A stretch of 64,000 nt of DNA. It comes from Candidatus Woesearchaeota archaeon (GTDB taxonomy: Archaea; Nanobdellota; Nanobdellia; Pacearchaeales; GW2011-AR1). Within the stretch, counting starts at the first letter, position 1. Each line of letters starts with the position of its first letter. A model generated the notes under the pieces. It had not been told where the DNA came from and did no database searches. It saw only the letters and a list, made by a program, of their open reading frames with translations. The stretch is from the NCBI GenBank assembly GCA_964547875.1, contig CAZJPE010000002.1, positions 42,130 through 106,129 of the forward strand. The letters run 5' to 3'. Both the position numbers and the translations under genes were made by a program. Positions 1-64,000 of this stretch are shown here, one piece after another.

Positions 1-1
1 A

Positions 2-220
2 AAAAGAGTTTTTGTTAAAACTAAAATTGAAGATAAGGATAAGTTATTTATAGAAGTCGGAGCAGGAGTTGTTGTTAAAAAAAGCCCGAAGGATGCCTTG
101 AAGATTATTGAAAAGCAGATTTCTAGGTTAAAAGAGGCAGGTTTGCAAATTGCTTCTCAATTAGAGAGCTATCGTGGGCAATTAGAGGAATTTCTTAGGG
201 AGATTCAAGTTGGAGACTAA
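2..220 (+). CDS. pfdA: Prefoldin alpha subunit, 3' partial (the gene starts upstream of the window)
   Basis: Frame 2 translates to ...FVKTKIEDKDKLFIEVGAGVVVKKSPKDALKIIEKQISRLKEAGLQIASQLESYRGQLEEFLREIQVGD*. This is the beta-hairpin GAG core plus C-terminal coiled coil typical of archaeal prefoldin alpha. Stop at 218-220. Confidence 0.55.
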   Translation, partial: KRVFVKTKIEDKDKLFIEVGAGVVVKKSPKDALKIIEKQISRLKEAGLQIASQLESYRGQLEEFLREIQVGD

Positions 221-274
221 GAAAACTATTTAAGCAATTAGTGTTTTGCTATAATTTATTAATAGAGGTAAAAA

Positions 275-1132
275 ATGCTAGAGATGCTTATTAATCCACG
301 CAAGGCAGAGAGGAGAGTATGGGAGCTGTTTTTTGTCGGGGCTTTTTATGCGAGCTTGTCGATATTATTAGTTAACTGGATATTCTCGCAAGATGCGGTT
401 TTATCAAGATATTCTGGGATATTAGTTGTTACATTTACTGTCATGCTATCAATGCCTTTTGTGTATTATACAATCAGACTAGAGGAAAAAAAGATAACAG
501 AAACAACTGGGACAATAGCTCTGCTTAAGGAGCATAAGAAAGCAATTTATGCATTTTTATGGCTTTTCTTTGGTTTTGTTATAGCATTGTCTTTTTGGTA
601 TGTTATCTTATCTTCTACGCAGAGCTTTAGGGCGCAGATTGAAACTTATTGCTTAATTAATAGGCCTGCTAATTTTGAAGCATGCGTTAATCAATATGAC
701 ATAAAAGATATATCAACTTCTGTGAGTTTCTTGTCAAATACCGAAAGATTATTTTTAATATTTACTAATAATATATATGTCTTGATTTTTACTTTAATAT
801 TCTCGTTAATATTTGGTGCAGGAGTTATTTTTGTTCTGGCATGGAATGCAAGCGTCATTGCAGCTGCAATAGGAATATTCACAAAATCTGAATTGAGTTT
901 TTTGCCAATTGCACTCATTAGATACATGATACACGGAATTCCTGAAATTGCTTCATACTTCATTGTTGCTTTGGCGGGAGGAATGATTTCAATTGCTGTG
1001 ATAAGGCATGAAACAGGGACACAGAAATTCTGGGATGTTTTACAAGACTCGCTGAATTTAATAATTATAGCAGTTATCGTTCTGTTCTTGGCGGCTTTGG
1101 TTGAGGTTTTTGTTACGCCCTTGTTGTTTTAA
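275..1132 (+). CDS. SpoIIM/DUF95-family polytopic membrane protein
   Basis: 285 aa with 5-6 TM helices. Asn/Gly-rich conserved positions (AWNASVIAAAIG, HGIPEIASYFIVALAGG) resemble the stage II sporulation protein M family found in archaea. Confidence 0.45.
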   Translation: MLEMLINPRKAERRVWELFFVGAFYASLSILLVNWIFSQDAVLSRYSGILVVTFTVMLSMPFVYYTIRLEEKKITETTGTIALLKEHKKAIYAFLWLFFGFVIALSFWYVILSSTQSFRAQIETYCLINRPANFEACVNQYDIKDISTSVSFLSNTERLFLIFTNNIYVLIFTLIFSLIFGAGVIFVLAWNASVIAAAIGIFTKSELSFLPIALIRYMIHGIPEIASYFIVALAGGMISIAVIRHETGTQKFWDVLQDSLNLIIIAVIVLFLAALVEVFVTPLLF

Positions 1133-1225
1133 CATTAAGTTTTATGATTTATATTCAATTAGACATTTTTAGGAAAGCTTGTTAAAATTGTCTTTTTAAT
1201 AGACTATCATTTAAAAATTGAAAGA

Positions 1226-1233
1226 TTTATATA
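1226..1233 (+). promoter_or_regulatory. Candidate archaeal TATA box (tttatata) about 25 bp upstream of the aglB ATG; a leaderless transcript is likely
   Basis: Sequence tttatata centred about 25 nt upstream of the ATG at 1255. No Shine-Dalgarno motif. Confidence 0.3.
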
Positions 1234-1254
1234 ACTATACTTTTATATCAATTA

Positions 1255-4011
1255 ATGGAAGAAAATAAAATAGAGGAGAAAGAAAAAGAGTTTATTGCGG
1301 ATAAATCTGAAAAACTTGGAGATAAAACTGAGAGGACAAATTTAGGAGAGGAAGAGCTTATTAAAATAAGAAAGGAAAAAATTATTAAATTTTTTAAAAC
1401 GAGATATAACTGGATAGTTTACATAATTTTAGCATGGATTGTTTGGATTGCCGTCAGGATTAGGACGCGAAATTTAGACAGGTTGAGAGATATTACAACT
1501 GGGACATGGACGCTTGGGCCTGACTTGGATCCTTTCCTATTTTTAAGATGGGCAAAATATATTGTTGAGAACGGAACTTTATATGCTGTTGATACAATGA
1601 GATATGTTCCTTTTGGCTTTAGAACAGATAGCGAGCTTCTCTTTCATCCTTATTTGATGGCATGGTTTCATAAAATAGCCTTGTTTTTTGGGAGTGAATC
1701 TGTCACACATTCTGCCGTTTTGTATCCTGTGTTTATGTTTGCTCTTACAGTTATTGCATTTTTTTTATTTACTAGAAAGATATTTTTAGAGAGAGAAGGC
1801 GTATTAAAATCAAACTTTATTGCACTTGTTTCCTCTTTTTTCCTAACTGTATTTCCTATTTTTCTTCCTAGAACAATAGCCGGAATTCCTGAGAAGGAAT
1901 CTGCTGCATTTTTATTTATGTTCCTCGCATTTTATTTCTTTCTGGGAGCGTGGAATGCAAAAAAATTTAAAAACGGGATTTTTTTGGCGATATTAGCCGG
2001 CGCTTCAACTGCAGGAATGGCTTTAATCTGGGGTGGATATGCCTTTATATTTTATACTTTATTTGTAGCAACTTTTATCGCTTTTATATTGGGCATGTTC
2101 GATAAGAATAAGCTATATATTTACGCGACATGGATTTTATCTTCTTTTAGTTTAATGTTTCCTTTTTCAAGCAGATATCCGATAAAGAGCTTATTGGCTA
2201 ATTATGTGGTAGGCGTTCTTTTCATAGTTTTAGTAGATTTTTTAATATTTAATACAAATATAAAAAATTACATATCGAAGAAATTTTCTAAAATCCCGCC
2301 TCGAATAATGAGTCTTATTGTAGGAATTGTGCTTCTAGTTATTATTAGTTCAATTTTCTTCGGATTGAATTATTTTCCATCTCAAATAAAAGGTATTATT
2401 TCAAATCTTTCTCCTACAACTTCTAGAATTATTCAAACTGTTGCGGAAAACAAGCCTCCGTTTTTTGTTGAATGGGTTGGAAGTTTCGGACCAATTTTTA
2501 GAGGTATTCCAATTGTATTCTGGATATTTTTCATAGGTTCAATTTATCTCTTTTATAGAATTATTGGTATATTAAATAAAAAAGAAAGATGGGTAATGAC
2601 TATTGCCTATATAATATTTATATTGGCTCTAATATTTAGCAGATATTCTGGAAATAGCACTTTTAATGGTATAAATAAGGCAAGTTCGACTTTTCTATTC
2701 TCTGGTTTTATAATTATTTTAGGATCAATGTCATATTATTATTATCAATATTTCAAAAGGGGAGAGGAAAATAAATTTAAACAAATAGAATTGGGATACA
2801 TAATCCTGTTTGCATTTCTATTCTTAAGTCTTATTGCGGCCAGGGGGGCTATTAGATTAGTAATGATGCTGGTTCCCCCTATATCCATCATAGTTTCTTT
2901 TTTTGTCGTAGTTGGATTAAGCGAGGCAAAAAAATTAAAGGACAATATAAAACGAATAATAACTTTAATTTTTGTAGGAATAATAGTTATTGGAACTATA
3001 TTTTCAGGATATCAATTCTATAAGCAAATTAATGGGGAAGCAGCAGGTTATGCTCCTTCGGTTTACACCCAACAATGGCAGAAAGCCATGGCTTGGGTAA
3101 GAGAAAATACGCAGAAAGACGCCGTATTTGGACACTGGTGGGATTATGGTTATTGGTTACAATCAATAGGAGAGAGAGCAACTGTTTTAGATGGAGGCAA
3201 TGCGCAAGGCTATTGGAATCATTTAATGGGAAGACATGCTCTTACCGGAACAAATGATAGAGATGCTATTGAATTCCTTTATGCTCATAATACTACGCAT
3301 TTCTTGATAGATTCTAGTGATATAGGAAAATATACTGCTTTTTCCAGTATAGGTTCTGACGCAAAATATGATAGAGTTAGCTGGCTAAGTACTTTTTCAA
3401 AAGATAAAAACCAGATTGCAGAGACAAAGAACTCAACCATTTTTTTATATTCTGGAGGAACTAATTTGGATGAGGATATAATACATGAAGAGAACGATAC
3501 TAAAATATTCTTGCCAGGTGGAAAATCCGGCATAGGAGCGATACTTATAGAAAGAGACGCTTCTGGGAAGATTATTAGAAATCCAATTGGCATTTTCATT
3601 TATCAAAACCAGCAATATAGGCTGCCTTTGAGATATGCTTATTACAATGGGCAATTCTTTGATTTTGGCTCTGGGTATGAGGCAGGCATATTTATATTGC
3701 CTGTTGCATCTGAAAATGGCGTTATCGAGATAGATGGTGCACTTATATACCTGTCAAGAAGAACTGTAAAATCGCAACTTGCGCGCTTATATCTATACAA
3801 TGAAGATAATCCCTACTTTAAGCTTGCGCATAGTGAAGATGATTTTGTTGTTGCACAGATTAAAGCACAAAATCCTAATTTCGGAGATTTTGTTTTCTTC
3901 CAAGGTCTTAGAGGACCTATAAGAATATGGGAGATTGATTATCCAGAAGATATAGAATTTAAAGAGGAGTACATAAGCACTAAATATCCTGAAGAGCTTG
4001 AGATTTCATAA
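1255..4011 (+). CDS. aglB: Archaeal oligosaccharyltransferase AglB (STT3 family, GT66)
   Basis: 918 aa. About 13 N-terminal TM helices plus a large C-terminal soluble domain. Exact WWDYG motif (VFGHWWDYGYWLQS). Confidence 0.9.
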   Translation: MEENKIEEKEKEFIADKSEKLGDKTERTNLGEEELIKIRKEKIIKFFKTRYNWIVYIILAWIVWIAVRIRTRNLDRLRDITTGTWTLGPDLDPFLFLRWAKYIVENGTLYAVDTMRYVPFGFRTDSELLFHPYLMAWFHKIALFFGSESVTHSAVLYPVFMFALTVIAFFLFTRKIFLEREGVLKSNFIALVSSFFLTVFPIFLPRTIAGIPEKESAAFLFMFLAFYFFLGAWNAKKFKNGIFLAILAGASTAGMALIWGGYAFIFYTLFVATFIAFILGMFDKNKLYIYATWILSSFSLMFPFSSRYPIKSLLANYVVGVLFIVLVDFLIFNTNIKNYISKKFSKIPPRIMSLIVGIVLLVIISSIFFGLNYFPSQIKGIISNLSPTTSRIIQTVAENKPPFFVEWVGSFGPIFRGIPIVFWIFFIGSIYLFYRIIGILNKKERWVMTIAYIIFILALIFSRYSGNSTFNGINKASSTFLFSGFIIILGSMSYYYYQYFKRGEENKFKQIELGYIILFAFLFLSLIAARGAIRLVMMLVPPISIIVSFFVVVGLSEAKKLKDNIKRIITLIFVGIIVIGTIFSGYQFYKQINGEAAGYAPSVYTQQWQKAMAWVRENTQKDAVFGHWWDYGYWLQSIGERATVLDGGNAQGYWNHLMGRHALTGTNDRDAIEFLYAHNTTHFLIDSSDIGKYTAFSSIGSDAKYDRVSWLSTFSKDKNQIAETKNSTIFLYSGGTNLDEDIIHEENDTKIFLPGGKSGIGAILIERDASGKIIRNPIGIFIYQNQQYRLPLRYAYYNGQFFDFGSGYEAGIFILPVASENGVIEIDGALIYLSRRTVKSQLARLYLYNEDNPYFKLAHSEDDFVVAQIKAQNPNFGDFVFFQGLRGPIRIWEIDYPEDIEFKEEYISTKYPEELEIS

Positions 4012-5027
4012 TGGTATCTAATATTCTATTAATCCCTGTGTTGGCAAGCTTTTTTGTAACTTTGTTCTTAGTCCCTTTTTGGATTAGAAAGGCTAGGCAG
4101 ATAGGGCTTGTGTGGGATGATATGAACAAAATTTTTGCTGAAAAGGTAGCTGGTTCTGGAGGCATTATGGCTGTTTTAGGATTTATTATTGGCATATTAT
4201 TATACATTGCCTATATAATATTTATATTAAAAAGTCGAAATTCGCATCTAATAGAGATACTTGCAATGTTAAGTGTTATCTTGCTTTTGGCGGGGGTGTC
4301 TTTTATTGATGATTTATTGGGATGGCGGCATGGGGGTTTATCCAGAAGGTCGAGAATTATTCTTGCTGCTTTCGCTGCTATTCCTTTAATGGCGATTAAT
4401 GCGGGGAAGAGCGTAATATCTATTCCTTTCCTTGGAAAAATTGATTTAGGCATTTTTTATCCGCTTATCATTATTCCGATTGGTATTATTGGGGCGACAA
4501 CTACATTTAATTTTTTAGCAGGCTTTAATGGCTTGGAAGCGGGGCAGGGCATTATTTTATTATCTGCGATTGCTTTAGTTGCTTTTTTTACTGGGAATCC
4601 CTGGCTTTCTATTATCGCTCTATGCATGATTGCTTCTCTTGTTGCTTTTCTATTTTATAATTTTTATCCTGCGAGAGTTTTTCCAGGCAATTCTTTGACA
4701 TATGCTGTTGGGGGATTGATTGCGATGATGGCTATTCTTGGAAATTTTGAAAAGATAGCTGTTTTCTTTTTTATTCCTTATATTATAGAAACTATTTTGA
4801 AATTGAGAGGGAAATTAAAAAAACAAAGCTTTGGTAAGCCATTGGAAGATGGAAGCCTGGATTTGAGATATAACAAAATTTATGGCCTGGAGCATTTTGC
4901 TGTCTATCTAATGAAGAAATTTGATGTGAAGCCAACAGAGAAAAGAGTTGTTTATTCTATTTGGATTTTTCAGATTATTATAATATTAATTGGATTATTT
5001 ATATTTAGAGAGGGCATTTTCAGATAA
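4011..5027 (+). CDS. Polyprenyl-phosphate GlcNAc-1-phosphate transferase (AglH/WecA/MraY superfamily)
   Basis: 338 aa polytopic protein. SFIDDLLGW (DDxxG) and NFLAGFNGLEAGQG (NxxNxxDGxDGL-like) motifs. The start overlaps the aglB stop (ATGG), suggesting translational coupling. Confidence 0.75.
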   Translation: MVSNILLIPVLASFFVTLFLVPFWIRKARQIGLVWDDMNKIFAEKVAGSGGIMAVLGFIIGILLYIAYIIFILKSRNSHLIEILAMLSVILLLAGVSFIDDLLGWRHGGLSRRSRIILAAFAAIPLMAINAGKSVISIPFLGKIDLGIFYPLIIIPIGIIGATTTFNFLAGFNGLEAGQGIILLSAIALVAFFTGNPWLSIIALCMIASLVAFLFYNFYPARVFPGNSLTYAVGGLIAMMAILGNFEKIAVFFFIPYIIETILKLRGKLKKQSFGKPLEDGSLDLRYNKIYGLEHFAVYLMKKFDVKPTEKRVVYSIWIFQIIIILIGLFIFREGIFR

Positions 5028-6232
5028 TGTTAAAGATAAACAAAAACCTAGTAAAGGGAAGTTTTATTTTATTGATAGCGTTTGGGTTATTTAATTTCTT
5101 TCAGTTTTTGTTTCAGCTTTTCATGGCCCGCATGCTTAGTGTCTCTGATTATGGGATATTGGCGAGCTTATTTGCCATCATCTACATTTTTCTTATATTT
5201 ACTGAATCTGTCCAGACAATTATGACAAAGTATTCTGCCAGCGAAAATAATAAAGGCAAATTGAAAAGTCTTCTTAAAAAGGCGTCGCATAAGGCTTTTT
5301 TTGTTGCATTGTATCTATTTGTTTTTTATATTATTCTCGCAATTCCTCTATCTTTTATATTAAGGATAGATTATTCTTTGCTAATTCTCAATGGATTGAT
5401 TATATTCATTGCCTTTTTTATGCCTATAAACCGAGGGTTGATGCAGGGGAAAGAGAGATTTAAATCGCTTGGCTTAAATTTAATTATCGAGGCTATTGGA
5501 AAATTAATTTTTGGCGTATTGCTTGTTTATGTCGGATTCAAAGTTTATGGCGCAATAATCGGCGTTGTGCTTGGAGGAATTTTAGCTTTTGCTTTTTCAT
5601 TTTCACAATTGCGCGACATAATAAAGGAGAAAGAAGAAAATGTAAAAACTCTTGGTATTTATGATTATGCCAAACCTGCTTTTATTATAACATCTATGAT
5701 AATTGTTTTTTATAGTTTAGACATGATAATGGCCAGGATTTTCTTTTCTCCCGAAATAGCTGGCTCTTACGCTATTGCTTCTATTCTGGGCAAAATAATT
5801 CTCTGGGGGACATTGCCTATAAGCAAGGCAATGTTTCCTATGTCTGCAGACATTGGGAATAGAAAGAAAGCTGGAAATGTATTTGCAAACGCATTAGCTA
5901 TTCTTCTATTAGGGATAGTTGCGATACTTATAATATTTTACTTATTCCCTAATTTTATAATAAAAATATTCTCCGGAAAGATAGTTCCTGAAGCAATATC
6001 AATTTTATTTTATCTGGGCATAGCATTTAGTTTTATTGCTCTGGCAAATTTGATTTTATTATATAAATTATCCTTGGGAAGAGTTAAGGGCTATGCTTAT
6101 TTAATTATCTTTGTAATTATTGAAATATTTCTATTGTGGTTTTTTTCAGGGAATTTATTTCAGTTTTCAGTTGCATTTATTACAGCTTCTGCTGCTTTTC
6201 TTTGGGGAAGTATTGTGCTGATTAGGGATTAA
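5027..6232 (+). CDS. Wzx/RfbX-type oligosaccharide flippase (polysaccharide biosynthesis protein family, AglR-like)
   Basis: 401 aa with about 12 TM helices. N-terminus typical of the Wzx family (LVKGSFILLIAF...ARMLSVSDYGIL). Start codon overlaps the previous stop. Confidence 0.65.
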   Translation: MLKINKNLVKGSFILLIAFGLFNFFQFLFQLFMARMLSVSDYGILASLFAIIYIFLIFTESVQTIMTKYSASENNKGKLKSLLKKASHKAFFVALYLFVFYIILAIPLSFILRIDYSLLILNGLIIFIAFFMPINRGLMQGKERFKSLGLNLIIEAIGKLIFGVLLVYVGFKVYGAIIGVVLGGILAFAFSFSQLRDIIKEKEENVKTLGIYDYAKPAFIITSMIIVFYSLDMIMARIFFSPEIAGSYAIASILGKIILWGTLPISKAMFPMSADIGNRKKAGNVFANALAILLLGIVAILIIFYLFPNFIIKIFSGKIVPEAISILFYLGIAFSFIALANLILLYKLSLGRVKGYAYLIIFVIIEIFLLWFFSGNLFQFSVAFITASAAFLWGSIVLIRD

Positions 6233-6495
6233 TCTGTTTCTTCTATAAAATTTTCTATTTCTTTTTTCTTTTTAATATTCAAAGAAACTTCCAGACCATA
6301 ATGAGTAGGTTTTGACATTAAGAGCCCTTCTTTAAGTAAATCGTTCATTACTTTCTTGACCTCTTTTTTAGTTCTTAAATAAACTGGAAGGCCCTTTCTT
6401 AAATTATGTATACTTGTATGCTTATGCACCCAAATTCTATGTCTTACTAATTTTCTTAAGACGAATCTTTTAATATCATCTTCTATATTGTCCAT
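6229..6495 (-). CDS. Small basic winged-helix-like protein (hypothetical DNA binder)
   Basis: 88 aa, Lys/Arg-rich. HTH-like segment HTSIHNLRKGLPVYLRTKKEVKKVMNDLLKEGLL. Confidence 0.3.
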   Translation of the reverse strand: MDNIEDDIKRFVLRKLVRHRIWVHKHTSIHNLRKGLPVYLRTKKEVKKVMNDLLKEGLLMSKPTHYGLEVSLNIKKKKEIENFIEETD

Positions 6496-6591
6496 ATAGC
6501 ATAAAATAGATAACCATTTATATTATTTTCTTTAAATAACTCCAATTTGATAATTGCTAAAATATAAATCTAGTATTAGAAAATAGAAATA

Positions 6592-6599
6592 TTTATAAA
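6592..6599 (+). promoter_or_regulatory. Candidate TATA box (tttataaa) about 25 bp upstream of the 6621 ATG
   Basis: AT-rich box at the expected archaeal spacing for a leaderless start. Confidence 0.3.
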
Positions 6600-6620
6600 T
6601 TCTATCTTATTGAATCGCTT

Positions 6621-6968
6621 ATGGAAGACGAATCTGAGGAACAAGAAATGACAAGCATTTTCGTAGAATATTTTGGTAGCTCGCCCTATGTAAAAATACT
6701 TGATTTTCTAATTCAGGGACAAGATTTTGATTATAGCATGACAGAAGTAGCTAGAGGATCTAAAGTTGGATGGAGTTCGTTTACTAAAATTTGGGATAAA
6801 CTATTAGGAAAGAATATAATAGTTCCTACAAGGAATATAGGAAATGCTAAATTGTTTAAGTTAAATAAAGACAACTACTTTGTACAGAAATTGATTAAAT
6901 TTGATTGGGAATTAACGAAAGCCGTAACAGAAAAATTAGATAGAGATGAAATTGAAGTTGGGAATTGA
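6621..6968 (+). CDS. Putative winged helix-turn-helix transcriptional regulator
   Basis: 115 aa with an acidic N-terminus. YVKILDFLIQGQDFDYSMTEVARGSKVGWSSFTKIWDKLLGKNIIV fits a wHTH recognition helix plus wing. Confidence 0.35.
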   Translation: MEDESEEQEMTSIFVEYFGSSPYVKILDFLIQGQDFDYSMTEVARGSKVGWSSFTKIWDKLLGKNIIVPTRNIGNAKLFKLNKDNYFVQKLIKFDWELTKAVTEKLDRDEIEVGN

Positions 6969-6980
6969 CTTTATTGATTT

Positions 6981-7919
6981 TTAGCAGTTACTATTGTAGA
7001 AAATGACAAATTTGGGGATAGTTATTTTTCTAATTATCTTTTCTATAATTATCTCAATTATTATTCCAACAATTGCTACAATTGCTACAATTATTATTCC
7101 AACTAATGCTGAGATGATATCGCTAAAAATTTCTCTTAAATAAGACAATAGTCTACTTTCCCTTTTGTTATAATATAAAGAAAATCTAGTATGACCAACA
7201 CCTTCATGCCAATTAGTAGAAGTTTGTTTTATTGCTATGCCAATTTTATTATCTCCTTTAATAAGTTGTAATTCTTCATTTCTTAATTCATAGCAAGGCT
7301 CGTCTGTACAAGAATATCTATTACCTAAATTAAATTTAAATAAAGTTCCTCTTTCTTCTCCTTTTCTTACTTGAATTTTACCTACGGGCATAAATTCAAA
7401 TTGTGCATTAGGGTATAATCTCCCTTCGAGAGATATATTTACAAAAGTTCTATCTTCAAAATTATCATTTAATCTTGTCAGAATAATATTTGAATAATTA
7501 TAATCTCTCCAAACCGAAAAATCTCCAATTTCTATTTTATAATCTATTTTTTCAGTATATTCTAGATAATCTTGATTATCAATATAATATTTACTATTCC
7601 AACTAATATCTTTTAATTCTAATTCATTAGGGATTCTTAATATAAGATTTCCTACTTGATTCGTGCCAGCAATATAAAAATTTATAGATCCCATATCTTC
7701 ATCAAAATCGTAATAAATCTGAAAATCTTGTAATTGTGGATTACTTAATAAGTCTCTTCTTGATGGGTCTATCTCAACTTCAAAATAATAATTATAATCT
7801 TCTAATGACTTATTGTTTTTATTGTCTAGATAAATAATGACTATTGATGATAATAAAAGAATTAATATTGATATAATTATTCTAAAAATTATTCTAAATC
7901 CTTTTAATTTTTTTACCAT
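6981..7919 (-). CDS. Membrane-anchored extracellular protein (hypothetical surface protein)
   Basis: 312 aa. N-terminal signal anchor, large hydrophilic middle with several N-x-S/T sequons (NYS, NIS), and a C-terminal TM helix encoded partly by 9-bp tandem repeats. Confidence 0.4.
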   Translation of the reverse strand: MVKKLKGFRIIFRIIISILILLLSSIVIIYLDNKNNKSLEDYNYYFEVEIDPSRRDLLSNPQLQDFQIYYDFDEDMGSINFYIAGTNQVGNLILRIPNELELKDISWNSKYYIDNQDYLEYTEKIDYKIEIGDFSVWRDYNYSNIILTRLNDNFEDRTFVNISLEGRLYPNAQFEFMPVGKIQVRKGEERGTLFKFNLGNRYSCTDEPCYELRNEELQLIKGDNKIGIAIKQTSTNWHEGVGHTRFSLYYNKRESRLLSYLREIFSDIISALVGIIIVAIVAIVGIIIEIIIEKIIRKITIPKFVIFYNSNC

Positions 7920-7948
7920 TTTATTATATATATTTGGAATTTAAATAA

Positions 7949-8650
7949 TTAATCCTTAAATTTCCAATAAATCAAAGTCCAAATGGCTTGCAAGCCGTCT
8001 TTCCAGTTGATTTTCTTGCCTTCTGCTATGCTTCTTGGATTGTATGAGATTGGAATTTCCTTTATTTTAATCCCTTGTTTTAGAATTCTTGCTGTAATTT
8101 CTGGCTCAAAATTAAATTTATTTGCCCTTATTTCTATGTTTTTTATTATATCGTTTCTAAAAACCTTATAACATGTTTCCATATCTGTTATTCTTGAATT
8201 ATATAGAATTTTTGTCAAAAATGTAAGGAATTTATTTCCTAAAAAATATAATTTATACATTGGCTTGTGCTTTTTTAGAAATCTTGAGCCATAGACAACT
8301 TTGGCTTTTTTTTCTATTATTGGCTTTATTAGTTTTTTAAAATCTTCAGGATTATATTCTAAATCTGCATCTTGGATCGTTATTATATCTCCAATTGCTA
8401 ATTTTATTCCTTCTTTAATTGCAGAGCCCTTGCCTTCATTTTCTTTTGTTTTAAATTTAAATTCTATTTCTTTATTTTTCTTCTGTTTTTTTAAATAAGT
8501 TTCTATTATTTTTTTTGAATTGTCCTTGCTACCGTCATCTATTATTATTATCTCTTTTTTTAGATTTATTCTTAATTTTAATAATTTATTTAGAATCTTT
8601 ATTATTGTTTTTTCTTCGTTGTAAACAGGAACTATTATTGACAATTTCAT
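7949..8650 (-). CDS. GT2-family glycosyltransferase (Dpm1-like)
   Basis: 233 aa. LSIIVPVYNEE, IIDDGSKDNS and the DxD motif QDADLEY. Confidence 0.8.
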   Translation of the reverse strand: MKLSIIVPVYNEEKTIIKILNKLLKLRINLKKEIIIIDDGSKDNSKKIIETYLKKQKKNKEIEFKFKTKENEGKGSAIKEGIKLAIGDIITIQDADLEYNPEDFKKLIKPIIEKKAKVVYGSRFLKKHKPMYKLYFLGNKFLTFLTKILYNSRITDMETCYKVFRNDIIKNIEIRANKFNFEPEITARILKQGIKIKEIPISYNPRSIAEGKKINWKDGLQAIWTLIYWKFKD

Positions 8651-10530
8651 TTTTTAAGTTGAAAGATAACATATAATGGGCTTAAAAATGCAAGGATTAA
8701 CGCAAGGAGAACAATCCAATGCGCAATTTTGTCCAATGATTTATCTAAGAAATTATGCGTTTCGTAATAATCAAATTGCTTTTCTTTTTGCTTATAGCCT
8801 ATATCATATAAAAACCAATTTTTCGGCTGGTTTGCAAAGGCTAATATAGAATCTTTTATTTGTATCTTTGTGCGATATACATTGATAATATCTTCTCTAT
8901 TGTCTTGGGTAAATAACGGATAATATGATTTTCTTTCTATTGGCTCGCTTATTGTTTTTACTAATTCGCCATTTTGTTTAATTTGATCCGTAAGCAATTC
9001 CATAGTTGCATTAAATTCTGGCTGATTTTTTATTGTTCCCCAGCCGCAATCATCTGGGACGCATTCAATAAAATATATGTCTAATTGCATTATAGTCCCT
9101 TGTATTTGATCCTGTGAATTAATAAATTGCACAAATTCTATCCCCTCTAGATAATTTCTACCTTGTGAGAACCAATTTATTCTTCCACGATATATCCTAC
9201 TATCTGCTACTATCAGCGCATTTTCAGGTATATTTGAATCTTTGAATTCAATCAATTGTGCTATGTGGCTTTTGCCATAAGTGTGATAGCTATTTGGGGC
9301 ATAGATATTTCTGATAGTAGGAAGGCCTAATAATATTAGAGACATTATCAATATTAATATTAAAATAATCTTTGTCATATCTTTATTTAAAGAATCTGAT
9401 AATTTAGTTATCATGGTTTTGAGCGAGAATGCTGCTATTGGTATCAGAGAGAGCTCTAAGAAAATATAATGCTTGGGGAGAAGGATAATTGATGCTAGAA
9501 AAGGCAATGCAAAGATTATGCTGACTAAGAAGAACATTAAATAATTAAGATGCTCCTTTCTTTTAAACAAAATAATTATAATCCCTAGAATTCCAAAATA
9601 AAAGACAATTGGGTCATATAGCCTAATAAATAATATGGCTGACAAAAGACTAGGTTCTTTTGAAGCTGAATTTGAAGAATTGCCGAAGAGCAGGCCTTTC
9701 CAATCATTTTTTGCATTAAATTGATGATCCCATGAATAATATTGTGCCGAAGTATTTTTTCCCAAGCCTAAAGTCCTTGAGAATTGCAAGTCCATAAATC
9801 CTTTATCTTTATACAGCAAGTAATTGTGTGTTAGTGCAGGAATTGCAAATATGAATACGCACAACAGAAAAATAGATAATTTCTTTATGTTTTGTTTTGT
9901 TATAATCTGTTTTTTCTCTTTTCTATTGTAATACGCAAAGTAAATTACAAGCGACGGGATGAACAGCAGAGGGTAGACTTTTGTATAAATTGCCAATCCG
10001 AGAAATATTCCGCTAATTGCGAAATTTATTGATTTATTATTTTTTAACGCCCTTATAAAAAGAAAGAAAGACATCAATGCAAAGAACATAGCCATAACAT
10101 CCATTTCTGCGAGAGTATTTTGAATATGAAATGGAGCTACTGCAAGGAGAAAGGCTGAGATTAATGATATTTTCTCGTTGAAGAATTCCTTTGCTAAAAG
10201 ATAGATTACTAAAATAGTCAGCGAGCCGAATAACAAGGCAGCGAATCTTGATGACAGCTGAGTGAATCCTAAAAATTTGTAAATTATGCTTGTAAATGCG
10301 TGCCATAAACCTGACGACTGATCGTATGTTATAAGCCTGTCTGCTGAGAAGAAGTTTATTGCGTGCGTGACATGGTGCATATCGTCTGCAGAGACTGTAA
10401 GATTAATTGCGGCAATTAATCTTAAAATAACGCCTAAAATAAAAATTAAGACTAAAAAAATAGAGGTTTTTTTCATTGAGAAAATTTTATCTATTATTTT
10501 TGAGATTACATCAGCTTTCTTATTTTCCAT
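8647..10530 (-). CDS. GT-C fold membrane glycosyltransferase (ArnT/PMT-like, GT39/GT83-type)
   Basis: 627 aa with about 12 TM helices. The acidic DD motif in the first loop (VSADDMHH) is typical of polyprenyl-phosphate-sugar dependent GT-C enzymes. The 4-bp overlap with the downstream GT2 suggests an operon. Confidence 0.6.
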   Translation of the reverse strand: MENKKADVISKIIDKIFSMKKTSIFLVLIFILGVILRLIAAINLTVSADDMHHVTHAINFFSADRLITYDQSSGLWHAFTSIIYKFLGFTQLSSRFAALLFGSLTILVIYLLAKEFFNEKISLISAFLLAVAPFHIQNTLAEMDVMAMFFALMSFFLFIRALKNNKSINFAISGIFLGLAIYTKVYPLLFIPSLVIYFAYYNRKEKKQIITKQNIKKLSIFLLCVFIFAIPALTHNYLLYKDKGFMDLQFSRTLGLGKNTSAQYYSWDHQFNAKNDWKGLLFGNSSNSASKEPSLLSAILFIRLYDPIVFYFGILGIIIILFKRKEHLNYLMFFLVSIIFALPFLASIILLPKHYIFLELSLIPIAAFSLKTMITKLSDSLNKDMTKIILILILIMSLILLGLPTIRNIYAPNSYHTYGKSHIAQLIEFKDSNIPENALIVADSRIYRGRINWFSQGRNYLEGIEFVQFINSQDQIQGTIMQLDIYFIECVPDDCGWGTIKNQPEFNATMELLTDQIKQNGELVKTISEPIERKSYYPLFTQDNREDIINVYRTKIQIKDSILAFANQPKNWFLYDIGYKQKEKQFDYYETHNFLDKSLDKIAHWIVLLALILAFLSPLYVIFQLKK

Positions 10531-10603
10531 AAAATTATCCGTATTAATTATATATAAATCCTATTGTAGATATTTTTAAAAAAAGACTTTATTTGAGAAA
10601 TTA

Positions 10604-11377
10604 ATGGAAAGGGTATCTATAATTATGCCTGCTTATAATGAAGAAAGGCGCATAGGAAAAACACTTGAGATATATTCTGGATATTTTGAGGGATTAAGAA
10701 GGAGAAAAAAACTTGATTATGAGATAATAGTTGTTATAAATAATACTAGAGACAAGACTGAAGAAATTGTAAAAAAATTTAGGAAAGAAAACAAGAGAAT
10801 AAGGCATCTTAATTTTGAAAGGGGCGGCAAGGGATTTGCTGTAATTGAAGGATTTAAAAATGCCTTAAAAAGAGACAGCAGCTTAATTGGCTTTGTTGAT
10901 GCAGACATGGCAACTTCGCCAGAAGAATATTATAAATTAATTCAATCAATAGGCGAGGCTGACGGAGCTATTGCGAGCAGGTATATGAGGGGGGCATTAA
11001 TTGAGCCAAAACCAACAATGCAAAGGCTTCTTGCCAAAAGAGCATTTAATGTTTTGTCTAGGGCTTTGCTTTTATTGCCTTTCAAGGATACACAGTGCGG
11101 AGCAAAAATATTTAAGAGAGATGCCTTAAAAAAAATACTTGATAATATAAGCCTCTCTCAATGGGCTTTTGATGTAGATTTGCTTTATTCTATTAAGAAG
11201 GCTGGCTTTAAAATAAAGGAAATCCCGACAAGATGGTTTGATAAAGAATACTCAAAAATAAATTTCTGGAGAGCAGGGCCTTTTATGGTATTGGGCGTTC
11301 TTAGACTAAGATTATATCACTCTCCATTGAGAAGCCTTATAAAGATTTATGACAAAATCTTGGGATTTACAGGATGA
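10604..11377 (+). CDS. GT2 glycosyltransferase (polyprenyl-phosphate mannose/glucose synthase-like)
   Basis: 257 aa. VSIIMPAYNEERRIGKTL, FVDADMATSPEEY (DxD) and a C-terminal amphipathic region. Confidence 0.8.
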   Translation: MERVSIIMPAYNEERRIGKTLEIYSGYFEGLRRRKKLDYEIIVVINNTRDKTEEIVKKFRKENKRIRHLNFERGGKGFAVIEGFKNALKRDSSLIGFVDADMATSPEEYYKLIQSIGEADGAIASRYMRGALIEPKPTMQRLLAKRAFNVLSRALLLLPFKDTQCGAKIFKRDALKKILDNISLSQWAFDVDLLYSIKKAGFKIKEIPTRWFDKEYSKINFWRAGPFMVLGVLRLRLYHSPLRSLIKIYDKILGFTG

Positions 11378-11904
11378 GAAAACTAAACTTTGGATGCGGA
11401 GATGACATTAAATCCTCTAATGATAATGAGAAGTGGGTTAATGCAGACGTTGTAAAACTTCCCAGAGTTGATGTAGTTCATGACTTTAATAAATTTCCCT
11501 ATCCATTTAAAAATAATGAATTTGATGAGGTGTATACTTCTCATGTTCTTGAGCATCTAGATGATTTAACAAAAGTCATGAAAGAGCTTAAAAGAATATG
11601 CAAAAAGAATGCAAAGATTATAATAAGAGTCCCTCATTTTTCATGCGGCGTCAGTTATAGAGACCCAACCCATAAAAGACTATTTAGCTATTTTACTTTT
11701 GATTATTTTACAGACGAATGTTTTTATGGACTGCCAAAATTTAAAATTAAAAGCAGAAGATTGAATTTTACAAGATGGGCTTTTCCATTTTTAAACAAGA
11801 TATTCAATCCTTTTATTAATATTAATCAGGCAATTTATGAAAGATTCTTTTGCTGGGTTCTGCCGTGTTCAGAGGTTTTATTTGAATTAGAGGTAATAAA
11901 ATGA
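11374..11904 (+). CDS. Class I SAM-dependent methyltransferase (Methyltransf_11/23-like)
   Basis: 176 aa. LNFGCGDD (motif I) and the acidic FDEVYTSHVLEHL motif. Confidence 0.7.
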   Translation: MRKLNFGCGDDIKSSNDNEKWVNADVVKLPRVDVVHDFNKFPYPFKNNEFDEVYTSHVLEHLDDLTKVMKELKRICKKNAKIIIRVPHFSCGVSYRDPTHKRLFSYFTFDYFTDECFYGLPKFKIKSRRLNFTRWAFPFLNKIFNPFININQAIYERFFCWVLPCSEVLFELEVIK

Positions 11905-12800
11905 ATCTTATTAGCGTAATTATCCCTTTAGCTCCAGATAGAGATTTGGAGATTTTAGACAGCTATAAAAAGCACAAGAATAAAATAAAACTGATAATAG
12001 AAAGGGGGACAAATCCTTCGGAAAATAGGAATAGAGGAATAAAAAAAACCAAGACTGAGCTTGTGGCTTTTTTGAATGCACATACTCTGCTGACTGATGA
12101 CTGGGCAGAAAAAGTTAATGAATTTTTCAAGAAACATAGAGATATAGATATAGTTGGAGGGCCAATGCTTACTAAAGAAGATGATCCATTATTTGAAAGG
12201 GCTAGCGGATACGTTTTAAGCTCTATTTTTGGCGCTGGAGAGGTAAGGACTCGGTATAAAATGAGAAATTTGAACCTAAAGGCAAATGAGAAGCATTTAA
12301 CATCTGCTAATTTAATCTGTAGAAAGAAAGTTTTTAAAAAAATATGGTTTGATGAAACACTCTGGCCTGGAGAAGATCCTAAGTTTATAAGCGACGCCTT
12401 ACAATCAGGGTTTAAAGTTGCTTATTCGCCAGAAATTTATGTTTATCAAAAAAGAAGAGCTAATTTTAAAGAGTTATTCAAACAGATATTCAATTATGGC
12501 TTTACAAGAACGAGAAAAGAGAAATTTAAAGAGACACTAAAAAAGCCACTTTTTCTTGCACCGAGTATTTTCATTGTTTATCTTGCGCTCTTGCCTACAT
12601 TGACTTTATTTCATTATTTTTTATTTTTCCCACTTATTTTGTATATTCTACTAAATATTCTTTTTAGTTTTCTTGAAAGCATTAAAAACAAGAATGCTAA
12701 GTCATTAATATTAACTCCTTTTTTATTTTTTATAGTTCATTTAGCTTATGGAACAGGTTTTATATATGGGACAATAACTAAAATTAGCTCAAACAAATAA
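11901..12800 (+). CDS. GT2-like glycosyltransferase with C-terminal TM helices
   Basis: 299 aa. ISVIIPLAPDRD, NRNRGIKK and LTDDW motifs, plus two C-terminal TM segments. Confidence 0.55.
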   Translation: MNLISVIIPLAPDRDLEILDSYKKHKNKIKLIIERGTNPSENRNRGIKKTKTELVAFLNAHTLLTDDWAEKVNEFFKKHRDIDIVGGPMLTKEDDPLFERASGYVLSSIFGAGEVRTRYKMRNLNLKANEKHLTSANLICRKKVFKKIWFDETLWPGEDPKFISDALQSGFKVAYSPEIYVYQKRRANFKELFKQIFNYGFTRTRKEKFKETLKKPLFLAPSIFIVYLALLPTLTLFHYFLFFPLILYILLNILFSFLESIKNKNAKSLILTPFLFFIVHLAYGTGFIYGTITKISSNK

Positions 12801-12849
12801 TATAGTTTATGATACAATAATTTTTAAATCAGAAAATTATAAGATTAAA

Positions 12850-13812
12850 ATGAAAAGCGTGTCTATCATAATCCCGACATATAATGAGGAGAGGAATATT
12901 GCTAATTGCTTAAAGTCAATTTTTGCTCAAGATTATCCAAGAAAGTTATTGCAAGTAATTATAGTTGACGGCGGTTCAAATGACTCCACTGTTGAAATTT
13001 CTAAATCTCTTGGCGCTGAAATCTTGCATAATAAATTTAAGGTTGAGGAGAGAGGAAAGCCGTATGCTATTAAAACAAGAGCAAGTGGAGAAATAATCGG
13101 CCTGCTTGACGCCGATAATATTATACCGGATGATAGTAATTGGCTAAAAAAAATGATTGAGCCATTTAAAGACAAGGAAATCTTTGCGAGCGATACTCTT
13201 TATTATAATTTTAGGAAAGGCGATAATCTAATAACAAAGTATAATGCTTTAATAGGAGGTGATGACCCAATTGCTTCTTATTTTGGCATTAATGACAGAT
13301 ATTGTTATTTCACAGGAAAATGGACAGGAATGCCTCATTTAGCAAAAGATAAAGGGGATTACATAGAAGTTATTTTTAGGAAAGATAAGATTCCTGCATC
13401 TGGCTCAAATGGCTTCTTTTTTAGAAAGAGCATTTTTAACAAGGTGAAAAATGACCCATTTATACACCCTTTATTTATTTACGATGTTGTTAACAAGGGA
13501 TATAAGAAAATGGCCAAAGTAAAGCAAGGATTGATTCATGTTCAGAATGGAAGCGTAAAAACCTTTTTTAAAAAGAAATTAAGAAGAATTAAAAGGAGAT
13601 ATATTGGAGAAGTAGACTGGAGATATAACTATGACATTGGAAAGAATGATATTACAAAGACTGCATTATATCTGGCAAGCATTATTCTCCCATTAAAGGA
13701 CATGGCTGTGGGATTTTACAGAAAGCCTGAATTTGTTTGGCTATTTCATCCTGTAGCCACTTTTGGTCTATTTTTTATTTACGCTTTTTATGCTATAAAG
13801 GGATTAAAATAA
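12850..13812 (+). CDS. GT2 glycosyltransferase (AglD/Dpm1-like with C-terminal TM)
   Basis: 320 aa. VSIIIPTYNEERNI, IIVDGGSNDSTVEI and LLDADNI (DxD). Confidence 0.8.
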   Translation: MKSVSIIIPTYNEERNIANCLKSIFAQDYPRKLLQVIIVDGGSNDSTVEISKSLGAEILHNKFKVEERGKPYAIKTRASGEIIGLLDADNIIPDDSNWLKKMIEPFKDKEIFASDTLYYNFRKGDNLITKYNALIGGDDPIASYFGINDRYCYFTGKWTGMPHLAKDKGDYIEVIFRKDKIPASGSNGFFFRKSIFNKVKNDPFIHPLFIYDVVNKGYKKMAKVKQGLIHVQNGSVKTFFKKKLRRIKRRYIGEVDWRYNYDIGKNDITKTALYLASIILPLKDMAVGFYRKPEFVWLFHPVATFGLFFIYAFYAIKGLK

Positions 13813-13882
13813 TAAAGATGAAGATTGTTTTTAATTAGCATAAACCTTAAAAGGGCAGGGGATATGAAGGAAGGGAACTAAA

Positions 13883-14368
13883 ATGGAAGAAAAGATAGAA
13901 GAAAGAAAGATAGATGGCGTAAAATTGATTCATTTAGTAACAAGAGTAGATGACAGGGGTGATTTGGTTGAAAATTGGAGAAAGAGCTGGAATTTATTGC
14001 CTTGTGATGTAAACCAGGTTTATGTAGTGCATGATGCAAGAAGGGATATTATAAGGGCCTATCACAAGCATGATAAATTATGGGATTTATTTTCAATAAT
14101 TAATGGAAGTGCAAAATTTTGCTTAGGAGACGACAGAGAAGAGAGCCCTAGTTATAAAATTACTGATGAAGTAATATTAGGAGTAAGAAAGCCTGGATTG
14201 CTAATTGTTCCTCCAGGAGTATATCATGGATGGATGTCTTTGGAAGATAATACTATATTGCTAAGTATTGCAAGCCATGAATATAATAGAGATAAACCAG
14301 ACGAGTATAGAATACCTTATGATAGTTTTGATAGTTTGGGAGAACGGTGGAATATAAAGCCAAGATAA
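13883..14368 (+). CDS. RmlC-like cupin (WxcM/FdtA-type sugar 3,4-ketoisomerase or epimerase)
   Basis: 161 aa single cupin barrel. GDLVENWRK...YHKHDKLWDLFSIINGSAKF...PPGVYHGWMSLED resembles the dTDP-sugar isomerase/epimerase cupins. Confidence 0.5.
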   Translation: MEEKIEERKIDGVKLIHLVTRVDDRGDLVENWRKSWNLLPCDVNQVYVVHDARRDIIRAYHKHDKLWDLFSIINGSAKFCLGDDREESPSYKITDEVILGVRKPGLLIVPPGVYHGWMSLEDNTILLSIASHEYNRDKPDEYRIPYDSFDSLGERWNIKPR

Positions 14369-14444
14369 ATAAGTTATTAATAAATTATAATAATTCTGAA
14401 AAGAGATTATGAAATATTAATCGTAATAGCACAATATTAGATTT

Positions 14445-15317
14445 TTAAATTCTGGAGAGCTCGTATCTTTTCTTCATTTCTTTTAATGAATCCCGAAGTG
14501 TAGGACATTCATAATTTAGATAATTTCTTATCTTTGAAGAATCTGTCGCGCTATTCAGCGGTCTTTTTGCTATTTGGCCTAGTTCTGATGTCTGAACGCC
14601 TACAAATAAATCTTTATCTAGATTGAAAATATCTGCTATCATTAAACTGAATTCTAGCCTATTTATTGATTCCTTGCCTGTTGCTACAAAAAGACCCCTA
14701 CCATCTTTTTCTATAATGCCTTTGACGTAATCTGCCAATACATTTATTGCTGTGGGATTACTTATCTGATCATAAGGCACTTTTCTTTTTTCCCTTGTAT
14801 TAAGAATTTGCATTAGGAAATTTACATCTCCGGGAAGATAATCAAATATTACTGTTGAGCGCAATATTGCATGATTTAACACATTTTCCTTAACTATTTT
14901 CTCTGCTTGGAGCTTTAATTCGCCATAATAATTTAATGGCTTTGTTTCAGAATATTCATTGTAATTATTTGTTTCTCCTGGGTAGACATAATCGGTAGAG
15001 ATATAGATTAATTTTTTTTCTCTTTCTCTTGCCCATTGTGCTATATTTCTAATGCCTGAAACATGGAGACTAAAAGCCTCTTCTCTATTTTTTTCATAGT
15101 AGTCAACACTTTTTCGCAATTTAACAGAATCAATTATTACATCAGGGTTTATATTGCCTAATGCCTGTTCTAAATCTCTTTTATTTCTTATATCGCATAT
15201 ATTTGTTGTGCAATCATGAGGATTTAAAGATATGCCTGATAGTTCGTATTTTTCATTGAATCTATTAAAAAGACAGCTTCCTACAAAACCTGAAGAACCT
15301 AATATTGCGAGTTTCAT
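14445..15317 (-). CDS. rmlD: dTDP-4-dehydrorhamnose reductase-like (RmlD family SDR)
   Basis: 290 aa. N-terminal GSSGFVGS Rossmann motif, the size, and tight linkage to rmlC. Confidence 0.7.
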   Translation of the reverse strand: MKLAILGSSGFVGSCLFNRFNEKYELSGISLNPHDCTTNICDIRNKRDLEQALGNINPDVIIDSVKLRKSVDYYEKNREEAFSLHVSGIRNIAQWAREREKKLIYISTDYVYPGETNNYNEYSETKPLNYYGELKLQAEKIVKENVLNHAILRSTVIFDYLPGDVNFLMQILNTREKRKVPYDQISNPTAINVLADYVKGIIEKDGRGLFVATGKESINRLEFSLMIADIFNLDKDLFVGVQTSELGQIAKRPLNSATDSSKIRNYLNYECPTLRDSLKEMKKRYELSRI

Positions 15318-15474
15318 ATTAATTTAGGGATTTTTTATTAATATAAAAAGATTATTATGCTTAAATAGGCAGTATATCGAGAGCCTTAAAAGTTGGCTTA
15401 AGATAATAATTCCTTATGAGAGATATATTTTTAATTGCAATAAAGTTTAAATGCGATACTAATTGGCTTTTATT

Positions 15475-16050
15475 ATGGCATTTAGAATAGAAAACGAGAT
15501 TTTAAATGGGATAAAGGTATTTGTCCCTGACGTACTTGAAGACAAGAGAGGTTTTTTTATGGAAACATATAGAAAAGATAAATTCAATGAAATTGGCATA
15601 GATGAAGAATTTGTCCAGGAAAATCATTCTTTTTCAAGAAAGGGCGTTATAAGAGGGCTGCATTTTCAATTTAATCCTCCAGTTAGCAAATTAATAAGAG
15701 CAGTCAATGGAGAAGCATATTTAGTAGCTGTTGACATAAGAAAAAACTCTGATACATTGGGAAAGTGGCATGGTGATTTCATATCTGGAGAAAATAAACG
15801 ACAGATATGGGTGCCTGAAGGATTCGCATCTGGCTTTTGTGCATTAAGAGATTATACAGAAATTCTATATAAATATAATGCTCTTTATAATCCGGAAGGC
15901 GAATCTAATATTATCTGGGACGATGCTGAAATTGGAATAAAATGGCCTAGCTATATGGCGGAACCTATTTTGTCAGATAAAGACAAAAAAGCACAGACAC
16001 TTTCTGAATGGCTGAAAAGGGAGGAATCTAATTATTTTAGATTGAGATAA
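15475..16050 (+). CDS. rmlC: dTDP-4-dehydrorhamnose 3,5-epimerase
   Basis: FVPDVLEDKRGFFMETYRK...RGLHFQ...YLVAVDIR are canonical RmlC motifs. The ORF track begins at a TTG at 15463; the ATG at 15475 is the more likely start. Confidence 0.85.
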   Translation: MAFRIENEILNGIKVFVPDVLEDKRGFFMETYRKDKFNEIGIDEEFVQENHSFSRKGVIRGLHFQFNPPVSKLIRAVNGEAYLVAVDIRKNSDTLGKWHGDFISGENKRQIWVPEGFASGFCALRDYTEILYKYNALYNPEGESNIIWDDAEIGIKWPSYMAEPILSDKDKKAQTLSEWLKREESNYFRLR

Positions 16051-16051
16051 A

Positions 16052-17101
16052 ATGAAAGTTTTAGTTACTGGGGGAGCAGGATATCTTGGAAGCGTGCTTG
16101 TATATCAATTAATAAATAAAGGACTTTCTGTCAGGGTATTTGACAAATTCTATTTTGGTAAGGAATCGCTAAAACCCTATCTTGGAAGAATTGAAATTAT
16201 GCAAGGAGACATAAGGAATTTTCATGAAGCACTTGACGATGTTAAGGTAGTGATACACTTAGGAGGATTGTCTAATGATCCTACTGCTGAATTCAGGCCA
16301 AGGGAAAACATGGAAATAAATACTAAAGCAACAATAGAGTTAGCTAAGGCGTGCTTAGAAAAAAAGATTAATAAATTTATATTTGGCTCTACTGCATCAA
16401 TTTACGATAAAGGGTTAATGAGCGCTAATATTATACAAGACGAAAATAGTTTAGTAGAACCTTTGGCTGCTTATTCTGTATCAAAATTTGAGGCGGAGAA
16501 AGCCTTGCTTGAACTTATGAAAGAGAACGATAATTTCTGCCCTGTAATCTTAAGAAAAGGAACATTGTATGGATATAGCCCTAGAATGAGATACGACTTA
16601 GTCGTCAATACTCTCGTTAAAGATGCTTTTACAAAAGGAAGATTAAAAGCTTTCTGCGGAGGCAATCAATGGAGGCCTTTGGTTGATGTGCTTGATGCTG
16701 CGCGAGCTTATATGGTTTGCCTTGAGGCTGACGAAAATAAAGTCAAAGGGGAGATATTCAATGTTGCCTATGGGAATTTTCAGATTATGGATGTAGCTCA
16801 TAGAATTAAAGAGGCATTAAAAAATATACGGCCTGTTGAAGTAGACATCGATTATACGCCTGGAAAAATAGATAGAAGCTATAGCATCTCCAACGAGAAA
16901 TTAGAAGACAGATTAAAATTTAGATATAAAGTAACTATAGAAGATTCTGCACGGAATATGGCTGGAAAAATTAAAGATTTCCTAGATAAGGGCGGAAATG
17001 TTAGTGAATTGGAAAATAATATTTACTACAACATAAGATGGATGCAACATCTTGCTGATATGGAGAGCAAGATTAAAGAGATGGGCGGGAGTGTTTTTTA
17101 A
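16052..17101 (+). CDS. NAD-dependent nucleotide-sugar epimerase/dehydratase (extended SDR)
   Basis: 349 aa. VLVTGGAGYLGS Rossmann motif and YSVSK (YxxxK) catalytic pair. Confidence 0.8.
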   Translation: MKVLVTGGAGYLGSVLVYQLINKGLSVRVFDKFYFGKESLKPYLGRIEIMQGDIRNFHEALDDVKVVIHLGGLSNDPTAEFRPRENMEINTKATIELAKACLEKKINKFIFGSTASIYDKGLMSANIIQDENSLVEPLAAYSVSKFEAEKALLELMKENDNFCPVILRKGTLYGYSPRMRYDLVVNTLVKDAFTKGRLKAFCGGNQWRPLVDVLDAARAYMVCLEADENKVKGEIFNVAYGNFQIMDVAHRIKEALKNIRPVEVDIDYTPGKIDRSYSISNEKLEDRLKFRYKVTIEDSARNMAGKIKDFLDKGGNVSELENNIYYNIRWMQHLADMESKIKEMGGSVF

Positions 17102-17474
17102 TTCTATATTCTAATGATATCAAGTATAATGTTGAGGCAAAGACAATTCCGAATGAATTAAGCAATATATCAGAAAGGGAGCTTACTCTTCCTGGAACAA
17201 AATGCTGATGAATCTCATCAGAGATGCCGTATAATATCGATAGTATGATTGCGATTAAGATGAAATTTTTGTATTTTCCCCTTATTAATGATATTGACAA
17301 AAAGAAAGCCAGGAAAAAGAATATAATTAGATGATATGCAATTGCTTTGAAACCTATTCCTCCGGAGCCTATACCTGATTCAAATGTTTGAGAAGACATG
17401 TAAAAGATTATTCCTGCTATAAGGATTGTGATTAACAAAGACAGCCTATTATGTTTTTCAAACCAGCTTATCAT
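17073..17474 (-). CDS. VanZ-family membrane protein
   Basis: 133 aa with 4 TM helices. DEIHQHFVPGR...D...NSFG is the VanZ signature. Confidence 0.75.
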   Translation of the reverse strand: MISWFEKHNRLSLLITILIAGIIFYMSSQTFESGIGSGGIGFKAIAYHLIIFFFLAFFLSISLIRGKYKNFILIAIILSILYGISDEIHQHFVPGRVSSLSDILLNSFGIVFASTLYLISLEYRIKKHSRPSL

Positions 17475-19140
17475 CTTGCCTCTTTATTTCGTAAATAAAT
17501 ACATCTTGCTTTATATTTATTAGGTTAAAAGTTATGTCTTCAAAGTTTTTTGATTGTTTAATATCTTGCTGCTTATTAACAAAATCTATTTTTGTGTCCA
17601 TAAATGGGATTTCCCATGCTGCAACTTGGCCATTATTGGCATAGACTCTTGTCATCCAGTCAGGATGTCCTGGTTGTGAAAACGATATTAAAAGATATTT
17701 TGTTTCTGGAGCATTGCTAACTGCTGATAAAAAGTTTTCTAAAGGAACAGTATCCCCGGATTCCGTCCATTGTGCAATTTTATCCGGCTGGACAACATTT
17801 CTTTCTGCATAATAAATCACTTGCGGGACAGCTACACTAACAATTAAATCATTTTCATTTGATATTTCCCTAAGATAAAGACTTGCCTGCTTAATTCCAT
17901 CAAATGATGTTATTTTATTTTTTATTGAGGAATCAGCAATTTTTAATTCATAATAGCCTCCAATTCCCAATAGTGCAACTAGAATAATAAGGGCAACATA
18001 TTTATTATAAGGCTTAATTAAATCGGTTAAAAATATAGAGGCGCGGGATATAGAGATGAATGCTGCGAGAGCAAGCGGGAAGAACCATCTTGGCTCGCCA
18101 AATACATCCGGCGTTCTTATAATAAGAATAAAAAATGCCAATGTGACAATAATTGCAATAAGATTAAATAAATCTGATCTTGCCATGCTATTTCTGGTTT
18201 TTTTAATATAATCAAAAGATAAGAATATATTGGAAATAATTAATAGAAGACCTATCCAAAATAGATAAAGAAGTATGCTTAATATAGAACTTGAAGAGGA
18301 GAAATATGCTGGAAATACGCCTAATGGGAGAAGATTGATTTTATTTTCAGGATGAAAATAGGTTCCTGAAACCCCGCCTATTTGAGAGATAAAGATAAAT
18401 TTTTCTGCAAGAAAAAATAAAAATACAAGAAGGGCAAGCGATATCCAGTTATATTTATCTTTGATTAAGTCAGTCCATTTGCGAGTTGCAAGCATGTGAA
18501 CAAGAAAAAATATTCCAAATAAGAAATAACCTCGCCTTATTGTATATGTCAGTATCACAAATATTATTGTAATTGGTATTGCCCATTTTGCGTCTATCTT
18601 GCCGAATATCTTATCCTTGTTTTCATAGCCCTGCCAGAAAACATAAATCGAGAGAAGACCTAAAAAAAGCCCCAGAACGTCTATATGAAATCTCATTGTC
18701 TCGAAAAGATGATCCCAAAATATCGCCATTAAAAATGCAGAGATTAGTGCAACTCTTTTGTCTTTGCACATTGCGTTGCAAATAAGATAAACTAAAAGAA
18801 CGCTAAAAATTGAAGGCATTATCTGAAGAAAGAACTTTGCAATTGCCTCGCTCATTCCAAATTTAAAAAATATTGCTGCCATATATGGATATAACGAACT
18901 GTGCTGTGTTGTTATAATCCAATTAGCGGGAAATCCTGCTAAATTTTTAGCATATGCAAGATAATCAGACTCGTCCCACCACAAAGGCTGAGTTTTTGTA
19001 AGATTAAAGTAATAAAGCCTTATTATAAATGCGAATATTAAAATTAGTATAAAAATTAGATTATGCGGATTCTTTAGCCAGTTTTTTATCTTATCTTTTC
19101 TTTTTTCAGCCTCTAAAGGAGCATTGTTCTCCATTGTCAA
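17458..19140 (-). CDS. GT-C fold membrane glycosyltransferase (ArnT/PMT-like), paralog 2
   Basis: 560 aa polytopic protein. First-loop acidic motif LWWDESDY. Architecture matches the genes at 8647..10530 and 25109..26668. Confidence 0.55.
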   Translation of the reverse strand: MTMENNAPLEAEKRKDKIKNWLKNPHNLIFILILIFAFIIRLYYFNLTKTQPLWWDESDYLAYAKNLAGFPANWIITTQHSSLYPYMAAIFFKFGMSEAIAKFFLQIMPSIFSVLLVYLICNAMCKDKRVALISAFLMAIFWDHLFETMRFHIDVLGLFLGLLSIYVFWQGYENKDKIFGKIDAKWAIPITIIFVILTYTIRRGYFLFGIFFLVHMLATRKWTDLIKDKYNWISLALLVFLFFLAEKFIFISQIGGVSGTYFHPENKINLLPLGVFPAYFSSSSSILSILLYLFWIGLLLIISNIFLSFDYIKKTRNSMARSDLFNLIAIIVTLAFFILIIRTPDVFGEPRWFFPLALAAFISISRASIFLTDLIKPYNKYVALIILVALLGIGGYYELKIADSSIKNKITSFDGIKQASLYLREISNENDLIVSVAVPQVIYYAERNVVQPDKIAQWTESGDTVPLENFLSAVSNAPETKYLLISFSQPGHPDWMTRVYANNGQVAAWEIPFMDTKIDFVNKQQDIKQSKNFEDITFNLINIKQDVFIYEIKRQDDKLV

Positions 19141-19172
19141 TCACAGAGAAGATAGTTTTTATTTGTTGTTAT

Positions 19173-20186
19173 TCACAAATATGTAAGTATTTTTTCAACA
19201 GAAATGCTATTTACTAATTTCTCGCTATAAAGATTCTGTTTTTCTGGAAAATACTCATAGAGCAAAGGAGAGACTATCTTTTTTAGTAGTCCATAGTCTT
19301 CCACTTCATGAGGGGTTGTGCAAAAGAACAAGCCTATTGTTGGCTTGTTCATTGCAAGGGAGATATGCAAAGCAAAACTATCAGAGCAGATTATTGTTTT
19401 GCAACAATTTATTAATGCTGCAAATTCTTTAATAGAATTGCTCGGATTATTCTTATGAATCAATATGTTTTCATTTTTCAACTCATTTATAAGAGGGCCT
19501 ATTTCTTCTGCTTCGTCAGGACCGCCGAATATTATTATCTCATAATTTCTTTCTTTTGCTTTCTTAACAAATTCTTTTATTTTTTCTTTTCCCCATGCCT
19601 TCGAAGGCCATCTTGAGCCTGCGCCCATATGAATTCCTATTAGATTTTCTTTTCTTATTTTATTCTTTTTTATGAAATTTTCTGCATAAATTTTTTCTTT
19701 TTCAGCTAAAATTATAGACGGACGCTCTTTATTATAAGATAATTCTGCAGCATCAAAGATCATTTCCTGATAAGTTTTTTTGTTTGATTTTTTTAATTCG
19801 TCATCAAACAGCGTGTTTAGATAATATTCTGCACTTGGATTAAACACTGCTGGATAATTGTCTTCTGAATAAAACCCCAGTTTCTTTTTTGCCATAATTG
19901 ATTGAGCCAAGGAAGTTGCTTCTTCGTCTATATCAAGATTGCATAATATATCAAATTTTAAATCTGTCTTAAATGGAATTTTTTCTATTTTATTTATGAA
20001 AGGATTGCTTTCAAATAACTGTAGAGCATTTTCTTTTGTAATCCATGTAATTTCTGCTTCTTTATATTTTTTCTTTAGTGCTTCTGCAATTGGAAGAGTT
20101 CTTACAACATCTCCTAATGCTCCTAATTTTATTATCACTATCTTCATATAATTTAGTTTAAAATAGAAGTTTTTAATCTTATCCAT
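19173..20186 (-). CDS. GT9-family glycosyltransferase (ADP-heptose:LPS heptosyltransferase-like)
   Basis: 337 aa. MKIVIIKLGALGDVVRTLPIAEALKKKYKEAEITWIT is the GT9 RfaF/WaaC N-terminal signature, with a GT-B C-terminal half. Confidence 0.75.
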   Translation of the reverse strand: MDKIKNFYFKLNYMKIVIIKLGALGDVVRTLPIAEALKKKYKEAEITWITKENALQLFESNPFINKIEKIPFKTDLKFDILCNLDIDEEATSLAQSIMAKKKLGFYSEDNYPAVFNPSAEYYLNTLFDDELKKSNKKTYQEMIFDAAELSYNKERPSIILAEKEKIYAENFIKKNKIRKENLIGIHMGAGSRWPSKAWGKEKIKEFVKKAKERNYEIIIFGGPDEAEEIGPLINELKNENILIHKNNPSNSIKEFAALINCCKTIICSDSFALHISLAMNKPTIGLFFCTTPHEVEDYGLLKKIVSPLLYEYFPEKQNLYSEKLVNSISVEKILTYL

Positions 20187-20218
20187 AAATTTATAACTAT
20201 AAAATTTTCTTAGTTTTT

Positions 20219-20629
20219 ATGAAAATATACATAGCTGGGAAAATAGGAACAGATGGTGAATTAAACACGCTTGCTAAAGTTGATGAATTGTGCAAATCTC
20301 TGGGATTTTCAACATTTTTGCCGCATAGAGATGTTGGAATAGCAGACGGCATGGGTGATGTTATAAGAATTTTTAACGGCGACATAAAAGAAGGCTTTAA
20401 AGACATTGATTTAGTAATTGCTGTTCTCGATGGATTGCATCTAGGCGCTGGAACTGCATGGGAATTAGGATATGCGTATGCCAAGAAAATTCCTGCTATT
20501 GGGTTGAAAACAGACGAGCCTGTCTCTGAAGCATTGGATTATTTGAGCGCAATATTGATAGGCTCTATGGAAATTGTTGATAGTTTTGATAAATTAAAAA
20601 AGGCTTTGCAAAAATTTAAATCGATCTAA
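20219..20629 (+). CDS. Nucleoside 2-deoxyribosyltransferase-like (SLOG/Rossmann) protein
   Basis: 136 aa. MKIYIAGK...DLVIAVLDG...GTAWELGYAYAKKIP pattern. Confidence 0.5.
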   Translation: MKIYIAGKIGTDGELNTLAKVDELCKSLGFSTFLPHRDVGIADGMGDVIRIFNGDIKEGFKDIDLVIAVLDGLHLGAGTAWELGYAYAKKIPAIGLKTDEPVSEALDYLSAILIGSMEIVDSFDKLKKALQKFKSI

Positions 20630-21526
20630 TGGTTTTGTTGAGTGTATTTCTGTATTTCTCCAGCCATCAGCATAATTTTTTTTCTGCTTTAATTCGTTAA
20701 ATGCTTTTATATAAATATGAAGCCTTGCAAAATATAACTGCATTGTCCAGAAAACTTCACGGAGATTTCTTGGATATGTCAGGGAGTATAATGCTCCTTC
20801 GCGTATTTCATTAAAAAATGATTTTGTTCTGGGCATATTTCTTGCTATCTTATTTAAATTTTCATGAGCTTTTATATTTCTTATTTTCTGATTTTGCCAA
20901 TCCTGCCAATTGGAAGGATTTTTTACATAGACTTCAGCCTTATCAGCATAAGCTATTTTATATCCCTTTTTCCAGAAGAGATAGGGAATAATGCTGTCTT
21001 CTGATGTTTCTAGAGGAAAATCTAAAATAACTCCTTTTCTTATTGCAAAAAGATATCCGGAACACTCTAGAAATTTTTTATTATTTGATAATTTATTTCT
21101 TGTTTTATGTATTCCTGCAAAAAGCAAGTGAGACCAGTATCCATATTTATTATTCTTGCTGTCTATTGAAACTGGCTTGCCCGTTACGCATCCTATTTTG
21201 GGGTCTTTAAACTTTTCAAGAATTTCTTTTAGAGTATTTTTTGAAACATAAACATCGCCATCTGTTAAAATGAATATGTCTTTTTTATTATCTGAACCAT
21301 ATTCCTGAAATAGTATATTTAGGGCGTAAGATTTGCCTTCGCCGGGGTCTAGGAAAAATTTAACTTTTTTGCTCTTAATATTTTTCTTTAAAAATTTTTC
21401 AACTTTTGGAAATGGGTCTACGACAACTATCTCAAAATTATCTTCAATATTCTGATTAAGAAAAGTCTTAACAGCCCTTAATGTTGAATTAGGCTCATTG
21501 TATGATGTTATTATAATATGAATCAT
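20594..21526 (-). CDS. GT2 glycosyltransferase
   Basis: 310 aa. IIITSYNEPNST, VVVDP and TDGDVYV (DxD). Confidence 0.7.
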   Translation of the reverse strand: MIHIIITSYNEPNSTLRAVKTFLNQNIEDNFEIVVVDPFPKVEKFLKKNIKSKKVKFFLDPGEGKSYALNILFQEYGSDNKKDIFILTDGDVYVSKNTLKEILEKFKDPKIGCVTGKPVSIDSKNNKYGYWSHLLFAGIHKTRNKLSNNKKFLECSGYLFAIRKGVILDFPLETSEDSIIPYLFWKKGYKIAYADKAEVYVKNPSNWQDWQNQKIRNIKAHENLNKIARNMPRTKSFFNEIREGALYSLTYPRNLREVFWTMQLYFARLHIYIKAFNELKQKKNYADGWRNTEIHSTKPLDRFKFLQSLF

Positions 21527-21741
21527 TTTTCTGTTTCAAAAGGATAATCATCTGGGCGAATTATAACAACTCTCTCGCCTTCAGAAGTTTTTGCTTCAAT
21601 CCTGCATTTTCTAGACATTTGCTTTCCTTTCACAGAGCTTTTTCCTGCCGTGTCTGAAAATTCTATATTTACTATTGCACACGACTTCCCTGAAATTTTT
21701 ATTTTATCCCCTATTTTTAACTCTTTGGCCTTTTTTTTCAT
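21523..21741 (-). CDS. Small basic hypothetical protein (possible beta-barrel nucleic-acid binder)
   Basis: 72 aa, Lys-rich, no TM. The 4-bp overlap with the downstream GT2 suggests co-transcription. Confidence 0.25.
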   Translation of the reverse strand: MKKKAKELKIGDKIKISGKSCAIVNIEFSDTAGKSSVKGKQMSRKCRIEAKTSEGERVVIIRPDDYPFETEK

Positions 21742-21791
21742 AGTTAATTTGCAAAGAGCAAACTTATAAACTTTATTAAGGTAGCAAGATA

Positions 21792-22508
21792 ATGAAAAAT
21801 GTAATAATCTTATGCTCTGGCGGAATTGATAGTGTTACTACGGCTTATTACGCAAGGAATAAACTGAATTATGATAAGATTATTTTACTTTTTTTTGATT
21901 ATGGGCAAAAATCTATTAATATAGAAAGAAGATGTGCAAAAAATACTGCAAAAAAATTGGGAGCAAAGTTTAGAGAGATAAAAATAGCCGAATTAGGAGA
22001 ACTCTCTACATCTTTAATTAATAAAAAAGGAAAAGTTAAAAATCTTGAATTAAATGACTTGAAAGATACAAGAAAAGAAGGTGCAAAATGGTATGTTCCT
22101 TTTAGAAATGCTGTTTTTTTAGTTTATGCGCTTGCTTTTGCTGAATCAATTTTTGTCAGAGATGGTGAAAATTATGATTTATTTGTAGGATTTAAATCAG
22201 ACATGGGCGAGGGATATCCTGATACGAGTTTAAAATTTTTAAATGATATTGAAAGGATTGGAAAATACTCAAAAGCAAACGGATTTAGGATAAAAGCTCC
22301 TTTTATTGACAAAGAAAAAGAAGATATAATTTCATTAGGCAATAAGCTTGGAATTGATTTTAAAGAAAGCTTTAGCTGTTATGTTGGAAGAAAAATGCAT
22401 TGCGGGACCTGTCTTGCTTGTAGATTGAGACAAGAAGGATTTTATTGGGCAAATATAAAAGACCCTACTGAATATAAGGAAAAGCCAAATGATTTAAGAC
22501 TCGCATAA
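21792..22508 (+). CDS. queC: 7-cyano-7-deazaguanine (preQ0) synthase
   Basis: SGGIDSV PP-loop, FDYGQKS, and the C-terminal zinc motif SCYVGRKMHCGTCLACRLRQEGF typical of QueC. Confidence 0.85.
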   Translation: MKNVIILCSGGIDSVTTAYYARNKLNYDKIILLFFDYGQKSINIERRCAKNTAKKLGAKFREIKIAELGELSTSLINKKGKVKNLELNDLKDTRKEGAKWYVPFRNAVFLVYALAFAESIFVRDGENYDLFVGFKSDMGEGYPDTSLKFLNDIERIGKYSKANGFRIKAPFIDKEKEDIISLGNKLGIDFKESFSCYVGRKMHCGTCLACRLRQEGFYWANIKDPTEYKEKPNDLRLA

Positions 22509-23642
22509 ATTTTTATATAAATCAATAGTCTTATTAGAAATTAAATCCCATCTATAATTCTGCGCTTTTTCAAAATTGCTCTCGGATATTTTTTCTCTTA
22601 ATTTTCTGTTGTCTAAGAGTTCAATTATTCTTTTTGCAAATTTTTCATTATCTCCGTAATTTACAAGAAAGCCGTTATCTGGCTCTTTCATTTCAAAAGG
22701 AATTCCATTTACAGGAGATGCTACAATTGGCAATCCGCTTGCCATTGCTTCAAATAATGTTAAAGGCAAGCCTTCGCGAAAGCTTGGCATAACAAAAATG
22801 TCTGCTGACTGATACATTTTAATTATTTCTTCCTTGTCTCTTGTTTCTGGCATTAATATAATTCTTTTTTCTTTTCCTATAAACTTTTTTATTGTTTTTT
22901 TCATGCCTTCGTCAGGACCTCTTATAACGAAATTTATATTTTTCTTTTCTTTTAAAATAAGTTTCGCTATTTCAACAAATTTATCAGGGCCTTTTGTTAT
23001 GTTTAATCTGCCAAAGAACAGAATAATTGTATTTTTATTAGGTATCTTATGCTTCTTTCTAAAGTCGTTGTTTTTGATTTTTTTGAAAAATTCATCTGAC
23101 ATCCCATTTGGAATGTTGATTATGTTATTACTTGAATTATATCTTTTTATAAAATTATATTCCCATGGGGTTATTGCTATTATTCTATCTGTAAACTTCA
23201 ATGCCAATCTGCTAAATATGTTATAACTTATTAATATTCCTAATCTTGCTAATGTTGAGCGATAAGCATCTGTCCATGGGCAATGCGTAGTATGAACATG
23301 TTTGGCATTTGATAATTTTGCTGCTAGAGCCGCGAGAACAAAGTGCGAATGCCCGAAAACATGGCTATGGATTACGTCAAATTTTTCTTTTAAAAGTTTA
23401 GGGAAAAAAGACAAGTATATTATGGAAAAATTTCCTGCCCTTGCTATGTGCCTGAATCTGTGCACATAAACGCCATTTATTATTTCTTCTTTTGTTTTAA
23501 TTTTGTTTTTTTTATCCCAATCGCTTGTAAAGACATGAACTTCATGCCCATTTTGTGCTTGCCTTTCTGCTAATTCCTCAACAACTTTTGCAACGCCGCT
23601 AATAGTTGGATTATATTCATGCGAAACATGCGCTATTTTCAT
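22494..23642 (-). CDS. GT4-family glycosyltransferase (GT-B)
   Basis: 382 aa. N-terminal ISGVAKVV and the C-terminal EGLPLTLFEAMASGLPIVAS motif. Confidence 0.85.
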   Translation of the reverse strand: MKIAHVSHEYNPTISGVAKVVEELAERQAQNGHEVHVFTSDWDKKNKIKTKEEIINGVYVHRFRHIARAGNFSIIYLSFFPKLLKEKFDVIHSHVFGHSHFVLAALAAKLSNAKHVHTTHCPWTDAYRSTLARLGILISYNIFSRLALKFTDRIIAITPWEYNFIKRYNSSNNIINIPNGMSDEFFKKIKNNDFRKKHKIPNKNTIILFFGRLNITKGPDKFVEIAKLILKEKKNINFVIRGPDEGMKKTIKKFIGKEKRIILMPETRDKEEIIKMYQSADIFVMPSFREGLPLTLFEAMASGLPIVASPVNGIPFEMKEPDNGFLVNYGDNEKFAKRIIELLDNRKLREKISESNFEKAQNYRWDLISNKTIDLYKNLCES

Positions 23643-23660
23643 AAAAAACGGAATTAGGAG

Positions 23661-24251
23661 CTATTTATAAGCATTTAGTATTGATTTTATTCTTTCATAT
23701 GTATTATTTAAAGGATTCGAGGAATCTATTTTTATTATGGGATAGGTTTTAGAAAGAGCATACATGCTATTGTAAAAATTCTTTAATCTTTCTTCTGTTA
23801 TAAGCACTCCTCTTTTCCTAAGCACCGCATTAGATGCTTCAAGCAAAAAACAAATATCTGGCTTTGGCGTAAAAATTTTGAAAAGCTTAAATTTAATTCC
23901 TTTTGCAAATGCAAGCTCGTCAAAAAAATAACGGTCAATTAAATTATATTCTTTTCTTGAAGCCAATATTTTTAAGTATCTTAGCCAGAGCTCAGAATAA
24001 TAAATGAAATAAAAAAGCCAGCTCCTTTCTCTAAACCTCGCTAGTTTCTCTTCTTTTATTCCTCTTTTGCTCTTTCTTTTCATGTAAAATCTTGAAAAAA
24101 AATTTAAGAGAGGATTTCTAAAATCACGCCAACCCATGAAAAAGACATCAACATCCTTACCTGCCTTTTCTAATTTTTTTTTAACATATTTTATAAGCGC
24201 ACTTTTCCCTGAGCCATCGCTGCCGATAAATACTATCCTAAATTTCTTCAT
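23661..24251 (-). CDS. P-loop kinase (dNK/dTMP-kinase-like fold), function unknown
   Basis: 196 aa. Walker A FIGSDGSGKS and a DRYFFDELAF (DRY-type) motif. Confidence 0.45.
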   Translation of the reverse strand: MKKFRIVFIGSDGSGKSALIKYVKKKLEKAGKDVDVFFMGWRDFRNPLLNFFSRFYMKRKSKRGIKEEKLARFRERSWLFYFIYYSELWLRYLKILASRKEYNLIDRYFFDELAFAKGIKFKLFKIFTPKPDICFLLEASNAVLRKRGVLITEERLKNFYNSMYALSKTYPIIKIDSSNPLNNTYERIKSILNAYK

Positions 24252-24991
24252 TTTGGTTTTTCAAACTTTACAAGATATCCTGAAGCAAGCATTTTAGAAA
24301 CTAGTCCCCATTTCTTCTTGTAGAAATTCCTAAATAGAAAGGAAGTTGGGACTAAAAAGGAATCTGTGAACAGAATAGGATAGAAATTTATCTTTTCAAA
24401 TCCTGTCTTTCTTAGAAGTCTGCTCATTTCTTTTATAGATATTCGCTGGCTATGCTCAAAATCTATTTTTTTTCCGAGCAATTTCTTTATTGAGAGAAAA
24501 GCTGGATGAGGGGGCGATGTAATTATTATGCCTTTTCCGCCTGGTTCTAAAAGTGAATAAATCTTCCTTATAACTATCTGCTTATTTGGAATATACTCTA
24601 TTGCCCTTGAACAAAAAATAAAATTGTATTTCTCTTTAAATTTTTGATCTAGAAAGTTGTTCGTAATTGCCTTAACCTTTTTTGATTTTATTGCACTTTT
24701 AAACTGCTTTATCATTTCTCTTGATATGTCTAAGCAAGTAAATTTTGCTCTGGGATATTTTTTTAAAAGAAGTTTTGTCCATGTTCCAGGGCCGCAGCCT
24801 ATTTCCAGACAATTTTTGAATTCAATATCCCTTAAATGATATAATAAACTTAGCGTGCTAAATTTATATTGTCTGCTTTTTTCTTTCGTACTAAACCAGC
24901 GCGCATATTCATATCCTTTATCAGAGATCTTTTTTGCTTTAATATTATAAAAATTCCTGATCCAATTGCTGAACTCTAAGTCTTTCTCCAT
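24248..24991 (-). CDS. Class I SAM-dependent methyltransferase
   Basis: 247 aa. LEIGCGPGTWT motif I and CLDISREM. Confidence 0.75.
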   Translation of the reverse strand: MEKDLEFSNWIRNFYNIKAKKISDKGYEYARWFSTKEKSRQYKFSTLSLLYHLRDIEFKNCLEIGCGPGTWTKLLLKKYPRAKFTCLDISREMIKQFKSAIKSKKVKAITNNFLDQKFKEKYNFIFCSRAIEYIPNKQIVIRKIYSLLEPGGKGIIITSPPHPAFLSIKKLLGKKIDFEHSQRISIKEMSRLLRKTGFEKINFYPILFTDSFLVPTSFLFRNFYKKKWGLVSKMLASGYLVKFEKPK

Positions 24992-25108
24992 AATGTCTTG
25001 GTTTTTAATATTTTTTCTTGCTTAATAACGCATTTAAATATATGCTTTTATATTTTCTAAATTATACATAAGCTTTTATAGAATGAAATTAAATTTGGGA
25101 TTGATAAA

Positions 25109-26668
25109 GTGGAGCTTAGAAAATCAGAAGAACGCAGCATTTTGAAGAGTAAGAGCATAGTCTTTATACTTTTAATAGTTCTTCTTATTTCTATAGATCT
25201 TAGATTTATCTTCTTAGACGCGGATCCTTTTCCTTATTCTGCTTTTGGGGCAACATGGGTTGATGAAGGGCCTTATGCTCATAATGCCAGAAATTATGCC
25301 TTATTCGGATATTGGAAACTTGAGAATGATCAGTGGAATCCTATGTATATCTCACCGATTCATACTTATTTGGAATTAATTTTTTTTAGGATTTTTGGAG
25401 TTAGCACATTTAGCGCAAGAATTGTATCTGCATTATTTGGAATTATTTCCATTATTATTGCAGGGTTTTTTTTAATGAGAAAGAATTTTAATGTGGGCGC
25501 ATTATTTATGATATTTATTTTAATAAATCCCATGCACATAGCGCATAACAGAATAGCTACTATAGAGAGTATTTTATTGGCTTTTATTTTGATAATAATA
25601 AGCCTGATTATTTATGATAATAAGACTTCCTGGTTTTTTACTGGGCTTTTGGCGCCTGTCCTGTTTTTTTCTAAAGTTACTTCTGCTTTTTTTGTCTTTG
25701 CCATTCCGACAACTCTTTTAGCTTATAGCTTATTTTACAAGTCAAAAGAGCATTTTAAGAAACTTGGAATATTTATTCTTGGATTAATTGTTTCTTTAGG
25801 CGCCTGGCTTTTTTGGCTTATTCCGAATTTTGATAATTGGAGATATATGAATTTTGAAATTTATGGCGGCAGAATTGGGATTAATCTCATCGAAGTTGGC
25901 GTAATTATTATGAGGACATTTGAGTTTTTTCTGTTAAATCCTCTACTTGTTTTAATGAGCTTAGCGATAATAATATATCTTTATAGTGAAATACGAAAGA
26001 AAAATAGAATAGAGTTTATAGAAGCATTTTTAGTTATAGCATTGATAATTTTCTTGCTGCAAATTATATTTACTGATTATTCCTTAGCGCGGTTTGTTTT
26101 ATTGGTGCCAATTTTGGCTCTTTCTTCTGCTAAATTTATTTCTAAAATAGAAAGATCTGAACTTGTAATAAATGGAACTCATTTTAAATTTAAGGCGATT
26201 TTTGCTATTTTAATTGTTTTATTATATGCGATAATAAGCGCTGCCCAATTGCTTCCATTTTATGTAGACATGATAAAGGACGATAACGCCTTTGTTATAA
26301 AAAGCAATTCCGAGGAAGTGGGCGAATTGATACCTCCCAACTCTAAGGTATATGGGAATCAAGCGTCTCCTTTAAGTTTGGAGAACAAAATAATGCCATA
26401 TCACGGGAATTATTTAGATAAAATCCATAATTCTGAAGATAATATTCTGCCCTTGCTAGTAAATGGACAAATAGATTATGCTTTGCTGAAAGAAAATATT
26501 TTTGACGAAGCAGATTTAAAAGAGCAGGATAAAGATCTTGATTTATCTAAGGTTTATAAATATATCAGAGATAACTTTGAGATTGTCAAGGAAATACAGA
26601 GCAAGCATAGCAGGACAAATGAGCCTGATAAGAAATACATTTATAAAAGAATAAATCTGACTGCTTAA
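25109..26668 (+). CDS. GT-C fold membrane glycosyltransferase (ArnT/PMT-like), paralog 3
   Basis: 519 aa with multiple TM helices. First-loop motif FLDADPFPYS. The start is a GTG in the ORF track. Confidence 0.5.
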   Translation: MELRKSEERSILKSKSIVFILLIVLLISIDLRFIFLDADPFPYSAFGATWVDEGPYAHNARNYALFGYWKLENDQWNPMYISPIHTYLELIFFRIFGVSTFSARIVSALFGIISIIIAGFFLMRKNFNVGALFMIFILINPMHIAHNRIATIESILLAFILIIISLIIYDNKTSWFFTGLLAPVLFFSKVTSAFFVFAIPTTLLAYSLFYKSKEHFKKLGIFILGLIVSLGAWLFWLIPNFDNWRYMNFEIYGGRIGINLIEVGVIIMRTFEFFLLNPLLVLMSLAIIIYLYSEIRKKNRIEFIEAFLVIALIIFLLQIIFTDYSLARFVLLVPILALSSAKFISKIERSELVINGTHFKFKAIFAILIVLLYAIISAAQLLPFYVDMIKDDNAFVIKSNSEEVGELIPPNSKVYGNQASPLSLENKIMPYHGNYLDKIHNSEDNILPLLVNGQIDYALLKENIFDEADLKEQDKDLDLSKVYKYIRDNFEIVKEIQSKHSRTNEPDKKYIYKRINLTA

Positions 26669-26733
26669 AATAATGCAAATGTTTAAAATAGAAAACAATT
26701 TTGAATGAAAATGAAAAAAAGATTTAGGAAACT

Positions 26734-26780
26734 TCAAGAACCCAAGGTTCTTGAGGCCATCAAGATTCAGGGAATCTTGA
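26734..26780. promoter_or_regulatory. Two adjacent related palindromes (tcaagaacc-caa-ggttcttga, then tcaagattc-agg-gaatcttga). Candidate operator or hairpin pair.
   Basis: Seen directly in the sequence between the stop of 25109..26668 and the 26818 ATG. Confidence 0.3.
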
Positions 26781-26817
26781 GGTCTTTAAGCAAAGCAAGA
26801 TTTAATCAGAGATTAAA

Positions 26818-27456
26818 ATGAAAAGCCAAGAAGCTCAAAAATTTACAGAGTATTATAAGCAGAAGAAGGTTAGTGGAACTTATGATGCGCAGAGAGAAGG
26901 CACTCCTTACAGGAGAAAAAAAAGAGCTGTTGAATTAAAGCATTTTTTAGAACTGATAGATAAAAAAGATAGAGAAGATGTTTTGGAATTAGGATGCAGC
27001 AGCGGGTTTCTAACAAGGCATTTAGGCAAGGTTACTGCAATAGATACTTCGGAAGGCATGTTAAAAATAACTAAAGAGAAAAATCCTTTGGCTAAATGCA
27101 TTTATGCTGATATGTTTGAACTCCCTTTTAAAGATAAATCATTTGATAAGATTACTACAATGAGAGTTTGGAATCATTTAAATGATGGAGATTTAAGAAA
27201 GGCGATAAGAGAATCAAAAAGGGTTTTGCAAAAAGGAGGATATTTAATATTTGACGCAGAAGACAAATCCAGATTGAGAAGAATCGCAAATGTAATTTAC
27301 AAACTGCTCTTTAGGCCAACTGGGTATAAAATATATCAATATTCTTTGGGAGATTTGCATAAAATCATGAGAGAAGAGGGATTTCAAATAGAAAAGACAA
27401 AATTTCTTCAACATAGAGTAGGGAGACAGATAATTTTAAGGTCAAAGCTGCTTTAG
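26818..27456 (+). CDS. Class I SAM-dependent methyltransferase (Methyltransf_11-like)
   Basis: 212 aa. VLELGCSSGFLT motif I and FDKITTMRVWNHL. Confidence 0.75.
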   Translation: MKSQEAQKFTEYYKQKKVSGTYDAQREGTPYRRKKRAVELKHFLELIDKKDREDVLELGCSSGFLTRHLGKVTAIDTSEGMLKITKEKNPLAKCIYADMFELPFKDKSFDKITTMRVWNHLNDGDLRKAIRESKRVLQKGGYLIFDAEDKSRLRRIANVIYKLLFRPTGYKIYQYSLGDLHKIMREEGFQIEKTKFLQHRVGRQIILRSKLL

Positions 27457-28083
27457 ATTCTTTATTAAGACTGGCGTATAATTTTCAAATAAAATTTTTC
27501 TTATTATTTTATAGTTGAATTCCATGTTTTCCATCCATTTTACTGCATAAGCCTTGTCAATCTGCTCTGCAGGGTATCTTGTTTTGTCAATTCTTTTATA
27601 TCTCTCTTTTTCGTTTTCTTCAACTAATAAAATTCTCCCAGATGGCAGAACTTTTATCAAATCAGAAAGCTCAATTTCATTAGATTTTCTTTGTATTAAC
27701 ATGAATAAAGACTGCATTAAAAATTCGTCAACATAAATATTCTTCATGCCAATTATTTCATGCTTTGCAAGGACATATCCCAAATATGAGTTTCTCATTA
27801 AAAAAATCTTTGCATATTTGAGAAAATTAAATTCCTTTAAATAAAGCCAGTTTGAATTCATTTTAGAAAATAACATTATTGTCTTAACGGGATTTTTTAC
27901 AAAGAATTTCATTAAATAAAATAATTTCTCAAAGATTGAAAGCTTTGAATTAAAAATTTTTTTCTCTTTTTTTTCTTCAATTTTTTTTAATAAAGAGCTT
28001 TTTCCTGACCTTGAAAGTCCAAATAATTCAGTGCAATTATTTTTTCTATTTTGCCTGTTGTTTTTGAGCAAGAATATCTTCAT
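27442..28083 (-). CDS. P-loop NTPase-like hypothetical protein
   Basis: 213 aa with Walker A-like GLSRSGKSS. Confidence 0.3.
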   Translation of the reverse strand: MKIFLLKNNRQNRKNNCTELFGLSRSGKSSLLKKIEEKKEKKIFNSKLSIFEKLFYLMKFFVKNPVKTIMLFSKMNSNWLYLKEFNFLKYAKIFLMRNSYLGYVLAKHEIIGMKNIYVDEFLMQSLFMLIQRKSNEIELSDLIKVLPSGRILLVEENEKERYKRIDKTRYPAEQIDKAYAVKWMENMEFNYKIIRKILFENYTPVLIKNLKQL

Positions 28084-28287
28084 GAAAATAAAGAAATTTG
28101 AGGGTTTATATACATTATTTAATATAAATTTTAAAAATTATTTATAACTATAGACTATAATAATTAACCAGGCTTTTTGTTCTCTTGAATACAGTACAGA
28201 CGAATTGAGTAATTATTTAAATCAGTTGCCATAGATTAGAAAGAAAATTAAGAAAGATGCCCATTATTAAAACAGGATAATATATTC

Positions 28288-29142
28288 TCATTCGTCTAGA
28301 GGAATTGTAACTCTTTTAGCAACTGCGCCAGGCAGAAATTCTTCTCCGCTTGGAATATATGTATTTGTATAAATTACGCGCGAACGCTTTGATACATTTG
28401 GACGCGAGCCGTGCAGCGTATTTCCGCTCATAAACATGGCTGCCCCTTTTTTGCCTATTATATTTACCTCTGTTCCCTTATATTTCTTAGGTATTTCTGT
28501 TATGTTGCCTGGCTGCTCTCCTTTTTGCTCGCGATAGCTTGTCTGAGGAGTAAAAGGCAGAATGCCTTCTTTGTGAGAGCCTGGATAAACAAATATTGGG
28601 CCATTTTCATTATCAATGTCATCTAAAAACAAGCCAGTTGTGATGTATAAGCCATATGGATTTTTAGTATAGGCATTATCCTGATGAACATTCCATGCCT
28701 GTTTAGCATATTGAGTATCTGGTTTTTTGAAAAGAATCATGCTCATTAAGCCGACATGTTCTCTTGGAATAAAATTATCCATGTGCCCTGTGGCAGAACG
28801 ACCATATTGCTTCATAATCTGCTCCTGAAGCTGATCCAATACCGAAACAATACGCCTGTCTTTCATTAGATTTAGCGCAAGTTCTGATGTTCCTTCTATT
28901 TCGCGCAGAACTTCTGGCGTCTTTTCTCTTGGGTCTTGTTTAGCTAATTTCGCCTTACTATGCATATTTAAAATACAGGCGTATTCAGACGTAGCATGAT
29001 GAGAGACTTTTTCAGTGATTTCATCACATTCTGCTGGGGAAAATAGATTTTCAACAACTAAATATCCATTATTGTTGTAGAAACCTATCTGATCTTCTGA
29101 GAGTTTTATGTCATTACCTCGCTTGTATATCAAATTTGTCAT
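28288..29142 (-). CDS. Phytanoyl-CoA dioxygenase (PhyH) family Fe(II)/2-oxoglutarate oxygenase
   Basis: 284 aa. HxD...H facial triad (NVHQDNAYT ... NTLHGS). A PhyH-type N-terminus. Confidence 0.75.
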   Translation of the reverse strand: MTNLIYKRGNDIKLSEDQIGFYNNNGYLVVENLFSPAECDEITEKVSHHATSEYACILNMHSKAKLAKQDPREKTPEVLREIEGTSELALNLMKDRRIVSVLDQLQEQIMKQYGRSATGHMDNFIPREHVGLMSMILFKKPDTQYAKQAWNVHQDNAYTKNPYGLYITTGLFLDDIDNENGPIFVYPGSHKEGILPFTPQTSYREQKGEQPGNITEIPKKYKGTEVNIIGKKGAAMFMSGNTLHGSRPNVSKRSRVIYTNTYIPSGEEFLPGAVAKRVTIPLDE

Positions 29143-29400
29143 TTTCTCTGATTATTAAATATGTATTTAAATATATCTATTTTTTTGAGTTAGGTTTTAA
29201 ATAATAACCCTGCTTTATTTTTTTATGGATTTATATCCAAAGATACTTGAGAATCAGATTAATGAATTAAATGAAAATTTGAAATCATTAAATAAGTCAA
29301 TCAATGAATTTTCTAGGACTTCTGAAGTGGTGATAGGGCTTCAAATTTACTTAACTCTTTTTTAGGACGATTGTCGCTAATTTAACAGCTCACTATTTTT

Positions 29401-30795
29401 TTAACTTGATTGAATAGAGGATTGCTTATACTTGTCAAAAACACGACACACATGAAGGGTAAATTCTCTTCCTGCTTCTGTGATTTCAATTGCCTTGTCT
29501 GAATAGCTCAATATTCCATCTTTTGCAAGATCGCCTAATTGTTCTATTTCTCTATTGAAATATTCGGGAAACTTGATATTGTAGGCTTTTTCTATAGTTG
29601 CGTAATCAACAGAGAAATAATTGCGCAATTTGCGTATAATATCTCTTCTAATTATATCGTCTTGGCTTAGTTTGTGCCCTCTGAAAACTGGAAATAAGTC
29701 TTTGTTAACGAGAGATTTATGCGACTCAACTCCATATATATTCTGAAAATAGAAATTTCCAAGCGTAGAGGCGCTATGCGGACCAACGCCTATTACATCC
29801 ACACTTCTTCCTGGCGTTGCGCCGAGTGCATTCCAATGCATTTTGCCTTCTTTTAATGCTTTGCCAATTGCATCTTCTATCTTTGTAAAATGTTCGTATC
29901 CTGCGCGCAAATATCCATTTTCTGTAAGCACTTTAAGCCCTTGCTTGAAAAGATGTTTTCTTTCTCTTGCATCAGGTAGACTATTTGGCCTTCCATTGCG
30001 CCCATCAATCATTATATTTTGATGCTGGGCAAATCTTGGGGCAAAATCCAAATAATTAAAGCAAACTCTATCAGGAGAAAGTTCTATTATTTCCTCAAAT
30101 GTCTTCCTTATACCATCTTCTGTCTGCAGAGGCAGCCCGCATATAATGTCAAAACTAACTCCGTTCTTAAAGAGTTTTCTAATATCTGGAGCAATCAAGC
30201 GCCTTACTAATTCTGATGGCTGCACTCTGTTGACTGCCCTTTGGACATTTATGTCAAAATCCTGCAATCCAAAAGAAACCCTATTAATCCCTTTTTCGTG
30301 ATAGTATTTCATTCTTTCCTCGCTTACAAATCTAGGATCAATTTCTATTGCAAACTCGTCTAAATTTTTTATGTTAGCTATAGGATTGATAGCATCAACT
30401 AAATAATCAAATTCTTCCTCGTCTAAGAACGTTGGCGAGCCTCCGCCAAGATGAACTTCAACAAAATTTGGGTTGATTGAATTTTCCTCAAAGAATTTTC
30501 TATATAAGCTTATTTCATTAGAAAGCGTTTTTAAATAATCTTTTGCCTTGTCGTGGTCTTTTGTAATCTCAAAATGGCATGTGCAAAAAAAACATGGCTT
30601 TGTGCAGTATGGGAAATGCACATATAATGTTAATGGTTCATCTTTTTGAATGCCGGATAATTGGCTTAGGGCTTCTTTAATATCTTTCTGGCTAAACTTT
30701 TCTGACCAAAAACTTTTATGAGGATATTCAATATACATGAACTCCTTAGAATTATGCTTTTCAACTAATGCATCTATTGTTTGATTTGGTTCCAT
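29401..30795 (-). CDS. HemN-like radical SAM enzyme (coproporphyrinogen III oxidase family)
   Basis: 464 aa. YVHFPYCTKPCFFCTC contains the CxxxCxxC cluster, followed by a HemN-type C-terminal domain. Confidence 0.8.
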   Translation of the reverse strand: MEPNQTIDALVEKHNSKEFMYIEYPHKSFWSEKFSQKDIKEALSQLSGIQKDEPLTLYVHFPYCTKPCFFCTCHFEITKDHDKAKDYLKTLSNEISLYRKFFEENSINPNFVEVHLGGGSPTFLDEEEFDYLVDAINPIANIKNLDEFAIEIDPRFVSEERMKYYHEKGINRVSFGLQDFDINVQRAVNRVQPSELVRRLIAPDIRKLFKNGVSFDIICGLPLQTEDGIRKTFEEIIELSPDRVCFNYLDFAPRFAQHQNIMIDGRNGRPNSLPDARERKHLFKQGLKVLTENGYLRAGYEHFTKIEDAIGKALKEGKMHWNALGATPGRSVDVIGVGPHSASTLGNFYFQNIYGVESHKSLVNKDLFPVFRGHKLSQDDIIRRDIIRKLRNYFSVDYATIEKAYNIKFPEYFNREIEQLGDLAKDGILSYSDKAIEITEAGREFTLHVCRVFDKYKQSSIQSS

Positions 30796-30871
30796 CTTTT
30801 CTTTCGTTAAATTGCAATTTTAATTGAATATATAAATTTTGTGATGTTTAACTTGTTTAAAGAAGTATGCT

Positions 30872-32197
30872 TTATAATGTGGCAAGATTATTCTCCTTTA
30901 ATCTTTTCTGCAATTCCATATAGTTCTCAATTATCTCTTTCTCTGAAAAACTTCTGTCCCATGGAGTCTGTTTTGCATACCTAAATGTAAGATTTGGCGT
31001 TTCATTGCTATACCTACCAATCATGTGCATTGTTTTATTCCAGTCTGTATTTATCCACTCTATGCCAAATCTCTCTGGATGCTCATAGACCTCTGTTCCA
31101 GGCCTTAGAGTAAATAAAGAGAGATAAACCATTTCAGGACTTGTCTCTTCAATAAACTGCCATGTCTTTTCAACTATGTTTTCGGGCTCTGCAGGAAGCC
31201 CCATTATCAAATAAAGCCTTGTTTCAATTCCGCTCTCTTTCAGATGCCTAATTGCTAATTTTGATTCTTCAACATTTATTTTTTTATTTATTAAATCCAA
31301 AGATTTTTGCGAAACACTTTCTACGCCCATGCCTAAGGATACACATCCTGATTCTTTTGCCAGTCTTGCTAATTCAGGAGTTATTCCATCAACTCTGCAC
31401 TGCCCCCGCCATTTTATTCCTGTGCTGGCGATTGCTTCCAAATGTGATATTGCTCTTAAAAGGTTGAGTGGAATACTTATTTCATCAGACATGCTTATCG
31501 CGCGAATACCATATTCTCTTTTTAGATACTCTATTTCTTCGCTTATAAATTCAGGCCTTCTAAATCTAATTCCTGGCGCATAATCTCTCATTTGAGGAAC
31601 TGCGCAAAAAGAACAATTATACGGGCAACCCCTGCTAAATACAGTTGTTGTGCTCAGCAATTCGCCATAATCCTTATTATGCCTTGAATTCAAGAGACCT
31701 TTTCTAGCAACTGAAGATTGAGGGATATACTTTCTCAATGGAAATGGATAATCGTTTATATCCGTCTTTTCTTCCTGATGATAAACTTTCTTCATGCCAG
31801 AACCATTAAAATCCTGCAATGCTTTTATTATTGATTCTTCTCCTTCTCCAAGAATAATTGAATCAAAATTTTCTTGAGATTCTTTTGGGAATAAATTGAC
31901 ATGATAGCCTCCAGCTATGTGCTTTGCCTTCGGATATCTTTCTCTCAGCGCTTTTACTAATTGATTTTGCTCATCCCAATCAAGAGTATAAACTGAATGA
32001 AGGTATATGTCACATTCTGGAATATGCTTCAAAGTGAATTCTTTTTTTATTCCGCGTAAGTCAATCAATTGCGCGTTTACTTTATTTTCCAATCTTGATT
32101 CTATTATGGTAAGCAAATGAAAATGCGCATGCGGATCTCCTTTGAACGGATCAAATAGATAATCGCTTGTTGGATTAATGAATCCTAATTCCAGCAT
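30872..32197 (-). CDS. Class B (B12-binding-domain) radical SAM enzyme
   Basis: 441 aa. About 190 aa N-terminal Rossmann-like domain ending in ILGEGEES, then SRGCPYNCSFC (CxxxCxxC). Confidence 0.8.
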   Translation of the reverse strand: MLELGFINPTSDYLFDPFKGDPHAHFHLLTIIESRLENKVNAQLIDLRGIKKEFTLKHIPECDIYLHSVYTLDWDEQNQLVKALRERYPKAKHIAGGYHVNLFPKESQENFDSIILGEGEESIIKALQDFNGSGMKKVYHQEEKTDINDYPFPLRKYIPQSSVARKGLLNSRHNKDYGELLSTTTVFSRGCPYNCSFCAVPQMRDYAPGIRFRRPEFISEEIEYLKREYGIRAISMSDEISIPLNLLRAISHLEAIASTGIKWRGQCRVDGITPELARLAKESGCVSLGMGVESVSQKSLDLINKKINVEESKLAIRHLKESGIETRLYLIMGLPAEPENIVEKTWQFIEETSPEMVYLSLFTLRPGTEVYEHPERFGIEWINTDWNKTMHMIGRYSNETPNLTFRYAKQTPWDRSFSEKEIIENYMELQKRLKENNLATL

Positions 32198-32226
32198 GAT
32201 TATAATTAAATTATTTAGTTTATAAA

Positions 32227-33174
32227 TTATTCTGAAAGAACATTTGTTTTATACCAATCCATTGTCTTTCTTATTCCTTCATCTAACGATACTTGTGGCT
32301 TCCAATTAAAACATTCCTTTGCTTTTGATGAATCAAGAGCAAGATTTGTCTTAATTGTCGGCTTTGATATGTCATATTCAATTCTTATTTTTTTTCCTGA
32401 AAATCTTATTATCTTTTTTACTAATTCTTCTATGGATGTATAACTGCCAGAGCCAACATTGAACAATTCAAATGGAGAATCTTGCTTATCTATGGCTAAT
32501 TCTATTAATTTAACTAAATCTGAAACATGCAATAAATCCCTTTTTTCCTCTCCTGTGCCCCAGACTTTTATTGCGCTGCCCTCTTCTGCTTTCATCACTT
32601 TTGTTATTGACGCGCCAAAAACATGGGATCTTTCCAAGTCAAATTTATCATAAGGGCCGTAAATATTGGATTGGCGTAAAATAGTATGCTTTGTTCTTCC
32701 TTGTTTGGAAAAGAACTCGCACATTCTCTCTATGTATAATTTTGTATTTGCAGAGCCAAAATAAACTGGATGTATGTCAACCTTATCTGTTTCTTTTATT
32801 AGAGTATCTGATGAAGGGTAAACAGTAGATGAGCTTGGAAAAATAAAATGTTTTACATGATTATCAAATGCTGCCCTTAAAAGAAGGGAATTAATTATTG
32901 CATTATCTGTTATATGAATATGCGGAGATGTGAAAATCTTTCCAGCTCCGCTTGTGTTGGCTGCCATTTGCACTATAACATCTTTGTTTTTAGTAACGCG
33001 CTCAACATCCTCTTTATTTGTTAAATCTGCCTTGATTAACTCAATCTCCATATAAGGACAAGAATTGAGATAAGTTCCGCATATTTCATAATCTTCTCTT
33101 TGAGAGAGATATTCAGCTACATTTCTTCCTATAAATCCTGTTGCGCCGCAGACTAAAATTTTTTTCTTATTCAT
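32227..33174 (-). CDS. NAD-dependent nucleotide-sugar epimerase/dehydratase (GDP-fucose-synthase-like size)
   Basis: 315 aa. ILVCGATGFIGRN Rossmann motif and extended SDR fold. Confidence 0.8.
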   Translation of the reverse strand: MNKKKILVCGATGFIGRNVAEYLSQREDYEICGTYLNSCPYMEIELIKADLTNKEDVERVTKNKDVIVQMAANTSGAGKIFTSPHIHITDNAIINSLLLRAAFDNHVKHFIFPSSSTVYPSSDTLIKETDKVDIHPVYFGSANTKLYIERMCEFFSKQGRTKHTILRQSNIYGPYDKFDLERSHVFGASITKVMKAEEGSAIKVWGTGEEKRDLLHVSDLVKLIELAIDKQDSPFELFNVGSGSYTSIEELVKKIIRFSGKKIRIEYDISKPTIKTNLALDSSKAKECFNWKPQVSLDEGIRKTMDWYKTNVLSE

Positions 33175-33886
33175 TTTTTAGTTCTATTATACTATATTTA
33201 GTAGCATCTTTCATGCGAAATCTTTCTGGACGGCCTTCAAAAATAATGTTTTCAATAGCAGGATTACGACATGCTTTATAAATTCTTGCTGCAATATCAT
33301 GACGATTCATTCCATATTCATGCTCTGGTTTTGTCTTTACTCTTGTTAGATAAATCCCGATTAAATTGATATTATAATCTCTAGCCTCTGTCCTTAAGCT
33401 ATCTGTAAAACCGCGCAATCCACATTTTGCAGCAGATGAAACGCTTCTTGATTTTTTCGGTTCTATCGCAGTAATAGAATTAATATTCACTATAGTGCCT
33501 TTATTTTTTGCTTGAAACAAAGGATAAACCATTTGCGTTAGTCTTATAGGGGCATAAAGACTGACTCTTATTAAATCGTCAAAATCTTCATTGCTAATTT
33601 TCTCAAATGGGACACCTGGGCAACGCTTCGCAGCATTATTAATTAATATGCTTATATTCTTCTCTTTTGCAATTGTATATAAGTCATCAAGTGTGCTGTT
33701 ACTTCGCAAATCGCCTTTAATGCAATAGCAATCCATTCCTTTTTCTAATATTTTTTTTGATACTTTTTCCAGTTCAGATTCTTTTCTTGCGTGAATAATA
33801 ATATTATAATTATTATTAGAAAATTCTAGAGCAATGGCCTCTCCTATTCCATTGCCAGAGCCTGTAATCAGAATTGTTTCTCTCAT
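33167..33886 (-). CDS. Short-chain dehydrogenase/reductase (classical SDR)
   Basis: 239 aa. ILITGSGNGIGEAIA (TGxxxGIG) and NNAA motif. 8-bp overlap with the downstream gene. Confidence 0.85.
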   Translation of the reverse strand: MRETILITGSGNGIGEAIALEFSNNNYNIIIHARKESELEKVSKKILEKGMDCYCIKGDLRSNSTLDDLYTIAKEKNISILINNAAKRCPGVPFEKISNEDFDDLIRVSLYAPIRLTQMVYPLFQAKNKGTIVNINSITAIEPKKSRSVSSAAKCGLRGFTDSLRTEARDYNINLIGIYLTRVKTKPEHEYGMNRHDIAARIYKACRNPAIENIIFEGRPERFRMKDATKYSIIELKNE

Positions 33887-33937
33887 TTTATTGACTTAAA
33901 ATCTACTTTTATAAGCATTTATGTAGTAAATTTTAAA

Positions 33938-35770
33938 TTAAGAAGCCTTAAGAAGATCATATAATCCCAAACTATTAAACCGCGTTGACCAAAATTCTGA
34001 TTCATTTATATATTTTTCTGCTAGATTTCTATTTATCCTGGCTTTTTCTTTCTTGCCAAGTTTTTCTCTTATAATTGCAAGATATAAATTCCCCAAAGGA
34101 TTATCTTCGCTTCTTTTTTCGCATATTTCTTCTAGCCATTTTTCTTGCAATGCCAGCTTTATTGGATGGCTCTCATTAGCAAGATTTTGATAATTTATGT
34201 AGTAATCTGTAAGAAACCAAATATCTTTCAATTCAGCTCTTGTTGGAACATATTCTCTCGGCTTGTCTAGAAGAATATTGAAGAATCCTACGGAAGAAGT
34301 TTTTCTCTTTTTCTCGTACTCTCTCGCCGCAACATTTCCAAAACCATACATGAATCTGCTTTGTGAAGATTCTTCTACAATGCTGCCTGTTTCCATCTGC
34401 TCGGCCTCTTTTATTTTTCTTGCCATGTCTGTTTGAGGAATTGGAAGAGCCACATGGATGCTATACCAATCAAGGTGCATTTTATTAGCCAATCCTATTG
34501 TGTTCCATATTTGGCCTAATGTCTCTCCAGGATAGCCTATAATCAAAAATCCCTTTGAGAAAATATTTGGATGATATTCTCTCATTATTTGGGCAGCCTC
34601 TACATACTTGTGTATGTTTCCTGGCTTTCGCATCTCGTGCAAAATTTTTGGATCTCCCGATTCAAGTCCAAAGCTCATTCCAATACATCCAGAAGCTTCT
34701 GCAAGTTGCGCCACATCTCTGTTAAGAAATGCCGCAATAACTCCGTTTGAAGCATCCCATGTCACTCCCAAATTTCTTTTTGCCATTTCTTCAAATAGCT
34801 TTTTTACATGTCTCGTATCTGAAATTAAATCGTCGTCCAACCATACTAGATGTTTTACTCCGTATTTGTCTCTCAAGTCCTCTATTTCGCCTATTACGCT
34901 TTCTATTGATCTACGGCGCACGCCTTTCCCATTAAATTCTCTCACAGAGCAGAAATCGCAATGCGCGATACATCCTCTTGTTGACGATATAGTGCTGCAT
35001 CTTATGTCCTCGCCGCGTATCCATCTTCCGTATACTCCGATCTTTCCTATTCTTGAATAATCTCCAATAGGCAAATTCTGCCAATTTGGATACTTGCTTA
35101 TTATTTCCTCAGAAGGCGTATCTCGTTTATCAAGCGAGACGAAATTGTTATCTATTAATGTCGCGAGTTGCGATAATCTGCTCGCGTCAACTTTTTTGTT
35201 TATAAAATCTATCATGTCAGGAAAACTATTATCTGATTCAAAAAGCGAGACAAAATCTATGCTTCCTTTTGAATTGCGAAGTGTTTCTTCTGCTGCCAGA
35301 GCAGGATAACCGCCGCCCGTAATTACTGGTATTTTTGGATTGTATTGCTTGACATAATCTGCCAATGCTTTTACTTCTGGATAATTCATTGTAAACATGC
35401 AGGATATTCCAACCAAGTCTGGCTTGAATTTATCAAGTCTTTCATGAAAAATTCCTTCCCATATTGTATTAAAATTAAATTCTCCATTTGAGTCGTAAGC
35501 CTCTCTTAATACTTCATAATTCATGTCCAGCAATTTTGTTTGATAGCCTCTTTCTTCCAGCGCCCTAGATAAAAGGGCTATATTATACGGCTGATAGCAT
35601 GGATAGTTTCCTATCTTTGCGATTTTGACATCAAAAACATCTCTTGTCGTTTGAGGGGGATTAACTAAAAGGATTTTCCTAACGCTATTTGGAAATTTCT
35701 CACTAAGCTCGCGAGTAATTTTCTCTTTTGCTGAATAATCTGTTTTGTTAAGCAGTTTTAGTTCTAGCAT
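33938..35770 (-). CDS. Class B (B12-binding-domain) radical SAM enzyme
   Basis: 610 aa. N-terminal KILLVNPPQ B12-like domain, STRGCIAHCDFC (CxxxCxxC) at about residue 265, and a long C-terminal extension. Confidence 0.8.
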   Translation of the reverse strand: MLELKLLNKTDYSAKEKITRELSEKFPNSVRKILLVNPPQTTRDVFDVKIAKIGNYPCYQPYNIALLSRALEERGYQTKLLDMNYEVLREAYDSNGEFNFNTIWEGIFHERLDKFKPDLVGISCMFTMNYPEVKALADYVKQYNPKIPVITGGGYPALAAEETLRNSKGSIDFVSLFESDNSFPDMIDFINKKVDASRLSQLATLIDNNFVSLDKRDTPSEEIISKYPNWQNLPIGDYSRIGKIGVYGRWIRGEDIRCSTISSTRGCIAHCDFCSVREFNGKGVRRRSIESVIGEIEDLRDKYGVKHLVWLDDDLISDTRHVKKLFEEMAKRNLGVTWDASNGVIAAFLNRDVAQLAEASGCIGMSFGLESGDPKILHEMRKPGNIHKYVEAAQIMREYHPNIFSKGFLIIGYPGETLGQIWNTIGLANKMHLDWYSIHVALPIPQTDMARKIKEAEQMETGSIVEESSQSRFMYGFGNVAAREYEKKRKTSSVGFFNILLDKPREYVPTRAELKDIWFLTDYYINYQNLANESHPIKLALQEKWLEEICEKRSEDNPLGNLYLAIIREKLGKKEKARINRNLAEKYINESEFWSTRFNSLGLYDLLKAS

Positions 35771-35815
35771 CTTTTTTCTCCTTAATTTAGATATATGTTT
35801 TATTTAAATCTCTTT

Positions 35816-38002
35816 CTATACTAATTGTTTCGCTTTAATAGGCGCGCATGAATATATATAATCTCCCTTTTTGTTTCCCCACCAAATTACTCTTCTTGCC
35901 CAATCTTCCCACGAATCCCATTTGTCATTGGTTCTGTTTATCGCATAATTAAATTCTCCTTTTTCTATCTGGATTTTTTCTGCTACTAAGCCTGCCTTGT
36001 AAATATCTAAAACATTATAATTCAGAGTTATTATTTTATCTTGTGTATTGAAAGGCATTTTAAGCAACTCTTTATTGAAACGGATAGCATCTGATAGGAC
36101 CGAGTTCTCCTTATAGCCTTTTTTTTCTAAAAGATATTCTAAATTTGCCTGGGCTTCTTTGTAGAACGCATCAAGTTCTCTTTCTGTTGCAAGCTTGATT
36201 AAAGCATACTCATCTGCTGGCCACCATATATTCAGCCATCTTTTGGAATGAATATATTCTGCTCCTCCATTTTGAAGATTTCTGGCATGCCCGGAAAATA
36301 AATCGCTAATCTCTTGCGTAATCGGAGTTTTTCTTGGATTTTCTATAAAAGTGTCTGCTATTTCCTTGTAGCTGATTCCATATTGCGTATTCAACAAAAT
36401 GTTTGGGAGTTGTAAGAGCTTGTCAAAATGCAAAAAAGCGAGCATATAACCAAAGTTTCTCGCCTTAACCCAATCTTCTCTGGGCATTGTGTTAGTTCCT
36501 ACAACTAATTGCTGTTTTTCATAGATATTATCTGCCCATTCTCCCAAACTTCCATGAATATTTATCATGTCAGATTCTGCTATTTCTATTCCATATTTTT
36601 CAATATCCTCTGTCATGGGCGCATTTGGAAGTATTGATAAATTGTTGAATTGTATCCTATTATGCTGACCATTTTCTATGAGAGTTGAGACTCCTCTTGT
36701 AAAAGTTTCATATGTTTCCAAAGGCAGTCCTAATATAATATCTGAAAATGTCGTAACTCCTTCTGTTGTAAACCTTTTTTGCAACTCGTGATATGTTGAA
36801 AGTTTTATATTGCCTCTTTTTATAGCTCTAAGAGTTGGTTCATGAAGAGATTGAAAAGCTAAAAGGACGCCTTTATCCAGACCGCTATCATTAAGCACTT
36901 TCTGAATTCCATATGACACCTCTGTTGAGTTTTTGGTATTTTGTACAGAAAATCTATGCGGATAGCCATAATTTCTTTTATTTTCTGCAAAACGTTTCGC
37001 AATAGCTAAATCCCTTTCTTTGTACAGACCAAAATTAGCATCGCAACAATAGACAAATTCTATCTTATTTCTGCTAAACCAATCTATCTCTTTGAATATC
37101 CTGTTTTCCAAATCGTAATCTGCCATTCTCTTTGTTGATGCAATTCCCCAATCACAGAAACTACACTCAAATGGGCAGCCCCTATTTGTTTCAAAAAGAG
37201 CATTCCACTGTTGATCAGGATTTGATTTAATTAATTCATCGAAATATCCTGTTAAATAAGGAGAAGGAATTGTATTCAGATCCTCAACCCTTTGTTTTTT
37301 TAGGCTTTCTATAATCGGATCCAGTTCTCGCCGTTTTTTAAGAAATTCATCTGTGCTTAGATTTTTGACATGGGTTACATATAGTTTTTTTAAATCTTCT
37401 GGGCTTTGTTCTTCAAGATATTCTGCACTATATATTTTTTTTAGGTATTCCTTGTACTTATTTAACAAATCTTGCATACTTAACCCTTCATTTGTATAGA
37501 CAAACCTTTTCTTTTCATCTAAAAATGCCAAGGAGGGTACAGCTTCCCAATTGCCTGAAGGATAATTTTCCAAGAAGGATTTGAAAGGCCTTTCTCCTTC
37601 TCCAGGGGAGGCGAAATCAACAAAAGGATATTTTCTTAGAAGAGCTTCCAAACCTTTTTCTTTAGTATCGGGAACGTGGCATCCGCCAAAAAGAATAATT
37701 GCATTTGGATTCTCTTCTTTTATTCCTTTTGCTATTGCCTTTGAAATCTCAAAATTCCAGACATAAGTGCTGAAACAGGCGATATTGGAGCCAGATAAAT
37801 GCTCAACTGCTTTTTCAATTGATATTCTTTTATAAATTGGACTTGAGAATTCAAAATCATCAAAATTCCTTGCATGTCTCTGCGCATAAGAATGCAAGAA
37901 TCCCAACGAGAGCGGCAGATAATCCTGTCTATCAAAGCTATTATTAATCTGCACCATACCCACTTTTATCTTTCTCTTTTTCTCTTTTTGCATTGTTTCC
38001 AT
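35816..38002 (-). CDS. Class B (B12-binding-domain) radical SAM enzyme, large
   Basis: 728 aa. N-terminal KIKVGMVQIN B12-like domain, NRGCPFECSFC at about residue 275, and a roughly 350 aa C-terminal extension. Confidence 0.8.
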   Translation of the reverse strand: METMQKEKKRKIKVGMVQINNSFDRQDYLPLSLGFLHSYAQRHARNFDDFEFSSPIYKRISIEKAVEHLSGSNIACFSTYVWNFEISKAIAKGIKEENPNAIILFGGCHVPDTKEKGLEALLRKYPFVDFASPGEGERPFKSFLENYPSGNWEAVPSLAFLDEKKRFVYTNEGLSMQDLLNKYKEYLKKIYSAEYLEEQSPEDLKKLYVTHVKNLSTDEFLKKRRELDPIIESLKKQRVEDLNTIPSPYLTGYFDELIKSNPDQQWNALFETNRGCPFECSFCDWGIASTKRMADYDLENRIFKEIDWFSRNKIEFVYCCDANFGLYKERDLAIAKRFAENKRNYGYPHRFSVQNTKNSTEVSYGIQKVLNDSGLDKGVLLAFQSLHEPTLRAIKRGNIKLSTYHELQKRFTTEGVTTFSDIILGLPLETYETFTRGVSTLIENGQHNRIQFNNLSILPNAPMTEDIEKYGIEIAESDMINIHGSLGEWADNIYEKQQLVVGTNTMPREDWVKARNFGYMLAFLHFDKLLQLPNILLNTQYGISYKEIADTFIENPRKTPITQEISDLFSGHARNLQNGGAEYIHSKRWLNIWWPADEYALIKLATERELDAFYKEAQANLEYLLEKKGYKENSVLSDAIRFNKELLKMPFNTQDKIITLNYNVLDIYKAGLVAEKIQIEKGEFNYAINRTNDKWDSWEDWARRVIWWGNKKGDYIYSCAPIKAKQLV

Positions 38003-38035
38003 GATAATTTTTCATGTTATGCCTTGTTTATATAA

Positions 38036-39022
38036 TTATTGCTTAAAAATATCGTATCTTTTAGTTAATATCTCTTTATTTTCGTTATACCATGCCATTG
38101 TTTTTTTTATTCCTTGTTCTAAGGAAACTTGAGGATTAAATCCAAGAGCGAGAGCGCGGGAAATATTCATTGTTCTTATTTTATCGCCATAATTTTTAGA
38201 AGTTTCGTATACAATTTTAGGCAACTTATCCGAATTATTTATTATTATTTCCAATGCTTGCTTTATTGTTTGTTTATTGCCAGAACCTAAATTTACCGGA
38301 TTTTCAGGCCCTGGATTTTTTTCCATGACAAGCATCATTCCTCTTGCTACATCGTCCGTATAAACGAAATCCCTTATTTGAGAGCCGTCTCCCCAAACAA
38401 CAATTGGATTTTCTCCATTAAGAATTTTCCTAATTAATGAAGGAATAACCATTGCACTATCTTGAGCAAAGTTATCATAGGGGCCATAAGTATTTGAAGG
38501 ACGGACAATTGATATCTTGCCCCAGTTATATTCAATTTTACATGCTCTTGCCTGGGCTTCTCCAACTCGCTTTGCTAATCCTGTATAAAAATCATTTTCA
38601 GAAAGAGGTATTCTTAATACATCAATTGAATCGTCATAAATCTCTGATGAAGAATAAACTGCATAGCTGCTTGCAAATAAATATCTTTCAACATCTGATT
38701 CTCGCGCTGCTTTTAGAAGATTTGTATTAAACAAGAGCATAGGCTCTAAAAAGCTTAATGGTTTTTCTTTGTTTATTTTAGGAGAACCTTTAATGCATAA
38801 TAGATTAAATACATAATCAATATTTCTACATGCTTTAAGGCAATTTTCATATTTTATTAAGTCCAGATGTAAAAATTCTGCTTCTGGATGGGCTCTTGAT
38901 TTGTCGTCAAGAGATGCTATTCTAACTTCAGCTTCTTCTTTTATTAGATTTTTTACTAGAGGGATGCCTATTAAGCCAGTGCCTCCTGCAACTAAGACTC
39001 TTTTATTTTTGTAGAAGCCCAT
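38036..39022 (-). CDS. NAD-dependent nucleotide-sugar epimerase/dehydratase
   Basis: 328 aa. VLVAGGTGLIGIP Rossmann motif. First gene of the minus-strand operon. Confidence 0.75.
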   Translation of the reverse strand: MGFYKNKRVLVAGGTGLIGIPLVKNLIKEEAEVRIASLDDKSRAHPEAEFLHLDLIKYENCLKACRNIDYVFNLLCIKGSPKINKEKPLSFLEPMLLFNTNLLKAARESDVERYLFASSYAVYSSSEIYDDSIDVLRIPLSENDFYTGLAKRVGEAQARACKIEYNWGKISIVRPSNTYGPYDNFAQDSAMVIPSLIRKILNGENPIVVWGDGSQIRDFVYTDDVARGMMLVMEKNPGPENPVNLGSGNKQTIKQALEIIINNSDKLPKIVYETSKNYGDKIRTMNISRALALGFNPQVSLEQGIKKTMAWYNENKEILTKRYDIFKQ

Positions 39023-39121
39023 GGTTTATGCATCTTTTTATATCTTATAAATATTGCTACATAATTTCTTATGAATTGCTATATCTTTTTAAAAGATATA
39101 ATCTGACAGAAAATAAGTAAA

Positions 39122-40810
39122 ATGAAGAGAATAAGTTTGGAAGAGACGAGCAGGCTGTTGAAGAAAAAGACTGCTTTATGCGCTCTTTGGAATTGTGAAG
39201 ACAGGAAAAACTGGCCTTATCAATTAGGATATCTTGTATATAAGGACTTGTTCAAAGAAGTATTTTTATTCGATCCAAAAGCAGAAAGGCTTAGACATGG
39301 CTCAGAAATTATGAAAAATAAGATGTTTGATATTATAAAAAATAAAAAACCTAATTATGCCTTTTTATTACTGGAGGCAAATGACATTAGCTTGGACACG
39401 CTTGAAAAAATAAAAGAGATATCTCCCAATACAAAAACACTTGCTATATTTGGAGATGATGACATTCATTTTGAAACTCGTTCAAGATATTATGCCTTAT
39501 TTCTTGATTACTGCATATTTTGCCCGATAAAATATTTATCTTCTTATAGAAATGATGGGATTATGAATTCCCTGCCTTTTGCAGGAGGAGTAAATACAGA
39601 AAATTTTAAGCCTTTGAAGCTTGAGAAAAAATATGATGTTGTATGTATTGGAAAGCCTGTGCCTGCGTCAAGAGCTGAGGCAATAAGATTCTTAATTAAA
39701 AATGGAATTAAAGTAAATATCTGGGGCTATGGATGGGACAACTATCCTGAATTTAAGGAAGTATACGGCGGACCGCTTGAACATAACGAGATGGTTAAAG
39801 TAATAAATCAAACTAAGATTTATCTTGGATTTTGCAAGAATAAACTGGGCGAGGCGCATAATACTGGAAAATTCTTTGAAAGCGCTGCGTGTGGAACATT
39901 TTGCCTTGTTGATGAATTTCCTGAATATCAAGAATATTTCAATAATAATGAAATAGTTAATTTCAGCGACAATAATGATTTGCTGAATAAAGCAAGATAT
40001 TATTTGAAAAATGAAAAAGAAAGAGAGAGAATTGCAAGAAACGCACATAAGAAAACAATCAAAAATCATAGCTATCATATGATTTATAGAAAAATTTTCC
40101 AGAGAATTTTTATGATGGAAGATTCTAAGACTCTTCTTAAGCTTGACAATAAAGTTATACGGCTTTCAGAAGAAGACATGAATCTTGATTATTCTTCTAT
40201 TGAAGAAAAATTAAAAGATTATTCTTATGTTTGCTTTTCTGAAGGAAAATCCTTAATACATAAGCATAAAAATTTCCTTCAAGCTTATTCTTTGGAAAAA
40301 ACTGGAAAAGACATAAGCTGCTGCGATTATTTTGTATTTTCTCAAGGAATTGGGAGATATCTTAAATCAGATGCATTTAGGGCTTCCTTAAATGTAAAGA
40401 AAGAAGAATTCAACAAATTGCTGAATATTAATCAGATAATGCTAAGAAAAGAATATTTTATGAGGCATTTTGATAGTTTCAAGAAATTTTATAATCTTGG
40501 CGAGATAAACATAATTGACAAAGATAATGTCGCCTTTATAGAAATTCCTTTAGTGCAAATAAACAGATTGAATAAGATTAGCAAAGACTGCCTATATAAT
40601 CTGGATTCTGTCTCTCTTGAAAATTCATTTCAGTTTAGGTTCATGTTTGAACTTTATTTGCTTTTATATCAAAAAAGACTGCTATTTAATAAATATCTAT
40701 ATAGGCTCGTGATTGAATCTATTATGAAATGGGATACTTTTATTTTAAAATATTTATTTAATTCTCTTTTTAACAAGGAAAAGCGGCTTAGAATCAAAAA
40801 CCTAATTTAA
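39122..40810 (+). CDS. CgeB-like glycosyltransferase (DUF3880 + Glyco_trans_1_2 architecture)
   Basis: 562 aa. The central region (KIYLGF...NTGKFFESAACGTFCLVDEFPEYQEYF...LLNKARYYLKNEKERERIARNAHK) matches the CgeB/YkvP family. Confidence 0.5.
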   Translation: MKRISLEETSRLLKKKTALCALWNCEDRKNWPYQLGYLVYKDLFKEVFLFDPKAERLRHGSEIMKNKMFDIIKNKKPNYAFLLLEANDISLDTLEKIKEISPNTKTLAIFGDDDIHFETRSRYYALFLDYCIFCPIKYLSSYRNDGIMNSLPFAGGVNTENFKPLKLEKKYDVVCIGKPVPASRAEAIRFLIKNGIKVNIWGYGWDNYPEFKEVYGGPLEHNEMVKVINQTKIYLGFCKNKLGEAHNTGKFFESAACGTFCLVDEFPEYQEYFNNNEIVNFSDNNDLLNKARYYLKNEKERERIARNAHKKTIKNHSYHMIYRKIFQRIFMMEDSKTLLKLDNKVIRLSEEDMNLDYSSIEEKLKDYSYVCFSEGKSLIHKHKNFLQAYSLEKTGKDISCCDYFVFSQGIGRYLKSDAFRASLNVKKEEFNKLLNINQIMLRKEYFMRHFDSFKKFYNLGEINIIDKDNVAFIEIPLVQINRLNKISKDCLYNLDSVSLENSFQFRFMFELYLLLYQKRLLFNKYLYRLVIESIMKWDTFILKYLFNSLFNKEKRLRIKNLI

Positions 40811-40985
40811 TATTTCAATAGTGTCAAAAATTTCTGAAACTAATCAGGACTCTATTTCTTCTATTATTTCCTCTTCTGCTAAATGTCCAGTTAATATATT
40901 CAATTTATGAATATTTATATACTTCTAAAAATCTGAACTTTTATTCTGCCATATTATTTTATAAAGGGCTGGATTATACATTTTT

Positions 40986-41672
40986 ATGGAAAAAATTAGC
41001 TGCCATAGCAGTGGAGTTATTATAGAGGCTGAAAAAACTGGCGAATTATTGCTTGGCAGATATGACGAAACATATCCTACAAAATTCTTTAGGGGCGCTG
41101 TAAATTTAATAGGCGGGAATTATGAAAAGAGCGACAAGTCTCCGTTAGAGATATTATTAAGAGAAATTAAGCAGGAGTTTTCATCAAATCAGGAGTATGT
41201 AAATCATAGAGAAGAAAATTTAAGAGACTTTATAGGGGACTGGAGAGCTGCTAAAAAAATAGAATTGTTTGCCAGTGAGGAAGACATATTTTTAATTAAA
41301 AGAGAGATAATTTCCAATATCTCTCCTTATAAAGATTTTTTGTGGGCTTTTCCTTCTATTGAAGGAAGGGATAAATTTGATTCTTTAACAAGCGTATTTA
41401 TTTCTAAGATTGCACAAGATGTTTTTGAATTAGCGCGTGAAAATCTAAAAGAAAGCAGGAGCATAAAAAATGAGGGCTCTGCAGTTATATGCACTTTTAA
41501 AGAGCTTAAACAAGGAAGACTTTTATGTGCTTGGGCAACGCCTTTTATTTTGTCTGATTATAAAAACGTTGAAATCCCAAATAATTACAATGTTAAAGCA
41601 AAATCTATTGGGAAGCCGAGAAATTCAATATTGGAATACGCACGTGAATTTGATTATAGGCTCCCTATTTAA
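40986..41672 (+). CDS. Hypothetical protein with a degenerate Nudix-like box
   Basis: 228 aa. GGNYEKSDKSPLEILLREIKQE is close to the Nudix box but has D instead of the first E and one extra residue. Confidence 0.3.
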   Translation: MEKISCHSSGVIIEAEKTGELLLGRYDETYPTKFFRGAVNLIGGNYEKSDKSPLEILLREIKQEFSSNQEYVNHREENLRDFIGDWRAAKKIELFASEEDIFLIKREIISNISPYKDFLWAFPSIEGRDKFDSLTSVFISKIAQDVFELARENLKESRSIKNEGSAVICTFKELKQGRLLCAWATPFILSDYKNVEIPNNYNVKAKSIGKPRNSILEYAREFDYRLPI

Positions 41673-41718
41673 TGACTTATAATTGTTCTGCTACAAATAT
41701 ATTTATAAACTAAATTAA

Positions 41719-42237
41719 ATGGCTTTCGTTATGGCTATAATTAAATACAATGATTTATCAGAAATAAGAGAACAGCATAGGGACAAAAAAATAGTCTTTT
41801 GCTCTGGAACTTTTGACCTGCCGCATGCAGGACATGTTTTATTTTTTGAGGATTGCAAGAGATATGGAGAGATTCTTGTTGTTGCTCTTGGCGTAGATGA
41901 ACTTACTAGAGAATTTAAAGGCGAAAAAAGACCTATTTTGAATGAACATATCAGATTAAAAACAGTAGATTCATTTAAGCCTGTTGATTATAGCCTGCTT
42001 GTTGGTAGAGATTATCATTCTTCTTCTTATCCGCTTAGCGTATCTACATTCCCAAAATTATTTGATTTGCTAAAACCAAATAAGTGGGTTGTTAATAAAG
42101 ACGCCCAAGACATTCCAATGAGGCATGAGCTGGCTAATAGATTCAATGTAGAATTAATAGTCTTGGAGAGATACTGCCCTAGGGAATTTGAGGATATATC
42201 GACGACAAAACTTATTGAAAAAATAAGAGCATTATAA
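41719..42237 (+). CDS. Cytidylyltransferase-fold nucleotidyltransferase (HldC/RfaE domain II-like or TagD-like)
   Basis: 172 aa. CSGTFDLPHAGHVLFFEDCKRYGEILVVALGVDE...FKGEKRPILNEHIR matches the HxGH nucleotidyltransferases. The KGxxRP segment resembles heptose-1-P adenylyltransferase. Confidence 0.75.
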   Translation: MAFVMAIIKYNDLSEIREQHRDKKIVFCSGTFDLPHAGHVLFFEDCKRYGEILVVALGVDELTREFKGEKRPILNEHIRLKTVDSFKPVDYSLLVGRDYHSSSYPLSVSTFPKLFDLLKPNKWVVNKDAQDIPMRHELANRFNVELIVLERYCPREFEDISTTKLIEKIRAL

Positions 42238-42888
42238 CAATAAATTTTCAATATCATAGATTCTTTCAACTGAAAAATCCGCTTCTTTGAGGTTTTTTCC
42301 AACTGCTATTGTTTTCATTCCTAATGATCTCGGAGGAAGAATGTCTGTCTTTAAATTATCGCCTATGTAAACATGCTCTTGCGCAGAATATCCAGACATA
42401 TTTAAAAAATATGAAAATATGGAGCCATCTAATTTTTTATTTGGCAAGGCGCTATCGCCAAATATTGCATAATCAAATACTTTTTCTTCTATACCTAATT
42501 TTTTTAATCTGGGTATGGCTTGATTAGTTATTGCTGATGTTATCAAAAAAGTTTTGTAATTCTCATGGATTTTATCTAAAAGCTTGGCAATTTTATCATC
42601 TGGCTTTATTAAATCTGTAATATCTGCCCGTGAGATGCATTCATTTATCATTTCTCCTGCATTTGGAAAACTAAGATTTCTTAAGGATTGCGTCCTGCTG
42701 CCTACCTCTGCGTATAGATTATCACAAAGCCTTTTTGCATTTCCTAGATTCAAAAGCTCTGGCTTATACTCAAGAACTTTTTTTGCTATCTCTAATGAGA
42801 TTCTTTCGTCTATTTTTGGATTATTTTGGTATAATGTGCTATCTAAGTCAAATCCCACTAATTTTATATCGGAAAATATAGACAACAT
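42232..42888 (-). CDS. HAD-superfamily hydrolase
   Basis: 218 aa. N-terminal LVGFDLDSTLY (DxD) and C-terminal GDN motif. Confidence 0.75.
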   Translation of the reverse strand: MLSIFSDIKLVGFDLDSTLYQNNPKIDERISLEIAKKVLEYKPELLNLGNAKRLCDNLYAEVGSRTQSLRNLSFPNAGEMINECISRADITDLIKPDDKIAKLLDKIHENYKTFLITSAITNQAIPRLKKLGIEEKVFDYAIFGDSALPNKKLDGSIFSYFLNMSGYSAQEHVYIGDNLKTDILPPRSLGMKTIAVGKNLKEADFSVERIYDIENLLL

Positions 42889-42921
42889 GATTTTTGTCGC
42901 AGAGAGGGGAATATAAAGATT

Positions 42922-43542
42922 ATGCTAAATCATCATACAAATGTATTTAAATTATATCAAAAGAATTTTTATATGCATAATTATCTTATTTTAGTTGCTG
43001 GCTTGCCTGCGACAGGCAAGCAAACTTCTGCGGAAAAACTTGCTAAAAATTTGAATAATTATGTATTAATTGACCAGAATGAGCTTAGAAGAAAGGCAGG
43101 CATCAGAAAAATGCCACAAAAGCAAGACGAGATAAATCGCAAGATAGATAGGATGACTGCTTCTTACCTGAACGAGAGAAAGGGAGTTATAATTCTTGCA
43201 GGACACAGACAAGTTTGCAGAAGAAACCAGCTTTATGGAGTGGCTTCTTGCTGCGGAGCAAATGTTATTGCGTTAGAATGTGTTTGCTCTGAAGCAGAGG
43301 CAAAGAGAAGAATGAGAGCAAGACCAAAAAGCGATGGATTGCTTTCAAAACCGAATGAGCCAAGAGTTTATGATAGAATAAGAGATTTATGGGAAGACAT
43401 AAATATTGACTTTAAATTTCCAGGACAGGATTTTGTTTCTTATGTTGCATATAATACAGAAGAGAATAAAATTTATAGAAATAAAATAACTGAAGGAATG
43501 AATAATTTTGTTGATAAAATGGAGAGAATATTGCTTGGATAA
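42922..43542 (+). CDS. P-loop kinase (AAA_33/zeta-toxin-like fold)
   Basis: 206 aa with Walker A GLPATGKQT. Confidence 0.45.
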   Translation: MLNHHTNVFKLYQKNFYMHNYLILVAGLPATGKQTSAEKLAKNLNNYVLIDQNELRRKAGIRKMPQKQDEINRKIDRMTASYLNERKGVIILAGHRQVCRRNQLYGVASCCGANVIALECVCSEAEAKRRMRARPKSDGLLSKPNEPRVYDRIRDLWEDINIDFKFPGQDFVSYVAYNTEENKIYRNKITEGMNNFVDKMERILLG

Positions 43543-43859
43543 TTTAAATCAGGGGATTGCGTTTGAGGTGTAGGAAATTCATTATTTCTCAATTAGAGAT
43601 ATTTCACTCCATTTATATTGATTATTTATTATAATAATCTCGTTTTTCTTGTGTATAAAATCAATTCCTTCTCTTAAGGTTACATTTATTCCATCATTTT
43701 CAAATAAACCACGAACTATTTTACCATCATGTCTAAAATGGCTGTTATCATGGGCAATATCTCCAGAATTTTCATAATTATTTTCGTAGTAATTATCTTC
43801 TTGATTTTCTAGTGTCGTTATTTGCATTTTTTGTTTTTCTTGGATAAAGTTGTAAGGAT

Positions 43860-44654
43860 TTATTTTATGAATTTCTTCTCTTTTTTTAATTCAATATATA
43901 AATTCTTAAAGAACAAGAAAAAAAGAGGAAGATTAATGAGCTGGACTAAAAATGTAGATAAAATGTACAATAAATTATTAATTATAGAGACACTAACAGG
44001 GGCTGCAACACCATTTAAATTCAGAGTTAAAATATATGTTGTTGTTGGAAGTGATATTAAGCCGCCTAATAGTTGAATTAATGATAAGATTAATATTATA
44101 AGAATAAAATAGCCAAAAATTCTCCACCATCTGCCTTTAACTAATTCTCTGCTTCCCCTTAAACTCTTACGAATGCCATTTTTTTCTTCGTAATAAACAT
44201 AAATTCCAAAAATCCAATATATTAAAAAGATAATTCCTGGAATTATCAACAATATGAACAATCCTAATAAAAATATCATCATAACAACGGTAAATCCTAA
44301 ATATTTAAGATAAAAACTGCTTCCTTCTGAAGTTAGATCTTTGAATTTAAATTTTGCTTTTTTAAGAGGTGCTGAAGTAAAGCCTGCATAAACAAAAAAT
44401 GATATGAATAAAGATATTATTCCTAATATTATATTGGAAATGAAAAATGGAATGTTATGTATTAAACCTCTTGATTGTAATGCTGGGTTTAGAATAATAA
44501 TAAGAACATCTTTATCAAAGAAAGCCCATATCCATTGTATGCCGTATATGATTATTAGAGGCAATAAATTAAAGAAGAACATAAAAGTAAATATTGCTTT
44601 AAAATTTTCTTTATAATCTTTCCATGATTTTTTGAATATCTCTGTGAATTTCAT
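43860..44654 (-). CDS. Polytopic membrane protein, hypothetical
   Basis: 264 aa with 6 or more TM helices. Confidence 0.35.
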   Translation of the reverse strand: MKFTEIFKKSWKDYKENFKAIFTFMFFFNLLPLIIIYGIQWIWAFFDKDVLIIILNPALQSRGLIHNIPFFISNIILGIISLFISFFVYAGFTSAPLKKAKFKFKDLTSEGSSFYLKYLGFTVVMMIFLLGLFILLIIPGIIFLIYWIFGIYVYYEEKNGIRKSLRGSRELVKGRWWRIFGYFILIILILSLIQLLGGLISLPTTTYILTLNLNGVAAPVSVSIINNLLYILSTFLVQLINLPLFFLFFKNLYIELKKEKKFIK

Positions 44655-45121
44655 TATGTTAACCTATTATCTAAAATCTCGCAGTTTTCACAACTATCAA
44701 TAGAACAAAGTGAAAGTGAATAATCATCAATTAATTTGTTATTTGTTATATATAACTGTGCATTTTTATAGGATGTTGATGCAACATTTCCTAAATTACT
44801 AGTAGTTTTTGTTATTGGTATATCGCTCTTATAATTTCCTTCTGCATCTGCGTCGTAAATTCCACAGGTCATTACTATATTTTTTACTTCTTCGTATCCA
44901 TAATTATAAAGTATGACATCAACTATTATTTCTGAGGAATTATATTCATTCTCTCCCCATTTCTTATTTATATAGGTTACAAGTGCTTTTTCATCGTCAG
45001 AGAAAATACTTCTATTAAGTGTTTGGACAATAGGGACTTTTTGGCGTATTTCGATAAATAGCAATGTTAATAAGATTATAATTGCCAAAAGAAGAATAGA
45101 AAATACTGCTTGCCATTTCAT
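44654..45121 (-). CDS. Membrane-anchored hypothetical protein with a Cys-rich C-terminus
   Basis: 155 aa. N-terminal TM and CSIDSCENCE at the C-terminus. Confidence 0.3.
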   Translation of the reverse strand: MKWQAVFSILLLAIIILLTLLFIEIRQKVPIVQTLNRSIFSDDEKALVTYINKKWGENEYNSSEIIVDVILYNYGYEEVKNIVMTCGIYDADAEGNYKSDIPITKTTSNLGNVASTSYKNAQLYITNNKLIDDYSLSLCSIDSCENCEILDNRLT

Positions 45122-45344
45122 TATTTAATGAACAAAATTTTATTTATATATCTTTCTTTTTTCTCATTGATAAAACAACATAGATATTTAAAAATAAAAA
45201 AAACAGAGTCAAACTTAAAATAGTTTTCTTAACCATCTCTTTTTTATTTAAAAGTGCAGAGATATATAAGCCTTTAGAATATCACTGATTTTAATAGAAA
45301 AATCTTACAATAATCTTTATATATGACTATTTCTGGCGATTTAA

Positions 45345-46265
45345 ATGAGAACTTTAGATTATGGCGTTATAGAAGGATTGTCTGAAAAATTTTCAAAGGA
45401 GGAAAATTTGTCGCTTTTCGAAAAAATGTGCTCAATACGGGCATTTGAATATAATGTAGCTGATGTTTTTGAGGCTGATTTTGAAAAAATGCCTGTTTAT
45501 TTATCAGTTGGAAGCGAGGCAGTTGCAGCTGCATTGGCCCTTTCTTATGGAAAGAAAAATCCTTCTATTTTTGCGCAGCATAGAGCTCATAGTTATTATA
45601 TTGCTTTCGGAGGCAATCTTGAGTCTCTTGTTGACGAGATGCTGCACAGACCAACAGGCTGCGCCTATGGAATGGGCGGCTCTGCTTCAATTCATTCTCC
45701 TGAAATTAAGATGCATGGGCATGACGGATTTATGGGAACACAGGTGCCCTTTGGAGTTGGCAGAATTTTTGCTGCCAATTATAGAGATAAAGAAAACAAA
45801 GAATATGGCTTGTGCATTATGGGAGATGCTTCTGTAGAAGAGGGCTATGTTTTTGGAGGTTTGGGATTTGCAGCACACAAAAATCATAAGATGCCTATTT
45901 TATTTGTATGCGAGGATAATAATCTCTCTGTTCTTACTAAAAAAGAAGTGAGAAGGAATTGGGAATGCTCTAATCTTGCAAAAAGCCTTGGCATGGAAAC
46001 AATTGAAATAGCAGATAATCCCTGGACAATCATGCATTATGCTAATGAACTTAAAAATAATCTGCCTGCGTTCATGAACATTCATTTAGTAAGGATTTTA
46101 AGACATGTAGGAAGCAAAAGTGATGGCTCTCCTGAATGGGACCGACTTGAGCTAACAAAACAGGAGCTTAAAAGAATAGGCTTGGGAATAGAAGCGGAAG
46201 AAATAGAAAGAAAGACAAAAAGATACACAGATAACTTATGGAAAAGAAAATTGGAGGAGTATTAA
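45345..46265 (+). CDS. TPP-dependent 2-oxoacid/acetoin dehydrogenase E1 alpha-like subunit
   Basis: 306 aa. TPP motif MGDASVEEG...CEDNN and E1 alpha-type VGSEAV / HRAH segments. Confidence 0.7.
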   Translation: MRTLDYGVIEGLSEKFSKEENLSLFEKMCSIRAFEYNVADVFEADFEKMPVYLSVGSEAVAAALALSYGKKNPSIFAQHRAHSYYIAFGGNLESLVDEMLHRPTGCAYGMGGSASIHSPEIKMHGHDGFMGTQVPFGVGRIFAANYRDKENKEYGLCIMGDASVEEGYVFGGLGFAAHKNHKMPILFVCEDNNLSVLTKKEVRRNWECSNLAKSLGMETIEIADNPWTIMHYANELKNNLPAFMNIHLVRILRHVGSKSDGSPEWDRLELTKQELKRIGLGIEAEEIERKTKRYTDNLWKRKLEEY

Positions 46266-47236
46266 ATGTAAAAATGACAGAGCAACTGCGTGAAACAATA
46301 AGAATAATATCTAGAAAACATTTGGAAGAGAATAACGGCTTATTATTAGGCCAATGCTTAACTGCAGTCGGGTGGGTTGGAAATACTATTCCTGAAATGC
46401 CTGAGAATAAGGGACTCGTAGAACTTTCAATGGATGACACATTTGCAGGATATTTTATATCTGGCATTGCTGCAGGAGACAAAGTCAGGCCTATTTATGT
46501 TGTTAGATATCAAGGCTTTCAATGGTTTAATGCAGTGGGCATTGTTAATTATGCTGCCAAGTCTAAGGAAATGTGGAAAATACCATGTCCTGTATTTGTA
46601 AGATCAATTGCAATGGAAGGAGGAGGCAGAAAAGGGAGAGACGAGAGAGCTATAGGACCTGTTGCTTCTGCAAGTCATCATGGAATATTTTACAGAATGC
46701 CTGGAATTCCGATTTGCGCGCCTGCAACTCCGAAAGAATACGAATCAATATGGAATCATTTTATGAATCATGACGATCCGCTTTATGTCAGCGAGCACAG
46801 AAGAGTTTGGGATGTTGATTATGAAATGCAAGATACATTGGAAAAAGATGCAGACATTACGCTATTTCCGATTTCTGCAACAAGATTAAATGCTCGCGAA
46901 GCTGTTGGAAGATTGGAAAAAGAAGCTGGAATTAAATGTAATGTAGTGAATTTGTTATGGCTAAAACCTCTTGATTTGAATAAAAAAGATGAAAAAATAG
47001 AATATTCCTTGAATAATTCAAGATGTGGGGGATTGGTCTTAGACGGAGATTACATAAACGGCGTTGCGAAAAATATAGCTTACGAGCTTATGCATAAATA
47101 CGAAAAGAAAATTTATGCGCTTGGTTTAGAAGAGAGAGCGTCTGGATTTGCGCCCTGGAATAATAATTTAGCGCCTACGCCTGATAGAATATATAGTTAT
47201 GTTAGATGGTTAGTTGGTAAGAATAAGAAGACATAG
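46238..47236 (+). CDS. E1 beta-like / transketolase-like Pyr-domain subunit
   Basis: 332 aa with pyrimidine-binding and C-terminal transketolase-like domains. An alternative start at 46274 would remove the overlap with E1 alpha. Confidence 0.65.
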   Translation: MEKKIGGVLNVKMTEQLRETIRIISRKHLEENNGLLLGQCLTAVGWVGNTIPEMPENKGLVELSMDDTFAGYFISGIAAGDKVRPIYVVRYQGFQWFNAVGIVNYAAKSKEMWKIPCPVFVRSIAMEGGGRKGRDERAIGPVASASHHGIFYRMPGIPICAPATPKEYESIWNHFMNHDDPLYVSEHRRVWDVDYEMQDTLEKDADITLFPISATRLNAREAVGRLEKEAGIKCNVVNLLWLKPLDLNKKDEKIEYSLNNSRCGGLVLDGDYINGVAKNIAYELMHKYEKKIYALGLEERASGFAPWNNNLAPTPDRIYSYVRWLVGKNKKT

Positions 47237-47282
47237 TCTTTAGAATAAAAAAACTTTTAAACTAGCAATTCTGAACTTTTAA

Positions 47283-47813
47283 ATGAAGAAGGCGCTAATA
47301 TTGGCTGGAAAATTCGTGCAGGATCATGAATTTATTTATCCATATTACAGACTACAGGAAGAGGGCTTTAAAGTGACTGTTGCAAGTGAGGATGGGCAGG
47401 AAACAGTTGGAGCTGTTGGAATAAAAATTCCAGTAAACGAAAAAATTGAAAATATAAATCAAGAGGATTATGATTTGTTAGTTATCCCTGGAGGAGCAAA
47501 GGCAATGGAATATATGAGGCAGAATAAAAAGATCATTGATTTGATAAGCGGGTGGAATAAAAAGGGAAAGATAATTGCTGCAATTTGCCATGGAAGCCAA
47601 TTGCTTATTTCTGCAAAAGTAGTAAAGAATAGAAAATTAAGCGGATATTACAGTATAAAAGATGACATTAGCAATGCTGGGGCAGATTATGTGGATGCTC
47701 CGTTTGTTACAGATAAAAATATTATTACCTCGCCCCATTATAAGCATCTTGGGCCTTGGATGAAAGAAGTTTTTGGAGTGTATAAAAGAAAATATGGTGA
47801 TTTTAACAATTAA
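47283..47813 (+). CDS. DJ-1/PfpI family protein
   Basis: 176 aa with the AICHGSQLL nucleophile elbow. Confidence 0.85.
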   Translation: MKKALILAGKFVQDHEFIYPYYRLQEEGFKVTVASEDGQETVGAVGIKIPVNEKIENINQEDYDLLVIPGGAKAMEYMRQNKKIIDLISGWNKKGKIIAAICHGSQLLISAKVVKNRKLSGYYSIKDDISNAGADYVDAPFVTDKNIITSPHYKHLGPWMKEVFGVYKRKYGDFNN

Positions 47814-47832
47814 CAATTCGGAATTGGATAAT

Positions 47833-48555
47833 ATGAGATTATCAAACGTTTTAACGCCTATTGACACAACAATGAAGAATTTTGATTTTTCAAAGGTTAT
47901 TGTAAATAAACCATGGGGATATGAATATTTGGCATATGCAAACAAGAATATTGCTATCTGGATAATGTACATAAAGAAAAATTTCTGCAATTCCATGCAC
48001 TGCCATCTTGAGAAAAAAACTAATCTCATGCTGCTATCTGGAAAAGCTGTTTTTTCAACTCTTCAAGAAGGGCATGTGATAAAAGAGGGGGACATAATTG
48101 CCATAGATAAAAAATCCTTCCATTCCACTCAAGCTATTTCTGACGAAGGCATTTTTGTAATGGAGATTGAAAATCCTGTCAACAAAGTTGACTTATTGAG
48201 GCTGTCTGACGAATACGGCAGGGAAACAAAGGGCTATGAATCTAAAAATGAAATTTCACGCAATATAGACAGTTATAATGCTGTTTTCTTTGAGAATGAA
48301 GAATTTGATAAAGCAAAGAGAATCGGGAACATGGGCCTTTATTTCAAAAAATTTGAAGATGATAGAGAATTGATAGAGTACATGAACAGCAATAATGAAT
48401 CCATAAATGCTGTTGTTGAGGGGACAATTATCAGTGATATTTCTGGCGAGATGATTATGCCAGGGAAGTTTTTTTCAAATAATCATCCTGAAAATAAAAA
48501 TATAAAAATTCTAGAAAAGCCTTTAATTTTGCTTTCTATTTCAAGAAGAGATTAA
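47833..48555 (+). CDS. Cupin-domain protein (type II PMI / ManC C-terminal-like)
   Basis: KPWGYEYL...SMHCHLEKKTNLMLLSGKAVF. The ORF track starts at 47773 and overlaps the upstream gene; the ATG at 47833 is preferred. Confidence 0.55.
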   Translation: MRLSNVLTPIDTTMKNFDFSKVIVNKPWGYEYLAYANKNIAIWIMYIKKNFCNSMHCHLEKKTNLMLLSGKAVFSTLQEGHVIKEGDIIAIDKKSFHSTQAISDEGIFVMEIENPVNKVDLLRLSDEYGRETKGYESKNEISRNIDSYNAVFFENEEFDKAKRIGNMGLYFKKFEDDRELIEYMNSNNESINAVVEGTIISDISGEMIMPGKFFSNNHPENKNIKILEKPLILLSISRRD

Positions 48556-50591
48556 AATCTATTCTTTGAAATCCAGCTCTTTACTCCCTCTGATTCAAAT
48601 CTTACCTCCATTACCTCTGGAGAGCCTGCATTCTTCAACGCCCTTGCCAAATCATTTCTTTTTTTAGGGGAATGGAAGAATAAAAGATAGCCTCCATCTC
48701 CTGCTCCGAGAAGTCTCCCTCCATATGCGCCATTCTTTAATGCGCATTCGTATAATTTGTCCACGAAAGAATTTGAGATATTGTCGCTTAATTTTTTCTT
48801 GATTTCCCACGTTTCGCTCATTATTCTTCCAAATAATTCCAGCCTGCTGGTTAATAAGGCTTCTTTTATCTCCTCACTAAGTTCTTTCAAGCGAAATAGA
48901 GATTTTGTTTTTTCTGATTCGTCTTTCATGAAAAACGCCTCCTGCCTTTTATGAATATCTCCAGAATTGTGCGTGCGCCCTATATAACAAAGGAGCAGAT
49001 GATTCTCAAGCTCGTCAATTACTTCTTGCTTTAATTTCAATGGATAAACCAATGATTTGTCTTTTTCAAATTCTATGTAATTAAATCCTCCAACTGCAGA
49101 CGCATACTGATCCTGCCAGCCCCCTTTAATCTTCAGTTCTTCTCTTTCAACCTTATAAGCTAATTTTGCAATAGTATAATCGTCATGCTTATAATCCATT
49201 AACTGATCCAGCAGGCTTATTATCAGCACTGACAAGCTTGCTGACGAGCCTAATCCTCTTCCAGGAGGCACGTCACTTGCTACATATAATTCCAAGCCGA
49301 ATTCAGGATTCATTAGTTTTATTGCTGCCTTAATTAAGTCAAGCCTGCCGTCATAAACAAGCTCTTTAACAGAATTGGCAAGTATAATCCCTCCAAATTC
49401 CGAGTCAATAATTATTTTTTTATCTGCTCTTTTTATCAAGGTTGCGCTACAATATTTTTTAATTGTAGAATTTATGACACATCCCCCATATTTTTCAAAA
49501 AAATAAGGAATATCTGTTCCGCCGCCAGCGAAACTTATTCTTAATGGCACCCTGCCTCTTACAACAGGGAATTTTTCAGTTGTTATTTTCTCAATTCTAA
49601 ACTGCACATCCTTGACTCTCCCTTCATTATCTATAATTGGAAGATGATTGATGCCTGAAAATAATAATTCAGATATTCTTTCTTTTGTATCGTCGTGCTT
49701 TCCTGTAATTGGATCTCTGATCATGATAGATTTAACATCATCATCTATTTTTCCATTTCTTAAGATATGCTCCTTAATTATCCTATCATTGATAATGCCA
49801 ACGAGCTTTTCATTTTTATCTACAACCAAACCTAAATCTATTCCTGTTTTAGATATTTTCCTCATTATATCGCTTATTTTATTATGCTCTCTTACAAAAA
49901 GCCCTTTTATAATTCCCTCTTTAAATTCTTTGTAAGTTTCTGGCAAACCTATGTCAATAAAATAGCCTTCGTTTTTAAAGCACCATAATAAACCTTCTTT
50001 TGATAATTTGGGAAATATTTCCTTTTCCAAAGAGACATTTTTTTCAGGCTCTATATAATCAAAAATAATTGGCTCAAATAAATATGCTCCAACATTTATC
50101 AATCCCTTATTATTTTCTGCGCCTTTTTCTAAAAAGTCCAAAATTCTATCTCCGCTAATAGAAATTCTTCCGCCTCTGGAAGTATCTAGTACTTCTGTTG
50201 CCGCAATTGAGAACTTGCTTTTCTTTGTTTTATGAAATTCCAAAAATTTTTTTAAATCAATCTCAAAGTATGAATCTCCGTTTAATACCAAGAAGGTATC
50301 GTCAATATACCTCTCGGCTTTTTTTACTGCGCCTGCTGTTCCAAGAGGCACCTCTTCTTCAGAATATGTTATATTAACTCCCCATCTCTTTCCTTGACCA
50401 AAATAAGATTTTATTTTATCAGCCATATGGTGAACTGCGAGTATTAGTTCTTCTATACCCTGCTCTTTCAAAAATCTTATTTGATACTCTAAGAATGGCT
50501 TGCCTGCAATAGGAGCCATTGGCTTTGGCAAATCTGTGACTTCGGATCTTAAACGCGTTCCAAACCCGCCAGCTAGGATAACTGCCTTCAT
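48552..50591 (-). CDS. Fused sugar-1-P nucleotidyltransferase, CBS pair and GHMP kinase (HddC-CBS-HddA-like, Fkp-like order)
   Basis: 679 aa. N-terminus MKAVILAGGFGTRLRS (NTP_transferase), a mid CBS pair, and a C-terminal GHMP motif PPGRGLGSSASL. Confidence 0.8.
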   Translation of the reverse strand: MKAVILAGGFGTRLRSEVTDLPKPMAPIAGKPFLEYQIRFLKEQGIEELILAVHHMADKIKSYFGQGKRWGVNITYSEEEVPLGTAGAVKKAERYIDDTFLVLNGDSYFEIDLKKFLEFHKTKKSKFSIAATEVLDTSRGGRISISGDRILDFLEKGAENNKGLINVGAYLFEPIIFDYIEPEKNVSLEKEIFPKLSKEGLLWCFKNEGYFIDIGLPETYKEFKEGIIKGLFVREHNKISDIMRKISKTGIDLGLVVDKNEKLVGIINDRIIKEHILRNGKIDDDVKSIMIRDPITGKHDDTKERISELLFSGINHLPIIDNEGRVKDVQFRIEKITTEKFPVVRGRVPLRISFAGGGTDIPYFFEKYGGCVINSTIKKYCSATLIKRADKKIIIDSEFGGIILANSVKELVYDGRLDLIKAAIKLMNPEFGLELYVASDVPPGRGLGSSASLSVLIISLLDQLMDYKHDDYTIAKLAYKVEREELKIKGGWQDQYASAVGGFNYIEFEKDKSLVYPLKLKQEVIDELENHLLLCYIGRTHNSGDIHKRQEAFFMKDESEKTKSLFRLKELSEEIKEALLTSRLELFGRIMSETWEIKKKLSDNISNSFVDKLYECALKNGAYGGRLLGAGDGGYLLFFHSPKKRNDLARALKNAGSPEVMEVRFESEGVKSWISKNRF

Positions 50592-50662
50592 TTTTACTCT
50601 TTTTTGCTCCTCATTTTATAAAGCCGTATCTGGATAATATATAAACATTATGAGAAAATAGT

Positions 50663-51250
50663 CTATACTTTATTCTTTAAGATTATATTTGCAACTGCGT
50701 CGTAAAGATCTGATGCATGAAACGATGGCTCTATATCAATTAGATTTTCATTGCCTTTGCCCCCATATCCTGTTTTCACAAGAATTGTTTTGCACCCTGC
50801 AGACTTACCTGCATAAATATCACTCATTTTATCTCCAATGATATAACATCCAGATAAATCTTTTATGTTAAAATCTTTTTGCGCTTGCAGAATCATTCCT
50901 GGTTTTGGCTTCCTGCATTCACATTCTTTAGTGTAGATTGGATTATTTCCCTTGGGATGATGGGGGCAAAAATATATTTTATCCAATTTCGCTCCTTTTT
51001 CGTTTAACAATTCTCTCATGTAATTATTTAAATTCTCCACGTCATTTTGTGTGCAAATTCCTTTTGCTATAGCGGATTGATTCGAGATAATTATTATTCT
51101 ATAATTATTTTTGTTTAATAATTTTATTGCGTCTATTGTTTTATCAATCAGCTTAAAATCTTCCCTTCTATGAAGATGAATCCTTTCTTCGCAAATAACG
51201 CCATCTCTATCAAGAAAAACTACTTTCTCCATTATTATTGCTTTTGTCAT
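50663..51250 (-). CDS. gmhB: D-glycero-D-manno-heptose 1,7-bisphosphate phosphatase
   Basis: FLDRDGVI, SNQSAIAKG, YFCPHHP...CECRKPKPGM, IGDKMSD and VKTG motifs match E. coli GmhB almost motif for motif. Confidence 0.88.
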   Translation of the reverse strand: MTKAIIMEKVVFLDRDGVICEERIHLHRREDFKLIDKTIDAIKLLNKNNYRIIIISNQSAIAKGICTQNDVENLNNYMRELLNEKGAKLDKIYFCPHHPKGNNPIYTKECECRKPKPGMILQAQKDFNIKDLSGCYIIGDKMSDIYAGKSAGCKTILVKTGYGGKGNENLIDIEPSFHASDLYDAVANIILKNKV

Positions 51251-51324
51251 GAAAAACGAGCATTATATTAAACTTTTCTATAAATCACCGATTTATTTAT
51301 AAACATATTTCTGAAATAATTAAA

Positions 51325-52302
51325 ATGGCAAAATCTATGATAACTGGGATTGGTGGGTTTGTTGCTTCGCATTTGGCGAATTATTTGGTTGGGAAGAACG
51401 AAGAGGTTTATGGAACTTATCGCTGGACAGAAGACCTTTCAAGAATAGATAAAATAAAAGATAAAATAAAAATGATTCCTGCTGACTTATTAGATTTAAG
51501 CAGTTTAATAAGGGCAATTGCAGACAATTATCCAGATTATATTTTTCATTTGGCTGCACAGAGTTATGTTCCAGATTCATTTACAAATCCGATTGTAACT
51601 GTTGAAACTAATACTATAGGAACAATAAATCTGCTGGAAGCTATTAGAATAATAAAAGATTACATAAACAAAGACTATGATCCTGTGATTCACTTGTGCT
51701 CTAGCTCTGAATTCTATGGAAGAGTTGACGAGCAGGAAATTCCGATAACAGAAAAACATCCAATGAGGCCTGGAAATCAATATGCTATTGGTAAGATAGG
51801 GGCTGATGCTGCTGGATATTTTTACTATAAGTATTATGGCTTGAAAGTCATTAGAACGCGCATGTTCACACATACTGGCTATGGAAGGACAATGATGTCT
51901 GCAGAATGCAATTTTGCAAAACAAATTGCATTAATTGAAAAAGGCAAGCAAGAGCCTGTTATAAATCACGGGAATTTGAACTCTGTCAGAACCTGGGCTG
52001 ATGTAAGAGATGCTGTGAGAGCATATTATATTTTAGTTAGGAAAGGAAAACCTGGAGAAGTTTATAACATAGGCGGAAATACTGTAAAAACCATTGGCGA
52101 GGCTCTTGATTATTTAATCTCATTAAGTCCTATGAAAGACAAGATAAAAAAAGAGCTGGATACTAAGCTTGTGAGAAAAATGGATGTAAACTTGCAGATA
52201 GTAGACATATCAAAGTTCCAAAATGAAACAGGCTGGACTCCGGAAATTCCTTTTGAAGAAACTTTATCAGAAGTCTTGAGATATTGGAGAGAGCACGTTT
52301 AA
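51325..52302 (+). CDS. GDP-mannose 4,6-dehydratase-like (possibly GDP-manno-heptose 4,6-dehydratase)
   Basis: 325 aa. ITGIGGFVASHLA, AAQSYVPDSF...GTINLLEAIR, SSSEFYG, HGNLNSVRTWADVRDAV and a C-terminal GWTPEI track Gmd along its length. Confidence 0.75.
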   Translation: MAKSMITGIGGFVASHLANYLVGKNEEVYGTYRWTEDLSRIDKIKDKIKMIPADLLDLSSLIRAIADNYPDYIFHLAAQSYVPDSFTNPIVTVETNTIGTINLLEAIRIIKDYINKDYDPVIHLCSSSEFYGRVDEQEIPITEKHPMRPGNQYAIGKIGADAAGYFYYKYYGLKVIRTRMFTHTGYGRTMMSAECNFAKQIALIEKGKQEPVINHGNLNSVRTWADVRDAVRAYYILVRKGKPGEVYNIGGNTVKTIGEALDYLISLSPMKDKIKKELDTKLVRKMDVNLQIVDISKFQNETGWTPEIPFEETLSEVLRYWREHV

Positions 52303-52304
52303 TC

Positions 52305-52673
52305 TTATAGATAATATTTTAAATTATTTTTTTCTTCATTAACAAACTTTTCTTCCGTTACTCCAAGGATAATCGTGCCTTTCTTTGCATAAGCTTTATG
52401 ATATATTCGCGGAGGGATTCTTATTCTATCGCCTGGAGATAAAATAACGCTTTGTCTTTCTTCAGTATCTATGTTTGTTAATTCATACCTTAATTCTCCT
52501 CTGAACACATACCAAATCTCTCCATATTCATGAAAATGGCCTCCTAAAAGACAATCTGTTTTTGTTTCTAGTGTTAATAATTGGCGAGCAGTAAAATCTC
52601 CATTAAAAATCTGTCTTAAAGTTCTTCTCTCATCATCATGACCTTCTCTAACCTTTTCAGATTGTGTTATCAT
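52305..52673 (-). CDS. Small single-domain cupin
   Basis: 122 aa. GGHFHEYGEIWYVFRGE. Confidence 0.5.
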   Translation of the reverse strand: MITQSEKVREGHDDERRTLRQIFNGDFTARQLLTLETKTDCLLGGHFHEYGEIWYVFRGELRYELTNIDTEERQSVILSPGDRIRIPPRIYHKAYAKKGTIILGVTEEKFVNEEKNNLKYYL

Positions 52674-53044
52674 TTTATCTCAAATTTTAAATCGTCTATT
52701 TCTGGAGAGGTATATTTCTCTTCATTTCCCTCAATCATAATATTTCCTGCTTTTTGCAATGCTTTGTGCGCAATATTCCTATCAATTATTATCATGTCTC
52801 CTTCTTGAACTTTCTTGTCAATTCTTTCTCCAGTAGATATATTAACAAACGTATAATCTGCGTCTCCTTTCATCAGATAAAAAAATTGCCTGTAAGGATG
52901 ATAATGGTTTCCAAGAACAGCGTCTTCCTTAATTTTAAGCAATTTAACTTGTTTTGCTGTGAATCCTCCGTTAAATATCTCTATGAGCGCTCTTCTGTTA
53001 TCTTCATGAACTGGTTTAATCTTTGTATGATATAGGCCTTTCAT
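52670..53044 (-). CDS. Small single-domain cupin, tandem paralog
   Basis: 124 aa. GNHYHPYRQFFYLMKGD. 4-bp overlap with the downstream cupin. Confidence 0.5.
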   Translation of the reverse strand: MKGLYHTKIKPVHEDNRRALIEIFNGGFTAKQVKLLKIKEDAVLGNHYHPYRQFFYLMKGDADYTFVNISTGERIDKKVQEGDMIIIDRNIAHKALQKAGNIMIEGNEEKYTSPEIDDLKFEIK

Positions 53045-53159
53045 ATTGTTATTTTGATTTTATTTTTTAATCAAGTAAAACTTTATAAAATTATGTGAGA
53101 TGACATGTTTTCCACAAAAAACGGAAATATATAAAAAGTTATTTTATAGACTTTAGAAC

Positions 53160-54266
53160 ATGAAAAAAACAACTGTTGAGAAAAAAATTAATATTATATT
53201 CACAGGCCTATTTAGACAACAAGAATTGCTTAAGAAATCAATTGCCAATTTTATTAAGTTGCGAAAAGACAATCTTGTAGATAAGATAATTGTATCAACT
53301 TGGGACTACGAAGTCAAGAAAAATCCAAAAATGACTGATTTCTTAAAAAATAATGAGGTGATTGTTCTTGGCAGCAAAGAACCGAAAAAACGCGGTTTTG
53401 GAAATATAAACTGCCAGATGAAAGCGCTGGAAGCTGGACTTAGAGAGGTGAATAAAAAAAGCTTTGTATTAAAGACGAGAACAGACATATATATTGATCC
53501 ATTATTTTTAAAGGGATTATTCAAAAATAAAGAGAGAATATTGAGAATAAAATTAAATCTTCCCGACAATGTTTTTAGATACAAATTCTGGATTCCTTAT
53601 TTTGAGATAACAAAGCCGTTTTACTTAAGCGACGAGGCTTATTTTGGATATTATGAAGATCATAAAAAATTAATAAATTATAAACCTTATCACGATAGTT
53701 ATAATTTGCAGTCAGGGACTATTCACATGCAAAGGTGGTTTGAGCCGTTTTTATCAAAATATCCTGTTCTTAAGGACTTTATTGAGAATCATCCTCATGT
53801 TGGCTACCCTAAAGAAAATTTATTTTATAAAATTATTAAGAAAATTGCAAAACAAAACAGATTGACATTTAATTTGTTGAATTCTGTTACTGTCAGAAAC
53901 AGATTTAGGGTGCTAAAAAAACGCTTAGAGGATGAGAGATATGTTAATGTCCTTGCAGCCTATTATTCAATTTTATACAGCCATTTTTATATTAATGCAA
54001 AACCAGTAGACTATGCAATTAATAAGGAGGGTATTTTCAAAAGGGGCTCCCCATTTAATCCCAAAGTTAACAATCTAGATTTAATAAAAAATTATGTTAT
54101 GGAAAATGCAACTGGAAAAAGGCAGGGGCAGATTTACGCGTATAACGATGAGTTTCTTAAAAATATCTTTAATGGTAAGATAATAAAAGACGACTTTTCA
54201 ACAAGTTTGTTGGTTTCTATAGATAAGTTTTTTAATAGAAATCTTTTGGAGAAAAGAGTTAAATAA
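53160..54266 (+). CDS. Hypothetical protein (possibly a WavE-like polysaccharide synthesis protein; uncertain)
   Basis: 368 aa soluble protein. First gene of a plus-strand operon. Confidence 0.3.
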   Translation: MKKTTVEKKINIIFTGLFRQQELLKKSIANFIKLRKDNLVDKIIVSTWDYEVKKNPKMTDFLKNNEVIVLGSKEPKKRGFGNINCQMKALEAGLREVNKKSFVLKTRTDIYIDPLFLKGLFKNKERILRIKLNLPDNVFRYKFWIPYFEITKPFYLSDEAYFGYYEDHKKLINYKPYHDSYNLQSGTIHMQRWFEPFLSKYPVLKDFIENHPHVGYPKENLFYKIIKKIAKQNRLTFNLLNSVTVRNRFRVLKKRLEDERYVNVLAAYYSILYSHFYINAKPVDYAINKEGIFKRGSPFNPKVNNLDLIKNYVMENATGKRQGQIYAYNDEFLKNIFNGKIIKDDFSTSLLVSIDKFFNRNLLEKRVK

Positions 54267-54277
54267 AAGTTTATAAA

Positions 54278-55090
54278 TTGGACATTTTATATAAAAATAT
54301 GGATGGGAAAACTATTAAATGCGTCTCTATTGCTGAAAAACCGAGCTGTTTTGGAATTGAATTTCATAATAAAGGATATGAATTTTTTGGCTTAAATTAT
54401 GTTTATATTCCGCTTAAAGTAACCTCTAACAATCTTGAATCTACTATTCAACTTGTGAGGGAAAATTTCAAGGGATGCGGTGTTTCTATGCCTTATAAAA
54501 TAGAGGTTATAAAATACCTTGATGAGCTTGACGAATCTGCGGAAAAAGTTGGAGCTGTCAATACTATACTTAATAATGGACGATTAAAGGGATTTAATAC
54601 TGATTATTACGGGGCAAGAAGCGCGTTAAAAAATACACTAGAAATTGAAGGAAAAGATATTTTAATGATAGGGGCAGGAGGGGCTGCTCGTGCAATTGGA
54701 CATGCTGTAAAGGACTTGGATGGAAGGCTGTGGATTACAAACAGAACAGAGGCGAGGGCAAATGAATTGGCTTATATTTTGCGGGCTAAAACAATTCAAT
54801 GGCAAGAACGTAATTCATTTAATGCTTATTTGCTAATTAATGCCACAAGCATTGGCTTTAATAATATAAATGAATCTCCATTATTGAATGAATCTATTTC
54901 AAATTATGAGGCAGTGATGGATATTGTGCTTACAAGCGATGCTCAAAAAACCAGATTAATAAGAGAAGCAGAATCAAAGATGAAGATTGTAATTCCTGGA
55001 AGGACTATGACGATTTATCAGGCTGCAAAGCAATTTTATATCTATACGGAAAAGAAACTTCCAGAAGAATTTTTAAATAAATTTATATAG
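54278..55090 (+). CDS. Shikimate/quinate 5-dehydrogenase (AroE) family protein
   Basis: 270 aa. GAVNTI...GFNTDYYG and IGAGGAARAI Rossmann motif. Confidence 0.7.
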   Translation: MDILYKNMDGKTIKCVSIAEKPSCFGIEFHNKGYEFFGLNYVYIPLKVTSNNLESTIQLVRENFKGCGVSMPYKIEVIKYLDELDESAEKVGAVNTILNNGRLKGFNTDYYGARSALKNTLEIEGKDILMIGAGGAARAIGHAVKDLDGRLWITNRTEARANELAYILRAKTIQWQERNSFNAYLLINATSIGFNNINESPLLNESISNYEAVMDIVLTSDAQKTRLIREAESKMKIVIPGRTMTIYQAAKQFYIYTEKKLPEEFLNKFI

Positions 55091-55109
55091 ATTTATGCAG
55101 GAGAATTTT

Positions 55110-55805
55110 ATGGATTATAAAGTGTGTATTTTGGCTGCGGGAATAGGGAGTAGAATGCTTGAATTTACAAAAACCTTTAATAAGGTTTTACTTCCTATTC
55201 AAGGAAAGCCTGTTATTTGCCATATAATTGAAAAATTTCCTGAAAATATTGGGATTATTATAGCTGTTGGATACAAAAAAGAAGGAGTTATTGATTATTT
55301 GAAAACTGCTTATCCAAATAGAAAATTTAATTTTGTAAACGTGGGCAAATACGAAGGTGTTGGAACTGGCCCTGGATATTCTTTACTAAAATGCAAAGAA
55401 TATTTACAATGCCCATTTATTCAGTTTGCCGGGGATACATTAGTAAGGGAAGAAATTCCTTTCCCTAACAAAAACTGGTTTGGCGTTGCAGACGTTAAAA
55501 ATACTGAGAGATTTTGCTCTGTAAAGATTATGGGCGATAAAATAATAAGAATTGACGATAAAATAAAGAATGATAATAAACATGCTTTTATTGGCTTAGC
55601 TGGAATAAAGGATTATGACATTTTTTGGAGCGCATTGGAGAAAGATAAAAAATTTATTGCAGAGGAGTTACAAGTTTCTAATGGGTTTAGAGAACTGATA
55701 AATAAGGATTTACACTCTAAAAGATTTACATGGTTTGACACTGGAACATGGGAAGCTTATGATTATACGATAAAAAATTATCCAGATGGAGAATCTTATT
55801 CTTAG
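55110..55805 (+). CDS. Sugar-phosphate nucleotidyltransferase (LicC/MurU-like), short paralog
   Basis: MDYKVCILAAGIGSRM... Homologous along its whole length to the N-terminal half of 59037..60680, and the first 34 nt are identical. The ORF track starts at 55095. Confidence 0.7.
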   Translation: MDYKVCILAAGIGSRMLEFTKTFNKVLLPIQGKPVICHIIEKFPENIGIIIAVGYKKEGVIDYLKTAYPNRKFNFVNVGKYEGVGTGPGYSLLKCKEYLQCPFIQFAGDTLVREEIPFPNKNWFGVADVKNTERFCSVKIMGDKIIRIDDKIKNDNKHAFIGLAGIKDYDIFWSALEKDKKFIAEELQVSNGFRELINKDLHSKRFTWFDTGTWEAYDYTIKNYPDGESYS

Positions 55806-55859
55806 AGATTAAAGCATAAAAATATTTATAAACAATAATTGTAAATTTAATTAAATAAA

Positions 55860-56336
55860 ATGATAAAAAATTTTGTTTTGGACGTTGATGGCGTTATGAC
55901 GACAGGGCATTTTATTTATTCGGCAGAAGGAAAAGCGCTTAAGATTTTCGGACCTCATGACGCAGATGGATTGAAATTGCTCAAAGACAAATTGAACGTA
56001 TCTTTCATAACTGCTGACAAAAAAGGATTTGCCATATCAAAGAAGAGAATAGAAGACTTAGGTTTTCAAATTGAACTCATTTCTGAGCAAGACAGATATA
56101 ATTATGTCAAGGAAAAATTCGGATTTGAAAATACTGCATTCATGGGCGATGGAATCTTTGACGCTCAATTAATCAAGGATTGCAAATTTGGTATAGCTCC
56201 TGCAAATGCCAGGCCAGAGGCGAGAGAAGCAGCAGATTTTATTACGCCATCAAAATCTGCCGAAGGAGCAGTGTGCGATGCGTGCTTGGAGATAAAAAAG
56301 AGATTTTTAGATAAAGCAGAAGACAATAATGCTTAA
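55860..56336 (+). CDS. KdsC-family HAD phosphatase (sugar-acid phosphate phosphatase-like)
   Basis: 158 aa. LDVDGVMTTG, ITADKK and FMGDGIFDAQL fit the YrbI/KdsC subfamily. Confidence 0.75.
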   Translation: MIKNFVLDVDGVMTTGHFIYSAEGKALKIFGPHDADGLKLLKDKLNVSFITADKKGFAISKKRIEDLGFQIELISEQDRYNYVKEKFGFENTAFMGDGIFDAQLIKDCKFGIAPANARPEAREAADFITPSKSAEGAVCDACLEIKKRFLDKAEDNNA

Positions 56337-56348
56337 ATATACAAAATA

Positions 56349-57149
56349 ATGATTCTCGCAATGGAATTATCCTTAATAGACAAGACTGAAAGATATAGGT
56401 TTGAAAAAATAGAAAGAAATCCTGATTATTTCCATGAAAGAAAGGAATTTTCCACAGTAGATGAAATAAGAACTTTATTTTTGCATTATGGAAGTCTAGG
56501 AATTAATGTTGAATCAAATGGAAAGAAAAATATGTATGCTTTAAAAGCGGGCGAAGGTTTTATATTTGGACCGAATTTAAGATATAACTTATCCTGCGAT
56601 TCTAGGATTTTTGCAGTGCAATCTAGCTCTCAAATTGCAGAAGGTAAAATAATTGAGATTTTAGACAAAGGAGATGAAAAAGAGGAATCTGAATTGGGCC
56701 CGTTTAAGCTGGTTAGAAATCCAAAAAGAGTGAATAAACCTTGGGGGCATGAATTATGGATCAGCTGGTTTAGAGACTATCATGTTTTAAAGCAGATAGG
56801 CATGAAGGCAGGAAATATGTCAAGTTTGCAGCTACACGGACGCAAATTAGAAACTAATTATCTAGTTAAAGGGGAGGCAGACGTTATAGATGGCTATCCT
56901 ATGGATTTGAGCTTGAGCGAGGACGAGATGAAAAATAAAATAGGCGATGTTGATTTGTCTGAATATACTAACAGGAAAAAAGCAGGAATGCATTGGACTT
57001 CTCGTCCAGGAATTGTGCATAGAGTAATTTCTGTTGCAGATTATATTGCTTATGAGACATCAACGCCTGAATTAGATGATGTTATAAGACTTAGTGATGT
57101 TTCTGGAAGGCAGTCTGGAAGGATAGACTCAGAGCATAAATTGTCTTAG
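56349..57149 (+). CDS. Cupin-domain protein (type II PMI-like)
   Basis: 266 aa. NKPWGHELWIS...SSLQLHGRKLETNYLVKGEADV. Confidence 0.55.
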   Translation: MILAMELSLIDKTERYRFEKIERNPDYFHERKEFSTVDEIRTLFLHYGSLGINVESNGKKNMYALKAGEGFIFGPNLRYNLSCDSRIFAVQSSSQIAEGKIIEILDKGDEKEESELGPFKLVRNPKRVNKPWGHELWISWFRDYHVLKQIGMKAGNMSSLQLHGRKLETNYLVKGEADVIDGYPMDLSLSEDEMKNKIGDVDLSEYTNRKKAGMHWTSRPGIVHRVISVADYIAYETSTPELDDVIRLSDVSGRQSGRIDSEHKLS

Positions 57150-57181
57150 AAGAATACCATATAGGTAGAATGATAACGTAT

Positions 57182-57276
57182 GACATTTACAGAAGTCGCT
57201 CACCAAAATTGAAATTATAAAATAAGTGAGCGATTTGGGCTGAGGACTTGCAAAGTCCGAACCTGTAAATGTCTGT
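57182..57276. other. GC-elevated structured intergenic element with nested inverted repeats (candidate small RNA or mobile-element end)
   Basis: Outer stem gacatttacag / ctgtaaatgtc (11 bp), inner stem agtcgctcac / gtgagcga, and a local hairpin ggacttgcaaagtcc. I could not fold it as a tRNA. Confidence 0.25.
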
Positions 57277-57347
57277 TAAGTGATGTTTTCGTAAGAAAAA
57301 GTGCAATGTCACAAGCGAAGCGCAGAGTGCCTGCAACTATTATTTTC

Positions 57348-57361
57348 ATGGGTCGGCTCGC
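57348..57361. repeat. Left copy of a perfect 14-bp GC-rich inverted repeat (atgggtcggctcgc)
   Basis: The reverse complement, gcgagccgacccat, occurs at 58505..58518. Confidence 0.6.
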
Positions 57362-57884
57362 CCTTTTTATCAAAGAAAAGTTTAAAAGGTATCTTCTATA
57401 GGGAAAAATATGAAAAACGAAATATTACGTGGAGAATATAGAGAACCTTGGGTATTATAGTTATAATCATAAAATAGTTGATCCTGACTACCTTAAGATA
57501 AAGCAAAGAGGTATAAATGGAGAGATTGGTAAGCATCCTGATTTTAATTTTAAAAAATTTACCAAAAATCAACATAAAATGATTGAAGAAATTTTAAGAG
57601 AAATGCCAATAAGTCTGCAAGCAAAAGAGGTTGAAACTGGAAAAAGAAAGAGAAATGCAAGATAAACCAGTAGGATATGGAGAATCTTTTATTGTTAATG
57701 ATAGAACTTTTATTAACCCATATGGGAATGAAGTAGAAGTGTACTATCTAATGCTTAGTAGAAAAAGCTCCTTAGGAAATGATGTATTCAGAACTATTGA
57801 ATTGCATCTTGGTGTGCCACGCTCAGATTTTTTTGACTTCTAAATCACCAGAAACCTTAAATACTTACATTTCTTACAAGTAAT

Positions 57885-58145
57885 ATGCGAGAAGAAATAA
57901 GGGAAATAAGAACTGTGAAAATAACAAGAAAGGGACAGATAAGTATTCCCTCAGCGGTCAGAGCGAGAGCTGGTTTTGAAGAAGGCGCAAAGGTTAATGT
58001 TATTGCCTACGATGATAGAGTTGAATTAAGACCTATGAAAAAAGAAAAAATTAGTGAAGCTATGATGTGCTATATAATGTCAGAAGAAGCTTTAGCAAAA
58101 AATTGGGATACTCCAGAAGAGGATGAAGCATGGAAAGACTTGTGA
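57885..58145 (+). CDS. AbrB/MazE-family antitoxin (SpoVT_AbrB swapped-hairpin domain)
   Basis: 86 aa. KITRKGQISIPSAVRARAGFEEGAKV, with an acidic C-terminus. Overlaps the downstream toxin gene. Confidence 0.6.
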   Translation: MREEIREIRTVKITRKGQISIPSAVRARAGFEEGAKVNVIAYDDRVELRPMKKEKISEAMMCYIMSEEALAKNWDTPEEDEAWKDL

Positions 58146-58462
58146 AGGGAGATGTTGTTGTTTTAGACTTTCCATATACAGATTTATCAAAAACTAAAAA
58201 GAGACCAAGTCTTATTGTTGCTAATTTGAAAGGAGATAATATTATTCTTTGTCAAATTACTGGGCAACCAAGACCTGACCCTGATTTGATTAATCTGAAA
58301 AAAGAAGATTTCCAGACTGGTGGTTTGCATAGAGAGAGTTTTATAATGTCCTCTTTTTTATTTACGATTCACAAGTCAAAAATCAATTATGCGGCTGGAA
58401 AAATCAAGCAAGAAAAAATAGAAGAAGTTGAAAAGAAACTTTGTGAGATTTTTACAAGATAA
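58130..58462 (+). CDS. MazF/PemK-family toxin (endoribonuclease)
   Basis: 110 aa. GDVVVLDFPYTDLSKTKKRPSLIVAN...ILCQITGQ matches the MazF N-terminal signature. Confidence 0.65.
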   Translation: MERLVKGDVVVLDFPYTDLSKTKKRPSLIVANLKGDNIILCQITGQPRPDPDLINLKKEDFQTGGLHRESFIMSSFLFTIHKSKINYAAGKIKQEKIEEVEKKLCEIFTR

Positions 58463-58504
58463 GTTTCTTGCTGAAAGCGAAACTATTTGTGGCGTCAGCC
58501 ACTT

Positions 58505-58518
58505 GCGAGCCGACCCAT
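58505..58518. repeat. Right copy of the 14-bp inverted repeat (gcgagccgacccat)
   Basis: Perfect reverse complement of 57348..57361. 10 of 14 positions are G/C in a genome of about 30% GC. Confidence 0.6.
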
Positions 58519-58634
58519 ATTTATCCTTGTAGGTATTTCACTTAACTATGGTTAAGAATAAAAGGATAAAAAGAAAATGGCATTGATTATTTTGGTTAAT
58601 ATTATTAATAATCTTAATTTATGTTTTATATAAA

Positions 58635-58952
58635 TTACTTCAATAAAAATCTCTTCTTCCAATCAAATACGGTTTTTCTTGTTATTTTGACCTTAAAAGT
58701 ATGATTTAGATAAAGGGTTATATTGCCAAGACTGGTTTTCTTTTTCAATAACTCGAGAGCTGTTTTAATCATTGCTGGCGGATAACGGAATTTTTTAAAC
58801 ATTCCGGGAGTAAATCTTCTTTTACATTTCCTGCATTTATATATTTGTTTTATGGAATTAAGGTTTTTTCTTAGCTGTATAACATAAGTATCATTAGAGG
58901 CACAATAAAGGCAAGACATTAGATATTCTGATTGAATAGATAAATCTTTCAT
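58635..58952 (-). mobile_element. IS1 InsA-like / IS1595-like transposase N-terminal zinc-ribbon plus HTH ORF (probable IS remnant)
   Basis: 105 aa. CLYCASND...KQIYKCRKCKRRFT follows the CxxC-x(n)-QRYxCxxCxxxF InsA pattern, then an HTH. No catalytic transposase ORF lies next to it. Confidence 0.45.
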
Positions 58953-59036
58953 TATAATGAAAGACGAGAATTTTATTTAAATTTATCGTTAACTAAACAA
59001 AAATTTAAATAGTGTCCTCTTTTATTAATAAAAAAG

Positions 59037-60680
59037 ATGGATTATAAAGTGTGTATTTTGGCTGCGGGAAAAAATACAAATGTTAGTTATGCGAGAGATT
59101 TTCATATAAGTTTATTGCCTGTAGGGACAAAATCAGCATTAACTAGGATTATTGAAAAGTTCCCTTTAAATGTAGAGATAATAATTGCTGTGGGATATAA
59201 TAGCCATTTGATAAAAGATTTCAGTGATATAACTTTTTCTAATAGGAAGATTAGAATTGTAGAAATTGATAATTATTCAGGGCCCGGTAGTGGACCTGGG
59301 AGAACACTTTTAGCATGTAAGTCACATCTAAACTGCCCATTTATATTCACTGCCGCCGACACGATAGTAGGAGATGAAATTCCAATCCCTAATAAAAACT
59401 GGATTGGTATATCGCATGTTTCTGATTCAACGAATTATTGTGTCGCTGAAGTAGAAAATAGTAATGTAACAAAGTTCTATGATAAAATGGAAACTTCTAT
59501 CTTATTAAAAGCATGTAAAAACTACAGAACAATTTTAAACAACGCTTTTATTGGCATTGCTGGCGTTCTTGATTATAATGTTTTCTGGAAAGAGATTGAG
59601 AGAGACCAGCATCTCATAAAAAAAGAGCTGCAAGTTTCTAATGGCCTTGCAGGGTTAATTCCGCATAAGCTTGAGGCAATATCATTCTTTAATTGGTTTG
59701 ATATAGGAAATGAGACAGGATATAATTTTGCGAACAGATTCTTTGAGAAAAACAAGATTATAGCAAAACCAGAAGAATTTATTTATTTTGAGGATAGAAA
59801 AGTAATAAAATATTTTTCAGATAAGGAGATAGTAAGGGAGAGAATAAATAGGGCATCAAAATTAAAAAATATTGTTCCCGAGATTATTCAATCCAAGGAT
59901 AATTTTTACGCTTATGATTTTGTCGAAGGAGAGACACTGGCAAAAATTAATGATATAAGCATATTCAAACAATTCTTAGATTTCTGCAAAGAAACAATAT
60001 GGAAAAGAGCAAACTTAAACGCAGAAGAGATGTCAGATTTCAAGAGCCTGTGCATTAACTTTTATAGACATAAGACCTTAGAGAGAATTCAAAAGTTTTT
60101 CAGGGAAAGCGATATTAAGGATAAAGAGGAAATAATTAACGGAGAGAAAGTCCTGACATTGGGAGAAATGCTAAGAGAGATAGACTGGAAAAAAATTTCA
60201 GAAGGCGTACCTGTTGTCTTTCACGGGGATTTACAGCCTGAAAATATAATTGTCTGTGATAAAGGATTCCAATTAATTGACTGGAGGCACAGCTTTGCAG
60301 GCAATGTAGACTATGGGGATATTTATTACGATTTTGCAAAGTTGCATCATGCTCTTATTGTTACCCATGAAATTATAAGAAATAATCAATTTGAAATAAA
60401 AAGAGATAAGAATTACGTGAATTATGATTTTTTGAGAAAAAACAATTTGATGGAATACAAAGACGTTCTTGAGAATTTTATAGAAAAAGAAGGATATGAC
60501 TTAAAAAGATTGAATATATTGACTTCATTGATATACTTAAATATTGCGCCCCTGCACCATTACCCATACAACGAGTTTCTTTATTATCTTGGCAAATATT
60601 CTTTGTTTAAGGAGATGAATAACAATAATCCTTATATAATAAAAAATCAGCAATTAACAGTTAAGATTCAGGACAGATAA
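59037..60680 (+). CDS. Bifunctional sugar-phosphate nucleotidyltransferase plus APH/choline-kinase-fold kinase (AmgK-MurU-like or LicC-LicA-like fusion)
   Basis: 547 aa. The N-terminal 230 aa are paralogous to 55110..55805. C-terminal HGDLQPENIIV and LIDWRHSFAGNVDYGDIYYDFA motifs (Brenner and IDWE-like). Confidence 0.7.
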   Translation: MDYKVCILAAGKNTNVSYARDFHISLLPVGTKSALTRIIEKFPLNVEIIIAVGYNSHLIKDFSDITFSNRKIRIVEIDNYSGPGSGPGRTLLACKSHLNCPFIFTAADTIVGDEIPIPNKNWIGISHVSDSTNYCVAEVENSNVTKFYDKMETSILLKACKNYRTILNNAFIGIAGVLDYNVFWKEIERDQHLIKKELQVSNGLAGLIPHKLEAISFFNWFDIGNETGYNFANRFFEKNKIIAKPEEFIYFEDRKVIKYFSDKEIVRERINRASKLKNIVPEIIQSKDNFYAYDFVEGETLAKINDISIFKQFLDFCKETIWKRANLNAEEMSDFKSLCINFYRHKTLERIQKFFRESDIKDKEEIINGEKVLTLGEMLREIDWKKISEGVPVVFHGDLQPENIIVCDKGFQLIDWRHSFAGNVDYGDIYYDFAKLHHALIVTHEIIRNNQFEIKRDKNYVNYDFLRKNNLMEYKDVLENFIEKEGYDLKRLNILTSLIYLNIAPLHHYPYNEFLYYLGKYSLFKEMNNNNPYIIKNQQLTVKIQDR

Positions 60681-60681
60681 A

Positions 60682-61365
60682 ATGGCAATAGATAATGAAA
60701 GGCTATATGAGATGGCAGAATATGGCTTATTAAAGTTATATCTTCGAGAGAAGGAATCTGCATTAAAACATTTTCCTATTCATGAGGTTATGCAGGCGAC
60801 AGATATGATATGGGAAACTTATAAAAAAGGTGGAACAGTTTACGCCTGCGGAAATGGTGGCAATGCTGCTTCTGTCGGCAATCTAATTACAGATCTGGCT
60901 AATCACTTATTTGTTACAGATGACAAATCAAAACCTCTTCCAGAAAATATTCAGAGATTAAGGACTGTTGATTTATGCTCTTCTGGAGCAGCTCTTACTG
61001 CTTATTTAAATGACTTTGGAAAAGAATACGTGTTTTCACAACAACTTATCTGCAATAGGGTTGCAGAGGGAGATACTTTGTTTGGCTTTAGCGGAAGCGG
61101 AACATCAGGAAATATAAGAAAAGCATGTGAGATTGCAAAAAAACACGGCGCTAAAACAATTTTAGTGACGAGAAATAGGAATGCTGTATTGGAAGAACTT
61201 ATTGACTTAAGCATTGTTTTTGAGGGACATTCGCAATTTCCAGGACAAATAGGAAGCAATGACTTTAATTTCCATTATGAAGATCTTGGCTTTGCCATGG
61301 CTCACATGATTACAGGGCTATTGAGAAAGAGGATTTATGACGAACATAATAGAATCAAATCTTGA
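60682..61365 (+). CDS. gmhA: SIS-domain sedoheptulose-7-phosphate isomerase-like
   Basis: 227 aa. GGTVYACGNGGNAASVG and GDTLFGFSGSGTSGNIRKACEIAKKHGAKTILVT align with the GmhA motifs. There is an insertion in the middle relative to E. coli GmhA. Confidence 0.65.
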   Translation: MAIDNERLYEMAEYGLLKLYLREKESALKHFPIHEVMQATDMIWETYKKGGTVYACGNGGNAASVGNLITDLANHLFVTDDKSKPLPENIQRLRTVDLCSSGAALTAYLNDFGKEYVFSQQLICNRVAEGDTLFGFSGSGTSGNIRKACEIAKKHGAKTILVTRNRNAVLEELIDLSIVFEGHSQFPGQIGSNDFNFHYEDLGFAMAHMITGLLRKRIYDEHNRIKS

Positions 61366-63133
61366 AGAAAAAGCAAGAGAGATAAGAAAAAGCCTGATAA
61401 CTGCGCTATATCACGCAGATTCAGGACATCCTGGATCTTCTCTATCATGGACAGACATAGCTGCTAGCTTATTTTTTAATGAGATAAATCTTGAAAAAGG
61501 GGATAGATTTATGCTATCCAAAGGACATGCAGTTCCAACTTTATACGCAATATTATGCATGAAAGGTTATGCAGATGAAAAGAGATTTGAAAAAGAACTA
61601 AGAAAGATTGGCAGTCCTTTTCAAGGGCATCCTGTAGCAGGCACTCTCCCGCATATTTATGCAAGCACAGGCTCATTAGGACAGGGCTTATCATTTGCCC
61701 TTGGCATGGCTGAAGCAAAGAAATTATCAAAACAAAATGAAAGAGTTTATGTTTTGCTTGGAGATGGAGAGCTTCAAGAGGGGCAGAATTGGGAGGCATT
61801 TCGATATGGCTGCAACAGGAAGATGGATAATTTAATTGCTATTATAGACAAGAATGGCTATCAGAATGATGCTGCTGTTGACGAAACTATGCCCTTAGGC
61901 AATTTAGAGCGACAATTAGAGAGCTTTGGCTGGAATGTGATAAAGGTAGATGGGCATAACTTTAACGAACTAAGGCAGGCTTATGCTAATGCAAAAAAGA
62001 TATTGGGAAAGCCAACAGCAATTATTGCAGAAACTGTGAAGGGAAAAGGAGTTAGGCATATAGAATCAAACAGGAAAAAACATAATGGGGCCATGACTGG
62101 AGAGGAATATGTAAACGCCATGCTTGATCTGGGAGTTAAGATTAAAGAACCGCCAATTAAATTCCAAGCTAAAAACAGCATAAACAACGAGCCTGCTTCT
62201 GGGATAAGAGATGCTTTTGGCGAGGCGTTAGCTGAAGCGGGAAAAGAATATGGCCGCCTAGTGGTTGTTGACTGCGATTTAGGAAGCGCTACAAAAACCC
62301 TTAAATTTAAGGAAAAGTTTCCTGAGAGATTTTTTCAAGTCGGAATTGCAGAGCAGCATGGAGTTAGTCTAGCAGCGGGATTGGCAAAGGAGGGCTATCG
62401 CCCTTTTATCTCAAGCTTTGGTGCATTTTTAACGCAGAGAGCAAAGGATCAAATAATGAATTCTGTCGCCTACAGCAATGCGGGCGTTGTGCTTGTTGGA
62501 AGCCATAGTGGATTAGCAATAGGAAAAGACGGAGCTACGCAAATGGGAATAGACGACATTAATGCCATGATGGCGATACCAAATATGGAAATTTATTCTC
62601 CAGCGAGCGCCGTAGAAATCAAGCAAGTTGTTAATTATCTTGTAAATGGAAATCAATTCGCATATCTAAGAACATCACGCAGACCTGTGCCCAATATACA
62701 CGACAATAACTACTCTTTTAATCCTGAAAGAGTAGATGTTATAAAAGACTGCGGGCGGGAAAATGGAATAAGCATAATGGCGACAGGCGACATGGTTTAT
62801 TATGCCCTCCAGGCTGCCAAAGAGCTGGAAAAAGAGATACCTTTAGATGTAATTAATTTTTGCAGATTAAAGCCAATTGACAGAGAGAGCGTAATTTCCT
62901 ACGCAAGAAGAAGAGCAGGGATAATTACATTGGAAGATCATAGCATTATCGGGGGGCTTGGCTCAAGAGTGTGCGAGATAATTGCAGAAGAGGGTCTTGG
63001 AAAGAGAGTTTTAAGGCAGGGATTGCGTGACTGCTTTGGGGAGAGCGGCGAGCCCGAAGATTTATATAAAAAACATAAGCTGGATATTGAAGGCATAAAA
63101 AATTCCATGAGAGAATTCTATTTAGAGACATAA
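61337..63133 (+). CDS. tkt: Transketolase, N-terminal and C-terminal sections fused in one 598 aa polypeptide
   Basis: DSGHPGSSLSWTDI and GHAVPTLYA (N-section TPP binding), GDGELQEG, the pyrimidine domain GIAEQHGVS, and a C-terminal domain. 29-bp overlap with the gmhA-like gene. Confidence 0.85.
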   Translation: MTNIIESNLEEKAREIRKSLITALYHADSGHPGSSLSWTDIAASLFFNEINLEKGDRFMLSKGHAVPTLYAILCMKGYADEKRFEKELRKIGSPFQGHPVAGTLPHIYASTGSLGQGLSFALGMAEAKKLSKQNERVYVLLGDGELQEGQNWEAFRYGCNRKMDNLIAIIDKNGYQNDAAVDETMPLGNLERQLESFGWNVIKVDGHNFNELRQAYANAKKILGKPTAIIAETVKGKGVRHIESNRKKHNGAMTGEEYVNAMLDLGVKIKEPPIKFQAKNSINNEPASGIRDAFGEALAEAGKEYGRLVVVDCDLGSATKTLKFKEKFPERFFQVGIAEQHGVSLAAGLAKEGYRPFISSFGAFLTQRAKDQIMNSVAYSNAGVVLVGSHSGLAIGKDGATQMGIDDINAMMAIPNMEIYSPASAVEIKQVVNYLVNGNQFAYLRTSRRPVPNIHDNNYSFNPERVDVIKDCGRENGISIMATGDMVYYALQAAKELEKEIPLDVINFCRLKPIDRESVISYARRRAGIITLEDHSIIGGLGSRVCEIIAEEGLGKRVLRQGLRDCFGESGEPEDLYKKHKLDIEGIKNSMREFYLET

Positions 63134-63340
63134 ATTAGATAATACTTGCCTAAATGATCTCCATGATAGCAAGTATTATTGTTTGAATTGTCTTTATTAG
63201 TAACTAATTTATCATTAGCGTAATAATATGTTTCGTTGAGAATTGTGCCGTTTGTGTTTCTTGTTTGGATGAAGTTGTCGTTTATGTAATAACTAATTTT
63301 ATTCATGTCTTTATTCACCCAATCCTTTTTATAAAATTAA

Positions 63341-63568
63341 TTAGGCTTTATACTTACTAGCATTAATTATAGTTAATCCAACAATATTATCGCCTCTTTT
63401 ATGGAGAATGGTGTTCCCATCCATTACACTATTATCTGCATTTTGAGGCCTTGCAAAACTAATATAAAGCACGTCCGCTTCTTTATCATAGTCTATCCAC
63501 ATTTGCTTCGCTATCTTTACAAATTGTGGTATTATCTTCTCTATATTACTTATTATTTTTTCTTCCAT
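63341..63568 (-). CDS. DUF2283-family protein (putative antitoxin partner of DUF4258)
   Basis: 75 aa. IDYDKEADVLYISF motif. Overlaps the upstream DUF4258 gene. Confidence 0.55.
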   Translation of the reverse strand: MEEKIISNIEKIIPQFVKIAKQMWIDYDKEADVLYISFARPQNADNSVMDGNTILHKRGDNIVGLTIINASKYKA

Positions 63569-63864
63569 ATTATTTTTCTATCTTTTCTTACTCTATCAAT
63601 TTCTGAAGTCAAAAAGGCCGTTATAACAAAGCCATCTTTATTAGGGATTTCCCTATAAATAACAACAATATGCTTATTATTAAATCTTTTTGTTGCTAAA
63701 AATTCGCCTTCATCACCCTCTATTATTTCTTCTGGCTCATTAATAGTTTCTAAAACACAATCGCTAAGTCCAGACATATAATCATGAGATTCTATTATGT
63801 GAAACCATCTTTCTTCAGTTAGTCTGATTTTAATCTTATTTTTAGAAATTGTAAAACCTATCAT
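63553..63864 (-). CDS. DUF4258-family protein (putative toxin)
   Basis: 103 aa. Size and organisation are typical of DUF4258/DUF2283 pairs. Confidence 0.55.
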   Translation of the reverse strand: MIGFTISKNKIKIRLTEERWFHIIESHDYMSGLSDCVLETINEPEEIIEGDEGEFLATKRFNNKHIVVIYREIPNKDGFVITAFLTSEIDRVRKDRKIIWKKK

Positions 63865-64000
63865 TTTTTATGTTAAAAGCTAATAGCTAATAGTATCTAA
63901 ATGTTTTGTTTTTATTTAAATCTCTCCAAAAGGTAAATAAAATTCTTCTTCTACTATATGCCCAGTCTGATTAGTAACTAAACTTGTTGAGCCTAAATGA

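What the first reader, a model, noticed from the sequence alone, without database searches (positions are those of the whole stretch)
28288..39022. Eight-gene operon with three B12-type radical SAM enzymes, a HemN-like radical SAM enzyme and a PhyH dioxygenase: candidate pathway for a heavily tailored sugar or glycolipid
The sequence shows eight same-strand genes with gaps or overlaps of at most 46 bp, except one 258-bp gap. In order they encode an epimerase/dehydratase, three class B radical SAM enzymes of 728, 610 and 441 aa (cluster motifs NRGCPFECSFC, STRGCIAHCDFC, SRGCPYNCSFC, each after an N-terminal B12-like domain), an SDR, a second epimerase/dehydratase, a HemN-like radical SAM enzyme (CTKPCFFC) and a PhyH-type Fe/2OG oxygenase.

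From established knowledge, class B radical SAM enzymes catalyse C-methylation and other radical chemistry on unactivated carbons, as GenK, GenD1 and Fom3 do, and as hopanoid and tetraether lipid enzymes do. HemN-like enzymes include C-methyltransferases. PhyH-family enzymes hydroxylate or deaminate, and KanJ in kanamycin biosynthesis is one. Epimerase/dehydratases and SDRs act on NDP-sugars.

My inference is that this is a cassette for multiply C-methylated and/or oxidised deoxysugar decoration of the surface glycan, or for lipid modification. That would be unexpected in a reduced AT-rich archaeon, and I know of no characterised pathway with this gene order.
Basis: partly seen in the sequence, partly recalled or inferred. 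Interest (0 to 1): 0.85.

Follow-up and report, generated by a model that had tools for sequence, protein, structure and literature searches.

The report
Radical-SAM sugar-tailoring cassette, cross-domain
The eight genes are real and belong to an uncharacterised gene set, shared by DPANN archaea and more than a dozen bacterial phyla, that most likely uses up to four radical-SAM enzymes to remodel a nucleotide-activated sugar for the cell-surface glycan.

Summary
Eight minus-strand ORFs (28288-39022) encode Epimerase, B12-rSAM R1 (728 aa), B12-rSAM R2 (610), SDR, Epimerase, B12-rSAM R3 (441), HemN-like rSAM and PhyH. The gene order and two gap sizes were slightly misreported.

The sugar reading is supported and the lipid reading is rejected. 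The window is an AglB N-glycosylation island with candidate NDP-heptose genes and a TPP-dependent E1alpha/beta pair.

R1 is a full-length structural match to the iterative C-methylases TokK and CysS. Its family occurs in at least 581 species. In 82 loci it sits beside E1alpha/beta, epimerases, an aldo-keto or SDR reductase, a GHMP kinase and a nucleotidyltransferase.

R3+Epi2, HemN, PhyH and R2 recur together in Elusimicrobia, Nitrospirae, Planctomycetota, Omnitrophota and Desulfuromonadales. An R1::HemN fusion (Geomonas limicola) and a HemN::PhyH fusion show that the "coproporphyrinogen oxidase" is a pathway partner, not a haem enzyme.

The eight genes are a modular set, not a fixed operon, and the functional unit extends beyond the given coordinates. 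Product and chemistry remain unknown. I found no published characterisation. Best guess: radical alkylation, oxidation or deoxygenation of a C-branched NDP-sugar.

The parts
38036..39022 (-). Epi1: GMER/GDP-fucose-synthase-like extended SDR (328 aa) with an atypical catalytic motif
   Evidence: Pfam Epimerase 153 bits. NF047922 Fcl E 7.8e-42, below cutoff. Orthologues lie next to R1 in many loci. The canonical Tyr of YxxxK is absent: 'YTGLAK' here, 'AGWAKR' in orthologues.
35816..38002 (-). R1: TokK/CysS-like class B radical SAM enzyme (728 aa), putative cobalamin-dependent (iterative) C-methylase
   Evidence: PDB sequence hits TokK 1.6e-82 and CysS 8.9e-57. AF2 model pLDDT 90.6. Foldseek: TokK E 1e-44, TMt 0.82-0.85; CysS TMt 0.78. 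CxxxCxxC at C276/C280/C283, invariant across 56 sequences. At least 581 species carry a relative.
33938..35770 (-). R2: class B radical SAM enzyme (610 aa) of a small family, linked to PhyH
   Evidence: Pfam B12-binding 65.5 bits and Radical_SAM 73.9 bits. Best PDB hit QCMT 9ccb, 6e-20. Only about 50 full-length cluster representatives at >=30% identity. Orthologues (38-39%) are adjacent to PhyH in L017 and L022/L085.
33167..33886 (-). Classical SDR (239 aa) in the position held by an aldo-keto reductase or SDR downstream of R1 in bacteria; catalytic Tyr replaced by Ser
   Evidence: Pfam adh_short 133.8 bits. An AKR lies directly downstream of R1 in 46 loci and an SDR cluster occurs in 33 loci. 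Motif 'SVSSAAK'.
32227..33174 (-). Epi2: GMER-like extended SDR (315 aa), conserved partner of R3
   Evidence: Pfam Epimerase 151 bits. PDB GMER 1bsv 1.7e-27. Orthologues at 52-59% identity lie next to R3 orthologues in L007, L013, L014, L015, L018, L034 and L042. Motif 'YFGSANTK' has no canonical Tyr.
30872..32197 (-). R3: compact class-B-architecture radical SAM enzyme (441 aa); cobalamin use uncertain
   Evidence: Pfam Radical_SAM 83.8 bits, B12-binding 32.8 bits. AF2 pLDDT 91.0. Best fold match AprD4 6fd2, E 9e-20, TM 0.70, then CysS, QCMT, TsrM and TokK. Tight family: 56-64% identical proteins in Elusimicrobia, CPR, Nitrospirota and Geomonas.
29401..30795 (-). HemN-like radical SAM enzyme (464 aa); pathway partner of R1 and PhyH, not a haem enzyme
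   Evidence: TIGR00538 360 bits, above the 325 cutoff. 1olt 5.5e-76 over the full length. R1::HemN fusion in Geomonas limicola. HemN::PhyH fusion P0257. Three of three HemN-anchored loci lie in rSAM/sugar clusters.
28288..29142 (-). PhyH-family Fe(II)/2-oxoglutarate oxygenase (284 aa), probably with its own promoter
   Evidence: Pfam PhyH 95.5 bits. H153-x-D155 and H244 are present. 258-bp AT-rich upstream gap with a TATA-like 'TTTAAATA' about 30 nt before the ATG. Found in 10 of 82 R1 loci.
39122..40810 (+). Glyco_trans_1_2 glycosyltransferase-like protein (562 aa), divergent neighbour
   Evidence: Pfam 104 bits. Homologues (c35) accompany the cassette in L001, L002, L013, L018, L034 and L088.
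45345..47236 (+). E1alpha (306 aa) and E1beta (332 aa): stand-alone TPP-dependent pair, candidate C2-branch installer
   Evidence: Pfam E1_dh; Transket_pyr plus Transketolase_C. Homologues flank R1 in 40-42 of 82 loci, typically as E1a-E1b-(Epi)-R1-AKR. Precedent: AviB1/B2 and Pau11/12 plus the AKR Pau7 (PMC4753412).
47283..48555 (+). DJ-1/PfpI protein (176 aa) and cupin-like protein (260 aa) that co-travel with E1alpha/beta
   Evidence: Pfam DJ-1_PfpI 162 bits; weak Cupin_2. Homologues are present in 8 loci each and in Geomonas and L085.
48552..52302 (.). Candidate NDP-heptose supply: HddC::HddA-like fusion (48552-50591, -), GmhB (50663-51250, -), 4,6-dehydratase-like SDR (51325-52302, +)
   Evidence: NF049965 181 bits and NF049969 275 bits, both below cutoff. 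TIGR00213 GmhB 153 bits, above the 149.6 cutoff. PF16363 228 bits. A similar fusion lies beside the cassette in L002 and L088.
60682..61365 (+). SIS-domain protein, candidate sedoheptulose-7-phosphate isomerase (GmhA-like), next to a transketolase
   Evidence: PF13580. The four top NCBIfam hits are all gmhA/phosphoheptose-isomerase models, but at 64 bits against a 209 cutoff. The transketolase at 61337-63133 scores 516 against a 488 cutoff.

Best explanation
The eight genes are the radical-chemistry core of a conserved, modular pathway that tailors a nucleotide-activated sugar, which is then built into the cell-surface (N-)glycan.

Shown here:
- The enzyme families and their architecture.
- Co-occurrence of the genes across domains.
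- The gene fusions.
- The glycan-island context.

Inferred mechanism:
1. A neighbouring module makes an NDP-sugar, most likely a GDP-heptose or a 4-keto-6-deoxy derivative. The candidate genes are GmhA-like, HddA/HddC-like, GmhB and a 4,6-dehydratase-like SDR.
2. The stand-alone E1alpha/E1beta pair adds a two-carbon acyl branch from a 2-oxo acid, as proposed for AviB1/B2 and Pau11/12.
3. R1, a TokK/CysS-type cobalamin-dependent radical SAM methylase, methylates an unactivated carbon of that branch or of the sugar, possibly repeatedly.
4. The SDR that follows (an aldo-keto reductase in most bacteria) reduces the keto group.
5. HemN-like, PhyH and R2 act on the same moiety. They are tied to R1 and to each other by fusions and adjacency. 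They would perform further radical C-C or C-H chemistry and a hydroxylation.
6. R3 with its fixed partner Epi2 forms a separate module, possibly an AprD4/AprD3-like radical dehydration and reduction (deoxygenation).
7. The GMER-like Epi1 and Epi2 bind or epimerise the NDP-sugar.
For: - Family and fold assignments.
- Glycan island and heptose genes.
- The R1 family is present in at least 581 species.
- Within +/-10 kb of R1 in 82 loci: epimerases 70, AKR directly downstream on the same strand 46, GHMP kinase 45, E1alpha/beta 40-46 depending on method, DegT 36, NTP_transferase 33, SDR 33, RmlC-like 19, NUDIX 15.
- The whole window gene set recurs on one strand in an Elusimicrobia MAG: PMT_2-Epi-GT2-GHMP-cupin-E1a-E1b-R1-Epi1-HemN-R2-PhyH-Epi-NUDIX-R3-DJ1-DegT.
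- It recurs in cultured Geomonas limicola, with R1 and HemN fused into one 1117-aa protein followed by an AKR.
- HemN::PhyH fusion P0257.
- Three loci chosen only by HemN similarity all sit among B12-rSAMs, epimerases, PhyH/NUDIX and GHMP/NTP-transferase genes. One has a Wzm/Wzt exporter.
- At least 12 of the top HemN homologues have the same longest-contig length as top R3 homologues, which suggests they share contigs.
- Biochemical precedent for E1alpha/beta plus AKR making a C-4 hydroxyethyl branch: PMC4753412.
Against: - No substrate or product is known, and no member of any of these four rSAM clades has been assayed.
- The HddA/HddC and GmhA assignments are below NCBIfam cutoffs, so the sugar could be a hexose.
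- Homology of E1alpha/beta to AviB1/B2 was not tested directly.
- The solved relatives TokK and CysS act on pantetheinylated substrates, not NDP-sugars.
- All three SDR-fold proteins lack the canonical catalytic Tyr, so the proposed reductions may not be theirs.
- R3's nearest fold is cobalamin-independent.
- Most loci were collected through R1 similarity, so those co-occurrence figures are conditional on R1.
- In the window the E1 pair lies 6 kb away on the other strand.
Confidence: 0.62

Rival explanations
1. The substrate is not an NDP-sugar but another handle-bearing small molecule. It could be a pantetheine/CoA-linked acyl unit, or a cyclitol or polyol that is later activated by the kinase and nucleotidyltransferase. 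The rSAMs would then build an unusual alkylated or carbocyclic head group, through HpnJ/calditol-synthase-like ring chemistry or TokK-like chain building, which is attached to the glycan afterwards.
For: - TokK and CysS, the only solved relatives of R1, use pantetheinylated substrates.
- R1-R3 give weak HpnJ hits, 1e-15 to 1e-25.
- GHMP kinase, NTP_transferase, TPP enzyme and AKR resemble a de novo activated-polyol route.
- Geomonas adds a sugar-acid dehydratase (GD_AH) upstream of E1alpha/beta.
- The atypical SDRs lack a catalytic Tyr.
Against: - GMER-like epimerases, a 4,6-dehydratase-like gene, DegT aminotransferases, RmlC-like genes and NUDIX dominate the neighbourhoods.
- No ACP, PPTase or CoA-ligase was seen among the conserved neighbours.
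- The HpnJ scores are far below cutoff.
Confidence: 0.13
2. The cassette makes a diffusible secondary metabolite (aminoglycoside-, nucleoside- or oligosaccharide-type) rather than a structural surface glycan.
For: - Class B rSAMs, PhyH (KanJ), an AprD4-like fold, DegT and E1alpha/beta (AviB1/B2, Pau11/12) are all classic antibiotic-sugar enzymes.
Against: - The window is an AglB/flippase/GT/PMT_2 island.
- The bacterial loci carry GT2/GT4 genes, a Wzm/Wzt exporter and PMT_2, but no aglycone, 2-deoxy-scyllo-inosose synthase or resistance genes among the conserved clusters.
- Carriers include CPR and DPANN organisms with minimal genomes.
Confidence: 0.08
3. Only the five-gene core (Epi1-R1-R2-SDR-Epi2) is one functional unit. 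HemN is a genuine coproporphyrinogen III oxidase and PhyH an unrelated neighbour.
For: - HemN passes the NCBIfam hemN equivalog cutoff, 360 against 325, and aligns end to end with E. coli HemN.
- A 258-bp gap precedes PhyH and a 76-bp gap precedes HemN.
- In L002 the HemN block is separated from the core.
Against: - R1::HemN fusion and HemN::PhyH fusion.
- HemN is embedded between rSAM and epimerase genes in L085, L087, L088 and L089.
- This HemN clade occurs in Patescibacteria and DPANN relatives. From general knowledge, these groups lack tetrapyrrole synthesis.
Confidence: 0.04
4. The rSAM enzymes modify membrane lipids (GDGT cyclisation, methylation or bridging; Tes/GrsAB/Hbs type; or hopanoid-like).
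For: - Weak hits to TIGR04072 'lipid biosynthesis B12-binding/radical SAM' and to HpnJ/HpnR, 1e-12 to 1e-25.
- The host is an archaeon.
Against: - All those scores are far below cutoff.
- The nearest structures are TokK, CysS and AprD4.
- Orthologues at 40-62% identity are abundant in bacteria without GDGTs and always lie in sugar loci.
- No lipid-synthesis genes are present in the window.
Confidence: 0.03

Closest known systems
TokK / ThnK / CysS / KedN5 cobalamin-dependent radical SAM (iterative) C-methylases
   Same: R1 shares the full three-domain architecture: a Rossmann cobalamin-binding domain, a radical SAM TIM barrel and a C-terminal domain. TM-score is 0.82-0.85 to TokK and 0.78 to CysS. 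Sequence E-values are 1.6e-82 and 8.9e-57. The CxxxCxxC motif is present.
   Different: Sequence identity is only 22-27% in the structural alignment. R1 scores 231 bits against the KedN5-family model, whose cutoff is 700. The context is NDP-sugar/glycan genes, not carbapenem, cystobactamid or enediyne clusters. Known substrates are pantetheinylated. R1 has a lineage-specific 63-aa insertion. The family is highly conserved (40-50% identity) across archaea and more than 15 bacterial phyla.
AviB1/AviB2 and Pau11/Pau12 (E1alpha/beta-like) plus Pau7 (AKR): C-4 acetyl to hydroxyethyl branched octoses (avilamycin, paulomycin; yersiniose-type sugars in LPS)
   Same: A stand-alone E1alpha/E1beta pair and a ketoreductase (AKR or SDR) sit in a sugar-nucleotide cluster. 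In bacteria the order is E1a-E1b-(Epi)-R1-AKR.
   Different: Here a TokK-like rSAM is inserted between the TPP pair and the reductase, and up to three further rSAMs plus PhyH accompany it. Direct sequence relatedness of the window E1 pair to AviB1/B2 was not tested.
E. coli HemN (oxygen-independent coproporphyrinogen III oxidase) and HemN-like class C radical SAM methyltransferases and cyclopropanases (NosN/NocN, ChuW, Jaw5, C10P)
   Same: Full-length alignment to 1olt (5.5e-76). The CxxxCxxCxC, GGGSPT and other signature blocks are present. The protein passes the TIGR00538 cutoff.
   Different: It is found in glycan clusters of organisms without haem synthesis. It is fused to R1 or to PhyH in some genomes. 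It is much closer to HemN itself than to characterised class C methylases (NocN 1.6e-16, ChuW 5e-35). No HemN-type enzyme is known to act on a sugar.
AprD4/AprD3 (apramycin C3' deoxygenation: radical SAM 1,2-diol dehydratase plus SDR reductase)
   Same: AprD4 is R3's best structural match (TM 0.70, E 9e-20). R3 has an invariant SDR-fold partner, Epi2.
   Different: R3 scores only 57.5 bits against the AprD4 family model, whose cutoff is 500. CysS, QCMT, TsrM and TokK score almost as well. Epi2 is GMER-like and lacks the canonical Tyr.
GenK/GenD1, Fom3, PhpK, HpnP/R, QCMT and other class B rSAM methylases
   Same: R2 and R3 share the B12-binding domain plus radical SAM core. NCBIfam hits to PhpK/Sden_1168, QCMT, BzaD and BchE range from 1e-21 to 1e-32.
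   Different: All are far below family cutoffs. No characterised member belongs to the R2 or R3 clades.

Membership tests
Class B (cobalamin-dependent) radical SAM, TokK/CysS/KedN5 clade (R1) | CxxxCxxC [4Fe-4S]/SAM motif in a TIM-barrel core | tested here: met
   C276/C280/C283 are invariant in 56 homologues. Pfam Radical_SAM 33.5 bits.
Class B (cobalamin-dependent) radical SAM, TokK/CysS/KedN5 clade (R1) | N-terminal Rossmann cobalamin-binding domain and TokK-type C-terminal domain | tested here: met
   AF2 model pLDDT 90.6. The Foldseek alignment to TokK spans about 700 columns, TMt 0.82-0.85. Pfam B12-binding alone is sub-threshold (25.3 against 32.1).
Class B (cobalamin-dependent) radical SAM, TokK/CysS/KedN5 clade (R1) | Score above the curated KedN5-family HMM cutoff | tested here: not met
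   NF033712 231.5 bits against a 700 cutoff. R1 is a sister family, not a member.
Class B (cobalamin-dependent) radical SAM, TokK/CysS/KedN5 clade (R1) | Binds cobalamin and transfers methyl groups via methylcobalamin, iteratively | not testable with these tools
   Needs reconstitution and assay.
Class B radical SAM (R2, R3) | B12-binding domain plus radical SAM core | tested here: met
   R2: PF02310 65.5 bits. R3: 32.8 bits, just above the 32.1 gathering score. The R3 model has Rossmann plus barrel.
Class B radical SAM (R3) | Actual cobalamin dependence | tested here: inconclusive
   The best fold match, AprD4, has the same architecture but does not use cobalamin. The cobalamin-dependent CysS, QCMT and TsrM score nearly equally.
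HemN, oxygen-independent coproporphyrinogen III oxidase (TIGR00538) | Score above the equivalog cutoff; CxxxCxxCxC and full-length HemN architecture | tested here: met
   360.4 bits against 324.95. 1olt alignment covers residues 9-459. Motif 'HFPYCTKPCFFCTC'.
HemN, oxygen-independent coproporphyrinogen III oxidase (TIGR00538) | Functions in haem/tetrapyrrole biosynthesis (genomic context, host pathway) | tested here: not met
   No tetrapyrrole genes in the window. The gene is embedded in sugar/rSAM clusters in all loci examined. Fusions to R1 and PhyH exist.
PhyH Fe(II)/2-oxoglutarate oxygenase | Pfam gathering score and HxD...H facial triad | tested here: met
   95.5 bits against 22. H153-Q-D155 and H244 in 'TLHGSRPN'. 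The triad was assigned by motif position only.
Extended SDR, GDP-fucose synthase (GMER)-like (Epi1, Epi2) | Rossmann GxxGxxG motif and overall fold family | tested here: met
   GGTGLIG and GATGFIG. Pfam Epimerase about 150 bits. GMER PDB hits about 1e-27.
Extended SDR, GDP-fucose synthase (GMER)-like (Epi1, Epi2) | Catalytic Ser-Tyr-Lys with YxxxK; Fcl equivalog cutoff | tested here: not met
   The K-4 position is T (Epi1) or S (Epi2), and A/P/G/S in orthologues. NF047922 scores 144 and 140 bits against a 500 cutoff.
AprD4-type radical SAM diol dehydratase (R3) | Family HMM cutoff | tested here: not met
   NF033070 57.5 bits against 500.
AviB1/AviB2-type sugar C2-branching E1 pair | Stand-alone E1alpha plus E1beta without E2/E3, inside a sugar cluster with a ketoreductase | tested here: met
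   No E2/E3 was seen among the conserved neighbours.
AviB1/AviB2-type sugar C2-branching E1 pair | Sequence orthology to AviB1/B2 or Pau11/12; acyl transfer to a keto-sugar | not tested
The activity needs an assay.
GDP-D-glycero-alpha-D-manno-heptose pathway (GmhA, HddA, GmhB, HddC) | All four enzymes present above curated cutoffs | tested here: inconclusive
   GmhB is above the TIGR00213 cutoff (153 against 149.6). HddA 275/600, HddC 181/300 and GmhA 64/209 are best hits but sub-threshold.
Archaeal GDGT lipid rSAMs (Tes, GrsA/B) and other lipid-biosynthesis B12-rSAMs (TIGR04072) | Family HMM cutoff and lipid-locus context | tested here: not met
   TIGR04072 scores 45-76 bits against a 360 cutoff. 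The context is glycan. Orthologues are widespread in bacteria. No Tes or Grs reference was compared directly.

The most novel reading that the evidence does not exclude
A previously unrecognised and widespread route, present in hundreds of species from DPANN archaea and CPR bacteria to Bradyrhizobium, Reyranella, anammox bacteria and Geomonas. In it, a TPP-installed carbon branch on a nucleotide sugar is extended and reshaped by a relay of radical SAM enzymes. The relay comprises a TokK-like iterative methylase, a true HemN-type enzyme recruited from tetrapyrrole chemistry to carbohydrate chemistry, and two further class B enzymes, together with a PhyH hydroxylase. The product would be a new class of C-alkylated higher-carbon sugars in cell-surface glycans. 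It would also be the first sugar substrate for a HemN-type enzyme.
Probability: 0.35. Interest if true: 0.88.

Novelty: new variant of a known kind. Interest (0 to 1): 0.72.

Why it matters
1. **New role for class B rSAMs.** Known sugar-modifying class B radical SAM enzymes come from antibiotic pathways. To my knowledge, and in the papers searched, none is established in prokaryotic structural glycan biosynthesis. Here a single conserved family (R1) occurs in at least 581 species, always in sugar loci. That implies a common but unseen class of modified sugars.

2. **Systematic misannotation.** A whole clade annotated as 'oxygen-independent coproporphyrinogen III oxidase', and passing the curated hemN model, is almost certainly mis-named. 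This affects metabolic reconstructions of CPR and DPANN organisms, where it falsely suggests haem metabolism.

3. **Cobalamin dependence.** Up to three cobalamin-type enzymes in a reduced DPANN genome would imply dependence on externally supplied B12 merely to decorate the surface. That bears on symbiont-host exchange.

4. **Tractable system.** The cassette exists in a cultured bacterium, Geomonas limicola, which makes the chemistry experimentally accessible.

Tried and rejected
- **Exact look-up of R1** found nothing. R3 and HemN were on record (P0121, P0244), and an independent Logan contig confirmed the arrangement.
- **Bacterial promoter/terminator scan** was uninformative: 42 promoter-like sites against 48 expected, 6 terminator-like against 7. 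Archaeal TATA-like boxes were judged by eye only.
- **tRNA and Rfam scans** were empty.
- **GC content.** The cassette is 0.348 against 0.325 for the window, so there is no clear signal of recent transfer.
- **Literature.** Eight full-text searches found no paper describing this cassette. A 2026 review of B12-rSAM enzymes does not mention sugar, glycan or polysaccharide. The C. jejuni HS:19 radical SAM lead was unrelated.
- **Lipid (Tes/Grs) and B12 lower-ligand (BzaD) readings** were rejected on score and context.
- **Tetrapyrrole reading** (automatic 'BchE'/'HemN' names) was rejected on context.
- **CoA-pathway idea.** I considered that CTP_transf_like plus the KTI12-like kinase might be CoA-pathway enzymes that supply a pantetheine handle. 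The best NCBIfam hit is RfaE domain II (heptose-1-P adenylyltransferase), PPAT is only 26 bits, and these genes accompany the cassette only in the archaeal lineage and a few CPR loci. I did not pursue it.

Full report
**1. The observation**

The region 28288-39022 holds eight minus-strand ORFs. They are 328, 728, 610, 239, 315, 441, 464 and 284 aa long.

Pfam assigns them as follows:
- Epimerase.
- Radical_SAM plus B12-binding, three times.
- adh_short.
- A second Epimerase.
- Radical_SAM plus HemN_C.
- PhyH.

Two details were wrong. The order is Epi1-R1-R2-SDR-Epi2-R3-HemN-PhyH, so the third B12-type enzyme follows the SDR and the second epimerase. The intergenic distances are 33, 45, 51, -8, 29, 76 and 258 bp.

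An independent assembly from a public read set carries the same R2-to-PhyH block (L083). The genes are intact in relatives.

**2. Host and setting**

The closest R1 relatives in species-representative genomes are Candidatus Woesearchaeota MAGs, at up to 78% identity (L004). The window is 32.5% G+C. A DPANN archaeon is therefore the likely host; this is an inference.

The window from about 1 to 52 kb is a glycosylation island. It contains:
- an AglB/STT3 oligosaccharyltransferase, a GT4 phosphosugar transferase and a flippase;
- many GT2, GT4, GT9 and PMT_2 genes;
- RmlC- and RmlD-like genes and methyltransferases.

Next to the cassette lie several further genes:
- a Glyco_trans_1_2 protein;
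- a cytidylyl/adenylyl-transferase-like protein whose best hit is RfaE domain II;
- a HAD hydrolase and a small kinase;
- a stand-alone E1alpha/E1beta TPP pair;
- a DJ-1/PfpI protein and a cupin;
- an HddC::HddA-like nucleotidyltransferase-kinase fusion;
- a GmhB phosphatase, above its NCBIfam cutoff;
- a 4,6-dehydratase-like SDR.

A GmhA-like SIS protein and a transketolase lie at 60.7-63.1 kb.

The island therefore plausibly makes an NDP-heptose. Three of the four assignments are sub-threshold, so this remains a lead.

**3. The individual enzymes**

R1:
- It hits TokK (1.6e-82) and CysS (8.9e-57) by sequence.
- An AlphaFold model built on 56 homologues has pLDDT 90.6 and pTM 0.88.
- The model superposes on TokK over its whole length (E 1e-44, TM 0.82-0.85) and on CysS (TM 0.78). 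TsrM, OxsB, AprD4 and QCMT lie far behind.
- It is not a member of the curated KedN5 family: 231 bits against a 700 cutoff.

R2:
- It has a strong B12-binding domain, 65.5 bits.
- Its nearest solved structure is QCMT, through the radical SAM core only.
- An exhaustive search shows a small family, with about 50 full-length cluster representatives at >=30% identity.

R3:
- It models with pLDDT 91.0.
- Its best fold match is AprD4, the cobalamin-independent radical SAM 1,2-diol dehydratase of apramycin biosynthesis (TM 0.70). CysS, QCMT, TsrM and TokK follow closely.
- The class B architecture is therefore confirmed, but cobalamin use is open.

The HemN-like protein:
- It passes the NCBIfam hemN equivalog cutoff, 360 against 325 bits.
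- It aligns end to end with E. coli HemN.

PhyH has an HxD...H triad by motif.

An unexpected detail concerns the three SDR-fold proteins. All lack the canonical catalytic Tyr of YxxxK while keeping the Gly-rich nucleotide motif, and for the two GMER-like proteins the loss is conserved in their bacterial orthologues. I cannot explain this.

**4. Comparative genomics**

This is the main new evidence. It is 40-50% identical between the archaeon and the following groups:
- Planctomycetota, Omnitrophota, Elusimicrobia and Nitrospirae;
- CPR bacteria and cyanobacteria;
- Methanoperedens and Brocadia;
- many Alphaproteobacteria, including Reyranella and Bradyrhizobium.

I clustered all ORFs of 82 R1-anchored loci and annotated the cluster representatives. 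The conserved neighbours of R1 are:

| Neighbour | Loci of 82 |
|---|---|
| Epimerases | 70 |
| AKR immediately downstream, always same strand | 46 |
| GHMP kinase | 45 |
| E1alpha / E1beta | 40-46, depending on method |
| DegT aminotransferase | 36 |
| NTP_transferase | 33 |
| SDR | 33 |
| RmlC-like | 19 |
| NUDIX | 15 |
| PhyH | 10-11 |
| Split transketolase | 9 |
| HemN | 7 |

A typical order is E1a-E1b-(Epi)-R1-AKR.

Other recurring associations:
- R3 orthologues (55-62% identical) recur in L007, L013, L014, L015, L018, L022, L027, L034 and L042. In most of these an Epi2 orthologue (52-59%) lies beside R3, often with a NUDIX gene between them.
- True R2 orthologues are rarer. In L017 and L022/L085 they lie next to PhyH.

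Three loci carry essentially the whole gene set:
- An Elusimicrobia MAG has it on one strand: PMT_2-Epi-GT2-GHMP-cupin-E1a-E1b-R1-Epi1-HemN-R2-PhyH-Epi-NUDIX-R3-DJ1-DegT-Epi-Epi.
- The 74%-identical archaeal relative has all eight genes. They form two blocks, Epi1-R1-R2-SDR-Epi2 and HemN-PhyH-R3, separated by three opposite-strand genes.
- Geomonas limicola, described below.

The eight genes are therefore a conserved set of modules rather than a fixed operon.

**5. The HemN question**

Two gene fusions settle that the HemN-like enzyme belongs to this pathway.
- In cultured Geomonas limicola the cluster reads Epi-NTPt-GHMP-GD_AH-DJ1-E1a-E1b-cupin-R3-rSAM-[R1::HemN]-AKR-Epi-Epi-DegT-GT. The fusion is a single 1117-aa protein. 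Residues 1-637 are 45% identical to R1 over the main aligned block, and residues 670-1113 are 40% identical to the window HemN.
- P0257 (742 aa) is a HemN::PhyH fusion.

As a prospective test I looked up three HemN-clade proteins chosen only by HemN similarity. All three lie among B12-rSAMs, epimerases, PhyH/NUDIX or GHMP/NTP-transferase genes. One of them lies beside a Wzm/Wzt-type polysaccharide exporter.

At least twelve of the top HemN homologues have the same longest-contig length as top R3 homologues, which suggests they share contigs.

Many of these proteins are automatically named 'oxygen-independent coproporphyrinogen III oxidase', including ones from Patescibacteria. That name is very probably wrong for this clade.

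**6. How it most likely works**

Shown: the families, the folds, the co-occurrence, the fusions and the glycan context.

Inferred:
1. An NDP-sugar, possibly GDP-heptose or a 4-keto-6-deoxy derivative, receives a two-carbon acyl branch from the E1alpha/beta pair. This was proposed for AviB1/B2 and Pau11/12. In paulomycin the AKR Pau7 was shown to reduce the C-4' acetyl branch to hydroxyethyl (PMC4753412).
2. R1 sits between the TPP pair and the reductase, and resembles enzymes that build ethyl, isopropyl or tert-butyl groups by repeated methyl transfer. It would methylate that branch or a nearby carbon.
3. The SDR or AKR would reduce the ketone.
4. HemN-like, PhyH and R2 are linked to each other and to R1. 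They would carry out further radical C-C or C-H chemistry and a hydroxylation on the same moiety.
5. R3 plus Epi2 look like an independent module, possibly an AprD4/AprD3-style deoxygenation.

I give the general statement (NDP-sugar tailoring for a surface glycan) about 0.6-0.75. I give the specific branch-and-methylate scheme about 0.3.

**7. Rivals**

- A non-sugar substrate remains possible, for example a pantetheinylated unit, a cyclitol or a polyol. TokK and CysS use pantetheinylated substrates, and the SDRs are atypical.
- A diffusible natural product is less likely, given the AglB, flippase, GT and Wzm/Wzt contexts and the minimal genomes of many carriers.
- HemN as a haem enzyme, and any lipid function, are contradicted by the fusions and by the bacterial distribution.

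**8. Novelty**

None of eight full-text searches found a description of this cassette. A 2026 review of B12-dependent radical SAM enzymes has no mention of sugars or glycans. The library covers only open-access papers and bioRxiv preprints, so absence is not proof.

The component superfamilies are known, and radical C-methylation of sugars is known from aminoglycosides. I therefore rate this a new variant of a known kind.

Several features make it a good candidate for new carbohydrate chemistry:
- its breadth of distribution;
- the TokK-like enzyme in structural glycan loci;
- the recruitment of a bona fide HemN-type enzyme;
- the Tyr-less SDR partners.

One lead, no more than that: the Kuenenia S-layer O-glycan contains an unidentified 174.09-Da residue (PMC5088730). 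This mass is isobaric with a C-4 hydroxyethyl-branched 3,6-dideoxyhexose, and R1 homologues occur in anammox MAGs.

Noticed in passing
window 33167-33886, 32227-33174, 38036-39022: All three SDR-fold proteins lack the canonical catalytic Tyr of YxxxK but keep the Gly-rich NAD(P) motif. SDR239 has 'SVSSAAK'; its closest orthologues have 'VFSGAR' (Tyr to Phe, Lys to Arg). The Epi1 family has 'AGWAKR' and the Epi2 family 'YFG..WTK'. For the two GMER-like proteins the loss is conserved across phyla. The meaning is unknown.
   Followed up: partly
window 35816-38002 (R1 residues ~176-238): R1 carries a 63-aa K/E-rich insertion between the Rossmann and barrel domains. It is predicted helical. It is shared only with the two closest relatives (P0001, P0002) and is absent from all other homologues aligned.
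   Followed up: no
R1 homologues P0021, P0036, P0055, P0075: Some R1-family proteins are 835-1073 aa long and carry intein/Hint domains (PF14528, PF14890, PF07591). This indicates inteins inserted into the enzyme.
   Followed up: no
window 48552-52302 and 60682-63133: A candidate complete NDP-heptose route: transketolase, a GmhA-like SIS protein, an HddC::HddA-like fusion with a CBS domain, GmhB and a 4,6-dehydratase-like SDR. Only GmhB and the transketolase pass curated cutoffs.
   Followed up: partly
window 1-27500: A large N-glycosylation island on both strands. It includes AglB/STT3 (1255-4011), a GT4 phosphosugar transferase, a flippase, five GT2 genes, two PMT_2 proteins plus a weak PMT-like one, GT9, GT4, RmlC, RmlD, an FdtA-like protein and several SAM methyltransferases. 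QueC (21792-22508) sits in the middle.
   Followed up: partly
window 54278-57149: A second small sugar-like module: a shikimate-dehydrogenase-like protein, an NTP_transferase, a KdsC/KDN-9-P-phosphatase-like HAD and a cupin paralogous in type to the one beside E1beta. It may feed another activated (ulosonic?) sugar.
   Followed up: no
HemN homologues listed (e.g. P0284, P0328, P0339, P0349): Members of this HemN clade in Elusimicrobia, Deltaproteobacteria and Patescibacteria MAGs are named 'oxygen-independent coproporphyrinogen III oxidase' by their sources. The window protein itself passes the NCBIfam hemN cutoff. This looks like a systematic misannotation.
   Followed up: yes
L084 (Geomonas limicola BLXZ01000004) 5371-6885: In Geomonas a galactarate-dehydratase/altronate-hydrolase-type sugar-acid dehydratase (GD_AH) sits just upstream of DJ-1-E1a-E1b. 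In some versions the TPP pair may therefore decarboxylate a 2-keto-3-deoxy sugar acid rather than use pyruvate.
   Followed up: no
L088 (JAIYLQ010000035) and L013/L018/L034: Some loci carry five or six radical SAM genes in a row (four or five B12-type plus HemN). One has a GmhB::NTP_transferase fusion next to an HddC::HddA-like fusion. The window version is a mid-sized variant of a larger combinatorial system.
   Followed up: partly
window 29143-29400: The 258-bp HemN-PhyH spacer is AT-rich. It has a TATA-like 'TTTAAATA' about 30 nt upstream of the PhyH ATG and a 46-codon plus-strand ORF (29225-29365) of no evident significance.
   Followed up: no
literature lead (PMC5088730): The S-layer O-glycan of Kuenenia stuttgartiensis contains an unidentified 174.09-Da residue, read as 'dimethylated deoxyhexose or something else'. 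That mass also fits a C-4 hydroxyethyl-branched 3,6-dideoxyhexose (C8H14O4). R1 homologues occur in Brocadia and Brocadiaceae MAGs. Whether Kuenenia itself carries the cassette was not checked.
   Followed up: no

Follow-up and report, generated by a model that had tools for sequence, protein, structure and literature searches.

The 64,000-nucleotide stretch of DNA analysed here, which we call the window, encodes on its minus strand a 679 aa protein (48552..50591) in which an HddC-like nucleotidyltransferase, a CBS pair and an HddA-like GHMP kinase share one chain. The original prediction of a fused nucleotidyltransferase–CBS–GHMP kinase at this position is confirmed by the ORF call, the translation and domain scans, and both motifs that it named are present, LAGGFGTRL as part of ILAGGFGTRL (residues 5-14) and PPGRGLGSSAS (residues 442-452). 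Pfam places NTP_transferase at residues 2-225 (E 1e-37) and GHMP_kinases_N and _C at residues 419-656, with scores far above chance expectation, and an AlphaFold model with a pTM of 0.83 suggests that the three-domain arrangement is defined. The fusion was called unusual, which holds for the literature, where we found no study of an HddC–CBS–HddA protein, but not for its distribution: a check of related archaea for the same fusion, as had been proposed, yielded more than 120 full-length relatives of identical architecture (clusters at 90% identity), so that the fusion is common, and all the named ones are DPANN archaea. The organism is a small, probably host-dependent archaeon. What is new is this fusion variant; the GDP-heptose pathway itself is already known.

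Residues 1-225 (49917..50591, minus strand) form a predicted sugar-1-phosphate guanylyltransferase domain of HddC type, with the GxGxR loop of the NTP_transferase fold present. The NCBIfam HddC model scores 181 bits (E 2e-53), the closest solved structure is Yersinia HddC (6jq8/5xhw; 146 bits, 38% identity) and a Foldseek comparison with HddC gives a target TM-score of 0.89. Among the PDB runners-up, 7whr (142 bits) is deposited as ‘Nucleotidyl transferase family protein’, and named mannose-1-phosphate guanylyltransferases reach at most 131 bits compared with the 146 of HddC. Glu80 of HddC contacts guanine, and the motif there reads EXXPLGTGGA (PMC6981941); the counterpart in the fusion is E79, in the sequence EEVPLGTAGA, and it is invariant in 40 family members. 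Against a heptose substrate, however, the domain misses the HddC equivalog cut-off (NF049965; 181 against 300 bits), its margin over the mannose-1-phosphate guanylyltransferase model (166.8 bits) is small and in the three-domain relatives P0124 and P0153 that model outscores HddC.

The C-terminal part (48552..49568, minus strand; residues 342-679 and the stop codon) is a predicted GHMP sugar-phosphate 1-kinase domain of the HddA/WcbL type, and PPGRGLGSSAS corresponds to the GHMP phosphate-binding motif PxGxGLGSS. NCBIfam HddA matches residues 343-673 with 274.7 bits (E 1e-81), compared with 97.9 for Fkp, 89.5 for mevalonate kinase and 63.7 for galactokinase. The PDB matches comprise 4n3o (229 bits), 3k85 (203) and WcbL (196-200), with Fkp at about 70, and Foldseek aligns the domain with WcbL at a target TM-score of 0.90 and an rmsd of 2.4 Å. 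The grouping with fucokinases or galactokinases that the original prediction had set against itself did not occur: by NCBIfam, PDB and Foldseek the kinase domain falls with heptose-7-phosphate kinases. WcbL activity is abolished by mutating R13, D22, S118-120, Q162 or D163 (PMC4691232). The counterparts in the fusion are R351, D360, S449/S450/A451, Q493 and D494, the third serine being replaced by alanine; in our alignment (A1) R351, D360, S450, Q493 and D494 never vary and S449 and A451 hardly do. Q162 was linked by the authors of the WcbL study to accommodating the extra carbon, and in their crystals the enzyme binds mannose, which is unphosphorylated (PMC4691232). Two observations count against the heptose reading: the domain stays below the HddA equivalog cut-off (NF049969; 274.7 against 600 bits), and a rough neighbour-joining tree separates the kinases with a CBS pair from the HddAs that have been studied by biochemistry or structure, to which identity is 34-38%. 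Judged by its sequence, the kinase domain is a divergent, CBS-associated HddA subgroup and would more probably act on heptose-7-phosphate than on mannose-6-phosphate.

The CBS pair, or Bateman module, lies in between (49569..49901, minus strand; residues about 231-341). Pfam detects two CBS stretches (40.5 bits, cut-off 24), phmmer retrieves the solved CBS pairs 2ef7 (E 2e-5), MJ0100 and the IMPDH Bateman domain, and the AlphaFold model displays helix–strand–strand–helix twice, which fits beta-alpha-beta-beta-alpha, at a pLDDT of 87-95. That this region is a mere linker without a CBS fold, the other outcome named in advance, is ruled out by these matches and the model. The canonical CBS ligand motif, G-h-h-(T/S)-x-x-(D/N), binds the ribose-phosphate part. 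It is degenerate in the fusion (GIINDRIIKE; family consensus GVLNDRIIK), and the canonical G-h-h-T-D-G-D-h-R-R is kept in related two-domain CBS-kinases; P0124, P0153 and related CBS-kinases read G(V/L)(V/I/L)TDG(D/N)IRR. The pair that joins the two catalytic domains is probably a structural or dimerising module and possibly has a putative ligand-sensing role.

A predicted GmhB-type HAD-IIIA heptose-1,7-bisphosphate 7-phosphatase of 195 aa (50663..51250, minus strand) is separated from the fusion by 71 bp. Its translation carries FLDRDGV, SNQS, the zinc loop FCPHHP...CECRKPKPGM and GDKMSD, so that all the motifs claimed for it, including CxHx(n)CxCRKPKPGM, were found. The phosphatase exceeds the cut-off of TIGR00213 GmhB_yaeD (153 bits, cut-off 149.6), falls just below that of the narrower PRK08942/NF006506 (171.3 bits, cut-off 178) and reaches 132.6 bits on the alpha-type GmhB model NF050049 (cut-off 250). 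It does adjoin the fusion on the same strand, as stated earlier, but not downstream: both genes run along the minus strand, which puts GmhB upstream, at higher window coordinates, and makes it the first to be transcribed. In 7 of 18 loci a zinc-loop gene lies on the strand of the fusion, within 2 kb in the window, L001, L005, L006, L007 and L009 and at 7 kb in L095; in L001 and L006 its stop overlaps the fusion start. GmhB was not found within the available flanks of the other 11, which counts against the heptose reading.

Divergent from this pair is an extended SDR (51325..52302, plus strand) with the motifs SSSEFYG and YAIGK. Its closest solved relative is 7US5, a GDP-D-glycero-D-manno-heptose 4,6-dehydratase (242 bits, E 8e-71), followed by the GDP-6-deoxy-4-hexulose reductase 2pk3 (217 bits), and GDP-mannose dehydratases score at most 121 bits. 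A homologue is the immediate upstream neighbour of the fusion in L089, L090, L092, L093 and L097. By these matches the SDR is probably a GDP-heptose 4,6-dehydratase. Next to it lies a tandem of two small cupins (52305..53044, minus strand; 122 and 124 aa; Pfam Cupin_2), whose homologues lie directly upstream of the SDR–fusion pair in L092, L093 and L097; no informative solved relative was found for them, and epimerase or ketoisomerase activity on a sugar nucleotide is their candidate role. On the other side a cupin of about 253 aa resembling mannose-6-phosphate isomerase (47773..48555, plus strand) converges with the fusion. Homologues (PF01050 or PF07883; JGI name ‘mannose-6-phosphate isomerase-like’) occur near the fusion in L003, L005, L008 and L009, and a conserved convergent neighbour of this kind counts against a heptose; a search for a solved relative found none, and the cupin might serve the pathway as an aldose-ketose isomerase.

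Further away, a divergent SIS_2 protein (60682..61365, plus strand) is a non-canonical candidate sedoheptulose-7-phosphate isomerase. In NCBIfam (64 bits, cut-off 209) and in the PDB (1x94, E 1e-16) alike, all its best matches are to phosphoheptose isomerases, and of the E. coli residues H180 is kept, H61 is Asn, E65 is Asp and Q172 is not conserved; L006, L062 and L103 encode SIS proteins that retain all four. The window holds no canonical GmhA and its SIS gene shares an operon with a kinase-transferase gene other than the fusion, both of which weigh against the heptose reading, but in L006 a canonical GmhA directly adjoins the fusion. The overlapping transketolase (61337..63133, plus strand; NCBIfam NF004559, 516 bits, cut-off 488) is, from its family match, a candidate source of sedoheptulose-7-phosphate; in L001 a split transketolase is convergent with the fusion. 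The window also encodes a GT9 glycosyltransferase of the heptosyltransferase family (19173..20186, minus strand; Pfam Glyco_transf_9, 73.4 bits, E 2e-20), a small nucleotidyltransferase resembling rfaE domain II as a separate gene (41719-42237), a KdsC-like phosphatase (55860-56336) and, as a conserved neighbour, a thiamine-diphosphate enzyme resembling pyruvate dehydrogenase E1 alpha/beta (45345-47236). L007 carries an HldE-like PfkB and cytidylyltransferase gene. An AglB/STT3 oligosaccharyltransferase (1255..4011, plus strand; Pfam STT3 and STT3-PglB_core) identifies the window as an N-glycosylation island; after it come a GT4 phosphosugar transferase and a flippase. SDRs resembling GDP-fucose synthase are also found in the island.

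What would the fusion and its phosphatase make? Based on domain identities, residue conservation and the conserved gene neighbourhood, from which we infer substrates, products, the order of steps and the CBS role, we propose, with a probability of about 0.6, that together they make GDP-heptose, the fusion providing the second and fourth of the four steps. The kinase domain would phosphorylate heptose-7-phosphate at O-1 with ATP in step 2, the separate GmhB, acting between the two steps of the fusion, would take off the 7-phosphate, and the N-terminal domain would couple heptose-1-phosphate with GTP in step 4. The adjacent SDR may then convert the product to GDP-6-deoxy-4-keto-heptose, and since this putative dehydratase gene is a neighbour, a 6-deoxyheptose product would be indicated. 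After that the sugar would be tailored further and transferred into a surface glycan that depends on AglB. The earlier reading of the module as a heptose one is supported by the ranking of the kinase and transferase matches, by the SDR match to 7US5 and by AglB and GT9 in the island. The heptose context gains support because a GT9 gene, a transketolase beside a GmhA-like SIS, an rfaE domain II-like gene and the HldE-like gene of L007 are present. In an archaeal locus (L062) HddA-GmhA and GmhB-HddC are followed by an SDR, and in a Clostridia locus (L081) HddC-GmhB is followed by HddA; as the same four activities are joined there in different pairs, a functional link between them is supported. 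These fusions differ from ours in their partners and in having no CBS pair, and are about 32-34% identical to the window protein.

The families of the kinase, phosphatase, guanylyltransferase and dehydratase are those of the bacterial GDP-heptose pathway, with the validated catalytic residues conserved. In that pathway, however, kinase and transferase are separate (L013, L019), whereas here they form one chain with a CBS pair, the kinase belonging to a CBS-bearing subgroup 34-38% identical to studied HddAs, in an archaeal host and an AglB island whose window has no canonical GmhA. HldE (RfaE), the heptose-7-phosphate kinase/heptose-1-phosphate adenylyltransferase of the ADP-heptose pathway, likewise unites a kinase and a nucleotidyltransferase with GmhB acting between their steps, but it does so with an unrelated PfkB kinase and cytidylyltransferase-like domain in the opposite order, for the beta anomer and ADP, and has no CBS pair. 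The likeness is convergence, not homology; an identification of the fusion as HldE was rejected, both families being missing from the protein (Pfam). The resemblance to Fkp, the Bacteroides L-fucokinase/GDP-fucose pyrophosphorylase, that was originally drawn stands for domain order only, an N-terminal pyrophosphorylase before a C-terminal GHMP kinase, with a GDP-sugar as product in both. Fkp catalyses consecutive steps from a free sugar without a CBS pair, and its transferase is of a different family, to our knowledge not a member of PF00483; the whole chains superpose with an rmsd of 28.7 Å and the kinase domains are 24% identical. The fusion was rejected as an Fkp, NF009948 matching the kinase part only and scoring 97.9 bits where its cut-off is 721.

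A hexose might take the place of the heptose, which we consider unlikely. Mannose-6-phosphate would be phosphorylated at O-1, GmhB would remove the 6-phosphate and the transferase would yield GDP-mannose, a phosphomannomutase-free route in a reduced genome, in which the cupin would supply mannose-6-phosphate and the SDR would be a GDP-mannose 4,6-dehydratase. We know of no GHMP mannose-6-phosphate 1-kinase, and the phosphatase is of the zinc-loop GmhB type. The mannose-6-phosphate isomerase-like cupin as a conserved convergent neighbour would fit such a route, as would the 167 bits of the transferase on the mannose-1-phosphate model compared with 181 on HddC, the GDP-hexose used by 2pk3 as second-best solved relative of the SDR, the GDP-fucose synthase-like SDRs, the mannose bound by WcbL (PMC4691232) and the assay of Yersinia HddC with alpha-mannose-1-phosphate (PMC6981941). 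However, Q493 is kept at the position of WcbL Q162, a canonical GmhA adjoins the fusion in L006 and is fused to the kinase in L062, the top match of the SDR is a heptose dehydratase, and the same islands harbour GT9 and HldE-like genes.

Rather doubtfully, the fusion may open an archaeal route, not described so far, to a heavily modified branched or chain-extended sugar. GDP-heptose would be dehydrated to its 4-keto-6-deoxy form, the thiamine-diphosphate enzyme would add a two-carbon branch, cupins, SDRs and B12-dependent radical-SAM enzymes would modify the product and AglB would put it on the cell surface, with the CBS pair gating flux via a nucleotide ligand. Two-carbon branching in antibiotic sugars has been proposed for AviB1/AviB2 and Pau11/Pau12. 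If this were true, a branched-sugar glycan would be shown where host-dependent archaea meet their partners.

Salvage in the manner of Fkp, in which a free heptose or hexose scavenged from the host would be phosphorylated at O-1 and activated directly with no phosphatase step, is in our view very unlikely. DPANN archaea rely on scavenging, a kinase-transferase fusion fits consecutive steps best, as in Fkp, GmhB was not found in the available flanks of the 11 loci mentioned above and the mannose in the WcbL crystals is unphosphorylated. Yet several relatives show translational coupling of GmhB to the fusion, the kinase resembles sugar-phosphate kinases far more than it does Fkp, galactokinase or other free-sugar kinases, and HldE is a viable fusion of non-consecutive steps (PMC4691232).

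The two-domain CBS-HddA-like kinases, uncharacterised proteins of about 445-480 aa mainly from metagenomes, have the same CBS-kinase junction (30-37% identity) and group with our kinase in the rough tree, but they are without the transferase and retain GhhTDGDhRR. They cluster with SIS_2, NTP_transferase, DegT, NeuB, SDR and CMP-sugar synthetase genes without a HAD phosphatase, and together with the match of the SDR to the LegB model (120.7 bits) and the KdsC-like phosphatase they could point to a module supplying GDP-hexosamine or a similar precursor of a nonulosonic acid of the legionaminic-acid type; this is the least probable of the readings, a remote prospect at best, since no NeuB-type synthase or CTP_transf_3 gene was found among the window ORFs scanned, the adjacency of GmhB is left unexplained and the SDR resembles the GDP-heptose dehydratase twice as closely as it does LegB-type models.

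On the minus strand of the window we identify two ORFs separated by a 71-bp spacer: a 679-aa fusion of an HddC-like nucleotidyltransferase, a CBS pair and an HddA-like GHMP kinase (48552..50591), and a 195-aa GmhB-type phosphatase (50663..51250). Every motif quoted for the two proteins in the original prediction is found in their translations; the observation holds and was for the most part read correctly. One correction concerns GmhB, which had been put downstream of the fusion. As both genes are on the minus strand, GmhB lies upstream and is transcribed first.

Pfam assigns residues 2-225 of the fusion to NTP_transferase and detects GHMP_kinases_N and GHMP_kinases_C, as well as a CBS pair in two stretches (40.5 bits; cut-off 24). 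The top NCBIfam model for the C-terminal part (residues 343-673) is HddA, at 274.7 bits, and for the N-terminal part HddC, at 181 bits, both scores lying below the equivalog cut-offs of 600 and 300 bits, respectively. Fkp (97.9), mevalonate kinase (89.5) and galactokinase (63.7) score lower, which supports the predicted HddA-like nature of the kinase over a fucokinase or galactokinase. Among solved structures, the kinase part is closest to HddA of C. jejuni (4n3o, 229 bits), followed by B. thetaiotaomicron 3k85 (203 bits) and B. pseudomallei WcbL (196-200 bits), with Fkp at ~70 bits. The transferase part finds its best match in Yersinia HddC (146 bits), ahead of 7whr (142 bits), whose deposited title is ‘Nucleotidyl transferase family protein’; no named mannose-1-phosphate guanylyltransferase scores above 131 bits. 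An AlphaFold prediction from an alignment of 40 family members (numbered one below the protein, the first row of the alignment being without Met1) has a mean pLDDT of 88.4 and a pTM of 0.83. Foldseek places WcbL at the top for this model with a target TM-score of 0.90, and HddC at 0.89. Full-length Fkp deviates from it by an rmsd of 28.7 Å and, given also its low model score, we reject Fkp membership; homology to HldE is rejected on the Pfam domain content. The CBS region had been open to the suspicion of being a mere linker. It is a genuine CBS fold: the Pfam score exceeds the cut-off, a 111-residue central segment matches solved CBS pairs and the pLDDT in this region is 87-95. A ligand-binding regulatory role is putative.

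The residues on which catalysis depends in characterized homologues are retained. Mutation of R13, D22, S118-120, Q162 or D163 abolishes WcbL activity (PMC4691232); the counterparts in the fusion are R351, D360, S449/S450/A451, Q493 and D494, all of them invariant in the family alignment except S449 and A451, which are nearly so. In HddC, Glu80 hydrogen-bonds guanine within the motif EXXPLGTGGA (PMC6981941). The corresponding E79 of the fusion is invariant and sits in EEVPLGTAGA and, since it aligns with the guanine-binding residue, GTP is most likely the nucleotide used. The GmhB ORF contains both the HAD motifs and the zinc loop and passes TIGR00213 with 153 bits (cut-off 149.6), narrowly missing PRK08942.

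What pathway would these enzymes make up? We propose that the kinase domain acts on heptose-7-phosphate, that GmhB would then take off the 7-phosphate and that the guanylyltransferase domain would join the product to GTP. The resulting sugar nucleotide could undergo 4,6-dehydration by the SDR encoded at 51325-52302 (plus strand), followed by tailoring. The best solved relative of this SDR is the GDP-D-glycero-D-manno-heptose 4,6-dehydratase 7US5 (242 bits), ahead of GDP-6-deoxy-4-hexulose reductase (217 bits) and GDP-mannose dehydratases (at most 121 bits). Like HldE, the fusion joins two non-consecutive steps around a free phosphatase, but the domains of HldE are unrelated; the fusion is a second, independent joining of kinase and nucleotidyltransferase around such a phosphatase. 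The main rival is that the same chemistry takes place on mannose-6-phosphate. It draws support from the conserved mannose-6-phosphate isomerase-like cupin at 47773-48555, from the fact that HddC and WcbL are known to tolerate derivatives of mannose, and from the transferase domain, which scores almost equally on models of mannose-1-phosphate guanylyltransferase. PDB sequence searches with this 260-aa cupin and with a small cupin at 52670-53044 returned nothing informative. A role in free-sugar salvage is less likely, as is the supply of a nonulosonic-acid (legionaminic-acid-type) precursor, a reading prompted by the gene contexts of CBS-bearing kinases that we rank low, since the window ORFs scanned include neither a NeuB-type nor a CMP-sugar synthetase gene.

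We examined the gene neighbourhoods of 18 fusion-carrying loci. In six of them a zinc-loop GmhB gene shares the strand of the fusion at a distance of at most 2 kb, and in a seventh it does so at 7 kb; its stop overlaps the fusion start in L001 and L006. None was found within the available flanks of the other 11, of which four are covered for the full 10 kb to either side. In L089, L090, L092, L093 and L097 the gene directly upstream of the fusion is a homologue of the SDR, and several further loci have one within 10 kb. In L006 a canonical GmhA, with H61, E65, Q172 and H180 all kept, directly adjoins the fusion. We had first assumed that the SIS protein of the window, which among solved structures matches solely GmhA, was this enzyme. 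Alignment reveals the loss of H61, E65 and Q172, which leaves it a candidate only and the 64-kb window without a canonical GmhA. Other arrangements occur elsewhere. An uncultured archaeon (L062, 5822-9633) encodes a 530-aa HddA-GmhA protein (GHMP + SIS_2), a 427-aa GmhB-HddC protein and an SDR in succession, so that two polypeptides hold all four GDP-heptose enzymes. In a Clostridia bacterium (L081) an HddC-GmhB fusion precedes HddA, and in bacterial loci, L013 and L019 among them, the genes are separate. A Pacearchaeota genome bin (L007) carries, within 10 kb of the fusion, a gene for a 512-aa HldE-like protein with a PfkB kinase and a cytidylyltransferase-like domain (21608-22055); two routes of heptose activation may exist side by side in this bin. 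In L005 (9003-9869) and L008 (131-679) the immediate upstream neighbour of the fusion is a divergently transcribed inositol-monophosphatase-family gene, which may encode a non-orthologous sugar-bisphosphate phosphatase; no GmhB was found in L008, whose contig ends ~800 bp upstream of the fusion.

The same fusion occurs in related archaea: the protein database holds full-length relatives of identical architecture in more than 120 clusters at 90% identity, sharing 52-83% identity. Named relatives are Nanoarchaeota, Woesearchaeota or Pacearchaeota, names that suggest an archaeal origin for the window, and annotations are generic or the JGI label ‘heptose-7-phosphate kinase’. A search of 1.84 billion cluster representatives (50% identity) with a query covering both domain junctions retrieved only four full-length three-domain representatives, and one of these clusters (P0285) has another member labelled as a Rhodospirillaceae genome bin. 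It also retrieved many two-domain proteins (~445-480 aa) in which a CBS pair is joined to an HddA-like kinase. In a neighbour-joining tree, which without outgroup or bootstrap is a rough guide only, all CBS-bearing kinases cluster apart from the studied HddAs. The fusion points to a broader, uncharacterized family of HddA-like kinases bearing a CBS pair. The canonical CBS motif GhhTDGDhRR is kept in the two-domain kinases and in two other three-domain proteins; the motif of the DPANN family is GVLNDRIIK, and that of the window fusion GIINDRIIKE. The genome contig scan sampled the fused family poorly, since most of the matches listed were loci of bacteria in which hddC, gmhA and hddA are individual genes, and a metagenome scan was added. 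A large family of ~450-aa two-domain kinases is seen in L103 (5150-12990) and on the contig of protein P0132, in clusters with canonical GmhA-like SIS_2, NTP_transferase, DegT, AP_endonuc_2, NeuB, SDR and CMP-sugar synthetase genes; a HAD phosphatase is absent from these clusters.

Heptoses are typical of bacterial envelopes. Our full-text literature search turned up neither the fusion nor any account of DPANN archaea making GDP-heptose. The only archaeal heptose it found is in the Thermoplasma N-glycan (PMC11407970), which together with HldE-type enzymes for beta-heptoses makes up the known archaeal heptose biology. The fusion represents a new way of joining enzymes of a known pathway, in a lineage that has received little study. 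If many DPANN genomes conserve a single-chain GDP-heptose synthase within islands containing the oligosaccharyltransferase AglB, these tiny episymbionts would be coated with bacterial-style 6-deoxyheptose glycans, which would bear on host recognition. The fused enzyme might also serve as a compact biocatalyst for GDP-heptose.

The whole 64-kb window is devoted to glycan synthesis and is essentially one N-glycosylation island, with a G+C content of 26-37% and no match in tRNA and Rfam scans. AglB/STT3, a GT4 phosphosugar transferase and a flippase stand in a row (1255-6232, plus), with a PMT_2/STT3-like protein nearby (8647-10530, minus). The window also holds several GT2 and GT4 genes, a GT9 heptosyltransferase-family glycosyltransferase (19173-20186, minus), RmlC-, RmlD- and FdtA-like genes, GDP-fucose synthase-like SDRs and four radical-SAM genes. 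A minus-strand set at 28288-38002, comprising a PhyH-family dioxygenase, one HemN-like and three B12-binding radical-SAM proteins, a GDP-fucose synthase-like SDR and a short-chain dehydrogenase, suggests extensive C-methylation or other sugar tailoring. At 41719-43542 a small cytidylyltransferase-like gene, best matched by rfaE domain II (heptose-1-phosphate adenylyltransferase, 72 bits), accompanies a HAD phosphatase and an AAA_33 kinase; with kinase, phosphatase and transferase the group follows a logic like that of the ADP-heptose route, though with a different type of kinase. L008 has all three genes again, and L005 and L091 have the phosphatase and kinase. A further sugar-nucleotide or ulosonic-acid branch may be encoded at 53160-57149 (plus), where genes for a 368-aa protein, a shikimate dehydrogenase-like protein and a second NTP_transferase are found together with those for a KdsC-like phosphatase and a 266-aa protein that weakly matches mannose-6-phosphate isomerase. 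The operon-like run at 59037-63133 (plus; a 2-bp gap, then a 29-bp overlap) encodes a 547-aa protein, which combines an APH-like kinase domain with a weak match to nucleotidyltransferases at its N terminus, the divergent SIS protein and a bona fide transketolase, and may constitute a second, non-homologous route from ketose phosphate to sugar nucleotide.

Two overlapping plus-strand genes at 45345-47236 encode a thiamine-diphosphate enzyme pair resembling pyruvate dehydrogenase E1 alpha/beta (70 bits between the alpha subunit and human PDH E1 alpha). In L003, L005, L007, L008 and L009 the pair is encoded no more than 10 kb from the fusion, and the L008 copy, at 82-87% identity, is more conserved than the fusion itself. 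For the E1-like pairs AviB1/AviB2 and Pau11/Pau12 a role has been proposed in attaching an acetyl branch, derived from pyruvate, at C-4 of sugars (PMC4753412). Between the pair and the cupin is a DJ-1/PfpI family gene (47283-47813, plus), with 73-79% identity in L003, L005, L008 and L009. A MazE/MazF (PemK) toxin-antitoxin pair is located inside the island at 57885-58462 (plus).

Follow-up and report, generated by a model that had tools for sequence, protein, structure and literature searches.

The stretch of DNA analysed here (64,000 nucleotides, hereafter the window) carries an SDR gene, SDR325 (51325..52302, forward strand; 325 aa), facing two small cupin genes on the reverse strand, cupA (52670..53044; 124 aa, single-barrel) and its paralogue cupB (52305..52673; 122 aa). 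The coordinates, strands and sizes of these three open reading frames, as well as the 4-bp cupin overlap, were all reproduced as the initial annotation had given them. In the raw sequence, the end of cupA (...AAA TGA) and the start of cupB (ATG A..) share the 4-bp ATGA, and the stop codons of SDR325 (52300-52302) and cupB (52305-52307) are convergent, with 2 bp between them. The two cupins align with 41% identity over 114 residues (E 4e-31) and, judged by sequence, are true paralogues. Orthologues of all three proteins, at 60-91% identity, were found on many independent metagenome and MAG contigs, and the AlphaFold models of the cupins are confident single jelly-roll barrels (pLDDT 96.7 for cupA and 92.0 for cupB); since the orthologues are widespread and the models confident, we regard SDR325, cupA and cupB as real genes rather than chance open reading frames. 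In 19 distinct loci, from both archaea and bacteria, a cupA-type cupin gene and an SDR325 orthologue are no more than 600 bp apart; in 13 of these the two genes point the same way, and the stop codon of one often overlaps the start codon of the next. On its other side, cupA is separated by a divergent intergenic region (53045..53159) from a conserved gene for a 368-aa unknown protein. The A/T-rich TTTATAAA, some 40 nt 5' to the cupA start codon, is a possible archaeal TATA box.

The initial annotation had placed a heptose module next door, and this was borne out. The gene for GmhB, D-glycero-D-manno-heptose 1,7-bisphosphate phosphatase (50663..51250, reverse strand), is divergent from SDR325; its product passed the cut-off of TIGR00213 (153 bits against 149.6) and matched PRK08942 at 171 bits. 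It is accompanied by a fused HddC-CBS-HddA gene (48552..50591, reverse strand; Pfam NTP_transferase, CBS and GHMP_kinases_N/C), for which the best NCBIfam models were HddA (274.7 bits) and HddC (181 bits), both under their equivalog cut-offs. Elsewhere in the window, a GmhA-like SIS protein (60682..61365, forward strand; Pfam SIS_2, with the gmhA model as best NCBIfam match at 64 bits, under cut-off) and a transketolase (61337..63133, forward strand; Pfam Transketolase_N, Transket_pyr and Transketolase_C) were assigned the supply and isomerisation of sedoheptulose-7-phosphate, and a GT9 heptosyltransferase-family glycosyltransferase (19173..20186, reverse strand; PF01075, 73 bits) possibly uses a heptose donor. 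Two further loci (L003 and L008) likewise have GT9 genes close to the module. Homologues of HddA, HddC, GmhB or GmhA were present in the fetched flanks of seven other loci (L005, L007, L022, L025, L031, L032 and L033), and in L031 to L033 an HddA-like kinase gene lies directly 3' of SDR325.

SDR325 matched PF16363 (228 bits) and PF01370 (160 bits) in Pfam over its full length, and its dinucleotide motif G8xxG11xxA14 (TGIGGFVA, aa 7-14) is that of the extended-SDR fold. Its catalytic set comprises C125SSSEFYG132, with Ser127 and Glu129, and Y153xxxK157 (YAIGK, aa 153-157); a further motif is T182HTGYGR188. The best PDB match was the heptose dehydratase 7US5 (E 8e-71, 242 bits, full length, 43% identity), whose CSSSEVYG and YSISK align with the CSSSEFYG and YAIGK of SDR325; the second was the reductase Rmd 2PK3 (E 4e-63, 217 bits, 40% identity), and Gmd structures reached only about 1e-28 and at most 121 bits. 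Phylogeny, suggested in the initial annotation as a check, gave the same picture: in a small NJ tree, built in part from incomplete PDB sequences, the SDR325 family was sister to 7US5 (bootstrap 82%), with Gmd and both Rmd structures outside. The motifs RW.E, CSSSE.YG, TH(T/S)G.RR and SVRT are common to SDR325 and 7US5 and missing from the Rmds, both of which have FNHIGPGQ and VRDF/SRDF instead. One SDR325 orthologue carries an intein exactly in the THTG motif, an insertion point that marks it as a critical site. The canonical Gmd model (TIGR01472) was tried and rejected, as SDR325 scored 127.4 bits against an equivalog cut-off of 415; the earlier description of the protein as following Gmd motif by motif was thus overstated, and what stands of it is the membership of the GDP-sugar 4,6-dehydratase/Rmd clade. 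By its sequence, SDR325 is a member of that clade with the Campylobacter jejuni GDP-manno-heptose 4,6-dehydratase, and not Gmd, as nearest characterised relative, and it most likely removes the 6-hydroxyl from a GDP-heptose. It shares with 7US5 the Ser-Ser-Glu and YxxxK catalytic set along the full length of the match, and the gene of 7US5 likewise adjoins GDP-heptose synthesis genes (PMC10680097). It differs in forming a separate, mainly archaeal and candidate-phyla clade, in being devoid of the small insertions of 7US5, and in its partners, which are cupins of another family and ThDP and radical-SAM enzymes.

These data also bear on the reading of SDR325 as an Rmd-type C4 reductase, which together with a cupin would form a split CapF acting on a 4-keto sugar delivered by another enzyme. 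Rmd 2PK3, the second-best solved relative, also has the Ser-Ser-Glu and YxxxK residues, so that Ser/Thr-x-Glu and YxxxK are necessary but not discriminating, and in CapF a cupin epimerase and an SDR reductase form one protein (PMC5393024). The grouping with 7US5 and the motifs TH(T/S)G.RR, RW.E and SVRT, which the Rmds lack, point the other way. Moreover, SDR325 is the only dehydratase-type SDR seen in the window, whose other scanned SDRs, including those near the heptose genes, resemble Fcl, RmlD or GalE, and compact operons (L001 and L024, for example) likewise showed no other; with no second dehydratase-type SDR and with Fcl-like reductases already present, nothing else would make the 4-keto substrate, and we consider this reading quite improbable.

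A different question is whether the substrate is GDP-mannose, in which case the chemistry that we propose below would be unchanged but would lead to 6-deoxyhexoses (D-rhamnose, 6-deoxytalose or fucose type), with the heptose genes belonging to a separate branch. Clusters for sugars derived from GDP-mannose typically include NUDIX genes, and both NUDIX genes and NUDIX fusions occur within the cupin family. In L001, from Elusimicrobiota, cupin, NUDIX and SDR325 genes are present with no heptose gene within 10 kb, and for this reason some SDR325 orthologues may use GDP-mannose. The heptose epimerases and reductases of C. jejuni, in addition, take mannose-based substrates, albeit inefficiently (PMC7949155). 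Against this stand the heptose genes that adjoin SDR325 in the window and occur in the seven other loci, the HddA-like kinase 3' of SDR325 in L031 to L033, the closest characterised relative, which is heptose-specific by name, and the window itself, in which neither a mannose-1-P guanylyltransferase nor a canonical Gmd was found. For the present locus, GDP-mannose is therefore an unlikely substrate.

Turning to the cupins, the initial annotation had taken them for RmlC-like epimerases, a proposal that the data rule against. Neither protein matched PF00908/TIGR01221 at E<0.01, both are about 60 aa shorter than RmlC, and both lack the RmlC Lys and C-terminal Asp segment; their nearest relatives in sequence are the CapF-type cupin and FdtA. 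A genuine RmlC is encoded elsewhere in the window (15463..16050), with PF00908/TIGR01221 scores of 209 and 219 bits. The catalytic set of RmlC consists of a His-Asp dyad, a Lys and a Tyr in proteins of about 180 aa whose C-terminal segment bears the Asp (PMC7949155), and this segment is absent from cupA and cupB, since they end at 124 and 122 aa, respectively. In alignments that were themselves non-significant, the cupins have Gln or Glu in the register of the RmlC Lys and keep only the first His in register; a second invariant His is found in the cupins where RmlC has Gln. Compared with DdahB, MlghB and Cj1430 of the RmlC family, cupA and cupB thus have no equivalent of Lys74 and no C-terminal segment bearing Asp173, while they share the general cupin fold and the pathway slot, past a heptose dehydratase and ahead of an Fcl-like reductase. 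Also common to RmlC-family epimerases and the cupins is an N-terminal Arg-containing arm, which probably binds diphosphate (PMC7949155). The presence of cupA and cupB in place of RmlC-family epimerases looks like a non-orthologous replacement.

Family-invariant residues of cupA include H13, D15, R17, R18, H47, H49, Y51, H93 and E108. Its GNHYH (aa 45-49, nt 52898-52912) matches the GNHWH of CapF, and the predicted pockets are made of G45NHYH49, Q53 and H93 in cupA and of G44GHFH48, E52 and H92 in cupB, the latter with the canonical cupin motif H46xH48...E52...H92; these His residues, the pair as well as the third, do not vary across the alignment of the cupin family. Within the pair, cupA is the slowly evolving member and cupB the faster one; cupB sequences form a monophyletic clade, found in some loci only and always together with cupA. 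In profile searches, cupA matched Cupin_2 (32.8 bits) and came 0.2 bits under the cut-off of PF14667 (28.5 against 28.7), a family that precomputed tables flag in most cupA orthologues; cupB matched Cupin_2 (28.4 bits), reached 18 bits with WbuC against a cut-off of 42, and gave no match to PF14667. No match to PF05523 was obtained for either at E<0.01.

The placement of these proteins was obtained through intermediate sequences. One member of the family, P0318, is 33% identical to cupA (E 8e-14; E 5.7e-10 against the cupA profile in a search over 1.8 billion proteins) and scored 90 bits on PF14667, where bridging members range from 50 to 90 bits, and 51 bits on PF05523; it aligned with the CapF cupin domain (residues 245-358) at E 5e-11 and with FdtA 2PA7 at E 1.4e-4. 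Direct profile comparison by hhalign was weak for cupA and CapF (E 0.0031, probability 10%) and gave E 0.21 for FdtA, so that, cupA itself being under the PF14667 threshold, the link to CapF is transitive and rests on the intermediates. Through them, the cupins appear tied to the C-terminal cupin of CapF (PF14667) and, more weakly, to FdtA. In common with CapF (Cap5F) of Staphylococcus aureus (PDB 3ST7, 2ZKL and 4YRD), cupA and cupB are small jelly-rolls that carry an N-terminal D.R(G/R).L arm and, as in WbuC too, a pocket of the form GNH(W/Y)H...E/Q...H. They differ from it in standing alone (122-124 aa), with no fused SDR reductase, in the Gln that replaces the motif Glu in cupA, and presumably in the nucleotide (GDP, not UDP) and the sugar (heptose, not HexNAc). 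In CapF, His288 lines the pocket and His290 coordinates the Zn needed for epimerisation (PMC5393024); the enzyme follows immediately on a 4,6-dehydratase and takes a 4-keto-6-deoxy nucleotide sugar as substrate (PMC5393024, PMC3699295), performing C3-epimerisation and then C4 reduction (PMC3699295).

Fold comparison gave a different ranking. With Foldseek, the cupA model retrieved QdtA, FdtA and FdtD at the top, followed by RmlC and CapF, and the cupB model WlaRA, QdtA and FdtA; 3,4-ketoisomerases made up the first 7 and 19 of the 27 top matches for cupA and all of the top 23 for cupB. For both models these matches had E values of 1.6e-7 to 4e-7, TM-scores of 0.75-0.85 and similar sizes, and only nucleotide-sugar cupins stood atop the PDB ranking. 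The cupins could accordingly be GDP-sugar 3,4-ketoisomerases like FdtA, QdtA, WlaRA and WlaRB, whose His pair would shift the keto group of GDP-6-deoxy-4-keto-heptose from C4 to C3. The outcome would be a 3-keto sugar for reduction, for ThDP-dependent branching at C3 or, in sister clades, for amination. Besides the fold, H47/H49 of cupA are in register with H49/H51 of FdtA and its DxRR with the DxRG of FdtA, bridging members such as P0318 pass PF05523, and tandem paralogues recall WlaRA and WlaRB, for which solved C. jejuni structures exist. A sugar aminotransferase is the classical partner of a ketoisomerase, and in one sister subclade the cupin gene shows translational coupling to a gene for a DegT/DnrJ/EryC1 aminotransferase (413 bits), a pairing also seen in FdtA-FdtB and QdtA-QdtB. 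However, at each step the CapF link was the stronger in sequence (90 against 51 bits, E 5e-11 against 1.4e-4, and 0.003 against 0.21 in hhalign), there being no significant direct sequence match to the FdtA/QdtA group (PF05523). In addition, no aminotransferase was present among the scanned open reading frames of the window or in any cupA-clade locus, where the partners are Fcl-like SDRs of the C4-reductase type. The fold rank is also partly an effect of size, because RmlC-type epimerases reach near-equal query-normalised TM-scores. Finally, all 3,4-ketoisomerases known to us as characterised use dTDP-sugars. We thus hold ketoisomerisation to be possible but clearly second to a CapF-type reaction.

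The cupins might also lie outside the sugar pathway altogether, as small metal-dependent dioxygenases or as ligand-binding or regulatory proteins that are nearby by chance, the initial annotation having itself raised transcription factors. Only the generic Cupin_2 exceeded its Pfam threshold, and weak matches to 3-hydroxyanthranilate dioxygenase and ARD models were seen. Yet SDR325 is adjacent in 19 loci of archaea and bacteria, relatives of the cupins are fused to NUDIX or GT2 domains or occur as bicupins, the top folds are nucleotide-sugar cupins with RmlC-type epimerases next, the intermediates connect the family to CapF and FdtA, and no DNA-binding domain is present in cupA or cupB. A role apart from sugars is thus very remote; cupA and cupB are nucleotide-sugar cupins of an uncharacterised family, not transcription factors, and probably reshape the keto-sugar made by SDR325.

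Around the 19 cupin-SDR325 units, heptose genes, ThDP enzymes, B12 radical-SAM enzymes and Fcl-like reductases are frequent company. A companion reductase, which the initial annotation had proposed to look for, has two candidates in the window, both Fcl-like (GDP-fucose-synthase-like) SDRs with GDPFucSynFcl as best NCBIfam model: one (38036..39022, reverse strand; 143.8 bits) is a candidate C4 reductase, and the other (32227..33174, reverse strand; 139.7 bits) a candidate C4 reductase or epimerase-reductase. In L023 and L024, orthologues of the former lie directly 3' of SDR325 in one operon, a dehydratase/cupin/reductase trio that resembles DdahA/B/C (PMC10680097). A B12-binding radical-SAM enzyme of the KedN5-like C-methyltransferase type (35816..38002, reverse strand; Pfam B12-binding and Radical_SAM; NF033712, 231 bits) has orthologues adjoining cupA/SDR325 in L001, L003, L008 and L022. 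The window also encodes a pair of ThDP proteins, E1-alpha-like (45345..46265, forward strand; intact GDA...NN ThDP motif from aa 160) and E1-beta-like (46238..47236, forward strand), with Pfam E1_dh, Transket_pyr and Transketolase_C across the pair; the best solved relative was PDH E1 alpha (E 1.5e-18), and none of the open reading frames seen in the window was large enough for an E2 or E3. Other loci likewise have ThDP genes next to cupA/SDR325, and in some related loci these are shortened, fused to an SDR (as in L023) or replaced by split transketolase-like genes. AviB1/AviB2 of avilamycin and Pau11/Pau12 of paulomycin were proposed to place an acetyl branch from pyruvate onto a keto-sugar (PMC4753412), and they too are stand-alone PDH-E1-like ThDP pairs beside a nucleotide-sugar 4,6-dehydratase, with no E2/E3, a likeness of domain type and context only. 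The pair in the window is thus a candidate two-carbon branching enzyme that would act on a keto-sugar. Since ThDP pair and B12 radical-SAM enzyme belong to the conserved neighbourhood, the final product is suggested to be more elaborate than the plain 6-deoxyheptose first envisaged.

Overall, the window is best explained as holding a GDP-heptose modification unit within an archaeal (DPANN-type) glycosylation island. The reading that we favour, at a probability of roughly one half, is that the SDR325 dehydratase and stand-alone CapF-type cupin epimerases would act in turn on the way to and from GDP-6-deoxy-4-keto-heptose, feeding a more elaborate and possibly branched heptose. From homology, tree, motifs and context, SDR325 would be an NAD(P)-dependent 4,6-dehydratase of the DdahA/WcbK type that, through Ser127, Glu129, Tyr153 and Lys157, yields GDP-6-deoxy-4-keto-D-lyxo-heptose. 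This 4-keto sugar would be bound by cupA, alone or as a cupA/cupB heterodimer, in a CapF-type pocket around His47, His49, Gln53 (Glu in cupB) and His93, probably with a divalent metal, and the cupin would remove the proton alpha to the keto group to give an enediolate. The most likely outcome would be epimerisation at C3, as by the CapF cupin domain, and possibly also at C5 with the second paralogue; given these steps, cupA/cupB would take the role of the Campylobacter RmlC-family DdahB/MlghB, though coming from a different cupin family. As the conserved neighbours would have it, the epimerised keto-sugar may then be reduced by the Fcl-like SDRs and/or branched and methylated, with a two-carbon branch from the ThDP pair and a C-methyl group from the B12 radical-SAM enzyme, before the sugar is moved onto a surface glycan. 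Counting against this reading are (i) the best fold matches of the cupins, which are 3,4-ketoisomerases and not epimerases, (ii) the aminotransferase coupling of the sister subclade, (iii) the Gln of cupA where metal-binding cupins usually have Glu, (iv) the near-equal identity of SDR325 to 7US5 (43%) and to a reductase (40%), and (v) the arrangement in the window, where the cupins and SDR325 are convergent rather than co-transcribed.

The cupin-SDR325 unit would represent a new variant on the known type of 6-deoxyheptose pathway. More speculatively, and in our view doubtful, it could be the entry to a widespread undescribed pathway of DPANN, Elusimicrobiota and other groundwater lineages, in which a cupA/cupB heterodimer, a ThDP branch and C-methylation would lead to a new surface sugar. 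On that account GDP-6-deoxy-4-keto-heptose would be epimerised or keto-shifted, and the pathway would end in a branched higher-carbon sugar unseen in any glycan.

To our knowledge, the 6-deoxyheptose pathways characterised to date (Campylobacter, Yersinia and Burkholderia) all rely on RmlC-family epimerases. In the loci described here, the fixed partner of a heptose dehydratase in many uncultured lineages appears to be another cupin family, none of whose members has been characterised and which is only remotely linked to CapF/FdtA. If our reading is right, this would be a third stand-alone family of nucleotide-sugar cupins, and CapF-type metal-dependent epimerisation, or ketoisomerisation, would extend to GDP-heptoses. 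New branched sugars, and enzymes useful for glycoengineering, are suggested by the recurrent association with ThDP and B12 radical-SAM enzymes. DPANN archaea depend on contact with host cells, and a limited literature search returned no paper on DPANN heptose pathways; the unit described here would, if the proposal holds, provide a concrete handle on DPANN surface glycans.

In the ORF listing, SDR325, a 325-aa SDR protein, occupies positions 51325-52302 (+), and two small cupins, cupB (122 aa; 52305-52673) and cupA (124 aa; 52670-53044), lie downstream on the opposite (-) strand, in exact agreement with the positions and sizes given for the three ORFs in the initial annotation. The raw sequence shows an ATGA stop/start overlap between cupA and cupB, and a gap of 2 bp between the convergent stop codons of SDR325 and cupB. 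The two cupins are paralogues (41% identity, E 4e-31), and AlphaFold confidently models both as single jelly-roll barrels (pLDDT 96.7 for cupA and 92.0 for cupB). For all three proteins there are many orthologues (60-91% identity) on contigs of independent metagenomes and MAGs; the genes nearest to those of the cupins and the SDR are found on MAG contigs of Woesearchaeota and Pacearchaeota, and remoter ones on one Elusimicrobiota contig and one MAG labelled Methanosarcinales. The window, which is AT-rich (GC ~32%), is a glycosylation island of an archaeon, encoding AglB/STT3, a GT4 initiating transferase, a flippase, many glycosyltransferases and a GT9 heptosyltransferase-family protein, together with three B12-binding and one HemN-like radical-SAM enzymes, a PhyH dioxygenase and several SDRs. 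Its assignment to the DPANN archaea is based on AglB/STT3 and on the close Woesearchaeota and Pacearchaeota relatives. A gene for QueC (7-cyano-7-deazaguanine synthase; 21792-22508; PF06508, 165 bits) is located amid the glycosyltransferase genes.

SDR325 is covered over its full length by PF16363 (228 bits), yet it scores far below the cut-offs of the curated equivalogs (gmd, 127 versus 415; RmlB, 137 versus 365), and is therefore not a canonical Gmd. Among solved structures, the heptose dehydratase 7US5 matched best (E 8e-71), the Aneurinibacillus reductase Rmd (2PK3) at E 4e-63, and the canonical Gmd structures from ~1e-34 (Aquifex 2Z1M) to ~1e-28 (E. coli 1DB3), others being weaker. As both a dehydratase and a reductase are close to SDR325, discriminating evidence was sought. 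A neighbor-joining tree (200 bootstraps) was built from the window protein, its orthologues from ten loci, the solved C. jejuni GDP-manno-heptose 4,6-dehydratase (7US5), two Rmd structures, Aquifex Gmd and RmlB. The window protein and the ten-locus orthologues formed one clade (90% bootstrap), sister to 7US5 (82%), with both Rmds, Aquifex Gmd and RmlB falling outside. In the alignment, RW.E after strand 2, YDPV.H.CSSSE.YG, TRM.TH(T/S)G.RR and SVRT were common only to this clade and 7US5, both Rmds having FNHIGPGQ and VRDF/SRDF instead. The catalytic residues Ser127, Glu129, Tyr153 and Lys157 are in place. The remaining SDRs scanned in the window are two Fcl-like proteins (38036-39022 and 32227-33174) and RmlD-like, GalE-like or classical SDRs, while in compact operons elsewhere (e.g. 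loci L001 and L024) SDR325 is the sole possible generator of a 4-keto sugar. On the basis of its place in the tree, the motifs restricted to 7US5, the catalytic residues and the lack of another 4-keto source, SDR325 is probably a DdahA/WcbK-type 4,6-dehydratase, and as such a new member of an already known kind of dehydratase. One orthologue (L023:3288-5279 (+), contig Ga0210057_1013321) is split by a ~338-aa insertion between "...TRMFTH" and "TGARRTMM...", which begins with Ser, ends in His-Asn followed by Thr, and contains the LAGLIDADG-like "LLYGLFVAEGDF"; it looks like an intein, and the motif that it interrupts is the conserved TH(T/S)G.RR of this sugar-nucleotide dehydratase.

Gene context supports heptose as the substrate of SDR325. 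The window encodes a fused HddC-CBS-HddA protein (48552-50591), GmhB (50663-51250; passing the TIGR00213 cut-off), a GmhA-like SIS protein (60682-61365) and, for heptose supply, a transketolase (61337-63133); GmhB and SDR325 are adjoining, divergently transcribed genes. Homologues of HddA, HddC, GmhB or GmhA were also present in the fetched flanks of seven other loci (L005, L007, L022, L025, L031, L032 and L033), and in L031-L033 an HddA-like kinase immediately follows SDR325. The initial annotation was largely right in its inferences, and the heptose-type dehydratase that it proposed is upheld. In the Elusimicrobiota locus L001, no heptose gene was found inside 10 kb, and use of GDP-mannose is therefore possible for some members of the SDR325 family. 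Between the HddC-HddA gene and an E1-like gene pair (45345-47236) lie a DJ-1/PfpI gene (47283-47813) and a gene for a 260-aa PMI-like cupin (47773-48555), and in L007 the same two likewise flank HddC-HddA.

The cupins had initially been described as RmlC-like, which proved to be the wrong family. Neither matched PF00908 (RmlC family) or PF05523 (FdtA/QdtA ketoisomerases) at E<0.01 in Pfam, and the sole model above threshold was the generic Cupin_2. RmlC, DdahB and MlghB are longer than either cupin by ~60 residues; RmlC has a catalytic Lys and a C-terminal segment bearing the Asp of the His-Asp dyad, whereas in cupA and cupB this segment is absent and Gln or Glu takes the place of the Lys. Membership of the RmlC family is ruled out on these grounds. 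PDB sequence searches with each cupin sequence and with a 43-sequence cupA profile returned generic cupin matches, none significant. When hhalign was used to compare the cupA profile with FdtA/WlaRB and with an FdtA/RmlC-like 161-aa protein of the window, the alignments fell short of significance but kept a consistent register. A genuine RmlC is encoded elsewhere in the window (15463-16050; PF00908, 209 bits; rmlC equivalog passed). It lies in a separate deoxysugar module (13883-17101) consisting of the 161-aa cupin (13883-14368; PF00908, 52 bits; PF05523, 46 bits), RmlD (14445-15317, -), RmlC itself (passing TIGR01221) and a GalE-like SDR (16052-17101); the window yielded no dehydratase of the RmlB type.

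Three independent lines, namely fold, context and sequence bridges, place cupA and cupB among the nucleotide-sugar cupins, and agree with the first view of them as sugar enzymes. The top PDB fold matches of both models are the dTDP-sugar 3,4-ketoisomerases QdtA, FdtA, FdtD, WlaRA, WlaRB and HCAN_0198, equal in size to the cupins (E ~1e-7, TM 0.75-0.85), followed by the RmlC-type epimerases RmlC, WbcA, ChmJ and StrM and, for cupA, by CapF. In 19 distinct loci, a cupin gene and an orthologue of SDR325 are <600 bp apart; 13 of these show the co-directional order cupA-(cupB)-SDR325, in which stop and start codons often overlap, and six (the window and its close relatives) the convergent one, consistent with a single inversion. 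The SDR is missing in three loci with sufficient flanking sequence (L012, L020 and L028). A cupA-family profile search of 1.84 billion representatives yielded ~610 family clusters, including roughly 20 bicupins, three NUDIX fusions and GT2 fusions; a word-indexed search with cupB found just 4 relatives. Bicupin relatives, with two domains in one chain, include P0189, P0193, P0194 and P0202, whereas P0198, P0212 and P0294 are fused to a NUDIX hydrolase domain and P0192 to a GT2 glycosyltransferase domain; the contigs retrieved for bicupin and NUDIX-fusion relatives were too short to show gene context. At L032:9632-10351, a fusion protein has a PMI-like "WG.E.W" cupin domain ahead of a cupA-type domain. 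Context, fusions and fold led us to reject a reading of the cupins as transcription factors or dioxygenases.

In remoter members of the family the N-terminal D.RR.L becomes D.RG.L, and LGNHYHP becomes RGNHYHK. These members pass PF14667, the CapF-type cupin family, with 50-90 bits across all 111 positions of the profile; thresholds are also exceeded on PF05523 (51 bits at most) and, by one member, on PF00908. The best bridge, P0318, matches cupA (33% identity, E 8e-14), S. aureus CapF in its C-terminal cupin domain (residues 245-358; E 5e-11) and FdtA (E 1.4e-4). PF14667 is flagged on most cupA orthologues, and cupA itself scores 28.5 bits, 0.2 under the gathering score. In the alignment with CapF, G45-N-H47-Y-H49 of cupA falls on G286-N-H288-W-H290, Gln53 (Glu in cupB) on Glu295, and His93 on the GYTH histidine. 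The pocket of CapF holds a Zn2+ ion essential for epimerisation by the cupin domain (PMC5393024); CapF epimerises the 4-keto-6-deoxy product of the preceding dehydratase at C3 and then reduces it at C4 in its SDR domain (PMC3699295). PF14667 (Polysacc_synt_C) is given in several papers as a domain of Wzx flippases, and in the Pfam copy used soluble cupins of ~125 aa match it over its full length. A reading of the cupA match as spurious is contradicted by these soluble proteins, by their scores over the whole profile and by the match of the best of them to the CapF cupin domain; the family name misleads annotation. As judged from such sequence links, cupA and cupB are predicted to be stand-alone proteins remotely related to the CapF cupin, WbuC and FdtA.

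C3 epimerisation and a 3,4-keto shift both begin with removal of the C3 proton beside the 4-keto group, proceed via an enediolate, and differ in the site to which the proton is returned. We put at roughly 0.75 the probability that the cupins act on the SDR325 product by this route. That the outcome is epimerisation has about even odds, ketoisomerisation is about half as likely, and other readings share the remainder. In favour of ketoisomerisation, ketoisomerases rank first by fold, the His pair is invariant in the cupins (RmlC requiring only the first His), the tandem paralogues resemble WlaRA and WlaRB, and the genes of a sister subclade (L034, L036 and L037) show translational coupling to one for a DegT/DnrJ/EryC1 aminotransferase (413 bits). 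In favour of epimerisation, the cupins are linked by sequence more strongly to CapF than to FdtA (E 0.003 versus 0.21 in the cupA-family profile comparison), no aminotransferase was found in the cupA-clade loci, and cupA/SDR325 recurrently has Fcl-like SDRs as partners, to whose family the Campylobacter C4 reductases belong. The operon cupA-SDR325-Fcl-like SDR of L023 and L024 reproduces the Campylobacter DdahA/B/C trio of dehydratase, epimerase and reductase (PMC10680097), and the Fcl-like SDRs of the window are candidates for the companion reductase sought initially. As for the second cupin, cupB represents an old, faster-evolving clade encountered only alongside cupA (in the window, L003, L010, L015 and L022). 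RmlC, FdtA and CapF are dimers (for CapF and RmlC-type cupins, PMC5393024, PMC7949155). Since these enzymes are dimeric and the family contains bicupin fusions, it is plausible that cupA and cupB form a heterodimer, or that a further specificity exists, for instance for C5.

Conservation of the neighbourhood extends well past these three genes. The window carries an E1-alpha-like and E1-beta-like pair (45345-47236) with an intact ThDP motif and, within the window, no E2 or E3 beside it; in L005 such a pair comes straight after SDR325. The L022 operon reads Fcl-like SDR-E1a-E1b-NUDIX-cupA-cupB-SDR325, its E1-alpha-like (210 aa) and E1-beta-like (193 aa) proteins (L022:3324-4539) being shortened. 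At L023:732-2312, a single 526-aa protein consists of an Fcl-like SDR fused to a ThDP-binding E1_dh domain, and such gene-fusion evidence suggests that the ThDP enzyme acts on the nucleotide sugar. Other loci have split transketolase-like genes amid radical-SAM genes in the same operon, and B12 radical-SAM enzymes of the 35816-38002 type adjoin the cupin/SDR325 pair in L001, L003, L008 and L022. Stand-alone E1-like pairs beside sugar dehydratases have been proposed to add two-carbon branches to the sugars of avilamycin and paulomycin (PMC4753412); by analogy, and as inferred from context, the pathway may end in a heptose that is branched and possibly C-methylated; the transketolase-like genes could equally do no more than supply sedoheptulose-7-phosphate. 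Of the plain 6-deoxyheptose branch first envisaged, the dehydratase and reductase candidates stand, and the pathway probably extends past a simple 6-deoxyheptose.

Two further gene groups accompany the unit. A run of tailoring genes (28288-38002 (-)) comprises a PhyH-type dioxygenase (28288-29142), a HemN-like radical-SAM enzyme (29401-30795), the three B12-binding radical-SAM enzymes (30872-32197, 33938-35770 and 35816-38002), an Fcl-like SDR (32227-33174) and a classical SDR (33167-33886), parts of which recur beside heptose genes in L007. On the other flank of cupA, a second conserved nucleotide-sugar-like module (53160-60680) contains a 368-aa protein with no family match, a shikimate-dehydrogenase-like protein (54278-55090), a nucleotidyltransferase (55095-55805), a KdsC-like HAD phosphatase (55860-56336), a PMI-like cupin (56349-57149) and a nucleotidyltransferase-kinase fusion (59037-60680); its genes also adjoin cupA in L006, L007, L013, L014, L016 and L017. 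Judged by sequence, two small overlapping ORFs at 57885-58145 and 58130-58462 resemble an antitoxin of the AbrB/MazE type and a putative MazF/PemK-type toxin, and on the opposite strand a 105-aa Cys-rich ORF (58635-58952) is possibly transposase-related.

The family of cupA and cupB has no characterised or solved member, and in every characterised 6-deoxyheptose pathway the position that they take here is held by RmlC-family enzymes (PMC10680097, PMC7949155). With another cupin family in the RmlC position, the unit is therefore a new version of a known type of 6-deoxyheptose pathway. Our literature search found no publication that deals with the heptose pathways of DPANN archaea, and the cupin/SDR325 unit would be a solid lead for glycoenzymology and for the surface biology of these organisms.
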